Source: an uncultured Defluviitaleaceae bacterium (lineage in GTDB: Bacteria; Bacillota; Clostridia; Lachnospirales; WRBF01). Taken from it: DNA of 57,668 nucleotides. Shown here piece by piece: positions 1 to 57,668 of the stretch. The notes beneath the pieces are model-generated. The model had not been told where the DNA came from. It was given only the letters and a program-made list of their open reading frames with translations, and made no database searches. Positions within the stretch are counted from its first letter, which is position 1, and every line of letters starts with the position of its first letter. The stretch covers positions 1 to 57,668 of the forward strand of contig CAYMOU010000001.1 of the NCBI GenBank assembly GCA_964392115.1, in the 5' to 3' direction. The position numbers and the translations under genes are program-made.

Positions 1-336
1 TAGGTTCTGAATATTTGTTCCCCGATTGCTCTTGTTTTATAAAGATTTTGACCGAGAAAGAAAAAATTCTTATCTGTCGAAAAACTCTCTTTATTCAATT
101 ATTCCGGGTCAACAAACAGTCAAATTCACAACATATTTTAATTGCAATTATTTTCATAAGGAATTAAAATAGAGTTGCAGAATTTGACAAAAGGAATAAA
201 GTTAGTATACCACAAAACTTTCTATAATAAAATAAATATATTAAAAAACAGAAGGTTTTGATATATTTCCCAATGGATAGTATTTTGTAAATTTTGCATA
301 GGTTTATTTTTCACAATCAAACAAAGGGAGTTCGAT

Positions 337-1203
337 ATGAAATTATTTATTATTAACTTTTTTAAGGGTATATTTATCGGAATTGCCAATATTATTCCGG
401 GTGTAAGCGGCGGCACCATAGCTGTGGTACTGGGAATTTTTGAGCGATTGCTGGAAGCTGTTAACGGAATCTTTAAAGACTTTAAAAAACATTTTCTGTT
501 TTTGCTGGCGGTATTCGCCGGGGCCGGCTTTGGTATAGTATTACTCAGTTCGGCTATTGAATACAGCCTAAATAACTATTCTTTTCCCACTTCCATGTTT
601 TTCGTAGGGTTGGTGGTTGGCTCTATACCGTTGATTTACAGCAAAACCAATGCAAAATCCATAAAACCGGCTAATATATTGGCAACGCTCATTGCTTTCG
701 GTGCTGTAGTATTGTTATCCTCCGGCAACAACACAGAAGTAATAGCCGATTTCAGGCCTGAACCTTCTATGTATATTATGCTGCTTTTCTCAGGTATTAT
801 TGCATCTGCCGCAATGGTTATACCGGGAATCAGCGGTTCTTTCATATTAATGTTGCTGGGGCTTTATCCCATGGTTATTCACTCTATAGCACAAATAAAA
901 TCATATCTTCTTAATCCAAAGGATATGGCTAAGTTGTTGGAAATCGCAGGCGTTCTAATACCTTTGGGTATAGGGGTAATCATAGGAATAATAATAGTAA
1001 CCAAACTCATAAGAATATTCCTGGACAAATATCAAACTCAAACCTATTTCGCAATACTTGGTTTAATTTTAGGCTCCGTATACGGTATATTCAACAGCCC
1101 GATTACATACAAATGCGGCTTGGATACTATGCCCATGATTGCGGGAGCTTTAGCCTGTGGAGTAGGGTTTATTATTTCCCTTGCCTTTGGTAAGAGCGAG
1201 TAA
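337..1203 (+). CDS. DUF368-family polytopic membrane protein (putative undecaprenyl-phosphate translocase type)
   Basis: 288-aa ORF with SD AAAGGGAG upstream. Duplicated DUF368-like signature PG(V/I)SG(G/S) (IIPGVSGGTIA and VIPGISGSFIL). Hydrophobic multi-TM profile. Confidence 0.8.
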   Translation: MKLFIINFFKGIFIGIANIIPGVSGGTIAVVLGIFERLLEAVNGIFKDFKKHFLFLLAVFAGAGFGIVLLSSAIEYSLNNYSFPTSMFFVGLVVGSIPLIYSKTNAKSIKPANILATLIAFGAVVLLSSGNNTEVIADFRPEPSMYIMLLFSGIIASAAMVIPGISGSFILMLLGLYPMVIHSIAQIKSYLLNPKDMAKLLEIAGVLIPLGIGVIIGIIIVTKLIRIFLDKYQTQTYFAILGLILGSVYGIFNSPITYKCGLDTMPMIAGALACGVGFIISLAFGKSE

Positions 1204-1271
1204 TTTTTCGGTTCCCATAACCTGTTTTATGCATAGTATAAATATAGAAAATTATGCATAGGAGTGGTTTG

Positions 1272-1934
1272 ATGTTCCCGAACAAGTCCAATTATATACG
1301 CAACAACGAGCAACAGGATGTAACGGCACAATCCCACGAGCATTACAGTCCGGAACAATATGAGCAAGACGAGTATTTTTTAGACCGTAATTCTCAAAAT
1401 CACGGTCATTATCATGAACCCGATTTGGAAGCGGCTCAATTTCTGTTTCCGCCTTCAAACCGTCCCGAAGGAGGAGGAAGACCACCTACTTTTCCTCCGG
1501 GAGAAGGAGGCGACGTATTTCGTCCCGGCGTAGATAACCGGCCTCCTTTCTCCGGACGTCCCGGCGGTTATCCCGAAAATGAAATTCCGCCGGGCAGACC
1601 GCCAAGACCGGGAGAAATGTTTCCTCCTCAACCGGGCGGATTTTTCCCTCCGGAACCCGGTGGTGCTTTTCCTCCTCAACCCGGCAACAGAAAACCGACC
1701 CAAGCACCACCCAGTCAAATTCCCGAAAAGAGAGCATCACTTCGTGCCGTTGATCCCGGCGGAATAAGACCTTGTCTTTACAGCTACACATATGTATGGC
1801 TGACAAACGGACGCTCTTTCTGGTTCTATCCCACATTTGTAGGCAGAAAATCCGTTTCCGGCTACAGATGGTCCCGTTACGGATGGAGCTTTATCGGCTT
1901 TGATTTGGATTTAATCGAAAGCTTCGTTTGCTGA
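1272..1934 (+). CDS. Pro/Gly-rich low-complexity protein with aromatic-rich C-terminal domain (hypothetical)
   Basis: ORF 1254..1934; GGAG at 1261-1264 favours the in-frame ATG at 1272. Central FPPxPGG-type repeats. Non-repetitive W/Y/F-rich C-terminus (YVWLTNGRSFWFYPTFVGRKSVSGYRWSRYGW). Confidence 0.55.
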   Translation: MFPNKSNYIRNNEQQDVTAQSHEHYSPEQYEQDEYFLDRNSQNHGHYHEPDLEAAQFLFPPSNRPEGGGRPPTFPPGEGGDVFRPGVDNRPPFSGRPGGYPENEIPPGRPPRPGEMFPPQPGGFFPPEPGGAFPPQPGNRKPTQAPPSQIPEKRASLRAVDPGGIRPCLYSYTYVWLTNGRSFWFYPTFVGRKSVSGYRWSRYGWSFIGFDLDLIESFVC

Positions 1935-2032
1935 TTCTGCAATATATTCAGAGGGGTAACGTTAATAGCGTTATCCTTTTTTATGTTCTAAAAAAATGTT
2001 CTTTGTGTGTCACTTCTCCAAGAACTTTTCCT

Positions 2033-2133
2033 ATACTAAATCCATATAAGATGAAGGACAAAAATAATTGTTTTTCCTTGAACCGTCGGAAAAAATCAAT
2101 TATTTTGTCCTCTATTTAAAATTGAATCAGTAT
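2033..2133 (+). repeat. ~101-bp nested-palindrome intergenic repeat, divergent copy C5
   Basis: Same ends (ATACTAAATCCATAT...ATTGAATCAGTAT). The inner stem is replaced by GGACAAAAATAATTG/CAATTATTTTGTCC, with paired changes on both arms. Confidence 0.7.
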
Positions 2134-2293
2134 TAATATGAATTTCTACGCAAACTTCTGTCACCCATACCCGTCCTATGACCCAAACATATCAAAAAAA
2201 GTTGACAACCAAGCAAAAATACTATACGATACAATGAACGGAAACTAACCTTTTATTAATTAATAAATAAAATAAAAATACAAGGTGAATCAA

Positions 2294-2713
2294 ATGAATA
2301 TACAAGATATAAAGGAAATCATTCCACACAGATACCCTTTTTTGTTGATTGATAAAATTATTGAGCTGGACCCCTTAAAAAGAGCCGTTGCTCAAAAGAA
2401 CGTTACCTTTAACGAAGAATTTTTCCAAGGTCACTTCCCGGGCGAACCTGTAATGCCCGGTGTTTTAATTATAGAAGCTATAGCCCAAACCGGAGCGGTT
2501 GCCGTGCTTTCCCATCCGGATTATAAAGGGAAAACGGCTTATTTTGGAGCTATAGATGACGCCAAATTTAGGGCAAAAGTTGTGCCCGGAGACGTGTTGA
2601 CACTGGAAATAGAGATAGTTAAGATAAAGAAAGTTGCCGGAGTGGGCAAGGGTGTAGCCACGGTAAACGGTAAAAAAGTAGCCGAAGCAACCATTACATT
2701 TATGATAGATTAA
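2294..2713 (+). CDS. fabZ: 3-hydroxyacyl-ACP dehydratase FabZ
   Basis: HRYPFLLIDKI and FFQGHFPGEPVMPGVLIIEA hot-dog motifs. AAGGTG 6 nt before ATG 2294; the ORF track starts at GTG 2285. Confidence 0.9.
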   Translation: MNIQDIKEIIPHRYPFLLIDKIIELDPLKRAVAQKNVTFNEEFFQGHFPGEPVMPGVLIIEAIAQTGAVAVLSHPDYKGKTAYFGAIDDAKFRAKVVPGDVLTLEIEIVKIKKVAGVGKGVATVNGKKVAEATITFMID

Positions 2714-2761
2714 TTTAAACGGATTTTTGGACTTCTCCAAAGTCCTACGGTAGGTGAATGT

Positions 2762-4126
2762 ATGTTTAACAAAATATTGATTGCAAACCGGGGCGAAATT
2801 GCCGTTAGGATAATTCGTGCGTGTAAAGAACTGGACATAGGCACGGTTGCGGTTTTTTCAGAAGTAGACAGAGGTGCGTTACATACCCAGCTTGCCGATG
2901 AAGCTATTTGTATCGGAGGAAACAAACCGCAGGACAGCTACCTGAATATGCAAAACATAATCTGTGCAGCCTGTGTTACCAAGGCCCAAGCCTTACATCC
3001 CGGCTTTGGTTTTTTGGCTGAAAACGCAACCTTTGCCACTATGTGTAACGAATGCAACATTACCTTTATAGGCCCCAAAGCCGAAACCATAGACCTTATG
3101 GGCGACAAGGCAAACGCCAGAAAGCTAATGAAAAGTGCAAACGTACCCGTAATTCCCGGCTCCGAAGGGCTTATTTCTTCTATAGAAGAAGCCAAGGAAG
3201 AAGCGGAAAGGCTGGGCTATCCGGTTATGCTGAAAGCAACGGCCGGCGGCGGAGGCAGGGGTATACGTATAGCAAGAGATTACGAACAACTGGTGCAAAT
3301 GTACCATGCCGCAAAAACCGAGGCCAAAACTGCCTTTGGAGACGACGGAATATATCTTGAAAAGGTAATAGAAAACGCTCGTCATATAGAAGTTCAAATT
3401 CTGGGTGATTCTCAAGGAAATATTATTCATCTGGGAGAACGTGACTGTTCTTTGCAAAGACGTAACCAAAAAGTTCTGGAGGAAGCTCCGTCCGTAGCTA
3501 TTTCCAACAAAAAGCGTCAAGAGTTGGGACAAATTGCAGTAGCGGCGGCAAAAGCGGCGCAATACCAAAATGCGGGCACCATAGAATTTTTATATGACAA
3601 AAACGACAATTTCTACTTCATGGAAATGAACACAAGAGTACAGGTGGAACATCCCGTTACCGAGATGGTTACAGGAATAGACATAATAAAAGAACAAATT
3701 CGTATAGCCGCAGGTATGCCTATGTCCGTTAAGCAAAGCGATGTAAAGATCTCCGGACACGCCATAGAATGCCGCATTAATGCCGAAAACCCCGAGTTGG
3801 ACTTTGCTCCCTCTCCCGGTACGGTTAATTACTTGTTCTTACCGGCCGGCGGTTTAGGCTTGAGGGTGGATTCCGCAATGTTTGCCGGATACACCATTCC
3901 GCCTTACTATGATTCCATGATAGCAAAAATAATTGCTCACGGCAGTACCAGGCAAGAAGCCATAGCCAAAATGAAAAGAGCCTTATCCGAATTGGTTATA
4001 GAAGGCGTAAACACCAATGTGGATTTCCAGCTTGACCTCTTGGGCAACAAAAACTTTTTGAACGGAAAATTTGATACCTCTTTTTTACAACGAATTCTTG
4101 ACAGTAAAGTAAACGCTGATAGTTGA
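2762..4126 (+). CDS. accC: acetyl-CoA carboxylase biotin carboxylase subunit AccC
   Basis: 454 aa. N-terminus [24 protein letters not shown]-grasp GGGGRG loop, [15 protein letters not shown] motif. Confidence 0.95.
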
Positions 4127-4157
4127 TTTAAGCGTTTATCTAAGTAAATACAGAAGG

Positions 4158-5039
4158 GTGGTACATTTGAACCTTTTTGGAAAACGTAAATATGTACCCA
4201 TAAACAAACCACCTGAAGGTCGTGTACCCGTAATACCCGATGGGCTTTGGGTAAAATGCGGGTTATGCGGCAAAACGGTTTATTCCAAAGATTTAACACA
4301 GTATAAGCTTTGCCCTCATTGCAAGGGATGCTTTCGTTTGTCTGCTCCGGAGCGTATAAATTTAATAACTGACCCGGACAGTTTTGCGGAAATGAATAAA
4401 GATATGGTACCGAAAAATCCCTTGGATTATCCGCAATATCTTGAAAAAATCCAAGCTATTTCCAAAAAAACCGGTTTAAAAGAAGCGGTGGTAACCGGCA
4501 CTTGCAGCATAAACGGCAGCGAATGTGTAATGTGTGTTATGGATTCTCATTTTATTATGGGAAGCATGGGGTCCGTTGTAGGCGAAAAAATAACCCGTGC
4601 TTTTGAATACGCTACCGAGAAGAAGCTTCCGGTAGTGGTATTTGCAGCCTCCGGCGGTGCCAGAATGCAGGAGGGTATAGTTTCTCTGATGCAGATGGCG
4701 AAAATTTCTCAAGCGGTTGCAAAACACAGCGAAGCCGGTTTATTATACATTGCCTTTTTGACAGACCCAACAACAGGCGGCGTAACAGCAAGTTTTGCCA
4801 TGCTTGCAGATATTATCCTGGCAGAACCGGGAGCTTTAATCGGATTTACCGGCCGCAGGGTTATAGAACAAACCATAAAACAAACCCTGCCGGACGATTT
4901 TCAAAAGGCAGAACATCTTTTGCAGCACGGTTTCATTGACAGAATAGTTCAAAGGCAAAATATTAAGTCCACCTTGGCAACTATTTTAAAATTGCACCAA
5001 AAGAGAGAAATTCCCAAAGAGCAACAAGAAGCAGAATGA
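4158..5039 (+). CDS. accD: acetyl-CoA carboxylase carboxyltransferase beta subunit AccD
   Basis: N-terminal Zn ribbon CGLCGKTVY...CPHCKGCF followed by a carboxyltransferase domain. Alternative in-frame TTG at 4167 lies behind GAAGGGTGG. Confidence 0.9.
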
Positions 5040-5095
5040 TAATTATCATAAAGACTTTGAAAGAGGTTCTTTTAGATATTTAAGGACTGATTCAT

Positions 5096-5920
5096 ATGAG
5101 TACACAAGTAATGAATATAGTAAACCTATCCCGTAAGCCCTCCAGACCCACGGCCTTCGAATTTATTAACGGAATTTTTAAGAATTTCGTTCAATTTTAC
5201 GGAGACAGGTATTATAAAGACGATGCGGCGGTTATCGGCGGCATAGCTAGCCTTGTGGGTATGCCTGTAACAGTTATAGGCATACAAAAAGGCCACGACT
5301 TACAAGAAAATATAAACAGAAACTTCGGTCAACCTCATCCCGAGGGTTATCGCAAGGCCTTGAGGCTGATGAAACAGGCTGAAAAATTCGGCAGACCGGT
5401 TATCAATTTTATCAATACACCCGGTGCTTTCTGCGGCATTGAAGCAGAGGAAAGAGGACAGGGTGCGGCTATTGCCAACAATCTGTTTGAAATGTCCCTG
5501 TTAAAGGTGCCTGTAATTTCTATAATTATAGGCGAAGCCGGAAGCGGCGGTGCCTTGGCCCTTAGCGTTGCGGATAAGGTTTGGATGTTGGAAAATTCCA
5601 CGTATTCAATACTTTCGCCGGAGGGCTATGCCTCCATTCTCTGGAAGGATGCCTCAAAGGCGGATAAAGCTGCACAGCTGATGAAGCTAACAGCAGCCGA
5701 TCTTAAAGGCATGGAAATTATAGATAAGATTATTCCGGAGCCGGAAGACGGCGTTGATATTGAGGATGCTCAAGGTTTTAAACAGGTTGTCACCGAATTA
5801 AAACAAAATCTTATTTCAGAAATTAAAAATTTATCTTCAAAAGATACAGAGACCCTCCTTGCCGAACGTTACGAAAGATTCAGAAAATTCGGTGAGTTTG
5901 AAGAACCGGAGATGGATTAA
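5096..5920 (+). CDS. accA: acetyl-CoA carboxylase carboxyltransferase alpha subunit AccA
   Basis: [36 protein letters not shown] and [13 protein letters not shown] motifs typical of AccA. Confidence 0.9.
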
Positions 5921-5977
5921 AAACCTTGGCGTAACGTTGTAATCCAAAAATCGTCAACTATATATGAAGTTTTACCT

Positions 5978-6002
5978 GTAACCCTTTCGGGTTACTTTTT
6001 TT
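5978..6002 (+). terminator. Rho-independent terminator after accA
   Basis: GTAACCC-TTTC-GGGTTAC hairpin followed by T7. Confidence 0.7.
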
Positions 6003-6119
6003 ATGCAAAAATATTTGACTAAACCGTCCGTCAAAACCCCAAAAACAAACCCGCCGAACATGACACATATCGAAAAGTCTGTACATAAAATGAATTAGAG
6101 TTAATTTGGAGGGATTGAG

Positions 6120-6536
6120 TTGGAGAGCAAAAAGTTTGCAATTATAGGCGGAGACAAGCGAAATTATTACCTTGCCAACGAGTTGAAGCAAGATGGACAT
6201 ACGGTAAAACTATTCGGTTTTTCCAAATATGACAGCGAAGGTTTGTATAGGCAAAGCGGGTTGTACGAAACAATAGACGGTGCGGACTATATTATAGGCG
6301 GTATACCGGCCAGCAACGACGGGCTGTTATTAAATATGCCTTATGAAAATGACAATATATCTGCTGAAGATTTGTTCCGGCTGATTAAAAAACACCAAGT
6401 ATATTTTGCGGGCTATATAAAAAGTGAACTGGTGGAGCTGGCGGAGCGTTTTCAGGTTAATATAGTGGATGTATTGAAAAAAGAAGAATTATCCATATTA
6501 AACGCAATTCCTACTGCATTTGGTAAAAAGGTATAA
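6120..6536 (+). CDS. dpaA: dipicolinate synthase subunit A (SpoVFA/DpaA), N-terminal part, interrupted by the intervening element
   Basis: TTG start 6 nt after GGAGGG. FAIIGGDKRNYYLANEL Rossmann-like N-terminus matches the SpoVFA layout. Homology ends at ...ILNAIPTA (codon GCA 6516-6518). The last 5 codons plus stop (FGKKV*) come from the insert. Confidence 0.85.
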   Translation: MESKKFAIIGGDKRNYYLANELKQDGHTVKLFGFSKYDSEGLYRQSGLYETIDGADYIIGGIPASNDGLLLNMPYENDNISAEDLFRLIKKHQVYFAGYIKSELVELAERFQVNIVDVLKKEELSILNAIPTAFGKKV

Positions 6537-6557
6537 AATATAAAGAGAATTAAAATT

Positions 6558-6610
6558 TTGAGGGAGTAAACCTTTTTTCCGGCATAAAAAATAGGTTTTC
6601 TCCCTCAAAG
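6558..6610 (+). repeat. GAGGGA-type palindromic hairpin (family copy a), just inside the left end of the element
   Basis: TTTGAGGGAGTAAACCT...AGGTTTTCTCCCTCAAAG inverted repeat, 20 nt after the truncated dpaA stop. Likely terminator. Confidence 0.6.
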
Positions 6611-6719
6611 TCTCTCTTTCCTAAAAAGCCGAACAAAGAGCCGAGTTTTTAAAATTTATATAAACAAAGTCGTGAAAATATTATTAGAAATATAATGAAT
6701 TGGAAAGTGTGAAAATGTA

Positions 6720-6748
6720 TTGACAAATCTCCAACATAAGTATAGAAT
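6720..6748 (+). promoter_or_regulatory. sigma-A-like promoter for the ABC transporter operon
   Basis: TTGACA (6720-6725), 17-nt spacer, TAGAAT (6743-6748). Confidence 0.5.
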
Positions 6749-6774
6749 TAAATCATACTAAACATATATGTTTA

Positions 6775-7452
6775 ATGGACTGGATGGTTATTATGGATTG
6801 GAACTTTATAAAAGAATACGCTCCCATGTATGGAGAAGCTGCTGTTTTAACAGCTAAAATTGCTGCTATAGGAATATTTTTTTCCATAATAACAGGCATA
6901 GTGTGCAGCGTGGTTCGGTACTGTAGAATACCAATTCTAAAACAAATTTCCGGGCTTTATATTGAATTATCCAGAAATACACCATTATTGATACAATTAT
7001 TTTTCTTATATTTTGGATTGCCGAAGATAGGCATAGTTTTGGACTCGGAACTGTGTGGAATAATAGGGCTTAGTTTTTTGGGCGGCGGCTACATGGCAGA
7101 AGCTTTCCGAAGCGGACTGGAATCGGTCGAAAAAAAGCAGTATGAATCCGGTCTGTGTTTGGGCATGAGCTCGGGGCAAATTTTAAGGTTTGTTGTAATA
7201 CCCCAAGCCATTTCGGTTTCGGTGCCTGCGGTTTGTTCCAATATAATTTTTTTGATTAAGGAAACTTCCGTATTCAGCGCCGTTGCCTTGGCTGATTTAA
7301 TGTTTGTGGCTAAGGACTTAATCGGGCTGTATTACAAAACAGATGAAGCCTTATTTATGCTGGTAATGTCGTATCTGTTGTTGCTTTTACCTATTTCCCT
7401 AATTTCCGCTGCTGTTGAAAGGAGGGTTAGGTATGCAGGATATGGGCATTAA
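6775..7452 (+). CDS. polar amino-acid ABC transporter permease (His/Glu/Gln/Arg/opine family)
   Basis: 225 aa, multi-TM. EAA-type loop AEAFRSGLESVEKKQYESGLCLGMS. In-frame alternative ATG at 6793. Confidence 0.85.
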   Translation: MDWMVIMDWNFIKEYAPMYGEAAVLTAKIAAIGIFFSIITGIVCSVVRYCRIPILKQISGLYIELSRNTPLLIQLFFLYFGLPKIGIVLDSELCGIIGLSFLGGGYMAEAFRSGLESVEKKQYESGLCLGMSSGQILRFVVIPQAISVSVPAVCSNIIFLIKETSVFSAVALADLMFVAKDLIGLYYKTDEALFMLVMSYLLLLLPISLISAAVERRVRYAGYGH

Positions 7453-8110
7453 TGTTTTGTTTCAGGGCAATAGCTTTATGCGATTACTGGAAGGTTTATG
7501 GGTGACGGTGAGGATTTCCCTGTTGTCTGTGGGGATTTCCATATTGCTGGGCATAGTATTGGGTCTGATTATGACAGTAAAAAATCCTGTGATAAAGCTC
7601 TTGACCGGTTTATATATAAACTTTGTCAGAATAATGCCCCAGCTTGTGCTGTTATTTTTGGTTTATTTTGGGGTGACAAAAAGTTTTGGTATAAACTTGT
7701 CCGGCGAGATTTCCGCAATTATCGTTTTTGTGTTTTGGGGTACGGCGGAAATGGGTGATTTGGTACGGTCTGCAATAATTTCTATACCCAAGCACCAATC
7801 GGAAAGCGGCAAGTCTATTGGCCTAAGCACCCTGCAGATATATTATTATATCATTATCCCACAAACCCTTAAACGTCTTATTCCCAACGCTATTAACCTT
7901 ACCACAAGAATTATAAAAACCACCTCCTTGGTTGCATTGATAGGAGTTATAGAAGTATTGAAAGTGGGACAGCAAATAATCGAAGCTTCTCGGTTCACAA
8001 TGCCAACGTCAGCCTTATGGATTTATGCAGCTATATTCGCTTTATACTTTGCGGTCTGCTACCCCATATCCTTGTTGGCAAGGAAGCTTGAGAAAAGTCA
8101 GAGTGAGTGA
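7433..8110 (+). CDS. polar amino-acid ABC transporter permease, second subunit
   Basis: GGAGGG 7421-7426 precedes ATG 7433; the ORF track starts at TTG 7415. Multi-TM with an ABC permease fold signature. Confidence 0.85.
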   Translation: MQDMGINVLFQGNSFMRLLEGLWVTVRISLLSVGISILLGIVLGLIMTVKNPVIKLLTGLYINFVRIMPQLVLLFLVYFGVTKSFGINLSGEISAIIVFVFWGTAEMGDLVRSAIISIPKHQSESGKSIGLSTLQIYYYIIIPQTLKRLIPNAINLTTRIIKTTSLVALIGVIEVLKVGQQIIEASRFTMPTSALWIYAAIFALYFAVCYPISLLARKLEKSQSE

Positions 8111-8121
8111 GGAGCGGTTTC

Positions 8122-8871
8122 ATGAAAAACGGTGAAAAACTACTGGAAATAAACAATCTATACAAAAAATTCGGGGACAACCATATCCTTAAAAATATCT
8201 CCTTCAGCGTTAACCAAGGCGAGGTTGCGGTGGTAATCGGCCCGTCCGGTTGCGGTAAGAGTACCCTACTTCGATGTATTAACGGGCTTGAATCCATAGA
8301 GACCGGCGGAGAAATCACGCTGGGCGGTGTTAACCTTATGTATAAAAACACCGATTGGAGAAAAGTCCGTCAACAAATAGGTATGGTATTTCAAAGCTAT
8401 GATTTGTTCCCCAATATGACCGTTATGCAGAACATTCTGCTGGGTCCTACAAAGGTCCAAAAGATTAAACCGGAGGATTGTATTAAAACCGCAGAAAGCT
8501 TGCTCTCCAGAGTAGGCCTTTCTGACAAAAAAAATGCCTATCCCCGAGAATTATCCGGCGGACAAAAACAACGTGTGGCCATAGTCAGGGCGCTGATTAT
8601 GAACCCGAAAATTATGCTTTTTGATGAGGTAACAGCCTCCTTAGACCCGGAAATGGTCAGAGAGGTTCTAAACGTAATTTTGGAACTTGCAAGAAGCGGC
8701 ATGACCATGATTATAGTTACCCACGAAATGCAATTTGCCAAAGCGATAGCCGATAAAATCGTGTTTATCGATGACGGTGAAATTGCAGAAATAACCACAC
8801 CGCAGGAGTTTTTCCAAAACCCCAAGACGGTACGGGCGAAAAAATTTATCAATATATTTGACTACAGTTAG
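8122..8871 (+). CDS. amino-acid ABC transporter ATP-binding protein (GlnQ/ArtP-like)
   Basis: Walker A GPSGCGKST, signature LSGGQKQRVAIVRAL, Walker B MLFDEVTASLD. GAGGAG precedes ATG 8122. Confidence 0.9.
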   Translation: MKNGEKLLEINNLYKKFGDNHILKNISFSVNQGEVAVVIGPSGCGKSTLLRCINGLESIETGGEITLGGVNLMYKNTDWRKVRQQIGMVFQSYDLFPNMTVMQNILLGPTKVQKIKPEDCIKTAESLLSRVGLSDKKNAYPRELSGGQKQRVAIVRALIMNPKIMLFDEVTASLDPEMVREVLNVILELARSGMTMIIVTHEMQFAKAIADKIVFIDDGEIAEITTPQEFFQNPKTVRAKKFINIFDYS

Positions 8872-8881
8872 GAGACTGGAT

Positions 8882-9772
8882 ATGAAGACGAAAATTTTAG
8901 CACTGCTGATTACTTTGATTTTGGTAACGGGTTTAACTGCCTGCGGCAGTCCCAATCCCTCAAGCAATGATGTGCAAATTAATACAGAAAAAACGGCATC
9001 ACCTACTCCGGAAAAAACTCTTGCAAGAACTCCGGAAGAAATTAAAACAAGCGGTAAGGTAGTAATAGGCGTATTCAGCGACAAGAAACCCTTTGGTTAT
9101 GTGGATGAAAACGGTGATTATCAAGGATATGATATTTATTTTGCAAGAAGAATCGCCGAAGATTTAGGCGTTGAACTTGAATTAATTTCCGTTGAACCTG
9201 CCAGCCGTGTAGAGTATTTGGTTACAGGTAAAGTAGACATAATTCTGGCAAATTTCACCGTAACAGAAGAAAGAGCCGAAAAGGTTGATTTTGCTCTACC
9301 CTACATGAAAGTTGCTCTGGGTGTGGTATCTCCCGAAGCCTCTTTGATAACCGACCCTGATCAATTAAACGGCAAAACTCTTATAGTTTCTAAGGGAACA
9401 ACAGCAGAAACTTACTTTACAAAAAATTACCCCGATGTTAAGCTGTTAAAATTTGACCAATATTCCGAAGCCTTTAACGCCTTGCTGGACGGTCGTGGAG
9501 ATGCTCTTTCTACAGATAACACAGAAGTGTTGGCATGGGCATTGGAAAACCAAGGCTTTAAAGTAGGGGTTGAATCCCTGGGTAATATCGATACTATTGC
9601 ACCGGCGGTTCAAAAAGGCAACACCGAGCTTTTAAACTGGTTAAATGACCAAATAAAAGCTCTGGCAAACGAAGAATTTTTCCACAATAACTTTAACGAA
9701 ACCCTTGCCGGAGTTTACGGAGACGCCGTAAATCCCGATAGCTTGGTTGTTGAAGGCGGTATAGTAGAGTAA
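8882..9772 (+). CDS. amino-acid ABC transporter substrate-binding lipoprotein
   Basis: AGGAGA precedes ATG 8882. Signal peptide with lipobox LTAC. PBP type-3 domain features (GVFSDKKPFGYVDENGDYQGYDI). Confidence 0.85.
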   Translation: MKTKILALLITLILVTGLTACGSPNPSSNDVQINTEKTASPTPEKTLARTPEEIKTSGKVVIGVFSDKKPFGYVDENGDYQGYDIYFARRIAEDLGVELELISVEPASRVEYLVTGKVDIILANFTVTEERAEKVDFALPYMKVALGVVSPEASLITDPDQLNGKTLIVSKGTTAETYFTKNYPDVKLLKFDQYSEAFNALLDGRGDALSTDNTEVLAWALENQGFKVGVESLGNIDTIAPAVQKGNTELLNWLNDQIKALANEEFFHNNFNETLAGVYGDAVNPDSLVVEGGIVE

Positions 9773-9802
9773 TAGTAAGGTATAGTACAAAACAGTAATT
9801 CC

Positions 9803-9834
9803 TAACCCGTATCTTTTGGTACGGGTTATTTTTA
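9803..9834 (+). terminator. Rho-independent terminator after the transporter operon
   Basis: TAACCCGTA-loop-TACGGGTTA followed by a T-run. Confidence 0.7.
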
Positions 9835-9942
9835 TGCTGATTTACCCTCCGTAGATAATTCTGAAAATTAAGCGAATACAGACAAACAAGGAATGAATAA
9901 ATACCTATATTATAGGATTATTTAATCAGGCGGTGTTTTCCG

Positions 9943-11469
9943 GTGAAAAAAGCAGTTGTATATTGCAGAGTTTCCACAGACAAGGAGGATCAAAAGAACT
10001 CCTTGGATAATCAGCGAAAATTCTTTTCAGAATATATTTCTCGTAACCCGGAATGGGAATTCGTTGATATATATGTGGACGAGGGATTAAGCGGCACAAG
10101 TACAAAAAAAAGAAAGGCCTTCAATCAAATGATAGCAGACGGCGAAGCCGGACTTTACGACTTGATTCTGACCAAAGAAATCAGCCGTTTTGCCAGAAAT
10201 ACCTTGGACAGCATATATTACACCCGTTTATTGAAATCTAAAAATATCGGGGTATATTTTATAAACGACAATATAAATACCCTGGACCCGGACAGCGAAT
10301 TAAGGTTAACCATAATGGCAAGCATCGCCCAGGAGGAAAGCCGCAAGACCTCCGACAGAGTAAAATGGGGTCAAAGGCGTTCTATGGAAAAAGGCGTGGT
10401 TTTCGGTGCAAAGGTCTACGGATACAGCTTGGTAGGCGGTCAACTGTCTGTGAATGAGGAAGAAGCCCGGGTTGTGAAACTTATCTTTTTCAAGTACCTT
10501 ACCGAAGGCAAAGGGGTAAATATCATAGCCAGGGAATTGGACGAAAGAGGTATAACCACTCCAACCAAAATCAAGCACTGGACACAGGCCACAGTCTTGC
10601 GGATTCTAAAAAATGAAAAATACGCAGGCGTCTTAAAACAAAAAAAACAAATCACCACCGATTATCTTAATCATTACAGAAAACGCAACGAAGGCGAAGA
10701 GGACTTTGTAATAATACAAGATCATCACCCGGCAATAATCCAAAAAGACACCTTTCAAAGGGTACAGGAGGAGCTAAAAAGACGACTTAACCATAAGTTT
10801 GACAAAACCAAGTATTCCAACAGATATTATTTTTCCGGGAAAATAATTTGCGGTCAATGCGGAACTAGATTTAAAAGAAGATGCTACAACCGTAAAGCAA
10901 AAAATCCCCAAACCGTATGGGAATGCGGAGCTTCCGTAAGGTACGGAAAAAAGAAAATAAACCAAGCAGGTTTAGAAGTGGGCTGCGATAACAAATTTGT
11001 AAAAGAAGAAGCTTTAAAATTGGGCTTATTAAATGCTTTGGATATTTGCCTTCCCGATAAGCAAAAAATTATTAATAATATCGTAAAAATTTTAACAAAA
11101 GTATTATCAGCCAATACGAACGAAGATTTACAAACCCAAAATCTGAAAGACAGCATCCAACGCATTGAATCCAAAAAGAAAAAACTAGTTGAACTATATA
11201 TGGATAAGATGATAACAAAAGAGGAATTTCAAGAAACAAACAATGAATTATTGAGATTATCCCAATTATACACCACGGATTTAGAAAAAGCAGCGAATCT
11301 ACATAATCAACAACAAAATCCGGACGAACTTTTACGTATTATTCGTTCAGAGATAGAAAACATAGTGAATTGCAGGGTTTTCAGTGATGAAGTTTGCAAG
11401 AGTGTTTTGGAAAAAATCATTATTCACAGCCGAGATAATATGGAATTTTTCTTAAAGGGAAATTCCTAA
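9943..11469 (+). CDS. large serine recombinase (SpoIVCA-like site-specific recombinase)
   Basis: 508 aa. N-terminal resolvase catalytic motif VVYCRVSTDKEDQ. Recombinase domain. Zn ribbon CGQCGTRF...WECG. Coiled-coil C-terminus. GTG start. Confidence 0.9.
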   Translation: MKKAVVYCRVSTDKEDQKNSLDNQRKFFSEYISRNPEWEFVDIYVDEGLSGTSTKKRKAFNQMIADGEAGLYDLILTKEISRFARNTLDSIYYTRLLKSKNIGVYFINDNINTLDPDSELRLTIMASIAQEESRKTSDRVKWGQRRSMEKGVVFGAKVYGYSLVGGQLSVNEEEARVVKLIFFKYLTEGKGVNIIARELDERGITTPTKIKHWTQATVLRILKNEKYAGVLKQKKQITTDYLNHYRKRNEGEEDFVIIQDHHPAIIQKDTFQRVQEELKRRLNHKFDKTKYSNRYYFSGKIICGQCGTRFKRRCYNRKAKNPQTVWECGASVRYGKKKINQAGLEVGCDNKFVKEEALKLGLLNALDICLPDKQKIINNIVKILTKVLSANTNEDLQTQNLKDSIQRIESKKKKLVELYMDKMITKEEFQETNNELLRLSQLYTTDLEKAANLHNQQQNPDELLRIIRSEIENIVNCRVFSDEVCKSVLEKIIIHSRDNMEFFLKGNS

Positions 11470-11536
11470 AAAAATAATTTACGCTACCTCTTTCCCAAAC
11501 ACAGTACCCACTGCCGAAGGAGCAATACAAATAGCC

Positions 11537-11980
11537 ATGCAGAACACCGATTTTACCCTGCACAGCAGTAATGTAATGGTAATCGGTTTCGGCAGAATAG
11601 GAAAAATCCTGGCAAAAATGTTGCAGGGCATAGGAGCAAACGTTTATATGGCGGTAAACGGATACGACAAGGCCGCTCTAGCCTCCGGCTACGGCTATCA
11701 TGCGGTAGACGTAGAAAAATTAACCGATTATTTGGGCAATATGAACATTATTTTCAATACTGTACCCAAGATGCTGCTTTACAACGCTAATATGAAGTAT
11801 ATAAACAAAAACTGCCTTATTATAGACCTGGCATCCACACCTTTCGGAGTAAACTTCGAACACAGTAAGGATTTCGGTTTAAATGTGTTGTATGCAAATT
11901 CCTTGCCGGGAAAGGTTGCTCCGGCAACTGTAGGTCATTATATAAAAGAAACAATCTACAGTATTTTAAAGGATATGTAA
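11537..11980 (+). CDS. dpaA: dipicolinate synthase subunit A (SpoVFA/DpaA), C-terminal part
   Basis: Frame is open upstream to the junction (PTAEGAIQIA precedes M 11537). NAD-binding VMVIGFGRIGKILAKML and C-terminal LPGKVAPATVG match the SpoVFA layout. No independent SD. Confidence 0.85.
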   Translation: MQNTDFTLHSSNVMVIGFGRIGKILAKMLQGIGANVYMAVNGYDKAALASGYGYHAVDVEKLTDYLGNMNIIFNTVPKMLLYNANMKYINKNCLIIDLASTPFGVNFEHSKDFGLNVLYANSLPGKVAPATVGHYIKETIYSILKDM

Positions 11981-12207
11981 ACAAAAGCAAAACTCCCGAA
12001 GGCAACCCGCTTGTATTTGTAATATATAATGCCGACCGTTGAGGGTTGGTATTAGTCGGCATTGCTGTTTATACTTACAGGCTTGATTTGCTAATTTTAT
12101 GTGAAAAACAAGGGCTTGTTTGTATAATGTCGTTTTCAGCGGCATTTTCGGCAGTAGCATCTTTAGGAAACCGACTTGAAGCCGAAATGTAATTTGGAGG
12201 GCTGCTT

Positions 12208-12789
12208 ATGAGGCTGGAAAATATCAAAATTGGATTTTGCCTGACCGGCTCGTTCTGTACTTTTACTAAAGTTTTTAAAGAAATAGGAAATTTGGTTAAC
12301 GAGGGAGCAATAGTTACACCCATAATTTCTTCTGTTGTAGACCAATGTGATTCCAGGTTTATTACCGCCGGTGACACTAAGACCGTTCTGAAGGACATCA
12401 CCGGAAATGATGTTATAAACACCATTTCTAAGGCCGAACCCATAGGCCCTCAGAAATTGTTTGATATAATGGTTGTTGCACCCTGTACCGGAAATACCAT
12501 GGCAAAGCTGGCCAACGGTATTACCGATACGCCGGTAACCATGGCTGTTAAGGCACATTTACGCAATAATCTTCCTGTTGTAATAGGAATATCAACAAAC
12601 GACGGTTTGGGAGCCTGTGCAAAAAATTTGGGATTGTTGCTTAACACAAAAAATTTCTACTTTATACCCTTCGGACAAGACGACCCTGTAAATAAAGAAA
12701 AGTCACTGGTTTTGCGTGAAACCAAAATGATGGATGCAGTATGTGAGGCGTTGGTTGGAAAACAATTGCAACCTATGCTTGTGGGCTAA
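12208..12789 (+). CDS. dpaB: dipicolinate synthase subunit B (SpoVFB/DpaB)
   Basis: KIGFCLTGSFCTF, VVAPCTGNTMAKLANGITDTPV and FIPFGQDDP are closely colinear with B. subtilis SpoVFB. GGAGGG SD. Confidence 0.92.
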   Translation: MRLENIKIGFCLTGSFCTFTKVFKEIGNLVNEGAIVTPIISSVVDQCDSRFITAGDTKTVLKDITGNDVINTISKAEPIGPQKLFDIMVVAPCTGNTMAKLANGITDTPVTMAVKAHLRNNLPVVIGISTNDGLGACAKNLGLLLNTKNFYFIPFGQDDPVNKEKSLVLRETKMMDAVCEALVGKQLQPMLVG

Positions 12790-12810
12790 ATTTAATAGCA
12801 GAAATGGAAG

Positions 12811-12846
12811 CTTGACATATTCTTGGGGAGTGTGTCAAGTTTTTTG
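12811..12846 (+). terminator. Rho-independent terminator after dpaB
   Basis: CTTGACA...TGTCAAG stem followed by T7. Confidence 0.6.
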
Positions 12847-12908
12847 ATTTTGGGGATTGGTTGGTAGAGTAACGGTGGGAATATTGGTAATTAATCACAG
12901 GATTGCGC

Positions 12909-13349
12909 TCATTTTGTTATGTAATACAACTCTTGACATGGATAATCAAAAACAGTCAAAAGTTCACCGCATTGAAAGCCCATGTTTTGATATAGTTTTC
13001 TTGCAGCAACACCTTGTTGGTCACCCTCACGATAAGTTATAACTTTTAGTCTTGTTCCCGGCGTGAATTGAGAAATTAATTCTAAAATAAGCGATTTTGC
13101 AATCCCGGTTTTACGATATAGTGGATGCACAGCTAAAAAATTCAATTCGCCGGTACTGCGTGAGAACGCCAAGGCGCCAACTACAGTATCTTCTACTTTG
13201 GCTATCAGAGCCTGTTTATGATGAATACACTCCAATAGAGCTATTTTGTATTCTTCCATATCCAAACCCGGGAAATTTTCTTTTACAAGGTGCAGTAAGT
13301 CCATCCAACCGGTTAAATCCTGCTGTTGAGCAAATGTTATAAACATCAT
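12909..13349 (-). CDS. GNAT-family N-acetyltransferase
   Basis: 146 aa. Acetyl-CoA-binding motif LAVHPLYRKTGIAKSLI. GGAGG SD. Confidence 0.8.
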   Translation of the reverse strand: MMFITFAQQQDLTGWMDLLHLVKENFPGLDMEEYKIALLECIHHKQALIAKVEDTVVGALAFSRSTGELNFLAVHPLYRKTGIAKSLILELISQFTPGTRLKVITYREGDQQGVAARKLYQNMGFQCGELLTVFDYPCQELYYITK

Positions 13350-13470
13350 TTGTCCTCCTGTTGTTTAAGTAATTTTCTTTATAAAGAGACTACTACAAAC
13401 TATATTAAACCACAATCATTTTCAGGTACCTCGGGGTGGTATATGCGGAACAAGGTTTGCATTAAAAAGG

Positions 13471-13499
13471 TTGACTAAAGGTAAATTAAGTGTTACTAT
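13471..13499 (+). promoter_or_regulatory. sigma-A-like promoter of the hydrogenase-maturation operon
   Basis: TTGACT, 17-nt spacer, TACTAT with upstream TGT (extended -10 like). Confidence 0.45.
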
Positions 13500-13570
13500 A
13501 AAAGTATACAAAATATCCTTTTGTTTTCATAATAATTTAATATATTATCCCAACACCTGACGGCAAGGTT

Positions 13571-13756
13571 TTTTCCGAGCAGCAAGGTAGGGTCTGAATG
13601 CATAACCTTTTTTGTCGTGCTATTTTTCACCCTCCTTGTATAATAAGGAGGGTTTTTTGCGCCCTCCAAAGTTTTCCGAGCAGCAAGGTAGGTTGATTTT
13701 TGTTATGCTTTTTTTGCGTACAATTTTTACCCTCCTTGCGAGGGTTTATTATTTTT
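13571..13756 (+). promoter_or_regulatory. tandemly duplicated leader (2 x ~101 nt), each with alternative antiterminator/terminator hairpins
   Basis: The 21-nt block TTTTCCGAGCAGCAAGGTAGG occurs at 13571 and 13672. CAAGGTAGGG can pair with ACCCTCCTTG. The latter also forms CCCTCCTT-loop-AAGGAGGG+T6 (unit 1) or CCCTC-loop-GAGGG+T-rich (unit 2). Confidence 0.55.
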
Positions 13757-13770
13757 AAAAGGAGTTAATC

Positions 13771-14025
13771 ATGAATCACAGACTTGCCGTTATAAGCCTT
13801 ATCCTTTCAGACAGAAACAGTGCCGATGCTGTAAATGAGTTACTGCATAATCACGGAGATATTATTATCGGGCGTTTTGGTTTGCCTTGTCCCAAGTTTG
13901 AAAAAAACGTTATTACTGTAGTGGTGGATGCACCTCAACCTATAATCAGCGGTCTTTCGGGCAAACTGGGCAGAATCAAAAATGTGGTTGCAAAAGTAAC
14001 CTATGCCCCGGATAATGCTCAATAA
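13771..14025 (+). CDS. TM1266-family iron-only hydrogenase system regulator (ACT-like small protein)
   Basis: 84 aa. AVNELLHNHGDIIIGRFGLP...VITVVVDAP...SGLSGKLGRIKNV matches the family normally encoded next to hydEFG. AAGGAG SD. Confidence 0.75.
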   Translation: MNHRLAVISLILSDRNSADAVNELLHNHGDIIIGRFGLPCPKFEKNVITVVVDAPQPIISGLSGKLGRIKNVVAKVTYAPDNAQ

Positions 14026-14114
14026 AGTTTTGTAAGTAAGGAAAAGGCGGTTTCAGGGTAGGAAATATATTTTTAGCTGTATTATAAGCTTATAAACTTG
14101 CTTTATGAAGGTTT

Positions 14115-14215
14115 ATACTAATTCCATATTTAATGAAGGATAAAAATTTGCAAATTATCATTGAATCTTTGCTAAATTGCAAATTTTTATCTACTGTTTT
14201 AAATGGAATCAGTAT
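14115..14215 (+). repeat. ~101-bp nested-palindrome intergenic repeat, copy C1
   Basis: Outer IR ATACTAATTCCAT...ATGGAATCAGTAT. Inner IR GATAAAAATTTGCAA/TTGCAAATTTTTATC. Near-identical to 41984-42085. Confidence 0.85.
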
Positions 14216-14247
14216 TACATCATTAAAATTAATCCTGAGGTGATAAA

Positions 14248-15651
14248 ATGTATAACTCCAAATCCAAAACCGCCGAAAAATTTATCTGTAACAGCGAAAT
14301 CATCGAAACTTTAGAATACGCCGTAGAGGCAGGAAAAAATGAAGAAACAGTACAAAACATACTGAATAAGGCTGCTTTGTTTGGCGGCTTAACCCATAGA
14401 GAAGCAGCTGTATTGTTGCTGGCGGACGACAAATTCGAAGACCAAATTTGTTCTGTGGCTACAAGCATAAAGAATAAAATATACGGTAGCAGAATAGTAA
14501 TGTTTGCGCCTTTATATCTTTCAGACCATTGCGTTAACGAATGCGGATACTGCGGTTATCGTTGTTCAAACAAGACTAACAGAAGAAAACTTACCCAAGA
14601 TGAAATCAAAAAAGAAGTAGAGGCCCTGCAACGTATGGGACACAAACGCCTGGCGCTGGAAACCGGAGAAGACCCGGTGAATTGTCCCATAGAATACGTA
14701 TTGGAGTCCATTAAAACCATATATTCCGTGAAAACAGAACACGGCGAAATCAGGCGTGTAAACGTAAACATAGCCGCAACAACTGTAGAGAATTACGCTA
14801 AATTAAAGGATGCCGGCATAGGTACATATATCTTGTTCCAGGAATCTTATCATAAACCCACGTATCAAATGTTCCACAAGGCAGGACCCAAACACAGATA
14901 CGACTACCACACCGAAGCCATGGACAGAGCCATGGAAGGCGGTGTCGACGATGTTGGCGTAGGCGTACTTTTCGGTCTGTATGACTATAAATACGAAACC
15001 GTCGCCATGCTTATGCACGCAGAACACTTATCGGATACCTTCGGCGTAGGGCCTCATACCATGAGTGTTCCGAGAATTTGCCCGGCACCCGGAGTAAGCA
15101 CTGATGAATTTCCTTATCTTGTTAACGATAAAGAGTTTAAGCGTATAGTAGCCGTATTACGTTGTGCCGTACCCTACACAGGTTTAATCCTTTCCACCAG
15201 AGAACAAGGCGACTTCCGTGATGACCTTCTGAAAGTGGGTATTTCTCAAATTTCCGCAGGCTCCGCAACAGGCGTAGGCGGTTACAGTTTAGAAGCAAGC
15301 CAAGCACCCCAATTCGAAATCCACGACCACAGAAGCTTAAACGATATGGTGGGCATACTATCCGAATCGGGTTATATTCCCAGCTTTTGTACAGCCTGTT
15401 ACAGAGAAGGAAGAACCGGCGAAAGGTTTATGCGACTTGCCAAAACCGGACAAATCTCCAACGTCTGCCTTCCTAACGCTCTGCTCACTCTAAAGGAATA
15501 CCTTTTGGACTATGCAGACGAAAAAACCAAAATTGCCGGTTTAAAACTTATAGAAAATCAGTTAAACTATATAGATAACAACATCATGCGTACTAAAACA
15601 GAACTTTGGCTTGATAAAATGGATAGCGGAGAGAGAGATTTCAGAGTATAA
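14248..15651 (+). CDS. hydG: [FeFe]-hydrogenase H-cluster radical-SAM maturase HydG
   Basis: 467 aa. Radical-SAM CVNECGYCGYR. ThiH-like core. C-terminal Cys motif SFCTACYR. Confidence 0.9.
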   Translation: MYNSKSKTAEKFICNSEIIETLEYAVEAGKNEETVQNILNKAALFGGLTHREAAVLLLADDKFEDQICSVATSIKNKIYGSRIVMFAPLYLSDHCVNECGYCGYRCSNKTNRRKLTQDEIKKEVEALQRMGHKRLALETGEDPVNCPIEYVLESIKTIYSVKTEHGEIRRVNVNIAATTVENYAKLKDAGIGTYILFQESYHKPTYQMFHKAGPKHRYDYHTEAMDRAMEGGVDDVGVGVLFGLYDYKYETVAMLMHAEHLSDTFGVGPHTMSVPRICPAPGVSTDEFPYLVNDKEFKRIVAVLRCAVPYTGLILSTREQGDFRDDLLKVGISQISAGSATGVGGYSLEASQAPQFEIHDHRSLNDMVGILSESGYIPSFCTACYREGRTGERFMRLAKTGQISNVCLPNALLTLKEYLLDYADEKTKIAGLKLIENQLNYIDNNIMRTKTELWLDKMDSGERDFRV

Positions 15652-15689
15652 AATTACATTATAGTTTACCCTACATTAAATTATAAAGT

Positions 15690-15750
15690 CTTTTTGAAGG
15701 GAGTTTGAGAGAAGACTTTTTCTTCAGAAAAGCTTTCCCTCAAGGTTTTT
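15690..15750 (+). repeat. GAGGGA-type palindromic hairpin (family copy b) between hydG and hydF
   Basis: CTTTTTGAAGGGAGTTTGAGAGAAGACTTTTTCTTCAGAAAAGCTTTCCCTCAAGG; about 90 percent identical to 55861-55925. Confidence 0.7.
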
Positions 15751-15775
15751 AAAAACTACCCATGGAGGAATAACT

Positions 15776-16957
15776 ATGTCTTTGCAAAACACTCCACAGG
15801 CAAACAGATTGCACATAGCGTTTTTCGGCAGACGCAACGCCGGTAAATCATCGCTGATGAATCGCTTTGCCAACCAAAATGTAGCCATCGTTTCTGATAT
15901 TCCCGGCACAACCACCGACCCTGTCACAAAATCCATGGAATTGCACCCTCTGGGACCGGTTGCGCTTATAGACACCGCCGGCTTTGACGACGAAGGCTTA
16001 CTGGGCGAGGCACGCATAGCACAAACCCGCAACGCCCTCAAGAAAACAGATGTTGCCGTTATGGTTTTAAGACAGGGCTGTGATTTAAGCTTTGAAACGG
16101 AATGGTTGGAATCCGCAAAAAAACAGGGCACAGTGGCTATAGCCGCCGTAAACGCCTGCGATTTGCATACAAACTATGAAGAATATGCAAAATGCCTATC
16201 CAAGCAACTGGATATTCCCGTATGTAACGTCAGTGCCCTAACCGGCCAAGGATTGGGAGAACTTCAACGTCTGATTATAGAAAACGCTCCAACAGATTTT
16301 GAATTGCCTGAAATAGCTACCCACCTTGTAGAAAAAGGCGCTCATGTTTTGTTGGTTGCTCCTCAAGACATTCAAGCCCCAAAGGGTCGCCTGATTTTAC
16401 CTCAACAACAGGTCATCAGAGATTTACTGGACGGAGATTGCTCGGTAACGGTGGTTACCGCAAAAATGTTGGATGAAGGCCTTCAAAAACAGCCGGATTT
16501 GGTAATTTGTGACTCCCAAGTTGTAAAACAGGTCTATGACAAAATACAGGGTAAAGTTCCGCTTACCACCTTTTCCGTATTAATGGCACGCTACAAAGGC
16601 GATATACAAACATTTATTCAGGGTGCCGCCGCCATAGACAATTTAAAAGCCGGAGACAGAGTACTTATAGCCGAAGCCTGTACCCACAATGCTCTGGATG
16701 GCGATATAGCCAGAATACTTCTACCCAAACTGTTAAATCAAGCCGTCCCGGGCATAATTACCGAGATTGCGTCAGGCAAAAATTTCTTAAACCATACCCA
16801 AGATTACGCCTTGGTTATACACTGCGGAGCCTGTATGTTTAATCGTCGATATATGCTTTCACGTATCAACCAATGCAAGCAGAAATCCCTACCCATGACC
16901 AATTACGGTGTAGCAATTTCAAAATTAACCGGAATATTGGATAAATTGGTATATTAA
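15776..16957 (+). CDS. hydF: [FeFe]-hydrogenase maturation GTPase HydF
   Basis: P-loop GRRNAGKSSLMN, DTAG. C-terminal cluster ligands EACTHN...HCGACM. Confidence 0.9.
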   Translation: MSLQNTPQANRLHIAFFGRRNAGKSSLMNRFANQNVAIVSDIPGTTTDPVTKSMELHPLGPVALIDTAGFDDEGLLGEARIAQTRNALKKTDVAVMVLRQGCDLSFETEWLESAKKQGTVAIAAVNACDLHTNYEEYAKCLSKQLDIPVCNVSALTGQGLGELQRLIIENAPTDFELPEIATHLVEKGAHVLLVAPQDIQAPKGRLILPQQQVIRDLLDGDCSVTVVTAKMLDEGLQKQPDLVICDSQVVKQVYDKIQGKVPLTTFSVLMARYKGDIQTFIQGAAAIDNLKAGDRVLIAEACTHNALDGDIARILLPKLLNQAVPGIITEIASGKNFLNHTQDYALVIHCGACMFNRRYMLSRINQCKQKSLPMTNYGVAISKLTGILDKLVY

Positions 16958-16959
16958 GA

Positions 16960-17007
16960 AAAAGGTTCGATAAATTATTTAGATTTATCGAACCTTTTTT
17001 CTGTTTT
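16960..17007 (+). terminator. Rho-independent terminator after hydF
   Basis: AAAAGGTTCGATAAAT-loop-ATTTATCGAACCTTTT followed by a T-rich tail. Confidence 0.75.
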
Positions 17008-17064
17008 AAAACGCCCATTGTATTCCTATTCCTCTTTAGCTTTATAGTCAAATGCTAGTTAAAG

Positions 17065-17159
17065 AGTAACAAAAGCGTCTATTCGCAGTGGTGAGCGACC
17101 GGTGGTTTTCCTTGAAAAACACATGAGCGAACCGTTTACGAAGAATAGCTTTTGTTACT
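17065..17159. other. 95-nt long imperfect hairpin in convergent intergenic region (possible sRNA or structured element)
   Basis: AGTAACAAAAGC...GCTTTTGTTACT outer stem extended by CTATTC/GAATAG. Internal direct repeat TGAGCGA(C/A)C(C)GGT/CGT. No T-run. Confidence 0.3.
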
Positions 17160-17168
17160 ATTCCTTGT

Positions 17169-17675
17169 TCATTTGACTATAATAGCCTTTTCCACAGCCT
17201 CTAGCAATGCCTTTTGGTTGGGAAACAACATACGTCTGGGAGTTACGGTTAATATTCTGTCTTTAATCTTCTCTAAGCTGCTTTTGCTGTAAAATTCTAC
17301 AAAAACCATAAGCTCACTTTCTACAGCCAGCATAAACCACTGCTCGGGTGTTTTTTTATCGGTACTTTTTGAAGCCAAAACAATATCCGCTGCGGACATT
17401 GCAAGTTCGTCGCAGGTTTCCGGGTTTTGTAGTTTAATATCGTTAAGAATAACCAAAAGCTCGTTCAGGAGTTGTTTTTGCTTCACATGAAAATTTTCGT
17501 GTTCATATTGGTTTGCCGACGGTCCGGAAAACCAGCCGGAAAATAGATTTGATCCTCTCTCTTTTGCAGTTTTATGCTTTATTTCCGAGAAAGATTTGTA
17601 TAGTTCTTCCAGATGACCCAGTATATTTTGAGCAGTCGTTATTTGTGTGTTTATTTCCTTATCTATAAAAAACAA
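17169..17675 (-). CDS. hypothetical protein
   Basis: 168-aa ORF with no recognisable motifs. Strong AAAGGAGG abuts the annotated TTG, so the start is uncertain. Confidence 0.5.
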   Translation of the reverse strand: MFFIDKEINTQITTAQNILGHLEELYKSFSEIKHKTAKERGSNLFSGWFSGPSANQYEHENFHVKQKQLLNELLVILNDIKLQNPETCDELAMSAADIVLASKSTDKKTPEQWFMLAVESELMVFVEFYSKSSLEKIKDRILTVTPRRMLFPNQKALLEAVEKAIIVK

Positions 17676-17689
17676 CCTCCTTTAAAAGT

Positions 17690-17733
17690 AAAAACCGGTT
17701 GTTACATAGTATAACGTGTAACAGCCGGTTTTT
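17690..17733 (-). terminator. bidirectional-type terminator after the histidine kinase gene
   Basis: AAAAACCGGTTGTTACA-loop-TGTAACAGCCGGTTTTT. Confidence 0.7.
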
Positions 17734-17786
17734 AAAGTCTTAATTTAACATTGTCTGCTTTTAGTCACTGTAAGTCATGACCGGTA

Positions 17787-19487
17787 TTAAACGTTTATAA
17801 GGGCCGGATTTGGAGCAACCCCGGTTAAAAGACAAACTGATAACACAACTTCTGTTCCATCGCCTTTGGTGCTTGTTATTGTAATTGTTCCGTCGTTGCC
17901 GTAATACGAATAAAGCCGTTTTTTTATGTTTAACAGAGCAATATTCACTACCCCGGCAGGGTTTTCATGGGCGTGGTTTTGAAGCCCGGCGTTTAATTCT
18001 TGCAGAGTATCTTCCGGTATGCCGTGTCCGTTGTCTCGAACAGTAATTCTCATTCTGTTACCTTCCAAAACAGCAATCACTTCGATAACGCCTTCGATTT
18101 TATCATGAAAACCGTGAATAATTGAATTTTCCGCAATGGGTTGCAATAACATTCTGGGCATACAAACATCCATCAAACGGTCGTCAACCTCAAGAATAAA
18201 TGTGATTTTATTGTTATAACGTACGTTCATAATATCAACATACTTTTCCAGTAAACACATTTCATCCCAAACCTTGATAAACTCGTCCTTGTCAAAGGCG
18301 TAGTGTATCATGGCCGAAAGGCCTGCCAGTATATGGTCGGCTCTTTCGTAGTCTTCCTGTTCCAGCAGAATTTTTATGGTACTTAAAGTGTTAATGGTAA
18401 AATGAGCGTTAATTTGTTTTTTCAGCGAAAATATAACCGCCTTTTGCTTGGCAATTTCGGCGTTTTTAAGCAGCATTCCCGAGGCTATGATTTCTTCGTT
18501 TTGTTTTTCTATACGCTGAAGCATGGCATTAATTTTTTCGATTAATCTGTCAAATTCCAAGCTTCCGGAAAGCGGCAGAACAGCGCCGTTTCTAGCTGAA
18601 ACGCTCTCGGTGCTGTCAATAATTTTTAGCATAGGCGACAGAAACCGCCGGTTTTGAATTCGTGCGAAAACATATAAAACCAGCATAAAGGAAACGACCG
18701 TAAGCACAGCCGCAACCGAAAAATAATAGGTGGATGCGGAAAGTTGAGATTTGTCAGCCGCAACAATAATTTCAAAGGGCGTAATGCCTATATGCTTTTT
18801 GATAAGAGCCGGTCTTTTTTGATTTTCGCTCTGCAAATCCGGAATAATATGAGAATTGGCACTGACGATTTTTCCGTCGGCGGCTATACCAATGAAAAGT
18901 GAATTATCCGGAGAATACATATACAACATATCAAGCAGTTTATCTTCCTCGGTAAACATCATGAGAGTGCCGGATTTTACGCCCTTATCATTATAAATAT
19001 CTGTAGCGTAGCCCACGTATTTTGTATTTTCAAGCTCTATGGAAATGTGAGTGGGAATATTCATGGTGTCAGCAAGTATACAAAGCCTTGCGGCAGAGGT
19101 GTTTGATAACTTCCCTCTAAAGCGATAAAACCGCCCGTCTTTGTTTACGGCTAAAATATGGCTAGCCAAATCCGACCGGAAGTTGCCGTTTTGCAGCAAC
19201 CTGTCAATATTACCGGCTATATGTAACCGCTCTTCCGTACTCTTTACGGATACAAACAGGTTCATTTCCGGTTGCGTGGATAAGGCGTAGCAAACTCTCT
19301 CAAGATTGGCAAACTCGTTACCCAAATCATCCACGATTTGACCTGCCGTAGCGGTTAGATGCCGTTCGGTGTTGGCATAAATATGATTGGACATGACTAT
19401 GTAAAAAAACGCCCACACCGTAAGAATTACTATAAACAAAACAGAGAACAGCAGGGTGAATTCGTTTTTTAAACCTCGTTTCATCAC
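17787..19487 (-). CDS. sensor histidine kinase (YesM-like; extracytoplasmic sensor, HAMP, His_kinase, HATPase_c)
   Basis: 566 aa. Two TM segments flank a ~250-aa sensor domain. ATPase motifs QPIAENSIIHG and DNGHGIP. Confidence 0.85.
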   Translation of the reverse strand: MMKRGLKNEFTLLFSVLFIVILTVWAFFYIVMSNHIYANTERHLTATAGQIVDDLGNEFANLERVCYALSTQPEMNLFVSVKSTEERLHIAGNIDRLLQNGNFRSDLASHILAVNKDGRFYRFRGKLSNTSAARLCILADTMNIPTHISIELENTKYVGYATDIYNDKGVKSGTLMMFTEEDKLLDMLYMYSPDNSLFIGIAADGKIVSANSHIIPDLQSENQKRPALIKKHIGITPFEIIVAADKSQLSASTYYFSVAAVLTVVSFMLVLYVFARIQNRRFLSPMLKIIDSTESVSARNGAVLPLSGSLEFDRLIEKINAMLQRIEKQNEEIIASGMLLKNAEIAKQKAVIFSLKKQINAHFTINTLSTIKILLEQEDYERADHILAGLSAMIHYAFDKDEFIKVWDEMCLLEKYVDIMNVRYNNKITFILEVDDRLMDVCMPRMLLQPIAENSIIHGFHDKIEGVIEVIAVLEGNRMRITVRDNGHGIPEDTLQELNAGLQNHAHENPAGVVNIALLNIKKRLYSYYGNDGTITITSTKGDGTEVVLSVCLLTGVAPNPALINV

Positions 19488-20221
19488 CCGGCACCTCTTT
19501 GTCTGTACTCCGTTGGAGACTCTCCGTAATAGCCCTTAAATATTCTGCAAAAGTAAAAGTAGTCGGAATATCCGCACATAAGGGCAATTTCCTTTAGTGC
19601 TTTATCGGTGGAGGTCATTAGCCTGGCGGCTTCCTGCATACGGATATTGGTTAAAAAAATGGTCAGTGTGGATTGATAATGTTTGGAAAAAAGGTTGCAT
19701 ATGTAATTTTCGGATAAATTGAACTGTTTGCCAAGTGAGGCAAGGGTGAATTTTTTCTTGAAGTTCACAGTAACATACCGCACCAAATCATCAAAGGATT
19801 TATTACCGGTAGCCGCAAATACAGTGGACGGATGTAAATTATATTTTTCCGCAAGTTTACGTGAAAGACGTTCCAGCACAATCTCGGCTTCTCGGGCTTG
19901 CAAGGGCTTTAGTAAATAATCAAAGCCACCCATTAAAAAAAACTTCCGGCCTGCCTCGAATTCGCCGAAGGCACTGAGCATAATAAATTCTGTGTCCAGT
20001 CCGTCGTCCCGACAGGCTTTAATCAACGCAACACCGTCCATAGTGGGCATTTTTAAGTCGCAAAAAACCAAATGAGGTCGCTTTTCCTTTATTTCTTGTT
20101 GGGCAACCGCCGGGCTTGTGCTTGATCCTATAACCTCGAATCCGTTTTCACCCCAACTAATGGTCTGCATTATGCTTTTAATCATCAATCCCTCGTCGTC
20201 AACTATATAAACTCCGTACAT
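19484..20221 (-). CDS. response regulator, REC plus AraC-type HTH (YesN-like)
   Basis: IVDDE, phospho-acceptor region VFCDLKMPTMDG, C-terminal AraC HTH. Overlaps the kinase gene by 4 nt. Confidence 0.85.
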   Translation of the reverse strand: MYGVYIVDDEGLMIKSIMQTISWGENGFEVIGSSTSPAVAQQEIKEKRPHLVFCDLKMPTMDGVALIKACRDDGLDTEFIMLSAFGEFEAGRKFFLMGGFDYLLKPLQAREAEIVLERLSRKLAEKYNLHPSTVFAATGNKSFDDLVRYVTVNFKKKFTLASLGKQFNLSENYICNLFSKHYQSTLTIFLTNIRMQEAARLMTSTDKALKEIALMCGYSDYFYFCRIFKGYYGESPTEYRQRGAG

Positions 20222-20575
20222 AATTCACCGCCAATGTATATTTCTTTTACATAAATTTTACCGATATGGTCTTTACAGTTTAAATATATGGTGATAACAT
20301 AAAAACAAGCTGTAAATATAGCGTTTCTTTATACAAAACGAATATATGTAATTAACCGTAAGACAGAAAAATGCTATGGGTTAACAATAATTAAGTATAC
20401 ATTACAAACAAATATTATGCAATATTCATACGAGTAAATGCATTGCCCGGTTTGTAATTGTCAAAGCACTATACATATCCCACCTTATTTATATTTGATT
20501 ACCGATGTGGATTCTGTAAGACGAATAAATGCATAGATATTTGGTGGGACTTTATACTCAAATAAAGGAAGTGAT

Positions 20576-21754
20576 ATGATGAAAAAAATTGTTTTCATCA
20601 TGCTTTGTATTCTCGTAGTTCTTAGTGGTTGCTTTACGGCTAAGGAAAATGAAACATCATTTATGGATGATTGGTTGCGAGCCGCTGATTTACAGGCAAG
20701 AGAAACGCCGGAAATGTTGTATGAAAAGGCGAAACAAGAGGGGATTTTAACCATTTATACAGTATCAACCCGGATGATGGACGTGGCAAAATCCTTTGAA
20801 AGGCAGTATCCGGGCTTGGTTACTAAGGTTTTGGACCTGCGTGCGGACGAGATGATTGAAAGGGTGAAGAAAAACGGTGAAAGCGGCGTTTATGAAAGCG
20901 ACATTATTTTCTGCACTGATGTGGACGGTTCGCTGTCAAAGGATTTGATTCCCAATAAGTTAGCTTTTAAGTATACGCCCTATGATATAGCGGATAAAAT
21001 GCTGCCGGGGTATGACGAGGAGTATTTATCGGTATTGGGTGAAGTTATAGTAATAGGATATAATGATCTAATACATAGCAAGTCACCCGTTTCCAATTGG
21101 TGGGAACTTACCGAGGAACAATGGCGAGGCAAGGTATATGCACCCAATCCGGCCAAAAGTGTCACAACCCTAGCCGCTCTTTCTATGATGCAGAAATACG
21201 AACAGGAGCTTGAAAAGGCTTACTATGAGCGCTACGGAGAAAAATTAGTATCCCAAAACGGCGAGGGTGCCACAGAAACCTTTATACGTAGGCTTTTTGA
21301 AAACGGGTTGAATATAGTTAATTCCAGCGATGAAGCAGCCGAGGCAATCGGCGCCCCGGGTTTTGCGGAGGATAATGTGTGCATTATTGTATCAAGCAAA
21401 ATCAGGCTGCGAGAAATAGGATACAATATTGCAATCAGTTACGAAACCGTGCCTTTTAATGGTTTTGTCAACCCTGTAAACATATCTGTTGCCGGAGGTG
21501 CCAAAAACGTAAGTGCCGCAAAACTGTTTATACGCTGGATTTTAGGCGAAACCGACGGTGCCGGAGAAGGGTATAAACCATTTCTGCAAAACGGAGCATG
21601 GTCTACCCGTGTTGATGTAAAAAGCGAGTCAACCTTTGCTCTTGATGATGCTGACTTTATTTATACAGACGGCTCTTATGTTTATGAGCATCGCAGCGAA
21701 ATACTCGCTTTTTGGGAAAAAGTTCTGGCGGAAAGAGAGCGGAAAACGCCTTAA
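20576..21754 (+). CDS. extracellular solute-binding lipoprotein (ABC-type PBP fold), orphan
   Basis: Signal peptide with lipobox LSGC. About 370-aa periplasmic-binding-protein-like body. No permease or ATPase genes adjacent. Confidence 0.7.
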   Translation: MMKKIVFIMLCILVVLSGCFTAKENETSFMDDWLRAADLQARETPEMLYEKAKQEGILTIYTVSTRMMDVAKSFERQYPGLVTKVLDLRADEMIERVKKNGESGVYESDIIFCTDVDGSLSKDLIPNKLAFKYTPYDIADKMLPGYDEEYLSVLGEVIVIGYNDLIHSKSPVSNWWELTEEQWRGKVYAPNPAKSVTTLAALSMMQKYEQELEKAYYERYGEKLVSQNGEGATETFIRRLFENGLNIVNSSDEAAEAIGAPGFAEDNVCIIVSSKIRLREIGYNIAISYETVPFNGFVNPVNISVAGGAKNVSAAKLFIRWILGETDGAGEGYKPFLQNGAWSTRVDVKSESTFALDDADFIYTDGSYVYEHRSEILAFWEKVLAERERKTP

Positions 21755-21761
21755 ATTCCTA

Positions 21762-21927
21762 AGAGCCTGTTTAGTATCTTCATTCAGGCGTCTTTTCGGC
21801 TAATTTTCCGCTATACTTCGTCAGTTGCTCCTAGCATATATTCTCCGAATATGCTTCGTCACAACTTCCTTGTCTAGCTAAAAATTTGCTCGAAAATCCT
21901 CCTAAAGCGAGATATTAAACAGGCTCT
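21762..21927. repeat. 166-bp noncoding segment bounded by a 17-bp imperfect inverted repeat
   Basis: AGAGCCTGTTTAGTATC (21762-21778) versus GATATTAAACAGGCTCT (21911-21927). Internal direct repeats of CTTCGTCA. Confidence 0.45.
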
Positions 21928-22113
21928 AAGCGCCGATTTTTTCATACGTTCTATCCTTAATCTCCGTAAAGAACGCATTTACGGAGATTTTACATTTATC
22001 TTAATCCAATCCATATGTGTGTGAGGATAATCCATATGTATAACCCGTCGAAAATGTTATGATAACTGTATGAATCTTGACTATAGTATACAATTATTAA
22101 AGGAGGAAATTGC

Positions 22114-24141
22114 ATGACACGATTGACTAAACAGGGATTATCAAAATTTATTGCTGTAACGGTTGCGTTATTTATGGCACTGAGCATTGTTCAGATTTCA
22201 GTTTTTGCCGATTCTGCAAATAACAGTTTCGCAACAGCCAGGGCAATAGGAGTAAACGAAACCGTAACCGGCCGGTTGGAAAAAACAAGCGACTTGAACT
22301 ATTACCGTTTTAACTTACCGGGCAACGGCTCCATTAGGGTTACCTACAACTTTGATAAAGGTGTACCCTATCACTTCCTTACGTTATACGATTCAAACAG
22401 AAACAAAATCAATGAAAAACGTCTAACCGACATTCCTTATCCTTTCACCACCAACAAAATGCGCCTTCCTGCCGGAACCTATTATATTTTAATAGACTAT
22501 ACCTACGGCGGCACCACAAGCATAGAACCTTACACCCTTAGGGTTGACTACACAGACGAATCCGGAGGGCCTTACGAAAAGGAATACAATGGATCTTTTG
22601 CAACGGCAAATGAATTGTCTGACGGTCAAAATATTACCGCCAATATTACAAGCACTTCCGACGATGATTACTATAAATTTTCCGTGTCCGGAGCCGAGGA
22701 AGTAACCTTGACATACAACTATACTGCCGGTGACCCCTACCACTATATGGCAGTGTACGATTCCTCAAATAAGAAGTTGTATGAAAAACGATTGGTTAAT
22801 CTGCCGCTTCCTTTTACTACCAGCCCTATTAAAGTAAGTTCAGGAACTTATTATGTGAAGATGGAATATACGTACGGTGGCACAACCGGTAATGAGGATT
22901 ATACTCTTAAAGTAAACGGAGCGGACAGCTATACTCCGCCACGACCTACTACCAATCCCACTCCGTCTCCCACGCCTACGTCATCGTTCCCAAAACTTAC
23001 GGGCACCAAAACCTATAAGAATACTATGAGTACCTATTCCGTAGAAAACTATTTCACAGCCAACTTCGATAGAAAGACATTTATATTTGACGTAAACTTA
23101 GGTGACGAAATAGCCACGCTTAACGGTACGTTTTCGCTTACATGGCCGGACCACGGCGAGGACGGCAGCGTATATCTGGATTGTAAAATTAATAATGCCA
23201 ACGAATATTCCGATGTTTCTATAAGCAACTTTGGTATGACTTACGATTACGGCGAAGAATATACGGTTTACGACGGTGACCCGGTGGGCTATCTTGCCAT
23301 GTCATGGTCTGCCACGGATAAATTCGTGCTTACAGGCTCAAGACCTACGGCAACGCCCAAACCAACTCCTTCTCCGTCTCCAAGCCCATCTCCTAAACCG
23401 ACCCCGCCTCCTTCGTCCGGTGATGCTGTTAGCGGATTTGATGCGGAAAGCATACCTGTTGGTGTAAAGCTTTGGTGGATGCCAAGTTCCGGCGGAGTGG
23501 GTTATCGTGTATACAGAAGCACAAGTTCCGGTGACGAGGGTATCTCCGTTACGGACTTTTACATTGATTCCAACGAATTTATGGATGTTAACGTAGACGC
23601 CAACAAAACTTATTACTATACCGTTCGCCGTGTTATTAAAGAGGCTCGTCCATTTGACGGTCTGCCGGAAGAACTGGGGCCTGTATCGGCTTCAATGAAG
23701 GTACGTACCGGCTCTACTATTTTGGGAGGTAACGCCTCTGATTCCTCCAGGCATAAAAACTTTATTTTGATGGCTCTTGATGACCCTTATATGAGCGTTA
23801 ACGGTGTAAGGCAAGAAATAGACCCCGGCCGTGGTACTTCGCCCATTATTAAGAACAGCCGTACTATTGTACCTATTCGTGCTATTGTAGAGGCCATGGG
23901 CGGCTCTGTAGGCTGGAACGACTATACCCGCAAAATCGATTTAAACTACGATTCAAAATCCGTTGTTATGACCCTTAACAGCAAAAACCTTACAGTTAAC
24001 GGCAGTTCAAAACCTATGGACGTGGCTCCCGAGTCCATAAACAGCAGAACCTACGTACCTATTCGTTTTTCCGCTGAAAATCTGGGCTGTGCTGTAGACT
24101 GGTTAAACTCCACACGTCAAATTGTTATCGTGTACTATTGA
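22114..24141 (+). CDS. secreted multidomain protein: two PPC-like beta domains, Pro/Thr linkers, Fn3-like module, C-terminal copper-amine-oxidase-N-like domain
   Basis: Signal peptide. Duplicated ~120-aa module (NSFATA...DYY(R/K)F...YH(F/Y)...YDS..K..EKRL...GTYY...YTYGGTT..E.YTL.V). PTPSPTP linkers. C-terminal repeats VNG...SRT(I/Y)VPIR. Confidence 0.7.
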   Translation: MTRLTKQGLSKFIAVTVALFMALSIVQISVFADSANNSFATARAIGVNETVTGRLEKTSDLNYYRFNLPGNGSIRVTYNFDKGVPYHFLTLYDSNRNKINEKRLTDIPYPFTTNKMRLPAGTYYILIDYTYGGTTSIEPYTLRVDYTDESGGPYEKEYNGSFATANELSDGQNITANITSTSDDDYYKFSVSGAEEVTLTYNYTAGDPYHYMAVYDSSNKKLYEKRLVNLPLPFTTSPIKVSSGTYYVKMEYTYGGTTGNEDYTLKVNGADSYTPPRPTTNPTPSPTPTSSFPKLTGTKTYKNTMSTYSVENYFTANFDRKTFIFDVNLGDEIATLNGTFSLTWPDHGEDGSVYLDCKINNANEYSDVSISNFGMTYDYGEEYTVYDGDPVGYLAMSWSATDKFVLTGSRPTATPKPTPSPSPSPSPKPTPPPSSGDAVSGFDAESIPVGVKLWWMPSSGGVGYRVYRSTSSGDEGISVTDFYIDSNEFMDVNVDANKTYYYTVRRVIKEARPFDGLPEELGPVSASMKVRTGSTILGGNASDSSRHKNFILMALDDPYMSVNGVRQEIDPGRGTSPIIKNSRTIVPIRAIVEAMGGSVGWNDYTRKIDLNYDSKSVVMTLNSKNLTVNGSSKPMDVAPESINSRTYVPIRFSAENLGCAVDWLNSTRQIVIVYY

Positions 24142-24242
24142 TAAACCCGGCTTATACTCAAATTTTTGAGTACACACAACCCCCATTAGGCTGAGTTTGT
24201 AAAATTGGATACGATTAACATATTCAAGTACCTAATAATCGC

Positions 24243-24281
24243 AAAAGACTGTAGCATAGTTGTTGTGCTACAGTCTTTTTT
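24243..24281 (+). terminator. Rho-independent terminator after the secreted-protein gene
   Basis: AAAAGACTGTAGCA-loop-TGCTACAGTCTTTTTT. Confidence 0.75.
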
Positions 24282-24319
24282 GTGACCGAGTTTTATTAAA
24301 AACTTGTGGTTGTTAAATA

Positions 24320-24356
24320 AAAAAGCTTCCGAACCATAGAGTTTCGGAAGCTTTTT
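24320..24356 (-). terminator. Rho-independent (bidirectional) terminator after htrA
   Basis: AAAAAGCTTCCGAA-loop-TTTCGGAAGCTTTTT. Confidence 0.75.
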
Positions 24357-24360
24357 GCTA

Positions 24361-25914
24361 CTATTGATAAGATTCTATACTGGATTTTAATTCTGCGGTT
24401 ACAGTCATGGGCATTTGACCCTGTCTTAATAATTTAATTTCGATCTTTTGACCTATTTCGCATTCTTTAATGGCTTCAAGGAGTTGTTCCATGTTAAATA
24501 TGGCTTTGCCGTCAAATACAGTGATAATATCTGTACTGCGAAGGCCTGCGGCTTCGGCTGCACCGCCGGGAAGTACTTCTTCTATCATTACGCCGATTTG
24601 CGGTAAGTTAAACATTTCAGCCATTTCTTGGGTGATATTTTTGCCGGTAATGCCCAAGTAAGGTCTGGGTCTCATAAGTTGCTCTACTATGGGTTTAACG
24701 ATGTTTGAGGATATGCTGTAACCCATACCTTCTACCATGGACTGGCCGGAGTAGCCGTATTGCAGAAGTTTTGCGGTATTAATACCTATAACTTCACCCT
24801 TCATGTTTACAAGAGGGCCGCCGGAATTGCCCGGGTTTATGGCGGCGTTGGTTTGTATTACCTTAAGGCTGCGACCTTCCACACGGATTTCTTTATCCTT
24901 TGCACCGATAATTCCGTTGGTGGCGGTATTTCCTTCACCCAGTGCGTTACCTATGGCCAAAACCACGTCGCCCACTTGCATATTGTCGGAATCGCCGAAG
25001 GTTGCCACAACTACTTGGTCTATACCTACTTTTTTAAGTTCTTCCTTGTGTACGATAATTACGGCTATATCCGCAGTCGCCTCGCTACCCACTACCTTAG
25101 CAGGTACAGGCTCTTTATTGGTTATGTTAACCATAATGGATTCTGCACCGGTTATCACGTGAAAATTGGTTGCAATATATATTTTATCTTCGTCTTCGTG
25201 GAAAATAATTCCTGATCCTTGACCGGTTTTTTCAGAGGAAAAGCCGAAGAAACGGTCGGAGGCTGCCGCAACTGATGTTATTCTTACCACCGAAGGTTCT
25301 ACCTTTTTAACAACATCGGCAAAATTGGTAAATTCTACGTTTGGTGAATTAACTGTAGGGCTTACGGTTTCGGTATTCTTGTCTTCGGGTTTGGATTCGG
25401 TAAAGAAATATGAAGGTTGTTCCGGGGTCTTGCTTTCTTTTTGCACAAATTGAGGTACTATTAATTCTTGAGCTATGGGAATACCCAACCCTATTGACAG
25501 ACCGCCCAGCACAGAACAAATACTTGCCAAAGCCACAGTGCGCTTAAATGTGTTCTTGACTTTAGACTTGGTTTTGCCGGTGTTTTGTTGATTGTTAAAG
25601 TCTTGAATTATAGGGGTTGGATTGGCCGTATGATTCGGAACGGTATTTTGTATGGCGTTGTTTGTGTTGCCGGTTTCATTAATAATCACAAAGCCCGTTT
25701 CCACAGGTTGAGTTGGCGGAATATGGTTTTGATTTGAATAAGTATCGAATGAGCCGGTGTTTTGATTGTTGTACGTATTAACGCTGTCGTTGTTAATTTG
25801 GTAATTCATTTCATTATTGATTTCATTTGCATTGTAATTATTGTTTATGTCATTGTTTGGAAAATTAAATCCCCGGTTATTGGGTTCGGAATTGTTGTTT
25901 GGATAGTCGTTCAT
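24361..25914 (-). CDS. htrA: HtrA/DegP-family serine protease with PDZ domain and Asn-rich N-terminal tail
   Basis: Trypsin-like GNSGGPLVN active site, C-terminal PDZ, one TM. GGAGG 7 nt before ATG 25914; the ORF track extends to 25962. Confidence 0.88.
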   Translation of the reverse strand: MNDYPNNNSEPNNRGFNFPNNDINNNYNANEINNEMNYQINNDSVNTYNNQNTGSFDTYSNQNHIPPTQPVETGFVIINETGNTNNAIQNTVPNHTANPTPIIQDFNNQQNTGKTKSKVKNTFKRTVALASICSVLGGLSIGLGIPIAQELIVPQFVQKESKTPEQPSYFFTESKPEDKNTETVSPTVNSPNVEFTNFADVVKKVEPSVVRITSVAAASDRFFGFSSEKTGQGSGIIFHEDEDKIYIATNFHVITGAESIMVNITNKEPVPAKVVGSEATADIAVIIVHKEELKKVGIDQVVVATFGDSDNMQVGDVVLAIGNALGEGNTATNGIIGAKDKEIRVEGRSLKVIQTNAAINPGNSGGPLVNMKGEVIGINTAKLLQYGYSGQSMVEGMGYSISSNIVKPIVEQLMRPRPYLGITGKNITQEMAEMFNLPQIGVMIEEVLPGGAAEAAGLRSTDIITVFDGKAIFNMEQLLEAIKECEIGQKIEIKLLRQGQMPMTVTAELKSSIESYQ

Positions 25915-26193
25915 AGAGATACCTCCTAAAATAATCGCCTTGCTGTGTATTTTTATATTCATATGAGCAAACAGGTTTTGTTTGTAATTGTAACCGGCTT
26001 TTTATCTATACTAACAATTATAATTATGATTTTGAGTATTTTATGATAGTTATGTGAAAATTAAGTGAATTTTTTTAAACCTTAAAGGATAAAACCTTTT
26101 TTCTTACTATTAATTGATCTTTCCAAAAAAGTCGAATAAAAACCGTTATTTAATTTAAAGAATAGCACAGCAAAAATTATTTATTAACATTGC

Positions 26194-26227
26194 AAAAAAT
26201 GCCTGTAATTTCTTACAAGCATTTTTT
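26194..26227 (-). terminator. Rho-independent terminator after fba
   Basis: AAAAAATGCCTGTAA-loop-TTACAAGCATTTTTT. Confidence 0.7.
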
Positions 26228-26251
26228 AAAAGTCAGGTATATGTTATTTAA

Positions 26252-27199
26252 TTAGTTCATTGAGTTTTCGGAACCTAAAACATTTGTAATTTTTTCTTCA
26301 ACGAGAGTTTGAAGAAGTTTTCTTGCGTCTCCCAGATAACCACGAGGATCGAAGTCTTCGGGTTTTTCTGCCAAGCGTTGTCTGATAGCTGCAGTCATAG
26401 CAAGGCGGATGTCGGTATCCATGTTGATTTTGCAAACTGAAAGAGAAGAAGCTTTGCGCAACATTTCTGCAGGCATACCGCTTGCACCTTTCAAGGTAGC
26501 GCCGTATTTGTTGCAAGTTTCGATGAATTTAGGGTCTACGGAGGAAGCACCGTGGAGAACTATAGGGAAATTTTTAAATCCGGCTTGTTCAAGTTTCTTG
26601 GTGATGGTTTCCAAACGGTCAAAGTCGAGCTTAGCTTCGCCTTTGAATTTGTAAGCACCGTGACTGGTTCCGATAGCAACCGCAAGAGAGTCGATTCCCG
26701 TACGAGAAACGAAATCCACAGCTTGGTCGGGGTCTGTGTAAGTTGCATTTGCAGCAGAAACGTTAACTTCGTCTTCTACGCCGGCAAGTTTACCCAATTC
26801 AGCTTCAACGGTAACACCTTTGGCATGAGCGTATTTAACAACTTCTATGGTTTTTTGAACGTTTTCTTCATAATCGTAATGAGAACCGTCAAACATTACG
26901 GAAGTAAAGCCGTTGTCGATAACTTCTTTGCAAACTTCAAAATCAGCACCGTGATCCAAGTGCAAAGCAATATCTATACCGGTTTCGTCGATAGCAGCCT
27001 TAACCATTCCGTTTAAGTATAAAGGACCGGCATATTTCAAAGCAGATTTGCTTACTTGCATGATAACAGAAGAATTTTTATTCTTGCAAGCCCAAGAAAT
27101 CGCTTGAATAATCTCCATGTTGTTAATATTAAAAGCACCGATTGCATAACCGTTTGCGAAAGCTTTTTTAAACATATTTTCGGTTGTAACCAAAGCCAT
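26252..27199 (-). CDS. fba: class II fructose-1,6-bisphosphate aldolase
   Basis: GYAIGAFNINN, LHLDHG and IVLHGASS motifs. GGAAGGAG precedes ATG 27199; the ORF track extends to TTG 27226. Confidence 0.92.
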   Translation of the reverse strand: MALVTTENMFKKAFANGYAIGAFNINNMEIIQAISWACKNKNSSVIMQVSKSALKYAGPLYLNGMVKAAIDETGIDIALHLDHGADFEVCKEVIDNGFTSVMFDGSHYDYEENVQKTIEVVKYAHAKGVTVEAELGKLAGVEDEVNVSAANATYTDPDQAVDFVSRTGIDSLAVAIGTSHGAYKFKGEAKLDFDRLETITKKLEQAGFKNFPIVLHGASSVDPKFIETCNKYGATLKGASGMPAEMLRKASSLSVCKINMDTDIRLAMTAAIRQRLAEKPEDFDPRGYLGDARKLLQTLVEEKITNVLGSENSMN

Positions 27200-27499
27200 A
27201 AATAACGCTCCTTCCAAGAATTTCAAATATTATCGTTACTATTATAAACCGGAAAAATATATTAATCAATGATAATTTTTATATTTACTTTGTCCCAAGT
27301 TATTGATATAATATCAACTTAATTGCTATTTACCAATTCGCTTTTGGCTTGTCCCGGTTAAAAAGCAATTTTGCCCATACATTTTTCGGCAAATTTTTAA
27401 TACTTTACAAAACTAAGCTAATTATTTAACATATTTTTTATTATCATAAAATAATATTTTTTATTATCATACAATAACAACCCGCAAAGGCGTGATACT

Positions 27500-27961
27500 A
27501 TGTTGCCGGTTATTATAGTTACAGCCTCTGTAATTCTCTGTGACCAATTACTTAAATTGATTACGGAAAAAATTATCCCTGAGGGTAAATCGGTTCATCT
27601 TTATAAAAGACTTTACCTAACCAATGTTAAGAACAAAGGCGTAGCCTTGGGATTTTTGAAAAACAGCCCAAAAGTCATCATGTATTTGGTTGTTGGTTCT
27701 TTATTGCTGTTTACCTTTGCTTATTTATTGCTTATAAAAAGAAAACAAAACTCCGCTCTGTCTACAGTAGCCTATGCTCTGGTTTTGGGTGGTGGTATTT
27801 CTAACATTATTGACCGTTTAAGAAACAAATATGTAACGGATTACCTTAGCATAAAATCATCAAAACCCTTGCCTGTTTTTAATTTGGCTGATATATTTAT
27901 AGCCGTGGGAGCCTTAATTTTCTTTTTTAGGGAACTAAAAACATTTATGTTTAATGCATAA
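27500..27961 (+). CDS. lspA: lipoprotein signal peptidase II
   Basis: 153 aa, 4 TM. NKGVALGF and FNLADIFI motifs. Confidence 0.85.
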   Translation: MLPVIIVTASVILCDQLLKLITEKIIPEGKSVHLYKRLYLTNVKNKGVALGFLKNSPKVIMYLVVGSLLLFTFAYLLLIKRKQNSALSTVAYALVLGGGISNIIDRLRNKYVTDYLSIKSSKPLPVFNLADIFIAVGALIFFFRELKTFMFNA

Positions 27962-28147
27962 AAAATTAACATAAACCGGAGATAGCTTTTGTTTACGATT
28001 TAGCCGGTCCCTAATCATCCTTTAAGTCATTATTTCGCCCGGATATCCGGCATATGTTGCCCGTTCTTGAAAATATGCACTATAAAATAAACAAAAAGTG
28101 CTAAAATACATGGTAAAATCTTTGTAAAAATTTTAGTTTGTCTCCTC

Positions 28148-28176
28148 TTGTTTTTTTTTAAGAAGTGTAATATAAT
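28148..28176 (+). promoter_or_regulatory. sigma-A-like promoter of the candidate ncRNA
   Basis: TTGTTT, 17-nt spacer, TATAAT. Confidence 0.4.
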
Positions 28177-28182
28177 AATCTC

Positions 28183-28417
28183 ATCGCAAAAATAAAAGTT
28201 CCTGAAATGTTCGATAACCTATCATTTTGAACCTACATCTCTTCAACGGGTTTCCTTTACTCGTGGTGTACGTCAGACCGCAAGATAATTCCCTTTGGGC
28301 AGCGGAAGGCGGAAACCATGACGCGGATACCCACCTAGCAATAGCTAGGTGTCAAAATATAGGACCGGCATTTCGGGGTTATCATAAACGAAAGTCCGTA
28401 GGGCTTGCGTTTTTTTA
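28183..28417 (+). ncRNA. candidate structured ncRNA or orphan leader, family unassigned
   Basis: Closing stem GATAACC (28213-19)/GGTTATC (28377-83). Internal helices CACCTAGC-AATA-GCTAGGTG, GGTGTACGTCA...TGACGCGGATACCCACC, CCTAT.ATTTTGA/TCAAAATATAGG. Terminator ACGAAAG...CTTGCGT+T7 (28388-28417). The only ORF here has no SD. Confidence 0.35.
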
Positions 28418-28450
28418 TTGTCCGGAAAAATTATTTTGCTCTAAAAAATT

Positions 28451-28479
28451 TTAGACTTTTTGCCGGTGTATGTTATAAT
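28451..28479 (+). promoter_or_regulatory. sigma-A-like promoter for the radical-SAM gene
   Basis: TTAGAC, 17-nt spacer, TATAAT preceded by TGT. Confidence 0.4.
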
Positions 28480-28583
28480 AGGTTTTCATGAACTTGTAAA
28501 AAGACTAAAATTCCAAATTTAGGAAAACATATAGACAGAAAAGCATGATCTTTCCCACATACATATAAACCAAGGAGAATACA

Positions 28584-31100
28584 ATGATACCCCATAATTT
28601 ACTGCTTTCAGTTGAAAAACCCGCCAGATACATCGGAAACGAAATTAATATGGTTCGCAAAAATCCGGAAGAAACAGATATACGTTTTGCCTTTTGTTTC
28701 CCTGATGTTTATGAAATAGGTATGAGCCATTTGGGTTTGCAAATCTTATATTACTTTTTAAACAGACGTAAAGATACCTATTGCGAGCGTTGTTTTGCTC
28801 CCTGGTTGGATATGGAAAAGGTTTTAAGAGAAAACAATATGCCCCTTTCCTCCTTGGAAACGGGAACTTCCTTAACTGCCTTTGACATTGTGGGTTTTAC
28901 TTTGCAATATGAATTAAGCTACACGAATATAATAAATATGTTGGAACTGGCCGGTATCCCCATATTGTCTGCGGACAGAACCGACGAACATCCCATCATC
29001 TGTGCCGGTGGGCCTTGTGCTTATAATCCGGAACCTTTGGCTGACATTATCGACTTCTTCTATATAGGTGAAGGCGAAGTTTCTTATGACGAAATTTTGG
29101 ACATATATAAAGAAAACAAGAAAAACGGCGGCACTAGGGATATGTTCCTTCGTAAAATTCTGAGCGTTAAAGGCGTATATGTACCCAAATTTTACGAAGT
29201 AACCTATGAAAACGACAAAATCAGTTCCTTCGAACCGACAATCAGCGAAGCGCCCAAAACCATTAAAAAGGTTATGGTAGAAGACATAGCCCAAGTATTT
29301 TACCCCGAAGAACTTCTTGTGCCTTTGACCGAAACCGTACACGACAGGGTAAGTTTAGAGGTTTTCCGAGGTTGTGTAAGAGGTTGCCGCTTCTGCCAAG
29401 CCGGCTACATTTACAGACCTTACAGAGAAAAACCGGCAGAAAGACTGTTGGAACTGGCCGGAAAATTACTGGAAACCTCCGGGCATGAGGAAATATCTCT
29501 GGTTTCTTTAAGCACCGGAGATTATTCGGAATTTAAAGAACTGACCGAAAATATTTTGGATACCTTTAAAGACCAAAGAGTAAATATTTCCTTACCTTCT
29601 TTACGTATAGACGCTTTTTCCCTGGAACTTATGGGACGAGTACAAGAAGTACGCAAAAGCAGTCTTACCTTTGCCCCGGAGGCAGGTACTCAACGTTTAA
29701 GAGACGTAATCAACAAAGGTATTACCGAGCAAGAAATTCTCAGTGGTTGCAAACTTGCCTTTGAAGGCGGCTGGAACAGGGTTAAATTATATTTCCTAAT
29801 GGGTTTGCCTACAGAAACCGACGAGGATTTATTGGGTATAGTAAAGCTTTCCGAAGACATAGTTAAACAATACTACACCACAAAATCAAAACGGCCGTTA
29901 AGTGTGGTTGTAAGTGTGTCCTGTTTGGTGCCAAAGCCCTTTACGCCTTTCCAATGGGAAGCGCAAAATACGGTGGAGGAATACTCCGCAAAACAAAGTT
30001 TGATTAAAAGGAACTTTACAAAGAAACAAATTAAATTTATATACAGCCACCCCAACATGAGTATTTTGGAATGTGTAATTTCCCGTGGCGACCGCAGAGT
30101 AACACGTGCCTTGATTAAGGCTTGGGAAAAGGGCGCTCGTTTTGACGGTTGGACTGAACATTTCTCCTTTGAACTTTGGCAAGAAGCCTTTAAGGAATGC
30201 GGCTTGGAATTTGATGTCTACACTTCCGGTAAGGCCCTTGACGAGATCCTACCTTGGGACCATATAGACATAGGCGTAGGCAAGGAATTCCTTAAAGCGG
30301 AGTTACAGAGAGCAAAGAACGTGGAAATAACCGGAAACTGCCGAGAAAAATGCTCTGCTTGCGGCTTGGAAGAACTAAAATTATGCCGTAAAGACAAGCA
30401 ACCAAAAACCGGCACCATGCCCGTAATAATTCCCAAAGAGCAAAAGGAAAAGAGCCTGCAACTTATTAAGCTTAAATTCAACAAGCTTGGCAAAATGCGC
30501 TATATCGGTCATTTGGACTTGCAGACTTTATTCCAGCGTGCAATTAAACGTGCAGGTCTACCCATAGAATATTCCCAAGGTTTTAACCCTCATCAGATTA
30601 TTTCCTTTGCCCTGCCTTTAGCTGTAGGAATGGGCTCGGAATGTGAGTATGTTAATATTCAGCTGAATGAAGAAACCGACTTGAAGCATATTGTTGAAAG
30701 CTTGAATTCCGTCTTACCGGAAGGACTAACTATAACAGAAGCAAACTTGTTGCCGAGCAACAAAAAAGCACCGTCGGTAACAGCGGCTACCTACAAAATT
30801 CAGTTACCCTCCGTTTCAGCGGAAGAATTAAAATCCGTTACAGCTGAAATTCTAAGCCAAGAAGAAATTCTTGTTGAAAGAAAAACAAAAACCAAAACTT
30901 CAACCGTTAATATTAGGGAGCATATTAAAAACCTCTCCGTAACAGGTACAGACGAAACCCCGGAACTTCAAGCCACCCTATCCGCAGGTTCTCAAAACAA
31001 CCTAAAACCCCAATTATTGGTTGAAGAAATATACAGACGCCTAAACAAAGAATGTAATCATAACCATATAGACTACCTAAGAACAGAATTGTTTTTTTAA
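28584..31100 (+). CDS. fused radical-SAM protein (TIGR03960-type N-terminal enzyme plus DUF2344/TIGR03936-type C-terminal domain)
   Basis: 838 aa. VEKPARYIGNEIN N-terminus. Radical-SAM CVRGCRFCQAG. C-terminal MRYIGHLDL...GFNPHQ module. Confidence 0.85.
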   Translation: MIPHNLLLSVEKPARYIGNEINMVRKNPEETDIRFAFCFPDVYEIGMSHLGLQILYYFLNRRKDTYCERCFAPWLDMEKVLRENNMPLSSLETGTSLTAFDIVGFTLQYELSYTNIINMLELAGIPILSADRTDEHPIICAGGPCAYNPEPLADIIDFFYIGEGEVSYDEILDIYKENKKNGGTRDMFLRKILSVKGVYVPKFYEVTYENDKISSFEPTISEAPKTIKKVMVEDIAQVFYPEELLVPLTETVHDRVSLEVFRGCVRGCRFCQAGYIYRPYREKPAERLLELAGKLLETSGHEEISLVSLSTGDYSEFKELTENILDTFKDQRVNISLPSLRIDAFSLELMGRVQEVRKSSLTFAPEAGTQRLRDVINKGITEQEILSGCKLAFEGGWNRVKLYFLMGLPTETDEDLLGIVKLSEDIVKQYYTTKSKRPLSVVVSVSCLVPKPFTPFQWEAQNTVEEYSAKQSLIKRNFTKKQIKFIYSHPNMSILECVISRGDRRVTRALIKAWEKGARFDGWTEHFSFELWQEAFKECGLEFDVYTSGKALDEILPWDHIDIGVGKEFLKAELQRAKNVEITGNCREKCSACGLEELKLCRKDKQPKTGTMPVIIPKEQKEKSLQLIKLKFNKLGKMRYIGHLDLQTLFQRAIKRAGLPIEYSQGFNPHQIISFALPLAVGMGSECEYVNIQLNEETDLKHIVESLNSVLPEGLTITEANLLPSNKKAPSVTAATYKIQLPSVSAEELKSVTAEILSQEEILVERKTKTKTSTVNIREHIKNLSVTGTDETPELQATLSAGSQNNLKPQLLVEEIYRRLNKECNHNHIDYLRTELFF

Positions 31101-31161
31101 TAAATATATAAACTATTTTGATTTTCTTTAATATTCGGCTTTTTTGGAAAGATGCAGTTTA

Positions 31162-31204
31162 TGACTGATTCCATATTTTATATACTTTTATATGGAATTA
31201 GTAT
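31162..31204 (+). repeat. short version of the 101-bp repeat (terminal arms only), copy C4
   Basis: ACTGATTCCATAT...ATATGGAATTAGTAT hairpin with the same arms as C1-C3. Abuts hairpin copy c. Confidence 0.6.
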
Positions 31205-31256
31205 GAGGGAGAAAACCTTTTTTGAAGTGTAAAAAAAGGTTTTCTCCCTCAAGGTT
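31204..31256 (+). repeat. GAGGGA-type palindromic hairpin (family copy c); likely terminator of the radical-SAM gene
   Basis: TGAGGGAGAAAACCTTTTTT-loop-AAAAAAGGTTTTCTCCCTCA. Confidence 0.7.
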
Positions 31257-31324
31257 TTAATTTTTTTACACCCGACACCAAGTGATTTCCCGGATTAACC
31301 ATTATACAAGCAAAGGAGTACCCC

Positions 31325-32044
31325 ATGCTTAGAAGATTGTGTTTAAAAGGAACCATGAATACCAGAGAACTTGGCGGTTTTCCCGTGGGAAAATTCAATC
31401 ATACAGGGTATAAGGCTTTTTTGCGCTCTGATGATTTGTCAAAAATTACCCGTGAGGACATTGAATACCTTAAAGAATACGGCCTGACTACCGTTATTGA
31501 TCTAAGAAATACCGACGAAATAGAGCTTTCGGAAAGCTTGTTTTGCAATATGGAAGGTATAAATTATTTCAATGTGACCCTTACGGAAAATTACGATTTT
31601 GTAAGCGAGCAAAGTTTTTTCAGCTTGGATATGCCTCAAATGTACTTGGAAGTCGCTAAAAATCACAAAGGGCTAGCACGCCTTTTCAACACTATGGCCG
31701 AAAACAGTCAGGGTATTACCTTGTTTCACTGTGTTGCAGGCAAGGACAGAACAGGAGTGGTCACCTGTATCTTATTAATGCTTGCCGGCGTATCTTTGTT
31801 GGACATAATGGCGGACCACCAAGTTTCCAATACATATCTGATACCGGCTATGGATTCCATCAGAGCCCGTTATCCCGATATGCCCATGCACGTCAATCTT
31901 TCCGACCCTTTGTGGATAAAGGGTGTTTACGACTATATCGTCGATAATTTCGGCACAGCCCGCAGTTATCTGGAGCATATGAATGTTCCCGGAAAAAACA
32001 TAGATATTTTGTATAAAAAAATCACCGGAGCGGAAAACTTTTAA
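31325..32044 (+). CDS. protein-tyrosine phosphatase (Y_phosphatase3-type, CX5R)
   Basis: Active site HCVAGKDRTG. AAGGAG SD 6 nt upstream. Confidence 0.8.
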   Translation: MLRRLCLKGTMNTRELGGFPVGKFNHTGYKAFLRSDDLSKITREDIEYLKEYGLTTVIDLRNTDEIELSESLFCNMEGINYFNVTLTENYDFVSEQSFFSLDMPQMYLEVAKNHKGLARLFNTMAENSQGITLFHCVAGKDRTGVVTCILLMLAGVSLLDIMADHQVSNTYLIPAMDSIRARYPDMPMHVNLSDPLWIKGVYDYIVDNFGTARSYLEHMNVPGKNIDILYKKITGAENF

Positions 32045-32078
32045 AGGATTTTCCGTTTTAACGGCGAATTTTATATGT

Positions 32079-32280
32079 ATACTCAAATATTACTTGGTAT
32101 TTGGGTATAAAAAGAATTATGTTGCAATAAGTGGGCAATATGGTATAATATTACTCCGGTATAAAAATCCATACATTCACAAATGAGACACAAATGCCGG
32201 AATATACGCTTTCGTTCTTGCGTGGGACGAAATGCAATCCACCGAATACCCAAATTAAGCGGTAACAAATATTTGAGTAT
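32079..32280. repeat. ~30-bp bipartite inverted repeats flanking the hpf promoter
   Basis: Left ATACTCAAATATT-(7)-ATTTGGGTAT (32079-32108). Right ATACCCAAAT-(12)-AATATTTGAGTAT (32246-32280). Arms are 13 and 10 bp, both perfect. Confidence 0.7.
32122..32149 (+). promoter_or_regulatory. sigma-A-like promoter upstream of hpf
   Basis: TTGCAA, 16-nt spacer, TGGTATAAT (extended -10). Confidence 0.55.
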
Positions 32281-32310
32281 AGGTGAAAAAAACCGGAAAG
32301 GGGTTTTAGC

Positions 32311-32850
32311 ATGAAATTTACATTCACAGGAAGGAATATTTCTCTGACCGAATCCCTAAAAGATAAGGCTTCCGCCAAATTGGGCAGACTTGCAAAATTA
32401 TTGCCGGAAAACGCAGAAATTACAGTGGCTTTCAGCGTTGTTAAGCAGGACCAAACCGTAGAGGTCACCATTCCTCTTAACAAACGTATTTTGCGTGCTG
32501 AAGTAACCACTGAAGATATGTATGCATCCATAGACGAAATAGTGGACAAGTTGGAAAAACAAATGGTTAAGTACAAAAGCCGTTTGCGCAACAAGTCCAA
32601 AAAGGATGTAAAATTCCAAAACGAGTTGTCTCAGTTTTTGGACAATGTGGAGGAAACCGATTCCCAATACCCGGTAATTGAAAAAACCAAACGCTTTGCG
32701 CTTAAACCCATGGACGCCGAAGAAGCGGTTATGGAACTGGAGCTTTTGGGTCATTCTTTCTATGTTTTTCTTAACAGCACTACAGAAGAAGTTAACGTTG
32801 TTTACAAGCGTAAAGACGGCACGTTTGGACATATAGAACCGGAGTTTTAG
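32311..32850 (+). CDS. hpf: ribosome hibernation-promoting factor, long form (HPF/RaiA family)
   Basis: 179 aa. MKFTFTGRNISLTESLKD N-terminal S30AE domain and C-terminal dimerisation domain (KPMDAEEAVMELELLGHSFYVF). Confidence 0.9.
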   Translation: MKFTFTGRNISLTESLKDKASAKLGRLAKLLPENAEITVAFSVVKQDQTVEVTIPLNKRILRAEVTTEDMYASIDEIVDKLEKQMVKYKSRLRNKSKKDVKFQNELSQFLDNVEETDSQYPVIEKTKRFALKPMDAEEAVMELELLGHSFYVFLNSTTEEVNVVYKRKDGTFGHIEPEF

Positions 32851-32851
32851 A

Positions 32852-33439
32852 ATGGAATTGTTGTTTGCCACAAAGAATCAAAATAAATTGCAGGAAATAC
32901 GAGAAGTCCTTGAGGGATTTACCGTGGTTTCCATGCGTGATAAAAATATAGACATAGATGTTACGGAAGACGGCTTAACCTACGAAGAAAATGCCTTAAA
33001 AAAAGCCCGTGCCATTATGGAAATAACCGGCCTGACCACACTTTCGGATGATTCCGGCTTGGAAATAGAATTTCTTGATAACCGCCCCGGGGTTCATTCT
33101 GCAAGGTTTCTGGGTGAGGATACCGCATATGATATAAAAAATAATCATATACTGGAGCTTTTAAAGGACGTTCCAAACAACCAACGAAAAGCACGCTTTG
33201 TTTGCTCCATAGCGGCAGTATTTCCCGATAACAGCTCTCTGGTTGCAACCTGTGCTTTGGAAGGCTATATTGCTCATACAATCAGCGGCGAAAACGGCTT
33301 CGGTTATGACCCCATTTTCTTTGTACCCGAATTTGGCATGACCACAGCAGAAATGCCGAGAGATTTGAAGAACCGTATCAGCCACAGAGGTAAGGCACTG
33401 CGTAAAATGAAAGAGATGTTAAGCGGTTACAGCATTTAG
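32852..33439 (+). CDS. rdgB: XTP/dITP diphosphatase (RdgB/HAM1 family)
   Basis: FATKNQNKLQEI, SDDSGLEI, FGYDPIF and SHRGKAL motifs. Confidence 0.9.
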   Translation: MELLFATKNQNKLQEIREVLEGFTVVSMRDKNIDIDVTEDGLTYEENALKKARAIMEITGLTTLSDDSGLEIEFLDNRPGVHSARFLGEDTAYDIKNNHILELLKDVPNNQRKARFVCSIAAVFPDNSSLVATCALEGYIAHTISGENGFGYDPIFFVPEFGMTTAEMPRDLKNRISHRGKALRKMKEMLSGYSI

Positions 33440-33489
33440 GTGCTAAAAGTTCGAAATTTTTAGTTAGTTAAGAAAATATTTGAAACAAG

Positions 33490-33530
33490 TTTGAGGGAGA
33501 CTTTTTGCCAAAAAAGTTTCCCTCTTGAAA
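33490..33530 (+). repeat. GAGGGA-type palindromic hairpin (family copy d); likely terminator after rdgB
   Basis: TTTGAGGGAGACTTTTT-loop-AAAAAGTTTCCCTCTTGAAA. Confidence 0.65.
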
Positions 33531-33559
33531 TTGTTCTTCCTATACTTGGGAGGTATTAA

Positions 33560-34042
33560 TTGAAACTTCTTGTACTTAGCGATTCACACGGAAAAACCGG
33601 ATTGATTTACAGGCTTCTGGAATCCTTGCATACTGAACTGGATTATGTGATACATCTGGGAGATTGTTTTACGGATATTGACTGCTACACCACGGTATTT
33701 ACAGATATAAACTTTGTTATGGTTACCGGCAATTGCGACTATTGTTGCAAGGAAATTCCTTACCGAATAATTACCGTGGAAGGTGTAAAAATATTCATAA
33801 CTCACGGCCACCATTACAGAGTAAAATCCGGCTTATACACACTTCTTAACGCCGCCAAGGAAAACAACGCCGATTTGTGCCTTTTTGGCCATACACACCG
33901 TCCCGAAACAGACACCATATCCGACGTTCTGTTTATAAACCCCGGCAGTTTGTCCCTTCCCAGAGACGGTTCCAAGGCGGGTTACGCTTTAATCCATATT
34001 GAATCCGGAAAAATAATACCAAAATTTATAACTTTAGATTGA
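33560..34042 (+). CDS. YfcE/MJ0936-family metallophosphoesterase
   Basis: LSDSHG, GDC, GNCD, THGH and GHTH metal-binding motifs. TTG start behind GGGAGG. Confidence 0.85.
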   Translation: MKLLVLSDSHGKTGLIYRLLESLHTELDYVIHLGDCFTDIDCYTTVFTDINFVMVTGNCDYCCKEIPYRIITVEGVKIFITHGHHYRVKSGLYTLLNAAKENNADLCLFGHTHRPETDTISDVLFINPGSLSLPRDGSKAGYALIHIESGKIIPKFITLD

Positions 34043-34183
34043 CTTTTGGACGTTTGTCCGGCTTAATATAAAAAGGTAATACAGCAATCCCGCTGCACAA
34101 AACATGCAAAGGCTCGTGCCGGAGCATGATAGGGAACAACAGAAAGGAGAAGTTACCTTATTTTTCAGGTAACCGGATGTATA

Positions 34184-34687
34184 ATGAATACACAAAACGT
34201 TGTAATGCTTGACAACACAGTAATCCTTGATGCAAACGGCTTTATTTCTTTGAATGCCGCACCAAGCCCCATTGCCGAAACCGGCAACGACCCTACCGTT
34301 ATTAACGGAAACCAAAATGCACAGGCTAACCAAACCGCAACACAACAACCTGTTGCAGAGCAACAACCACAGGAACAAGGATTTAACTTCTGGAACATTA
34401 TTATAATGTATGCCGTTGTTATTGCTGCTGCTTATTTCTTCTGGATTCGTCCACAGAAAAAACGTGAGAAAAGCATTAAAGAAATGCAGGCGGCTATCAA
34501 AGCCGGTGATAATGTAATCACATCCAGCGGTTTCTACGGCAAAATTGTTTCCGTAGGCGAAGACTGCTTTGTAGTGGAATTCGGAACCAACAAAGGTGTA
34601 CGTGTTCCCGTAAACAAAACAGATATTTTGGCGGTTCGTGAACCTAAATTGGGTTCTTCAAAAGAAACCGAAACTTCCGCTCAATAA
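34184..34687 (+). CDS. yajC: preprotein translocase subunit YajC with ~65-aa Gln/Asn/Pro-rich N-terminal extension
   Basis: YajC core IIMYAVVIAAAYFFWIRPQKKREKSIKEMQAAIKAGDNVITSSGFYGKIV. No strong SD, so the start is uncertain. Confidence 0.75.
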   Translation: MNTQNVVMLDNTVILDANGFISLNAAPSPIAETGNDPTVINGNQNAQANQTATQQPVAEQQPQEQGFNFWNIIIMYAVVIAAAYFFWIRPQKKREKSIKEMQAAIKAGDNVITSSGFYGKIVSVGEDCFVVEFGTNKGVRVPVNKTDILAVREPKLGSSKETETSAQ

Positions 34688-34694
34688 TTACCGA

Positions 34695-34727
34695 AACAAC
34701 TTTGATTATTTCAAGGTTGTTTTTTTA
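34695..34727 (+). terminator. Rho-independent terminator after yajC
   Basis: AACAACTTTGA-loop-TCAAGGTTGTT followed by T6. Confidence 0.75.
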
Positions 34728-34911
34728 TTACGACACTAAGCTTGAAACTTTGTTACGGTATATTTTATGTAAAGCTGTAGGGTCGGTGCTCTGCTCCGAC
34801 CGTTCTGAACGAACTATTAGCTTTATCCAAATGCGTTGCCGATAAACCTTATATGAATCATTGACCTGTGATTAATCGCAAGTTAATAGAAATAGTTAGG
34901 AGTGACTTAAT

Positions 34912-35409
34912 TTGAATAAAAGCAAAACTTTGATACTTACCTCCCTATTTTCAGGCCTGGTATTTATCTTTACAACCTATTTTTTACACATACCCATAGG
35001 GGTTAACGGCGGTTACATACATTTCGGTGATGCGTTTATTTATATTGCGGCAATTATTCTGCCTTTTCCTTATGCCTTATTCGTGGGTGCAATAGGTGCC
35101 GGATTGGCAGATTTCTTTTCCGGCAGTATGTTTTGGTTACCTGCCACCGTAATTATAAAACCCTTAATGGCTTTGTTTTTCACATCGAAATACAGCAATA
35201 TCTTTAAAAGTATCAGGAATATGTCCGCACCCATACTTTCCGGTATTTTTGGCTTGGCGATGTATTATTTATACGAAAGCTTAATTTTCGGCAACTTTGT
35301 CGCCTCATTATATGCTCTTCCCTTGGGATTGGTACAAGTTGTGGGCAGTGCTGTGGTATACTATGCATTTATAGTGTTTTTTAAGGGGAAAATACTGTAT
35401 AAGAATTAA
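34912..35409 (+). CDS. small 5-6 TM membrane protein, ECF-transporter S-component-like (substrate unknown)
   Basis: 165 aa, TTG start behind AGGAG. Hydrophobic, with IPIGVNGGYIHFGDAFIYIAA segment. Assignment rests on size and topology only. Confidence 0.45.
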   Translation: MNKSKTLILTSLFSGLVFIFTTYFLHIPIGVNGGYIHFGDAFIYIAAIILPFPYALFVGAIGAGLADFFSGSMFWLPATVIIKPLMALFFTSKYSNIFKSIRNMSAPILSGIFGLAMYYLYESLIFGNFVASLYALPLGLVQVVGSAVVYYAFIVFFKGKILYKN

Positions 35410-35416
35410 AACTGCC

Positions 35417-35456
35417 GAGGGAAACTTCTCTTAAAATAAGAAAGTTCCCTCTTTTT
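35417..35456 (+). repeat. GAGGGA-type hairpin (family copy e) plus T-run; terminator
   Basis: GAGGGAAACTT...AAAGTTCCCTC followed by T5. Confidence 0.65.
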
Positions 35457-35740
35457 ATTTATATCAAATTATTTGTAAACTTTCGGCAGATTTGCACGTT
35501 TTGGGTGCATAAATTGACCCGGGTTATTTCAAAATACTTATTATGCAAAACTTGTAAACTCATAAAACCTGAGTAATTGCCAAATACAGTATATAAAGTT
35601 GCCGGTATTAGGGTAGTTTTATTTTAAACAGGGGTTTTGTAAAGATAAATTTTCTTGAACGCAACTGACTTTAATCGTATAATTTAAAAATCCAAACCGG
35701 CTGTGACCCGGCTTAGAGTATTTATATAAGGAGAAAAACA

Positions 35741-36559
35741 ATGCCTATAAAAGCAGTGATAACTGACCTTGACGGAACATTGCTGCGTTCCGACGACAGT
35801 ATTTCCGACGTAACTATAGAAGCCTTTAAAAGAATACAAGCACAAGGGATAATGACGATTATAGCCACCGGAAGGCCTCTTTGCGAATCGGGAAATGCAA
35901 TTGAAAAAATAAACGCAAGGCCGTATTTTATAGGAATGAACGGATGCCAGACCATAAATTTGGAAACAAAAGAGGAGCTTTTCAGTAAAAGAATTCCTGC
36001 CGGCTTAATCTGTGAAGCGGCAGATATTTTGGACAAAGCAGGGGTTTTTTACGAGTCATATACAAGCAACAAGGTAATGTGCAATCAAGTATCCATATCA
36101 AAGATGGACGAAACCGGTCTTTCGGACGAATACATTAAACAATTTAAAGGCCACCTTACAGTGGTGGATGATGTTAGGGAATTTAAAAACGAGATAATTA
36201 AATTCTTCATCGCTTGTTCCAATACAGATAAACTTGCAGAATTAAAAAAATTGCTCTCAGCACTGGAAAATGTGACCGTGTTGAGTTCAAAAGATAATTT
36301 CATAGAAATAGTACCCGAAGGTTGTAACAAGGCTGTAGGCTTGAAAATATTGTGCGATAAACTGTATATAGACCCTCAGGACTTACTCTGTATAGGTGAC
36401 AGTGAAAACGACATTGAAATGCTGGAATTTTGCGGAGTGGGCATTGCGGTTGAAAATGCATTTGACGAGGTAAAAAGCGTAAGTAAGTATACGGTCTGCT
36501 CCAATGATGAGGATGGAGTCGCTGTGGCTTTAAATGAAATTCTTCCTAAATATCTATAA
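35741..36559 (+). CDS. Cof-type HAD-IIB phosphatase
   Basis: ITDLDGTLL motif I, ATGR, GDSENDIEML motif III. AAGGAGA SD. Confidence 0.85.
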   Translation: MPIKAVITDLDGTLLRSDDSISDVTIEAFKRIQAQGIMTIIATGRPLCESGNAIEKINARPYFIGMNGCQTINLETKEELFSKRIPAGLICEAADILDKAGVFYESYTSNKVMCNQVSISKMDETGLSDEYIKQFKGHLTVVDDVREFKNEIIKFFIACSNTDKLAELKKLLSALENVTVLSSKDNFIEIVPEGCNKAVGLKILCDKLYIDPQDLLCIGDSENDIEMLEFCGVGIAVENAFDEVKSVSKYTVCSNDEDGVAVALNEILPKYL

Positions 36560-36973
36560 ACCTAATTGAATTTGTTGAAACATCGTTGTATTAAGGATGA
36601 ATTCAGCGAGAACCGGAACTTATTGGCCGACGAAATTTCCTTTGGACAAGTCTCTTATAAAAATTCATTAATCCATATAATTATTTTGTTGTAATAATTT
36701 TTCTCTATTATTAATAAAAATTTAATATTTATTAAAATTATTAATACGAACAGGTAATATAACTGTTAAGTTGCGTCATATTATGTCGAATATAATTTGT
36801 CGATGTATTCTCTTTCGGTACAAATCATTTGGAGTTTTTGCCTGTAAAGAAGGACAATTGCTCAAACACTGTAGTTTTTAACAAGAATTTTTATTGAAAA
36901 TACCGCCTGAAACTGTAATAATACTTATATCCCGGGTAAATGATAAATCACTTCATAATTCTGTAATATTATA

Positions 36974-37002
36974 TTGACAAAACATGCCGGTTATTGTATA
37001 AT
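36974..37002 (+). promoter_or_regulatory. sigma-A-like promoter upstream of the cell-wall hydrolase gene
   Basis: TTGACA, 17-nt spacer, TATAAT with TG immediately upstream. About 160-nt leader. Confidence 0.55.
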
Positions 37003-37167
37003 AAAACCGTAAAAGTTTATTAACACTTTCTTATGGGTTTTTTAGCCTTTGAGACTTGCTTCCCGGGGAAGGTTTTGAAATCTTTCGTTTGGAATTATTC
37101 TCAACTTAACTTATGACAAAACGAGTTTAAAGACTTTTGTTTTTAATACAATTTTCGGAGGTATACA

Positions 37168-38295
37168 ATGAAGCTTGGAAACATATTTCGCCATACCGTT
37201 ACAGCAATAGTAATGCTGGGCACAATGTCCGGAACGGTTTTTGCCGATACAAAAGCCGTAATCAATGACGATTATGTTAACGTACGTAAGGGTCCGTCCA
37301 TAGATTATGATGTCTTGACCCAGCTTAACAAGGGTCAAGAATTGACTGTAAAAAAACTGGATACCGATTTTTTTGAGGTATCTTACGGAGAAGTTAATTC
37401 TGCCTATGTTTATGGGGAATTTTTGGATATTTTATCCGCAGAAGCTGTTGTTAACGACAATAAAGTTAACTTGAGAAACTCTCCTTCAACTTCTGCCGGT
37501 ATTATTACCAAACTGGACAAAGGCGAAAAAATCAACGTCACCGCTCGTAAAGGCGAATGGTATACTGTACGTTACAATAACGGCGACGCTTATATTCATG
37601 CAGATTTTATTGACGGCGACTTGCTCAAGCACGTAAAATCATTTGACGAAGGCGTTACAACAGTGGTAATGACAGGCCAAACTACGTCTGCTCCCGAGGT
37701 TACATATGCTGTTGTTAATTCCAAAGACGGTTTGAAGCTTCGTCCCGATGCAAGCACTTCTTCCAAAGAAATTACCGTGTTGTCTTACGGCACCGTTTTG
37801 GATGTGATACAAAAAAACGGAGATTGGATTAATGTGTCTTACGGAAACAACAAAGGCTTTGTTTCATCGGAATTTGTTGATGTAAAAGTTGGTCAAAAGC
37901 CCACCGGCAACGCTTCAAAGGGTCAAGAAATTGTTAATTACGCAAAACAATTTATCGGAACTCCTTATGTTTACGGCGGAACCAGCCTTACCAAAGGCGT
38001 TGACTGCTCCGGGTTCACTTATGCACTCTTTTCCAACTTTGGTATTAAATTAAACAGAACATCCAGAGATCAATATAACAACGGAACCCGTGTAGATAAG
38101 GCAAATTTACAACCCGGCGATTTGGTATTCTTTAACACCGGAAAAAATTCTGCTATCTCTCACGTTGGTATGTATATAGGCGGTAATCAATTTATACATT
38201 CCGCTAGCCCCGGTAGAAAAGGCATTTCAATTGCCAGTCTTGGCACTGACTATAATTCCCGAAACTACGTTGGAGCAACAAGGGTTATTAAATAA
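37168..38295 (+). CDS. secreted cell-wall hydrolase: SH3b repeats plus C-terminal NlpC/P60 endopeptidase
   Basis: Signal peptide. Repeated (V/L)N(V/L)R..PS... SH3b modules. Catalytic DCSGF...HVGMYIG. Confidence 0.88.
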   Translation: MKLGNIFRHTVTAIVMLGTMSGTVFADTKAVINDDYVNVRKGPSIDYDVLTQLNKGQELTVKKLDTDFFEVSYGEVNSAYVYGEFLDILSAEAVVNDNKVNLRNSPSTSAGIITKLDKGEKINVTARKGEWYTVRYNNGDAYIHADFIDGDLLKHVKSFDEGVTTVVMTGQTTSAPEVTYAVVNSKDGLKLRPDASTSSKEITVLSYGTVLDVIQKNGDWINVSYGNNKGFVSSEFVDVKVGQKPTGNASKGQEIVNYAKQFIGTPYVYGGTSLTKGVDCSGFTYALFSNFGIKLNRTSRDQYNNGTRVDKANLQPGDLVFFNTGKNSAISHVGMYIGGNQFIHSASPGRKGISIASLGTDYNSRNYVGATRVIK

Positions 38296-38316
38296 TTTTG
38301 ATTATATGTAAACACA

Positions 38317-38348
38317 GAACAGGTCGGTTATTCCGAACCTGTTTTTTT
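38317..38348 (+). terminator. Rho-independent terminator after the hydrolase gene
   Basis: GAACAGGTCGG-loop-CCGAACCTGTT followed by T7. Confidence 0.75.
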
Positions 38349-38365
38349 ATTCCCACGGGTAATTG

Positions 38366-38467
38366 ATGCTAATTCGATTTAAACCGGTAGATAAAAATTT
38401 TCAATTTTGACAAAGATTCAAGGATACATTGCAAATTTTTATCCTGCATTAAATATGGAATTAGTAT
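38366..38467 (-). repeat. ~101-bp nested-palindrome intergenic repeat, copy C3 (inverted orientation)
   Basis: The reverse complement aligns end to end with C1/C2 (ATACTAATTCCATATTTAATGCAGGATAAAAATTTGCAA...). Confidence 0.8.
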
Positions 38468-38510
38468 GAAATACAAAAAACCCCACCGGCGGCAGGGTAT
38501 GGGAAATTAC

Positions 38511-39296
38511 TTAGAATGATTGGGTTTTGGAGTAAGTATCGGTAATCGAATTGATGGCAGCATTGATAAAGGCTCCGTTTGTGGGCTTTTTGTTTTCCAG
38601 CGACCTGTAGCCGATTATCTCGTTGAATTTCTTGGAATATCCTTTAGTCCAAGATGAGGTTATGGCGTGCCTGATGGCTCGCTCTACACAACCGCAGTCT
38701 GTACCGAAATGTTTTGCTATTTCGGGGTAGACTATTTTTGTAAGTCCGTCCATTGCCTTCTTATCCTTATAGCACATTAAAATAGCATTTTTAAGATAAG
38801 AATAACCCTTTAAATTGCCCGGGATGCCAAGTTTGTAGAGCATATCATCCACAAAGGCATTAATGTCAAATCTGTTGAAATTATAGCAGCTTATATTGTT
38901 TTCTCTGTATTCACAAATATGTATCAACCGTTTAACCAACATATTCATCTCAAATGGTTTGAGAATAAAATAGTCTGCACCAAGCAGCATAGCTTCTTGG
39001 GTTACTTCTTCTTTGCTGACAGAACTTAGCACTACGCAGGCAGGGCGCTTGGTTACGCCGGAGTTGCTTAATTCCAACAGTACTTCCATACCGTCCTTTA
39101 TGGGCAGAATAATATCCAAAAGCACAACATCAGGCTGATAGTGGTAAATGGCATTTAAGCCATCCAAACCGTTATGAACCACGGAGACTATCTCAAACCT
39201 ATCGGTTTTCTCCAGGTTTGAGACAAGTAGGCTGCACATTTCCTTATTATCCTCAATTATTAATAATGTATATTTTTCCGGGTTTATATAGTCCAC
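38511..39296 (-). CDS. spo0A: sporulation master regulator Spo0A
   Basis: REC domain (LLIIEDNKEM...VVLLDIILP) plus Spo0A-specific C-terminus (KGYSYLKNAILMCY...VERAIRHAI...KPTNGAFI). The start codon is ambiguous. Confidence 0.93.
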   Translation of the reverse strand: MDYINPEKYTLLIIEDNKEMCSLLVSNLEKTDRFEIVSVVHNGLDGLNAIYHYQPDVVLLDIILPIKDGMEVLLELSNSGVTKRPACVVLSSVSKEEVTQEAMLLGADYFILKPFEMNMLVKRLIHICEYRENNISCYNFNRFDINAFVDDMLYKLGIPGNLKGYSYLKNAILMCYKDKKAMDGLTKIVYPEIAKHFGTDCGCVERAIRHAITSSWTKGYSKKFNEIIGYRSLENKKPTNGAFINAAINSITDTYSKTQSF

Positions 39297-39346
39297 CTTC
39301 TAACTAAAGCAATTTTCGCCCCTAAGGCTATAAAAAAATAACATTT

Positions 39347-39353
39347 TTCGACA
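39347..39353 (-). promoter_or_regulatory. consensus 0A box (TGTCGAA on the minus strand) upstream of spo0A
   Basis: TTCGACA at 39347-39353, about 50 nt upstream of the spo0A start. Spo0A autoregulation via 0A boxes is established in Bacillus and Clostridium. Confidence 0.4.
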
Positions 39354-39645
39354 ACTATATCAATAGCCCTAACGCAATCGTAGCAAAATAATGTATATTT
39401 GACATTTTGTAACCGGATTAATCTACAAAAAGTACAGGTTTGTTTAAAAATCCGTAATATCTTATGGTCTGACCATTGGGTTTTTTTTCAAAAAATTTCA
39501 CAGAAAAACGTATGTTTTAGGGCTATTACGCTTCAAAAACCGGTTTGTTTTACTTGCCGTAAAGTTAATAAATTGTAACATTTGTTTTGTCTAAACGTAC
39601 ACAAATCTATTATATTAACTTTCACATTGCTGAATTTTTCACCCA

Positions 39646-39677
39646 TAAAAAAAGAACCCCAATCGTTCCGGGATTCT
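39646..39677 (-). terminator. Rho-independent terminator after the antiporter gene
   Basis: Minus strand AGAATCCC-loop-GGGGTTCT followed by T7. Confidence 0.7.
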
Positions 39678-39756
39678 GTAATGTGAATTCTCTCATAGTT
39701 ACTTCTTTCCGCCAACTTGAACTAATCAGTTATCCGGCGAATAAATACAAACAATA

Positions 39757-40911
39757 TTAACTGTAAACCTTCTTTAAAAGTATGGGCGTTATTAAGGTGG
39801 TTATTATAACCATCACAACAACACCGCTGAACAACACAGGGTTCATCAGCCCTACAAGAATACCCTTATCGGCCACTATCAAAGCAACTTCACCCCGAGA
39901 AACCATTCCTACACCAATCTGCAAGGATTCTTTCCCGGAAAATTTGCTTAATTTTGCACCTAATCCGCAGCCTATAATCTTGGTAGCCACCGCAATAATC
40001 AGCAGTAACAGCGTGAACATCATTATGTTTGAGTTAAAATGAGACAACACCGTTTTCAAACCTATGCTTGCAAAGAAAATCGGCGAGAAAAACATATAGG
40101 ATAAAACCATCGTTCGAGATTCTATGTAGGATTCAGCCTTGCTGTTACTTATAATCAGCCCGGCTATATAAGCACCGGTAATATCGGCTATGCCGAACTG
40201 TTCGGAAACAAAGGACAAAAACAGGCAAAATGCCAAGGCGAATATTGAAAGCCTATGTACATTCCCAACGGTCATGCTTATTTTTTTAAACCATTTTATA
40301 ATAACAAATCCGCAAATTAAAGCAAATATAAAAAATCCTACAATTTTTAAAAGCAATACAAATACTATACTCGCTGAAAAACTATGTTCCTTGGAGATTG
40401 CAGTTATTACCGAAAGAATAATTATACCCAAAATATCGTCTATAACTGCCGCACCTAAAATTGCGGTTCCTGTAGGCGTTTTTAGCTTATTCATTTCTTG
40501 CAGGGTTTCCACCGTAATGCTGACGGAGGTAGCCGTAAGTATTACCCCTATAAATATGCATTGCAGAATTCCTTCACCGTAATATTGGGCCAGGAAAATT
40601 CCACCGAACAAGGGCAGAAGTATACCTATTAAGGCAATAAGCAGTGAAGCCTTCCAGGTCTTTTTAAGCTGTTGCAAGTCGGTTTCCATGCCTGCCGTAA
40701 ACATAAGCAAAATAACACCCAGTTCAGCCAAAACATTTATCAATTCCGAGCCGGATATAATATTAAAAACCGTAGGGCCCAGCAAAAGCCCCGCCAACAA
40801 AGCACCCACCACCTGGGGTAAATTAACCTTCCGGGTAATCAATCCGAAAACTTTGGTACAAAACAAAATAATTGCAATGTCCAACAAATACTTTCTCACT
40901 AACATCACCAC
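39757..40911 (-). CDS. cation:proton antiporter (CPA2 / Na_H_exchanger family)
   Basis: 384 aa, about 11-12 TM. LPQVVGALLAGLLLGP N-terminal motif typical of KefB/NapA-like exchangers. Confidence 0.85.
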   Translation of the reverse strand: MVMLVRKYLLDIAIILFCTKVFGLITRKVNLPQVVGALLAGLLLGPTVFNIISGSELINVLAELGVILLMFTAGMETDLQQLKKTWKASLLIALIGILLPLFGGIFLAQYYGEGILQCIFIGVILTATSVSITVETLQEMNKLKTPTGTAILGAAVIDDILGIIILSVITAISKEHSFSASIVFVLLLKIVGFFIFALICGFVIIKWFKKISMTVGNVHRLSIFALAFCLFLSFVSEQFGIADITGAYIAGLIISNSKAESYIESRTMVLSYMFFSPIFFASIGLKTVLSHFNSNIMMFTLLLLIIAVATKIIGCGLGAKLSKFSGKESLQIGVGMVSRGEVALIVADKGILVGLMNPVLFSGVVVMVIITTLITPILLKKVYS

Positions 40912-41131
40912 TTTTTAAGTACTGTTTTCTATACCGAAGTATATATAGCCTTTTGGCAATAAATATTACTTTAATTATACTATGGTGTGTTTGCGGAAAG
41001 CAAATGTCTGTGCAAATTTTACGTATTTACGATTTTACGTTTCCTAAAATTATATTTTGCTGTACTTTCGTGCCTTTTTCAGCTGTAAATACCGCAAACA
41101 TTACAAACCGTAGCTTGCTTATGTAGCCAAT

Positions 41132-41857
41132 TTAAGCCTTTGAAGGCTCAAAAGTACCAACAGGTGATTTTTCCAACAATTTTTTCCTGCTTTTGCGGTC
41201 AGGCATAAGCTTATCCATAAGGTTATAAAAGTCTTTCGAATGATTGGGATGAATAAAATGGCAAAACTCGTGCAGTACTACATATTCAATGCATTCTATG
41301 GGTGTTTCTATAAGTTTATCGTTTAAAGTAATAACCGCTTTTAGAGGCCTGCAAGAACCCCAGCGTGATTTCATGCTGCGAATTTTTATTTCGGGAAAGG
41401 GCAAGTGTTGAAAATGTTTGTGCATATTTATTGCAATTTTAGTAAACACAGCTTTGCACATATTTCGCTTCCATTTTTGCAACAAATTCTTTTTACGGCT
41501 TAAGTCAGATGCATCTTTGACCTTTAAATAAATATTATTTTCGTTAAATAAAACCTCGTCTTTGACGGATTCGACCACATGTAACACCCTAAACTTGCCC
41601 AAGAAGGCGAATTCCTCGCCTGTGACATATTCTTTTGGCTTTGGACTGTCAGCCTTTCTTTCTTTGAATCTTTCCAAAGCTTCAAGTATAAATTTTCCCT
41701 TCGATAAAACAAATTCATCTATTCTCTTTGCAGATACCCTGCGGTTAGCCGATACTGTAATACTGCCGTCTGATTTTATACGCAGATTAATATTTTTCAC
41801 CTTTTTATAAACCAAGCTATAGCTTATGGCTGTGTTTTTATACAAGACCTCTCGCAT
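41132..41857 (-). CDS. YgjP-like (DUF45/M48-related) metal-dependent hydrolase
   Basis: 241 aa. C-terminal HEFCH zinc motif (VVLHEFCHFIHPNHSKDFY). Confidence 0.75.
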   Translation of the reverse strand: MREVLYKNTAISYSLVYKKVKNINLRIKSDGSITVSANRRVSAKRIDEFVLSKGKFILEALERFKERKADSPKPKEYVTGEEFAFLGKFRVLHVVESVKDEVLFNENNIYLKVKDASDLSRKKNLLQKWKRNMCKAVFTKIAINMHKHFQHLPFPEIKIRSMKSRWGSCRPLKAVITLNDKLIETPIECIEYVVLHEFCHFIHPNHSKDFYNLMDKLMPDRKSRKKLLEKSPVGTFEPSKA

Positions 41858-41941
41858 TTTTCACCCACCGTAATACTAGACCGAAAAAATAAGTATAGCA
41901 TAGTGAAAATTTCATGTCACCGGTAATACTGAATTTTTAGG

Positions 41942-41971
41942 CAAACAAAAACTTCTCGGAAAACCGAGAAG
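41942..41971 (-). terminator. Rho-independent terminator downstream of the HD-protein gene
   Basis: Minus strand CTTCTCGG-TTTT-CCGAGAAG followed by TTTTTGTTT. Confidence 0.7.
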
Positions 41972-41983
41972 CTGATAGTTGTT

Positions 41984-42085
41984 ATACTAATTCCATATTT
42001 AATTAAGGATAAAAATTTGCAAATTATCCTTAAATCTTTGTCTAAATTGCAAATTTTTATCTACTGTTTTAAATGGAATTAGTAT
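41984..42085 (+). repeat. ~101-bp nested-palindrome intergenic repeat, copy C2
   Basis: About 93 percent identical to 14115-14215. Abuts the stop codon of the HD gene. Confidence 0.85.
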
Positions 42086-42702
42086 TAACTGACTTTACTG
42101 CATTTTTGAAGGAAAAGCCGTATATTGTTTTCCTCGGCAGATTTATTCACATTGGTTCGACCTAATCTGTCGCAAAGCCCCAATAAGGCAACTTCGTTAA
42201 TATCGGATGATTGTTTCATGGTGTGTATATCCCCAAAGGGTAGGTCTTTGACCACAAATAAAATTTGCATATGCCACCTTACCAGTTGAGTAACAGCGGC
42301 AATAAAGTCTTTTTCATCCGTCAGTTGTGAGAGAAATTCCTCCGTTAATTTGGCACCCACTTTATCGTGGTCATAGGCGGTGATTTTGCCTTTGTGATTT
42401 TTCGTGGTTGCCGGCTTGCCTATATCATGCAAAAGCGCCGCCCAGACAAATACCCGTGGGTTTTTACTTTTGGATTTAACATTTGCAGCTTCGTCCACCA
42501 CCAAAAGGGTATGGTTCCAAACATTGCCCTCCGGATGATGCTTGGGCGACTGGTTGGTGTCTTTTAGGCAGTGAAGCATATTGTAAGGATTTTCCTTAAA
42601 AAGCGGATGATAATATAATTGGTTTAAATATTCGGACGGTTTTGGATTATACAGTAAGTGTTGATTGATTTCCGAAAATAAGGACTTAATATCAGTGCTC
42701 AT
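42085..42702 (-). CDS. HD-domain phosphohydrolase (CCA-enzyme-like HD module)
   Basis: HPEGNVWNHTLLVVDE and ALLHDIGKP motifs. Confidence 0.8.
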   Translation of the reverse strand: MSTDIKSLFSEINQHLLYNPKPSEYLNQLYYHPLFKENPYNMLHCLKDTNQSPKHHPEGNVWNHTLLVVDEAANVKSKSKNPRVFVWAALLHDIGKPATTKNHKGKITAYDHDKVGAKLTEEFLSQLTDEKDFIAAVTQLVRWHMQILFVVKDLPFGDIHTMKQSSDINEVALLGLCDRLGRTNVNKSAEENNIRLFLQKCSKVS

Positions 42703-42844
42703 TTTCTTGATTGGGTATGTTTAATCCGAATACCGCCCTTGCACTTTCTGCTCTCGGATCGTGTTTAATGTTTTTAGAATGAAAGCTTCCGTCTTGTTTT
42801 TTGTTTTGTTTCGTATCCTTCATGTTGGCGTTGCTTTTTGTCAT
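42692..42844 (-). CDS. small basic hydrophilic protein, 50 aa (hypothetical; not in the ORF track)
   Basis: GAAAGGAG 8 nt before ATG 42844. Encodes MTKSNANMKDTKQNKKQDGSFHSKNIKHDPRAESARAVFGLNIPNQENEH. Stop TGA 42692-42694 overlaps the HD gene ATG (ATGAGCACTGA), suggesting coupling. Confidence 0.5.
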   Translation of the reverse strand: MTKSNANMKDTKQNKKQDGSFHSKNIKHDPRAESARAVFGLNIPNQENEH

Positions 42845-42959
42845 AATATTGCTCCTTTCATAAGGCTTACAATATTAGTTTTACGGCATGAATGATAAAT
42901 ATACAGGTACGATTTTCATTTAGTAGATTTAGCTGTATTATCAACGGTTTTTGTGATTA

Positions 42960-44045
42960 TTACGTTTGATGGCTGGCTTCTTCGAATTTATCGTTAATCG
43001 CCACAACCACGTCTATTAATACCGGGTCAAAATGTGTTCCTCGGCCTTCAAGGAGAATTTTCATTGCCTCTTCGTGGCTCATTTTCTTTTTATAATGACG
43101 CTCCGAAACCAGTGCGTCATATACATCTACTATAGCCATAATCCTTCCGGCTATGTGTATATCCTCGCCGGACAGACCGTTGGGATAACCGGAGCCGTCC
43201 CATTTTTCGTGGTGAGTAATGGCTACAATGGCGGCAAGTTTTAAGAATTCTTTGTCGTGGGTAAGCTCCATGGCTCTTACTATGGCATTGTAGCCTATGG
43301 TTGTATGGGTTTTCATAATATCGAATTCTTCTGTGGTAAGCCTTCCCGGTTTAAGAAGAATTGCATCGGAAATTGCAACCTTACCTACGTCATGCAATTG
43401 AGAGGCCTCAAGCAGCATACGTTTATCCATGTCTTTAAGTATATCTTGATAAATATTGTGTTCTTCTAGGTAGTCCAAAATAAGGTTAAAATAAGTTTGG
43501 GTTCTCAATACGTGACCGCCGGTGGAATTATCACGCATTTCCACCAAGTCTGCCAGGGTAAAAATAATGGCGTACTGTAGTTCTTTTATAATCTTTGTTT
43601 TTTCCTGAACCATGGCTTGCAGGTCTTCGTTGTAATGGGATAGGGTTCTTTTTTGAATGGCGTGTGAAAGGTGGATTTCTACCCTTTTTAACAGCAAGGG
43701 GTTTGCAAAGGGTTTGTTTATATAATCCACAGCCCCAAGTTCCAAGGCTTCGAATTCAAAATTAACATCATTTTTTGCTGTAAGAAATATTATTGGGGTA
43801 TCTTCGGTGATTTTATTTTGCTTCATTAACTTTATGGTTTGGAATCCGTCCAATTCAGGCATTTCAACATCCAGCAAAATTAAATCGGGGTTTATACTGT
43901 CCAATTTTTCCACAGCTTCCGCTCCAGAGGTGAAGGAAACCACGTTATAAGTATCTTGCAGAACTTTTTTTACTATTTTATGAATAACCGGACTGTCATC
44001 CACCAACATTACGGTGAATTTTGCGTCTAAAAAATCATTTAACAT
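42960..44045 (-). CDS. response regulator with HD-GYP c-di-GMP phosphodiesterase output (RpfG-like)
   Basis: REC (MLVDDSPVIH...LILLDVEMPELDG), then HD (LHDVGK) and HHEKWDGSGYP. Starts 11 nt after cheX. Confidence 0.88.
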   Translation of the reverse strand: MLNDFLDAKFTVMLVDDSPVIHKIVKKVLQDTYNVVSFTSGAEAVEKLDSINPDLILLDVEMPELDGFQTIKLMKQNKITEDTPIIFLTAKNDVNFEFEALELGAVDYINKPFANPLLLKRVEIHLSHAIQKRTLSHYNEDLQAMVQEKTKIIKELQYAIIFTLADLVEMRDNSTGGHVLRTQTYFNLILDYLEEHNIYQDILKDMDKRMLLEASQLHDVGKVAISDAILLKPGRLTTEEFDIMKTHTTIGYNAIVRAMELTHDKEFLKLAAIVAITHHEKWDGSGYPNGLSGEDIHIAGRIMAIVDVYDALVSERHYKKKMSHEEAMKILLEGRGTHFDPVLIDVVVAINDKFEEASHQT

Positions 44046-44056
44046 AGTAGGCCCCT

Positions 44057-44527
44057 TTATACCAAAATTATCCTTACATTAAGCTTAATTTCTTCGGATG
44101 AAAAAGGTAAGACTGCCATCTTTGTTTTTTTCTTGTATGAAAAAGTCATGTTTTCGTTGCTTTTTACCGAAAAAGGTGTGGATAAAGAAAATGCCGTACC
44201 TCCGGGGTATGCCCTTGCCTTGGTAAGGCCGCAAATCATGTTTGCCAGTTCTCCTATGCAATCCATCATTTCGCTTTCTTCAACACATTCGGCTTCGGCG
44301 CCTGTCATGCCGGCAGTTAAGGTTCTCAAGCTGTTTTCGTCGGATTTTACGATAAACACACCGTTTATATCACCGTATAAGGGTAGAATACCGGCATAAT
44401 TGCAGGTATCCTCTTGGGCATCTTCTGCTTTATTTACCATAATCCCGGAAACCGTGGAAATGACTTCTCCTACAGCTTTTTCGAAAATATCGGAGAGCTT
44501 TTGCAAAATATCTTTGGAGTCCGACAT
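44057..44527 (-). CDS. cheX: CheX/CheC-family chemotaxis phosphatase
   Basis: 156 aa. CheC-like fold features (ELANMICG). Embedded in the che operon. Confidence 0.7.
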   Translation of the reverse strand: MSDSKDILQKLSDIFEKAVGEVISTVSGIMVNKAEDAQEDTCNYAGILPLYGDINGVFIVKSDENSLRTLTAGMTGAEAECVEESEMMDCIGELANMICGLTKARAYPGGTAFSLSTPFSVKSNENMTFSYKKKTKMAVLPFSSEEIKLNVRIILV

Positions 44528-44528
44528 T

Positions 44529-44900
44529 TTAATCTACCCCCAAACATTCCATTATTTTTGTAATCAAATCTTCGTTTGAAAAAGGTTTTGTTAAATAATT
44601 TATGGCTCCTGCTTTTATGGCACGAATAATATTTGATTTTTCGCTTTCGGTTGTAACCATCATAACCGGAATTTCTTTGTATCTATCGTCACTTTTTAGC
44701 ATTTGAAGCAGTTCATAACCATCCAGTCCCGGCATATTCCAGTCCAGCAATATAAGGCTAATATCATCGTATTCATTTTCCAGTAATTTCAGAGCTTCTT
44801 CGCCGTCTTCAGCTTCTATAAAATCGTAGCCCAAAACCCCGACAGATGCTTTTATTATTTTTCGGATAATACCGGAATCGTCTATGGAAAGTATTTTCAT
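44529..44900 (-). CDS. cheY: CheY-like single-domain response regulator
   Basis: KILSIDDSGIIRK...LILLDWNMPGLDG...TKPF. AAGGAGGG precedes ATG 44900; the ORF track extends to 44954 into cheR. Confidence 0.85.
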   Translation of the reverse strand: MKILSIDDSGIIRKIIKASVGVLGYDFIEAEDGEEALKLLENEYDDISLILLDWNMPGLDGYELLQMLKSDDRYKEIPVMMVTTESEKSNIIRAIKAGAINYLTKPFSNEDLITKIMECLGVD

Positions 44901-44904
44901 CGGT

Positions 44905-45768
44905 TTACACGCCCTCCTTTTTCGCAATCTTAGTATAGTAAGTACCGTTGTCAAGTTGATTTGAGTTAAAACAATTTACCAAATGACTGCACATTTCGTA
45001 TGCACCTAAAAAGAAAACCCCATCATCCCTTAAATTATTAGACATACGACATATTATTTCGGACTTTAATTCATTTGAAAAATAGATTAATACATAACGG
45101 CAGAATATTATATCAAATTTACCCAGTTGGGTAAAAGTATTTTGTAGATTAAATTGTTTAAAGCTTACGGCATTTTTAATTTCTTCGGAAATTTCCCAGA
45201 CATTACCTGAATCGGTGAAATATCTGTCTCTTAATGTTTTATCCAAGCCCCGTTTTATGGATATGTTGTCGTATCTACCATTTTTTGCAACTCGAAGAAC
45301 CAATTGGGAAATATCCGTGCCTAAAATTTCGAACTGTTTTAGGCTGACATCTTTAATAAATCTGGTTTTAAGATAATTGTGTATGCAAATAGCGGTAGAA
45401 TATGCCTCTTGGCCGGTAGAAGTAGCCGCACTCCAAATACGTATCATGGTGCGCTCACCGGTTCTCAGCATATTAATATATTTAGGTAAGTATATTTCTT
45501 CCAGCACAGACCAAGGCGTTTTGTCTCTGAACCAAAGGGTTTCGTTTGTGGTAATGGCATCAATCAACTTACCCACCAGTGAATCGTCATTGGAATACCT
45601 TATGTGATTATAAAGATCACCAAAAGAAGACAACTTAGAATCAACCAAGATTTTCGTAAGCCTACTTTCTATAAGATAAGCCTTTTCTTCGGTGATTTCT
45701 ATACCGCATTTTTCTTTTATAAATCTTTTAAACAGTTGAAACTCCATATCTGAGAGACTTACATCCAT
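44905..45768 (-). CDS. cheR: chemotaxis protein methyltransferase CheR
   Basis: N-terminal helical domain FKRFIKEKCGIEI. SAM-binding IWSAATSTGQEAYS. Confidence 0.9.
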   Translation of the reverse strand: MDVSLSDMEFQLFKRFIKEKCGIEITEEKAYLIESRLTKILVDSKLSSFGDLYNHIRYSNDDSLVGKLIDAITTNETLWFRDKTPWSVLEEIYLPKYINMLRTGERTMIRIWSAATSTGQEAYSTAICIHNYLKTRFIKDVSLKQFEILGTDISQLVLRVAKNGRYDNISIKRGLDKTLRDRYFTDSGNVWEISEEIKNAVSFKQFNLQNTFTQLGKFDIIFCRYVLIYFSNELKSEIICRMSNNLRDDGVFFLGAYEMCSHLVNCFNSNQLDNGTYYTKIAKKEGV

Positions 45769-46845
45769 TTAGTCCACCTCCTTGCTTTCGGAAATATATG
45801 AAATCGAACGCATGATTTTGGACGCTATATTGTTTAAATGCACTGTCTTGTCACAAAGGTTCGCTTCTACCACAGCCCGGGGCATACCGTATACCGTACA
45901 GCTTTCTTCGTTCTGCGCTATACAGTAACAATTACATTCCTCTTTCAGCAGGCGAACGCCTTCTTTACCGTCCGAACCCATACCTGTCAGTATTACGGCC
46001 ATTATTTTTTTGCCTTTGTAATGCTTTGCAACAGAAGCAAACAAAACATCGGCAGAGGGCTTAACGCCGTTTACATACTCTCCGTCGTCCAGAATAATAA
46101 TGTTTTTAGAATTCAAACGCATATGCCAACCGCCCGGGGCTATATAAACATGACCGCTGCGGAGTATATCTCCGGCAACAGCTTCGGAAACCGTTACCGA
46201 TAGCTGTTTGTTATTTAGGTTTGACGCAAAGTTTTTGGTGAAACCGGCAGGCATATGTTGAACTATAAGTATAGGTATATTTGGCGGTATGGTTAACCCT
46301 GTTAGGACTTTTTCCAAGGCTGTAGGCCCGCCTGTAGAGGCGGCAATAAGCAGAAGGTCGTAGTTATTACCGCCTTTCGGCTTTTTGCCATCCTCCTTTG
46401 CAAGAACTTTATTCTCGGTTTCGGTGTTCGAACCATGCTTACGTATCAGTTTTAAAATTGCCAAACGCAGGCCTCGTTTAACGGTTTTAAAGTTTTCTGT
46501 ATAACCTTCGTCTATGGGCTTGATTATTAAGTCATATTCTTTAATTCGCCTGGAAAATTCACCCGGTTCTGTTGCTTTTTCGTCGCAAAGCAGAACGGGT
46601 TTCAGTTCAGGATAGGAATACTCCAGAGCTTCCAGTATATTAAAAATGTTTAAATCTTCTGTTGCGGAGTCTATAATGACCAAATCAAATGGAGTATCCT
46701 TTAGCAAGGTAAGAGCAACAGATTCTTTGCCTTCAGTAAAAACCGTGGCTTGAGGAACAAGCTCTGCCAAGGCTATTTTTACAATTTTCTTATAAAGTAT
46801 TGAACTTGAAACAAACAAAACATTAGTAATGTCCATAATTTTCAC
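45769..46845 (-). CDS. cheB: protein-glutamate methylesterase CheB with atypical receiver domain
   Basis: C-terminal CheB_methylest domain (IAASTGGP...GMGSDG). The N-terminal REC has SS in place of the acidic DD pair. Confidence 0.85.
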   Translation of the reverse strand: MKIMDITNVLFVSSSILYKKIVKIALAELVPQATVFTEGKESVALTLLKDTPFDLVIIDSATEDLNIFNILEALEYSYPELKPVLLCDEKATEPGEFSRRIKEYDLIIKPIDEGYTENFKTVKRGLRLAILKLIRKHGSNTETENKVLAKEDGKKPKGGNNYDLLLIAASTGGPTALEKVLTGLTIPPNIPILIVQHMPAGFTKNFASNLNNKQLSVTVSEAVAGDILRSGHVYIAPGGWHMRLNSKNIIILDDGEYVNGVKPSADVLFASVAKHYKGKKIMAVILTGMGSDGKEGVRLLKEECNCYCIAQNEESCTVYGMPRAVVEANLCDKTVHLNNIASKIMRSISYISESKEVD

Positions 46846-46848
46846 ACT

Positions 46849-48861
46849 CTAGGATTTTATCTTGAATTGCTGTAATAGGCTATCCATGGTATTGGCTGCA
46901 TCCGTTACTATTTCTGCACCGGCATTGGCCGATGAGGCTATGCTGGCAATAGAGGAGGTATCGGCATTAATTTCCTGTATATTTTTGGAAATATCTATAA
47001 CACCAATGGCTATTTCCTTTGTAGTTCTGTTAATTTCAATAATACTGGTAGAGGCTCTTTCGGTATTCATAGCTACTTCTTCCGAAGCTTTCAGCAATTC
47101 GGCGGTGGATTTTGCGATTTCCGTAACACCCTTTGCTGATTCTGTGGCGCTTTGATTTACGTCCTTGGAATTGTCGGAGATAACCCTTATTTCTTTTGAT
47201 ATTTCAGCCAGTCGTTCTGAAGCCTTTACCGAGTCGTCCTTAATCCTCTCCGCACGGCTGTATTGTACATTAATAGCGTCGGTTAAATCCTCGGTAAAAT
47301 TGGTCATTTCCGCAATTACGCCGGTAATGTCGCTTACAGCCGAAACAGCCTGTGCCATGTTTTGTTGCATTTCTTCGATTTGTTCTGCAATTTCATCTGT
47401 AGCATGGGCGGTTTGTTTAGCCAGCTCCTTAACTTCGTTTGCTACAACTGCAAAACCGTTACCGGCTTCACCTGCACCGGCAGCTTCTATGGCCGCATTT
47501 AACGCCAGCATATTGGTTTGGTTGGCTATTTCGCTGATAACGCCCACTATTTTACCGATTTGTTTTGAAGAAATATTAAGGTTGTTGATTATGGTATTGG
47601 TACTGTCGGCTTTGTTCCTTGCTCCTTCCATAATAATGGAAGCGTTTTGGGATTTTTTGTTTACATCCAATAAGGAATTGTTAATTTCCTTAACCGAATC
47701 CACTACGTTTTTAACCACATCAGTAACATTCCCGGCGGAGTCCGAGACAGTGGCAATGCTGCCTGTAATATTAGTTACCAAATTTGTAGCCTGTTTAACA
47801 CCCATAGAGGTTTCTTCTGCGGCGGATGCAAGGGTACGTATGGTACTGCTCATTTCCTCAATTGCAGAGGCTATGGTATTGATATTGGTGGTTGTGGAGG
47901 ACAGTGAATAGGAGCTTTGGTTCATACCGGCAGAAATTTCGTCTACGGCTGCACTGACTATGCCGGTTTTTACACTGGTTCCGCTACCGTTTTTTGACAT
48001 TTCCTTGGATACATTAAGCATGTTTTCGGCGGTTATTTTTAATTCGGTTGAGGTTTGGAGCAACTTTTCAATAGTTAAACAATTTTTGCCCAACAAACTG
48101 TTAAAAGCCCTGTTTAGTTCGCCGATTTCGGCACCTAAGCTGCTGTCTGCCCTAACGGTAAAGTCACCGTTTTCGGCAAAAATCATTAAATCTCTGAGTT
48201 TAACAACCGGTTTTATTATGCTTTGAGAAATAAGTATGGCCAGAGCAACAGAAATTAAAATACCCAGTATTATCAACAGTATTGTAAAGGTTTTGGTTGT
48301 GCCGGCTGTTTCGGTAACCTCATTAATAACGTTTTGTGCCAAGTTTACTTTGGATTGGAAAAGTCTGTCTATATTATCCATGCTTACAGCCAAAGAATCC
48401 GCCAATTCCCGGCTTATTTCGTCGAATACCCTTTCCTTATCTTCGGATTGCAGTTCAGGATACCTGTCTTTTATGGTTTGCTTGTATTTACTGTAATGTT
48501 CGATAAATTCACTGAAAATTTGTCGGGCTTCCGTAGTTTCCAAACTGTCATCAAATTGAGGGATTAGTATATCAATTTGTTTGAAATCACCCAGAAGCTT
48601 TTCATAAGCTTCTTTTTTATCTAAAGCGGTAGATTTCAGTACAATGTTTCTCAATTCGATTCTGGATTTTTGAAACAGTGTGGAAATTTGTGCAATTTGG
48701 CTCAGAGGTTTAACAGTATGCATATATATTCTGTCGGATTGGTTTCTTAGATTTTCCAAGGTAAGGGCACCGTATGTACCGATGGCGGTACCGATAAGGG
48801 CAATAATAAGAAACCCGGTTATCATTCTCATTGAAATTTTCAGATTATTTATAAATTTCAT
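46849..48861 (-). CDS. methyl-accepting chemotaxis protein
   Basis: Two TM, helical sensor, HAMP, conserved signalling hairpin ([33 protein letters not shown]). AAAAGGAG precedes ATG 48861. Confidence 0.9.
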
Positions 48862-48939
48862 CTCAACTCTCCTTTTGTCAGAGTATGAATCCAAAAAATT
48901 AAAGAATTCTTGTATATTAATTTGTGAGATACAAAATAC

Positions 48940-48979
48940 ATAGAAATCTAGATGTATAGAAATCTAGATATATAGAAAC
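48940..48979. repeat. 2.5 tandem copies of a 16-bp unit upstream of the MCP gene
   Basis: ATAGAAATCTAGATGT / ATAGAAATCTAGATAT / ATAGAAAC. Inverted GAAATCT-like words recur at 49006-49040. Confidence 0.8.
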
Positions 48980-49017
48980 AGAGTTACAGACTGTTTTCGG
49001 ATTTTAGATTTCCTTTT

Positions 49018-49464
49018 TCAAATTTCTGTTTTCAGATTTCTATCCCCGAAAAATAACTTGTCTTCGTCTATAATCAGGAGCAAATCATTATCAAGTTCGT
49101 ATACGCCCAGCAATTTTTCTTTTACCTGCTCATCAACGTTAGCCGGCGGATTGTCGCAGAGAGATTCATCAATCACCAAAACATCTTCCGGTTCATCCAC
49201 GGCGAAGCCCACTATATCAGGCATTTCTTTTCGGGTTTTTAGGATAATGCAGTTTATGGGTTTGTCTTTGTTTATAGGCTCGTAACCCAGCATATGAGGC
49301 AGGTCAAAAACGGTTACTATTTGTCCTCGCATATTGTAAAGACCCATAATAAAAGGATATGCCGTGGGAGTAGGCGTACAGGTGATTTGCCTGTTTATTT
49401 CCTTAACGGAAGTAATGTTTACGGCGAACAGTTCACCCCAGAGCCGAAAACTCAACAGTTTCAT
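49018..49464 (-). CDS. cheW: chemotaxis coupling protein CheW
   Basis: 148-aa single CheW domain. Overlaps the cheA stop by 4 nt. Confidence 0.88.
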   Translation of the reverse strand: MKLLSFRLWGELFAVNITSVKEINRQITCTPTPTAYPFIMGLYNMRGQIVTVFDLPHMLGYEPINKDKPINCIILKTRKEMPDIVGFAVDEPEDVLVIDESLCDNPPANVDEQVKEKLLGVYELDNDLLLIIDEDKLFFGDRNLKTEI

Positions 49465-52400
49465 TTGGCATTACTCCTTAACTTATTTTTCATAATGCTG
49501 TCTACGGTTTTTAACAGGGAGACTTTATCCAGCTTGTTTTCAAAGGCATCAAAACCGTAGTCCAGGGCTCTGTTAATATAACTGTCCGAAGTCATAGAGG
49601 TAAGGGCTATGGCAGGTATATCACGCAGCTTGGAATCCTTTCTCACATTCTGTATAAATTCCAAACCGCCCATAACCGGCATAATTAAATCGCTGATAAT
49701 AAAGTCAAAATTTTGTTCTTTAAGTATCTCTAGGGCTTCCTTTCCGTTTTCCGCAACTGTAACGGTGCAACCGGTTCCTTCAAGGTATTTTCTTTCTATG
49801 TGCTGAAAGAACGGTGTGTCTTCAACTATCAAAACACGTTTTGAAATAATAATATCGTTGTTTACCTTGGGATGATTTATAGGGTCGGCCAATTCAAATA
49901 ATTCATATAGGTTTAGTATAATAACTATGCGATTTTGATGAATTATTGTACCGAAAATCCCCGGTGCTTTGATTTGCTCCGTATCTAAAACAAAATTCGC
50001 CTTGGTATTGTCAACGATTTTTTTCACCAGTATGCCTATGGGATGACTGATTAGGTTGGGTATGATAACGGTCAACTTATCGCAATCGTAATCGTGTTTT
50101 TGCACGGGCAGATAGTTCTCCGGTCTGATTACCCTAAGGGTTTTACCTCGGATTTTTGCAAATTTTTCGTTGCCTATGTCCTCTATATCGGAAACGCTTA
50201 TGGTTTCTACCCTTGAAACCATGTTAATGTCTATGGCGTAATTTTCAGGACCGGAGCATTTGAAGAGCATCATGCTTTGATATTCAAGCATGATTTTTTC
50301 TCGTTCGGCAGAACTTAAATTGTCCTCTTCCGTTTCATGCTTAAAGTTGATTTTCGATTTTTTTGCCAGACCTTCCGGGTCTAAAATCAAAGAAATTTTA
50401 CCGTCACCCATAATGGTAACCCCGGAATAAGCTATGCAGGGTTTTAAAAACACAGGCAAGGGTTTAACCAAAGTCTCCTCGGTATCAAACAGTTTGTGTA
50501 CCAAAATGCCCATTTGTTTTTTAAATACATTTAATACTACAATCTTAGAGGCAGTTTCACCGGATTTTTTAAGACCTAGAATATCCGATAGGTTAATTAT
50601 GGGAAGGAGTTTACCTCTAAGTCGGAATTCTTTTGAGCGATTAATATGCTCCAGCTTAGTTGAGAGTTCATCTTCCTTTAAACTAACCACCTGCATAATA
50701 CTTGTTTGGGGTATGGCATAACGCTGTCCTTCGCAGCCGACTATGAGAGACTTCATAATGGCAAGGGTACGAGGTAGCAGCAGTGTTATTGTAGTGCCCC
50801 AACCTTTTTTTGAGGTTATTTCTACCACGCCGCCCAGTTTTTCCACATTACTGCGGACTACATCCATGCCCACACCTCTGCCCGAAATATCGGAAACTGA
50901 CTTTGCGGTGGAAAAGCCCGGCTCCATAATAAGTTTGTGGATTTCGCTGTCGCTCATGGTTTCGGATTGTTTTCGGGTTATTATGCCCTTCTCCACTGCC
51001 TTGTTTCTAACAGCGTCCACGTCTATGCCGGCACCGTCATCTTGGATTTCTATGGCAACCAAGCCGCTTTTGTGATAGGCCCTTAAAGTGATGCAGCCTT
51101 TTTTGTTTTTGCCGGTCTTTTCTCTTTCCTCCGGGCTTTCAAGTCCGTGGTCGGCAGAGTTTCTCACCAGATGAATTATAGGGTCGGCAAGGGCTTCTAT
51201 CATGGTTTTATCCAGTTCTATTTCCTTGCCTTCTATATTAAGGGTTATTTCCTTATTCATATCTTTGGAAATATCCCTTATAACCCTTGGAAATTTATTG
51301 AAGATATTGCCTATGGGCTGCATACGGGTCATCATTATTTCTTGCTGCATTTTGCTTGTTAGGCTGTCTATATTTTGCAAAATTCCCGACATAACCGATT
51401 GTTCTGTATTTTTATTGCTAAAGGCATTTAAAAGTTGATTTCTTGCCAGAACCATTTCACCGGATAAAGCCATTAAATTTTCAAGCAGTTTTATGCTGAC
51501 CCTTATACTTTCTTCTGTTGAAAGGATTTTTGTAGGCGTTTCATCTCGTTTTATTTCCCGGTTCTGCTTTTTAGCCAAAGCCCCGGATTTAATATGCAGC
51601 ACCCACTCCGGAGGAAACATCATAGCTTCCAAAAACAAATCGTATTCCAAAATGCTTGTAATAAGCATTTCCAGCCTTACGGTTTCTTTTTCGTCATAGG
51701 AATTAAGCAATGCGGTTACGTCCGTAGTACCATGGGAATGGTCTATATCTGTAAAAACATCGTGAATATCACCGATTTCGCTGACTTCATCGAAAAGTTT
51801 GTCAATGTTTTTGTAATATGTCTGCAAATTTTTATTGTAGGGAACTGCAATTTTAAATATCTTTTTCCCTTTTTTAATAAGTTTTTTTAATTCGGGATAA
51901 AATCTATCGTCTATGTGGGAAGAAATATTCATAGAAACAGGTTTGATAATTTCCGGTTCCGGCTGTGCTTCTTCTATGACTGCTATAGGTTCAGGCGAAA
52001 CCTCCGGTTCTTGTGGTTTGGTTGAAGTGTCTTGAGGCATTTCTTTAGGTGGTTCGGGTATTTCGTTTTTCGGTTCCGATGTTTTTATCGGCTTATTTTG
52101 GGCCAGATTTTCCAACTGTTTTAAATAAGCGGAAATGTCCGTACTTTCGCTTTGTTCAACGTTGTAAACCATCTGTTTCAGAATATCGTTGCAGAACAAA
52201 AGACAATCCAAAACCTCGTCCGAAAATTCCAGCTCTTTGGAGCGAATTTTTCCCAAAACGTTTTCCATAGCGTGGGACAGGGTTACTATGGTAGTAAGCC
52301 GAAAAAAGCCGGCCGTTCCTTTTATACTGTGTATGGCCCTGAAAACGTCGTTTATTTTTTCCGTGTCCTTAACAAAAGCGTCTGTGTCCAAAAAGGCGGT

Positions 52401-52466
52401 TTCGATTTCTTCTATATGTGTTTTGGCTTCGTCCAAAAAATCCTGCAAAAACTCATCCAAGCTCAA
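49461..52466 (-). CDS. cheA: hybrid CheA histidine kinase: Hpt, Pro/Glu-rich linker, dimerisation/HATPase, two CheW-like domains, C-terminal REC
   Basis: Hpt FRAIHSIKGTAGF. HATPase HLVRNSADHG, GRGVGMD. Two CheW-like segments. C-terminal VLIVEDTPFF...IISDLIMPVMGG. TTG start 9 nt after GGAGG. Confidence 0.9.
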   Translation of the reverse strand: MSLDEFLQDFLDEAKTHIEEIETAFLDTDAFVKDTEKINDVFRAIHSIKGTAGFFRLTTIVTLSHAMENVLGKIRSKELEFSDEVLDCLLFCNDILKQMVYNVEQSESTDISAYLKQLENLAQNKPIKTSEPKNEIPEPPKEMPQDTSTKPQEPEVSPEPIAVIEEAQPEPEIIKPVSMNISSHIDDRFYPELKKLIKKGKKIFKIAVPYNKNLQTYYKNIDKLFDEVSEIGDIHDVFTDIDHSHGTTDVTALLNSYDEKETVRLEMLITSILEYDLFLEAMMFPPEWVLHIKSGALAKKQNREIKRDETPTKILSTEESIRVSIKLLENLMALSGEMVLARNQLLNAFSNKNTEQSVMSGILQNIDSLTSKMQQEIMMTRMQPIGNIFNKFPRVIRDISKDMNKEITLNIEGKEIELDKTMIEALADPIIHLVRNSADHGLESPEEREKTGKNKKGCITLRAYHKSGLVAIEIQDDGAGIDVDAVRNKAVEKGIITRKQSETMSDSEIHKLIMEPGFSTAKSVSDISGRGVGMDVVRSNVEKLGGVVEITSKKGWGTTITLLLPRTLAIMKSLIVGCEGQRYAIPQTSIMQVVSLKEDELSTKLEHINRSKEFRLRGKLLPIINLSDILGLKKSGETASKIVVLNVFKKQMGILVHKLFDTEETLVKPLPVFLKPCIAYSGVTIMGDGKISLILDPEGLAKKSKINFKHETEEDNLSSAEREKIMLEYQSMMLFKCSGPENYAIDINMVSRVETISVSDIEDIGNEKFAKIRGKTLRVIRPENYLPVQKHDYDCDKLTVIIPNLISHPIGILVKKIVDNTKANFVLDTEQIKAPGIFGTIIHQNRIVIILNLYELFELADPINHPKVNNDIIISKRVLIVEDTPFFQHIERKYLEGTGCTVTVAENGKEALEILKEQNFDFIISDLIMPVMGGLEFIQNVRKDSKLRDIPAIALTSMTSDSYINRALDYGFDAFENKLDKVSLLKTVDSIMKNKLRSNAK

Positions 52467-52903
52467 ATTTTATGCCTCCTTTTATTCGGCACATTAAAAA
52501 TATTCCCAAATTCCTTAATATTTTGGTTATTATTGATAATTGACTTATAGTATATTTTGCTACAAAATTTAATGTATTAAGTAAGCGAAAACCGGTGGTC
52601 CGGTACTAAAAATAAATCATAGGAATCAGTTGTCATAACTTAATTTACAGAAATGATTAAATATGCAATTATAGCTTTAATATAGTTAAAGTTGTTAATG
52701 CATCAATAATTTACAATACCATAAAGAAACCTAACATTCAATAGTCAACAGTCATAATAATGCCATATTATTGCACAGAGAATTATTATCAACAAAAAAG
52801 GATTACCGGTACATTAGGTTACATATAGTTACAAACATGACGAAGAAGTAACATTCTTCGTTAAAATCAGTATGAATTCGGTAAAAAATTCAAGATGTTC
52901 AAC

Positions 52904-52932
52904 TTGCAAAACAAAAATTCCTATGATATAAT
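52904..52932 (+). promoter_or_regulatory. sigma-A-like promoter upstream of ilvB
   Basis: TTGCAA, 17-nt spacer, TATAAT. Confidence 0.55.
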
Positions 52933-53007
52933 ACTGTAATTTAATTCGCCGATTTTCCGCTGTTTAACAGTAATTCCATCGGCAGTTTTAATCAAAGGAG
53001 AATTCCC

Positions 53008-54684
53008 ATGACCGGTGCAAAAATACTTGTCGAAACATTAATTGAACAGGGCGTGGACGTTATTTTCGGTTATCCGGGCGGTTCCGTGTTGAACATATAT
53101 GATGCTTTATATCATGCGCAAGACAGAATAAAGCATGTTATTGCTTCTCACGAGCAAGGTGCTGCTCATGCGGCCGACGGATACGCACGTTCTACGGGCA
53201 AGGTTGGCGTGGTATTGGCAACATCAGGTCCCGGGGCAACCAATTTGGTCACCGGCATAGCCACGGCTTTTTTGGATTCCGTACCTATGGTTGCCATTAC
53301 GGGCAACGTAGCCGTGGATTTGATAGGACGCGACAGCTTCCAAGAAGTAGATGCGGCAGGCATTACCATGCCCATTACCAAACACAACTTTATAGTTAAA
53401 GATGTAAATCAATTGGCTGATACTGTGCGTAAAGCATTTATTATAGCAACTTCCGGCCGACCCGGCCCGGTGCTTATCGACATACCAAAAGATATTACAG
53501 CAAAAGACGCAGAATTTGTAGCCGCAGAACCTGTTGAAAAGCGGGCTAATAAACCGGCCGGCACCAAAGCACTTAAACAAATTTCAGAAATCATTGCACA
53601 AAGTACCAAACCTTTGATATACTCAGGCGGTGGCATAATAACTTCGGGAGCCTGTGAAGAACTTATAGAATTCTCTCGAAAGTTTAATATACCTCTTTGC
53701 TCAAGTATAATGGGCATTTCGGCCATACCTTACAATTATGAATTATTGCTGGGATTGGTAGGAATGCACGGAACGCCTGTTTCCAACAAAGCGGCTCACG
53801 ATTGTGACTTGCTCATAGCCGTAGGTTCTCGCTTTTCGGACAGGGTTGCTTTGAACCGTCGCAGTTTTGCTCAAGGTGCCAAGGTTATACACATAGATAT
53901 AGATTCTTCGGAAATTAATAAGAACGTAACTTCTTATATGTCCGTAACCGGCGATGCAAAACAAATTCTTACAGAGCTTACACGTACTTGTTTCAAACCA
54001 AACAGCTCTAAATGGATAGACGAATTAATGGCTTACAAAGCCAAACACCCCATGCAGGACAGTAAATCCGCTGATTTTGTAAACCCCAGAGAGATAATTA
54101 CAACAATTTCGGATTTGTCCGACGACGATACCATTATCGTTACAGACGTGGGACAACACCAGATGTTGACTGCCCAATATTATAAATTTAAAAAACCCAG
54201 AACTTTCTTGACCTCCGGCGGTTTGGGTACCATGGGTTACGGCCTTGGTGCAGCCATAGGCGCAAAAGTTGCCAATCCGGACAAGCGAGTGGTTTTATTT
54301 ACGGGTGACGGCTGTTTCCATATGAATATGAACGAAATGGCGGTTTGTGTCAGCGAAAATCTTCCCATTACGGTAGTTATTTTAAATAACGGCGTGTTGG
54401 GAATGGTGCGTCAATGGCAAAGATTGTTCTATGATAAACGCTTTTCCAACACAAGCATAAACCGTCAAACGGATTATGTAAAACTGGCAGAGGCCTTTGG
54501 TGCAAAAGGCTACAGAATAAACGATGTATCCAACATTAAATCTGTGCTTTCCGAGGCTTTAAATTGCGGAAAACCCTGTATAGTTGACTGTGTAATTCAC
54601 GAAGACGACAATGTTTTTCCCATTATTCCGCCGGGCGGCAGTGCAACAGACATTATACTTAAAGATAACTTACAATATAATTAA
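53008..54684 (+). CDS. ilvB: acetolactate synthase large subunit (biosynthetic type)
   Basis: 558 aa. TPP enzyme motifs [14 protein letters not shown] and [16 protein letters not shown]...GDGCFHMN. Confidence 0.92.
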
Positions 54685-54698
54685 TTGGAGGAATAACC

Positions 54699-55685
54699 AT
54701 GCTTTACGAACAAGATTGCAACCCCAAATTACTTGAAGGCAAAACAGTAGCCATTATCGGCTACGGCAGCCAAGGTCACGCTCATGCTCAAAACCTTAAA
54801 GACAGCGGTGTTAACGTAATCGTAGGTCTTGCTCCCAACTCCGCTCGCAGAAGTGTTGTAGAAAATGACGGCATTAAAGTTTATGATACAGCTGTTGCTG
54901 CTGAACTTGCAGATATTATCATGATGTTGGTTCCCGACCAAGTTACTGCTGATATTTATAAAGAAAGCATTCAACCCAACCTTGTTTCAGGCAACGTTTT
55001 AATGTTTGCTCACGGTTTCTCCGTACACTTCAAACAAATTGAAGTACCCCAAGACGTAGACGTTTGTATGTGCGCTCCCAAAGGACCGGGACACACCGTA
55101 AGAAGCCAATATCTTGAAGGCAGAGGTGTACCCTCACTTATTGCTATTCACCAAGATTATTCCACCAAAGCCAAAGATTATGCGCTTGCATACGCTTCAG
55201 CTATCGGTGCAGGACGTGCAGGTATCTTTGAAACTACTTTCAAAGAAGAAACCGAAACAGACCTTTTCGGCGAACAAGCTGTATTATGCGGTGGTGTAAC
55301 CGAGCTTATGAAAGCAGGTTTCGACACTCTTGTTGAAGCCGGGTACTCTCCGGAAATGGCATACTTTGAATGTGTACACGAAATGAAATTAATTGTTGAC
55401 TTAATTAACAGCGGCGGTTTCTCCTTCATGCGTTACTCCATCTCCGACACAGCAGAATACGGCGACTATGTAACAGGCAGAAGAGTTATCACCGAAGAAA
55501 CTCGCAAAGAAATGAAAAAAGTTCTCAGAGAAATCCAAGAAGGCAAATTCGCAAGCAACTGGATTACAGAAAACAAAGCTGCCGGTCGTGCTAACTTCTT
55601 GTCTATGCGTCAACTTGAAGCAGATCATCCTGTAGAAAAAGTCGGTGCAAAATTAAGAAAAATGATGAGCTGGTTAAAGAAATAA
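54699..55685 (+). CDS. ilvC: ketol-acid reductoisomerase
   Basis: [21 protein letters not shown]. Class I KARI length (328 aa). Confidence 0.95.
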
Positions 55686-55718
55686 TCAATCTTGACTTAT
55701 CTTTCATACAGCATTAAT

Positions 55719-55753
55719 CGATAGAGGAAACTTTTTTTAAAGTTTCCTCTATC
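55719..55753 (+). repeat. GAGGAAAC-variant palindromic hairpin (family copy f); terminator after ilvC
   Basis: CGATAGAGGAAACTTT-TTTT-AAAGTTTCCTCTATC. Confidence 0.7.
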
Positions 55754-55860
55754 TCCTTAAATCTTTATTTATCGGACCTGTATTTTACTCTCAAAAATCC
55801 GGTTAAAATATACATAGAAACATAATATTCCGGAGTAATTATGAATTACTTATGCTAAAA

Positions 55861-55925
55861 TCTTTTTGAAGGGAGTTTGAGGGAAACTTTTTCTTCAGAA
55901 AAAGTTTCCCTCAAGGTCTTTTTCT
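55861..55925 (+). repeat. GAGGGA-type palindromic hairpin (family copy g)
   Basis: TTTGAGGGAAACTTTTT-CTTCAG-AAAAAGTTTCCCTCAA, a perfect 16-17-bp stem plus T-rich tail. About 65 nt homologous to copy b. Confidence 0.75.
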
Positions 55926-55988
55926 TTAAATCATTATCAGCCTCCGGAACCCTCTATGTTTCCGATTATAACAAGAGAGGTAAATGAA

Positions 55989-57491
55989 ATGAACGAAAAC
56001 GAACCTCAAATTACCGAGGAGCTCCTTCAGGAGCAATATAATGAACAAATACGCTTTCGCCGTGAAAAATTGGCTCAACTGCAAGCAGAGGGCAAGGACC
56101 CTTTTAAACAAGTTAAATATCCGGTTAATTCAAATTCGGCAACAATTCACGAAGACTTTGAAAAATTGGAGAATAACGAAGTTTGTATTGCAGGACGTAT
56201 GATGACCAAGAGAGTAATGGGCAAGGCGTCTTTTTGTGATGTCCGTGACAGAGAAGGCAAAATTCAAATATACGTCAGAAAAAACGAACTGGGCGAAGAA
56301 AGCTACAACGAGTTTAAAAAGATGGATATAGGCGATATAGTCGGTGTTAAGGGCATAGTATTCAGAACCCAACACGGCGAAGTATCCGTCAGAGCAACTG
56401 AACTGGTTTTACTTTCAAAAAGCCTTCAAGTTCTCCCGGAAAAATGGCACGGATTGAAAGACCAAGAATTGCGTTATCGCCAACGTTACCTTGACTTAAT
56501 CGTAAACCCGGACGTAAAAGACACCTTCTTAAAACGCTCCGCCATAATCAAAGCCATCAGACGCTTCTTGGACGACAGAGGCTATATAGAAGTGGAAACC
56601 CCGGTATTGCAAACCGTTGCCGGAGGTGCGGCTGCACGTCCTTTTATAACTCACCACAACGCCTTGGATATGGAAATGTATCTACGAATAGCCTTGGAGT
56701 TGCCCTTAAAACGCCTTATAGTTGGCGGTTTGGAGAAGGTTTATGAATTGGGACGTATCTTCCGTAACGAAGGTTTGAGTATTAAGCACAATCCTGAATT
56801 TACCATGATAGAACTGTACGAAGCCTACACAGATTATCACGGTATGATGGAACTTATCGAAACCATGATGAGAACCGTAGTTGATCAAGTTTTAGGCGAC
56901 CAACAAGTAGTTTACGGTGAACATACCATAGATTTCAGCAAACCCTTTGAAAGATTAACCATGATAGATGCTGTTAAAAAATATGCCGATGTTGACTTCA
57001 CACAAGTAGCAACTCTTGAAGATGCTCAAAAAATTGCGAAACAACATCACGTAGATTTTGAAAAACATCATGGTAAGGGCGATATACTCAATCTTTTCTT
57101 CGAGAAATACGCCGAAGATAAGTTAATTCAACCCACCTTCATTATGGACCACCCGGTTGAAATTTCTCCGCTTACCAAGAGAAAACCGGAAAACCCCGAT
57201 TACACCGAACGTTTCGAATTGTTTATCGTAGGCCGTGAATTTGCAAATGCTTATTCCGAACTTAATGACCCCATAGACCAACGCAAACGCTTTGAGCATC
57301 AAGAACAATTGCGCAACATGGGTGACCAAGAAGCCAACCTTATAGACGAGGACTTTATGCTTGCCTTGGAATACGGTATGCCTCCTACCGGTGGTTTAGG
57401 TCTTGGAGTTGACAGGTTTGTTATGTTGTTAACAAACTCTTACTCCATTCGTGACGTATTGTTGTTCCCCACTATGAAACCCCAACAATAA
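55989..57491 (+). CDS. lysS: lysyl-tRNA synthetase, class II
   Basis: OB-fold N-domain and class II motifs ([30 protein letters not shown]). GAGAGG 8 nt before ATG 55989; the ORF track starts at 55956. Confidence 0.93.
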
Positions 57492-57622
57492 TCCGACATA
57501 CTTGAATAATTACGGTTGATTTATGTCATTCTAAAATTACAGACGTGTTTACCGGTTGTTTTTGAAGCATAGTATATATTTAGACCTGTCAGTAAATAAT
57601 CTCGGTCTGAAAAGGAGATATT

Positions 57623-57668
57623 ATGAGCGAACCTATTTTGGTGGTAATGGCTGCGGGTATGGGCAGTC
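57623..57668 (+). CDS. 5' end of a nucleotidyltransferase-like gene (truncated by the window edge)
   Basis: AAAGGAGA SD. MSEPILVVMAAGMGS resembles the N-terminal (L/V)xAAGxGxR loop of sugar-phosphate nucleotidyltransferases. Only 15 codons are visible. Confidence 0.4.
   Translation, partial: MSEPILVVMAAGMGS

Follow-up and report, generated by a model that had tools for sequence, protein, structure and literature searches.

The skin element, which interrupts sigK, is handled by the recombinase SpoIVCA in B. subtilis and by CD1231 together with the directionality factor CD1234 in C. difficile (PMC5025042). Skin elements range from 2.6 to 48 kb and carry variable cargo; the recombinase is their sole common gene, and rejoining of the flanks restores the open reading frame (10.1101/2022.02.25.481979). 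Skin-like elements also occur in cotJC of Laceyella sacchari and spoIIID of Ruminiclostridium cellulolyticum (Galperin et al., 10.1101/2022.02.25.481979). In B. cereus ATCC 10987, gerE is interrupted by the gin element, which spans 28.6 kb, encodes three recombinases and restriction-modification genes, and is rearranged by the large serine recombinase (LSR) GirC with the help of GirX, a directionality factor of 42 aa that is unannotated in several genomes (PMC5595907). Dipicolinate synthase is itself a target in Bacillus weihenstephanensis KBAB4, where, according to later accounts of the original work, the prophage-like vfbin element lies in spoVFB (dpaB) and is removed during sporulation by its own serine recombinase (Abe et al. 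2013, via PMC4191935, PMC6957869 and PMC10747680). Expression of dpaAB is confined to the mother cell and controlled by sigma-K, and the supplementary table of the same survey that lists the cotJC and spoIIID elements records dpaA with frameshifts in two bacilli, but not as interrupted (10.1101/2022.02.25.481979). The published targets of intervening elements comprise spoVFB, sigK, spoVR, spsM, gerE, yabG, cotJC and spoIIID; the searchable literature holds no report of an element in dpaA (spoVFA), as the preliminary description of the present locus had surmised in not recognising dpaA as a classical target.

LSRs also act on genes and cassettes outside sporulation. The cyanobacterial fdxN element is excised by the LSR XisF from a gene that is needed solely in the terminally differentiated heterocyst, and the SCCmec Ccr recombinases and TnpX of Tn4451 excise non-phage cassettes without a separate directionality factor.

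Here we report that dpaA is interrupted at Pro131 by a 4,997-bp insert in a 57-kb stretch of DNA (57,668 nucleotides, hereafter the window) from an uncultured Defluviitaleaceae bacterium. The insert is probably a skin-like gene-intervening element that is excised developmentally in the mother cell, by analogy with skin in sigK, vfbin in spoVFB and gin in gerE. Like vfbin, as far as those accounts describe it, the element interrupts dipicolinate synthase; it differs in affecting subunit A instead of subunit B, in carrying transporter genes instead of a prophage-like content, in its clostridial instead of Bacillus host, and in that its excision is predicted. As in skin elements, the recombinase gene lies at one end, directly before the 3' fragment of the interrupted gene. 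The target here is an enzyme gene and not a sigma factor, so that the switch would control a single late product and not a regulon. The cargo is also non-phage, and no CD1234-like factor was found in the window. Like gin, it is a non-prophage element apparently driven by an LSR, but it is only 5 kb long, with a single recombinase and a transporter operon.

The interrupted dpaA gene and its predicted reassembly

Coordinates refer to the window, with (+) denoting its forward strand. The 5' segment of dpaA (6120..6511, +) begins with a TTG start and encodes residues 1-130 plus the leading CC of codon 131 (Pro); in its present state the frame runs on into the element (PTAFGKKV) to a stop at 6536, and Pfam DpaA_N matches residues 5-118 of this ORF (6120-6536). 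The 3' segment (11509..11980, +) resumes at the third base of the Pro131 codon and continues to residue 287 and the stop. It lies in a frame that is open from 11456 to 11980 and corresponds to the NAD-binding C-terminal part of DpaA, with a GFGRIG motif and matches to Pfam 2-Hacid_dh_C and Shikimate_DH. By tblastn the two segments cover residues 1-135 and 125-287, respectively. The gene for the partner subunit, dpaB (12208..12789, +), follows intact and scores 292.7 bits against NF006161 (cut-off 156) and 250.2 bits against TIGR02852 (cut-off 229). Spo0A and dpaB are both encoded in the 57 kb of genome covered, beyond which a second dpaA or a different dipicolinate pathway may exist. Among named organisms, LysRS places the host nearest to Defluviitalea and Defluviitaleaceae (72-73% identity).

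When the halves are joined in silico at an offset of 4997, an in-frame gene of 864 nt (287 aa) results. The fused protein reaches 287.1 bits against NCBIfam NF006162 DpsA (cut-off 261) in one unbroken match of residues 2-286 to profile positions 3-290 of 297, and residues 4-284 align with PDB 2RIR and 3D4O without a gap at the junction. Eighty intact dpaA genes match the fusion, most of them across exactly 864 nt, and together these results support the view that a precise deletion between the att sites would yield a full-length DpaA colinear with all 80. The preliminary description had anticipated much of this. Its deletion of about 4997 bp giving an in-frame 287-aa DpaA, its reading of the frame ending at 11980 as the NAD-binding/C-terminal part with dpaB downstream (on which Pfam and NF006161 agree), and its proposed check that the fragments align as a full-length DpaA all hold; its 'N-terminal third' at 6120-6536 is right as to the DpaA_N identity and too small as to the share, which is 133 of 287 residues (46%).

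Upstream of dpaA, a terminator-like hairpin follows accA (5978-5995, a sequence pattern) and a sigma-K-like promoter pattern occurs at 6065..6092 (+; AC, 17 nt, CATAAAATG), a pattern match alone; the B. subtilis sigma-K consensus is AC-N16/17-CATAnnnTA.

The recombinase, its attachment sites and the cargo

The intervening element occupies 6512..11508 (+; 4,997 bp), has a GC content close to that of its flanks, and would be expected to be released as a circle bearing attP. Near its right end lies a gene for an LSR of 508 aa (9943..11469, +; GTG start) with the Pfam domains Resolvase (PF00239), Recombinase (PF07508) and Zn_ribbon_recom (PF13408), each above its cut-off. The protein retains the catalytic YCRVST motif and every residue that is invariant in the family alignment; it matches the PHROG 95 integrase at 428 bits, and among known structures PDB 3G13 (5e-42) and SprA (9DXH, 8e-21). 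Judged by these features the LSR is intact, and its stop at 11469 lies 37 nt from the right junction, close to the 40 nt previously given for a serine recombinase gene at this edge. NCBIfam XisF is among its best named matches, but at 102.8 bits against a cut-off of 375 the score is too low for an XisF equivalog, and the fdxN element belongs to another phylum and another developmental programme. SCCmec and Tn4451 resemble the element in combining non-phage cargo with an LSR as the sole mobility gene; the matches are nonetheless weak (CcrC 117 bits, CcrB 98.7 bits, TnpX, PDB 2MHC, 9e-12) and far under the family cut-offs (900), and the present element differs from both in having no mobilisation gene and a target in a sporulation gene.

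The attL site (6480..6541, +) consists of the B arm in dpaA, CC at 6510-6511 and the P' arm (TACTGCATTTGGTAAAAAGGT...), and attR (11477..11538, +) of the P arm (ACCTCTTTCCCAAACACAGTA), CC at 11507-11508 and the B' arm in dpaA. In the composite attP, 18 of 24 positions are complementary, and the dyad centre falls exactly on CC 6510-11 / 11507-08, against a null expectation of 6.2 (sd 2.3; P of 18 or more about 5e-5). It thus has the form of a large-serine-recombinase-type attP, an imperfect dyad whose non-palindromic central dinucleotide is common to attB. Because the rebuilt attP is symmetric exactly there, crossing over most likely takes place at the CC dinucleotide that opens the Pro131 codon (6510-6511 / 11507-11508); the ACTGC core favoured previously is probably some bases off, although the choice between the two alters neither the deletion length nor the protein. 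The attB lies within the NAIPTAEGA motif, which is identical in 68 of the 80 intact dpaA genes, while CC is kept in 77. From its sequence, the element is best described as a cassette inserted by its own LSR in this conserved motif.

The cargo reads, from profile matches, as a four-gene operon for a polar amino-acid ABC transporter. Behind a sigma-70-type promoter (6720..6748, +; TTGACA, 17 nt, TAGAAT; 11 of 12 matches) come permease 1 of the polar amino-acid type (6775..7452, +; Pfam BPD_transp_1, NCBIfam HEQRo_perm_3TM), permease 2 (7415..8110, +; Pfam and NCBIfam profile matches), a GlnQ/TcyN-like ATPase (8107..8871, +; Pfam ABC_tran, 128.9 bits) and a family-3 solute-binding lipoprotein (8858..9772, +; Pfam SBP_bac_3, with lipobox LTAC in the translation), and an intrinsic-terminator-like hairpin pattern closes the operon (9803..9828, +). 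The ATPase stays under the equivalog cut-offs (297.7 bits against NF007027, cut-off 379), and PADLOC matches to it reflect generic ATPase similarity only. An inverted repeat near the left end forms a hairpin with a perfect stem and 22-nt arms (6557..6609, strand unassigned; the fold of 6540-6630 has -29.4 kcal/mol, z = -5.4), possibly an insulating or bidirectional terminator. A prophage or defective prophage was considered and dismissed, the integrase being the sole PHROG match in the element and the other four genes those of the ABC transporter, and so was an integrative conjugative or mobilisable element, relaxase, coupling protein and type IV secretion genes being absent from the 5 kb. The assignments by Pfam, NCBIfam and PHROG thus agree with the former remark that the cargo is not phage-like, and the sequence-testable parts of that reading as a whole (the split, the att bounds, the LSR at the edge, colinear restoration and non-phage cargo) are supported.

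Related loci and constraint on the split gene

At eight other metagenomic loci, which come from differing samples and assemblers, a related LSR lies in one orientation or the other next to a dpaA that is interrupted at this codon. Their LSRs share 45-69% identity with that of the window (L081/82, L083, L084, L085/86, L087, L088 and L154), and the dpaA break falls at residues 125-135. One of them, L154, is a complete minimal element of 2,339 bp at the same CC of dpaA, with an attP symmetry of 19/24 and an in-frame dpaA fusion. The cargo differs wholly from one family member to another, from none (2.3 kb) up to transporters and catabolic islands. In the LSR phylogeny the dpaA-linked recombinases cluster, while their sister clade, with 65 loci, adjoins cotJC fragments beside cotJB; cotJC, unlike dpaA, is a published target. 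A further related LSR (L099) targets dpaB. By this phylogeny LSR target specificity follows LSR descent, and one LSR lineage may have split into a cotJC-specific clade and a dpaA-specific clade whose members insert either way round at the one CC dinucleotide.

The split gene appears to be under selection. A congeneric metagenome-assembled genome (MAG), GCA_964655745, with 86% LysRS identity, has the same split arrangement, free of stops and frameshifts in dpaA. Between it and the window dS is saturated for all genes, while dN is 0.11 for the 3' part of dpaA, 0.125 for dpaB, 0.077 for lysS, 0.064 for ilvC and 0.19 for the LSR. This supports purifying selection on the split dpaA at a level resembling that on dpaB. 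Recombinases of the family do decay, barring MAG error, since the LSR of L083, the closest relative, is without its first 20 codons. An empty site in a close relative, which the preliminary description had hoped to see as an uninterrupted dpaA at attB, was not found, the nearest intact DpaA being 59% identical, and neither an excised junction nor a reconstituted DpaA was present in the sequence collection and databases.

Proposed developmental excision and the alternatives

By the proposed mechanism, vegetative cells and the forespore would retain the element with dpaA inactive, whereas in the mother cell, as it differentiates terminally, the LSR would pair attL with attR, the element would be lost as a circle and dpaA rebuilt. 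A late mother-cell promoter would then transcribe the rebuilt dpaA together with dpaB, leading to dipicolinate, and the interrupted copy would pass to the spore. Both the occurrence of excision and its restriction to the mother cell are inferred from the analogous systems. The sporulation LSRs CD1231, GirC and SprA require a directionality factor for excision. A small ORF conserved directly upstream of many related LSRs has no homologue in the window (HMM best E-value 0.8), and the intergenic regions of the element hold no convincing small gene and hence no directionality-factor candidate. Since the known factors (CD1234, SprB, GirX) are as short as 42 aa, lack mutual similarity and, as the patchy annotation of GirX illustrates, are readily missed, that of the element may be overlooked or supplied in trans; the direction of recombination could accordingly be set by a tiny unrecognised ORF, by a trans-acting factor or by no factor. 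A clear sigma-E/K or SpoIIID-type promoter was not found before the LSR, where a relaxed motif match alone occurs, as it does in 5 of 90 relatives. More tentatively, and at rather less than even odds in our judgement, dpaA may be a recurrent, unrecognised hot spot of developmental genome editing in uncultured clostridia, with the window element excising without the usual partner ORF. This would imply either an LSR that works without a directionality factor and is regulated solely through its expression, or a factor that several elements of one genome have in common and receive in trans.

The element could instead be an ordinary integrative island for which dpaA is just a conserved landing site, excising stochastically or for transfer and not developmentally. 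Cells sporulating with the element would then give dipicolinate-poor spores, and the locus would be a population-level on/off switch at most. A highly conserved target motif favours any integrase, the cargo has its own vegetative, sigma-70-type promoter, resembles ordinary accessory metabolism and changes entirely among the dpaA-family members, and neither a directionality factor nor a recognisable mother-cell promoter was found in the window. We nevertheless regard such an island as unlikely, because related LSR clades repeatedly hit the mother-cell-only genes dpaA, cotJC and dpaB, a signature of elements that depend on being excised in a terminal lineage, and because the strong constraint on split dpaA and dpaB in two diverged hosts of the same arrangement makes routine loss of dipicolinate synthesis by carriers hard to explain. 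The same constraint bears on whether the insertion is immobilised and decaying, with dpaA dead and the host asporogenous, forming dipicolinate-free spores or making dipicolinate by a different pathway, for example the EtfA-type synthesis that exists in some clostridia. The destroyed LSR N-terminus in L083, the missing directionality factor in the window and the absence of a reconstituted dpaA from the databases searched would suit decay. Both dpaA halves are, however, free of stops and frameshifts, the dN of the 3' part at saturated dS resembles that of dpaB, every invariant residue is present in the window LSR, attP symmetry is held at 18/24 where erosion would be expected without selection, dpaB exceeds its equivalog cut-off and Spo0A is in the window; we therefore hold decay to be quite improbable.

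The two DpaA fragments might be translated apart and assemble with DpaB as a split enzyme, given that the break at 131-134 separates DpaA_N (5-118) from the NAD-binding domain (from about residue 140) and that GAAGGAG stands 14 nt before an ATG at 11537. We give this very little credence: the break removes or divides NAIPTAEGA, the most conserved motif of DpaA, the GAAGGAG is coding sequence for the conserved Glu-Gly-Ala, the 3' fragment has no evident promoter, and the att architecture and the LSR would be left unexplained. Still more remote is an assembly artefact or chimeric contig. Although the window is apparently one assembled contig found once in the collection, the two dpaA halves meet in frame to the exact base, the reconstructed attP has dyad symmetry and the same arrangement recurs in the eight other loci from differing samples and assemblers.

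Developmental excision in the mother cell, the reading we prefer, has practical corollaries. In annotation, the two pieces of a split dpaA (about 138 and 147 aa) enter gene calls as separate small proteins or as pseudogenes, and as dpaA serves as a sporulation marker, organisms with a split copy can be scored as non-sporulating. The dpaA family also provides natural sets of LSRs and att sites with a defined 2-bp crossover in both orientations, which may be of some use in recombinase engineering. The transporter cargo suggests that such elements are able to hold fitness genes for the vegetative phase that are discarded from the terminal cell only. If excision takes place as predicted, dpaA would join the mother-cell genes that are stored as split 'germline' copies, and dipicolinate synthesis, and with it the dehydration of the spore core and resistance to wet heat, would in this lineage hinge on a DNA rearrangement.

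The split dpaA gene and the element within it

The 5′ part of dpaA (spoVFA, dipicolinate synthase subunit A) lies in an ORF at 6120–6536 with a TTG start, whose first 133 residues constitute the DpaA N-terminal domain (the Pfam DpaA_N match spans residues 5–118) and are followed by five more codons (FGKKV) and a stop. The NAD-binding and C-terminal part is encoded by a frame that is open from 11456 and ends at 11980, and the gene for subunit B, dpaB (spoVFB; 12208–12789), scores above both NCBIfam equivalog cut-offs. With the intervening 4,997 bp removed in silico, the two dpaA parts join into an in-frame gene of 864 nt (287 aa) that matches NCBIfam NF006162 in a single stretch (profile positions 3–290 of 297) with 287.1 bits against a cut-off of 261. 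Residues 4–284 of the fusion align with two known DpaA structures, 2RIR and 3D4O, and the junction is free of gaps (...ilnaiptaegaiqiamqntdf... in the fusion vs ...iynsiptvegtimlaiqhtdy... in the solved structure). Eighty uninterrupted dpaA genes from species-representative genomes match the fusion, mostly across exactly 864 nt, and tblastn with the fused DpaA found no second dpaA, which according to the preliminary description would make this locus a dead pseudogene, within the 57-kb window. Together these four results identify the fusion as a complete DpaA. The earlier proposal of a split gene whose halves reconstitute the full length is thus borne out; the 5′ fragment is indeed N-terminal, and amounts to 46% of the gene, not the third that had been estimated.

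The intervening element (6512–11508) carries five genes, all on the + strand: two polar-amino-acid-type ABC permeases (6775–7452 and 7415–8110), an ABC ATPase (8107–8871), a family-3 solute-binding lipoprotein (8858–9772) and a large serine recombinase (LSR) of 508 aa (9943–11469), in which Resolvase, Recombinase and Zn_ribbon_recom domains are recognised. A sigma-70-type promoter close to the consensus (6720–6748, 11/12 matches) precedes the transporter operon, and a terminator-like hairpin follows it at 9803–9828. A strong hairpin with 22-nt arms, 46 nt inside the left element end (6557–6609; −29.4 kcal/mol, z = −5.4), may keep transcripts that start at the dpaA promoter from running on into the cargo operon; other loci have no conserved counterpart. 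PHROG searches revealed no phage-like genes in the element beyond the integrase match, in agreement with the earlier view that the cargo, here an ABC transporter operon, is not phage-like. A defence function was rejected, PADLOC yielding generic ATPase similarity only. The element contains no riboswitch or other Rfam RNA, and its GC content does not differ from that of the flanks.

Upstream of dpaA lie fabZ, accC, accD and accA (2285–5920) and, at 6065–6092, a sigma-K-like pattern (AC, 17 nt, CATAAAATG) that is a pattern match only, to the B. subtilis consensus. Downstream of dpaB, genes for a radical-SAM/BATS protein (14248–15651, +) and HydF (15776–16957, +) look like [FeFe]-hydrogenase maturation genes. 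The sole Rfam match in the window is a 6S RNA (RF00013, 66 bits; 28196–28383, +). Spo0A, with its receiver and Spo0A_C domains, is encoded at 38511–39296 on the − strand, which indicates that the organism possesses the sporulation master regulator.

Attachment sites and the crossover dinucleotide

The attP sites of LSRs are characterised by a non-palindromic central dinucleotide between imperfect inverted repeats. We rebuilt attP, the site expected on an excised circle, by combining the attR and attL arms that belong to the element, and scanned it for dyad symmetry. The resulting sequence, ACCTCTTTCCCAAACACAGTA-CC-TACTGCATTTGGTAAAAAGGT, shows 18 complementary positions out of 24 around a single centre, the CC at 6510–11 / 11507–08, all other centres reaching at most 10; among 200,000 random window positions the mean was 6.2 and values of at least 18 occurred at a frequency of 5e-5. 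The preliminary description had placed the crossover within the shared ACTGC. We dropped this in favour of CC, at which alone the attP symmetry peaks; the register that restores the frame in a second complete element, on the metagenomic contig L154, also lands on the Pro-codon CC. These two bases are the first and second of the Pro131 codon, and since its third base, T on the left and C on the right, differs silently, the earlier prediction of the protein is unaffected. The predicted rejoined attB reads ...AACGCAATTCC|CACTGCCGAAGG... across the junction and falls within the motif NAIPTAEGA. Of the 80 intact dpaA genes, 68 encode this motif unchanged and 77 have the CC.

The L154 element (9231–11571) is minimal: its 2,339 bp hold little besides a small ORF and the recombinase gene. 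A near-perfect inverted repeat (19/24) surrounds the CC in its attP, and fusion of the dpaA parts preserves the reading frame. Both insertion orientations therefore share the crossover dinucleotide; all that flips is how CC is oriented with respect to the element.

Related recombinases and their targets

In a search of 5.8 billion proteins the closest LSR homologues were 67–69% identical, with a next tier at 45–53%. Retrieval of their contigs and tblastn with the fused DpaA revealed dpaA fragments in nine loci, with the break falling at residues 125–135 throughout; in eight of the nine a related LSR adjoins it. L081/L082, L083, L084 and L087 resemble the window in that the LSR directly precedes the 3′ part of dpaA, and in L085/L086, L088 and L154 the 3′ end of the LSR adjoins the dpaA 5′ part on the opposite strand. 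In L099 the dpaA 3′ part begins at the same junction, close to the contig end, and the dpaA-clade LSR is located ~2 kb beyond dpaA, away from the break. The cargo is wholly different between members: a TRAP transporter, sugar-acid catabolism genes and a GntR regulator in L081, a helicase-like protein in L085, a giant SLH-domain protein in L087, a lipase in L088 and almost nothing in L154; no cargo or non-coding ends are common to several elements. Of the 150 cluster representatives that best match the dpaA 3′ fragment, roughly four correspond to short proteins with the same starting point, so that split dpaA is recurrent but rare.

Two of these contigs show further interruptions. The dpaA of L087 is apparently in three pieces (8824–9177 and 13060–13197), with a second insert between residues ~247 and 242–287 that carries feoA, feoB and a 322-aa recombinase, which suggests nested or tandem elements within one gene. 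In L099 (2912–5488, minus strand) the dpaB next to dpaA breaks after APCTGNTLA and leads into another, unrelated LSR gene (498 aa). This organism thus seems to have both dipicolinate synthase subunit genes interrupted.

Neighbour joining of 98 LSRs places the dpaA-linked enzymes in one group. Their large sister clade (65 loci, L100–L175), with many human-gut contigs, abuts fragments of cotJC (Mn_catalase) adjoining cotJB in both orientations (for example L122 after 11521, L167 and L110). This grouping means that target specificity tracks recombinase phylogeny, the targets being mother-cell sporulation genes. An unlabelled termite-gut LSR clade has targets that look heterogeneous. Interruption of cotJC has been published for Laceyella sacchari (Galperin et al., 10.1101/2022.02.25.481979) and seems to be far more widespread than that species.

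To recombine attL x attR, characterised sporulation LSRs depend on a small directionality factor (PMC5025042, PMC5595907): the 72-aa CD1234 partners CD1231 (PMC5025042) and the 42-aa GirX partners GirC (PMC5595907). In many LSR relatives of both the dpaA and cotJC clades a conserved ORF of 40–70 aa overlaps or directly precedes the recombinase start (L085, 3552–3716; L087, 7132–7296; L081, 9858–10004; L099, 1023–1196; L154, 9820–10026). It shares the motif IGVLRELYKRELIT..Q, matches no Pfam or PHROG family and may serve as a directionality factor or as a partner protein. An HMM search found no homologue anywhere in the window (best E-value 0.8), the intergenic regions of the element hold no convincing small gene, and the small ORF is also absent from L088. 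A promoter-like motif (GACAA, ~10 nt, CATAAAC) precedes some of the small ORFs, with a relaxed match before the window LSR; as a mother-cell promoter motif upstream of LSRs (GACAA, 9–12 nt, CATA) it was discarded as too weak, occurring in 5 of 90 relatives.

Probable excision in the mother cell and its alternatives

Interruption of sporulation genes by excisable elements is already well known. The partner-subunit gene spoVFB is a published target (vfbin), and Galperin et al. (10.1101/2022.02.25.481979) describe skin-like elements in cotJC and spoIIID, their supplementary table giving dpaA only as frameshifted, in two bacilli. In the full-text literature searched, which covers a minority of subscription papers, no dpaA/spoVFA-intervening element came up. 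New here are the target gene dpaA, the small non-phage transporter cargo and the dpaA-specific LSR clade.

The element has the anatomy and attachment sites of an LSR-type element with a CC crossover, its removal in silico restores dpaA exactly, the insertion site recurs across one LSR clade and the split gene is under constraint. The last point derives from the MAG GCA_964655745 (L083), whose LysRS is 86% identical to that of the window and which has the same dpaA arrangement. As dS was saturated in all comparisons, numerical dN/dS was dropped, and dN was used together with the absence of disabling mutations. Between the two genomes dN is 0.064 for ilvC, 0.077 for lysS, 0.11 for the dpaA 3′ part, 0.125 for dpaB and 0.19 for the LSR, and dpaA contains no stops or frameshifts. 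The similar dN of dpaA and dpaB, with saturated synonymous sites and without stops, implies that split dpaA evolved as constrained coding sequence. Divergence of the LSR is no less than that of the host genes. Taken together, the values agree with an insertion of long standing that diverged alongside a still-working dpaA, a gene that would need rejoining; alternatively, the two lineages may have acquired independent recent insertions. In L083 (60–200) the first 20 codons of the recombinase gene are missing. The frame before it reads ...VVVYNQGSSPR*, and the catalytic YxRxS motif is degraded and frameshifted, through either real decay or an assembly error in the MAG. An uninterrupted dpaA at attB, proposed earlier as a check, was not found in close relatives, the nearest intact DpaA being only 59% identical, and the protein collection contains no reconstituted DpaA. 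The genome GCA_964468805.1 (L248; ~79–92% nucleotide identity, LysRS 97%) is syntenic with the right end of the window (46020–57668), the region compared; that collection contains no intact DpaA from it and no recombinase of ~95% identity. Judged by LysRS, the closest named relatives are Defluviitalea and Defluviitaleaceae (72–73% identity).

That the insertion is immobilised and dead we regard as quite improbable. Excision outside development, with dpaA merely a convenient conserved site, is an unlikely reading too, if somewhat less so; the wide conservation of the attB motif speaks for it, and the direction of the sister LSR clade at another mother-cell sporulation gene speaks against it. 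We consider it probable, by analogy with skin, vfbin, gin, SPbeta and yin, that the LSR excises the element in the mother cell, where the rejoined dpaA would then be expressed together with dpaB, and that the spore would keep the interrupted copy.
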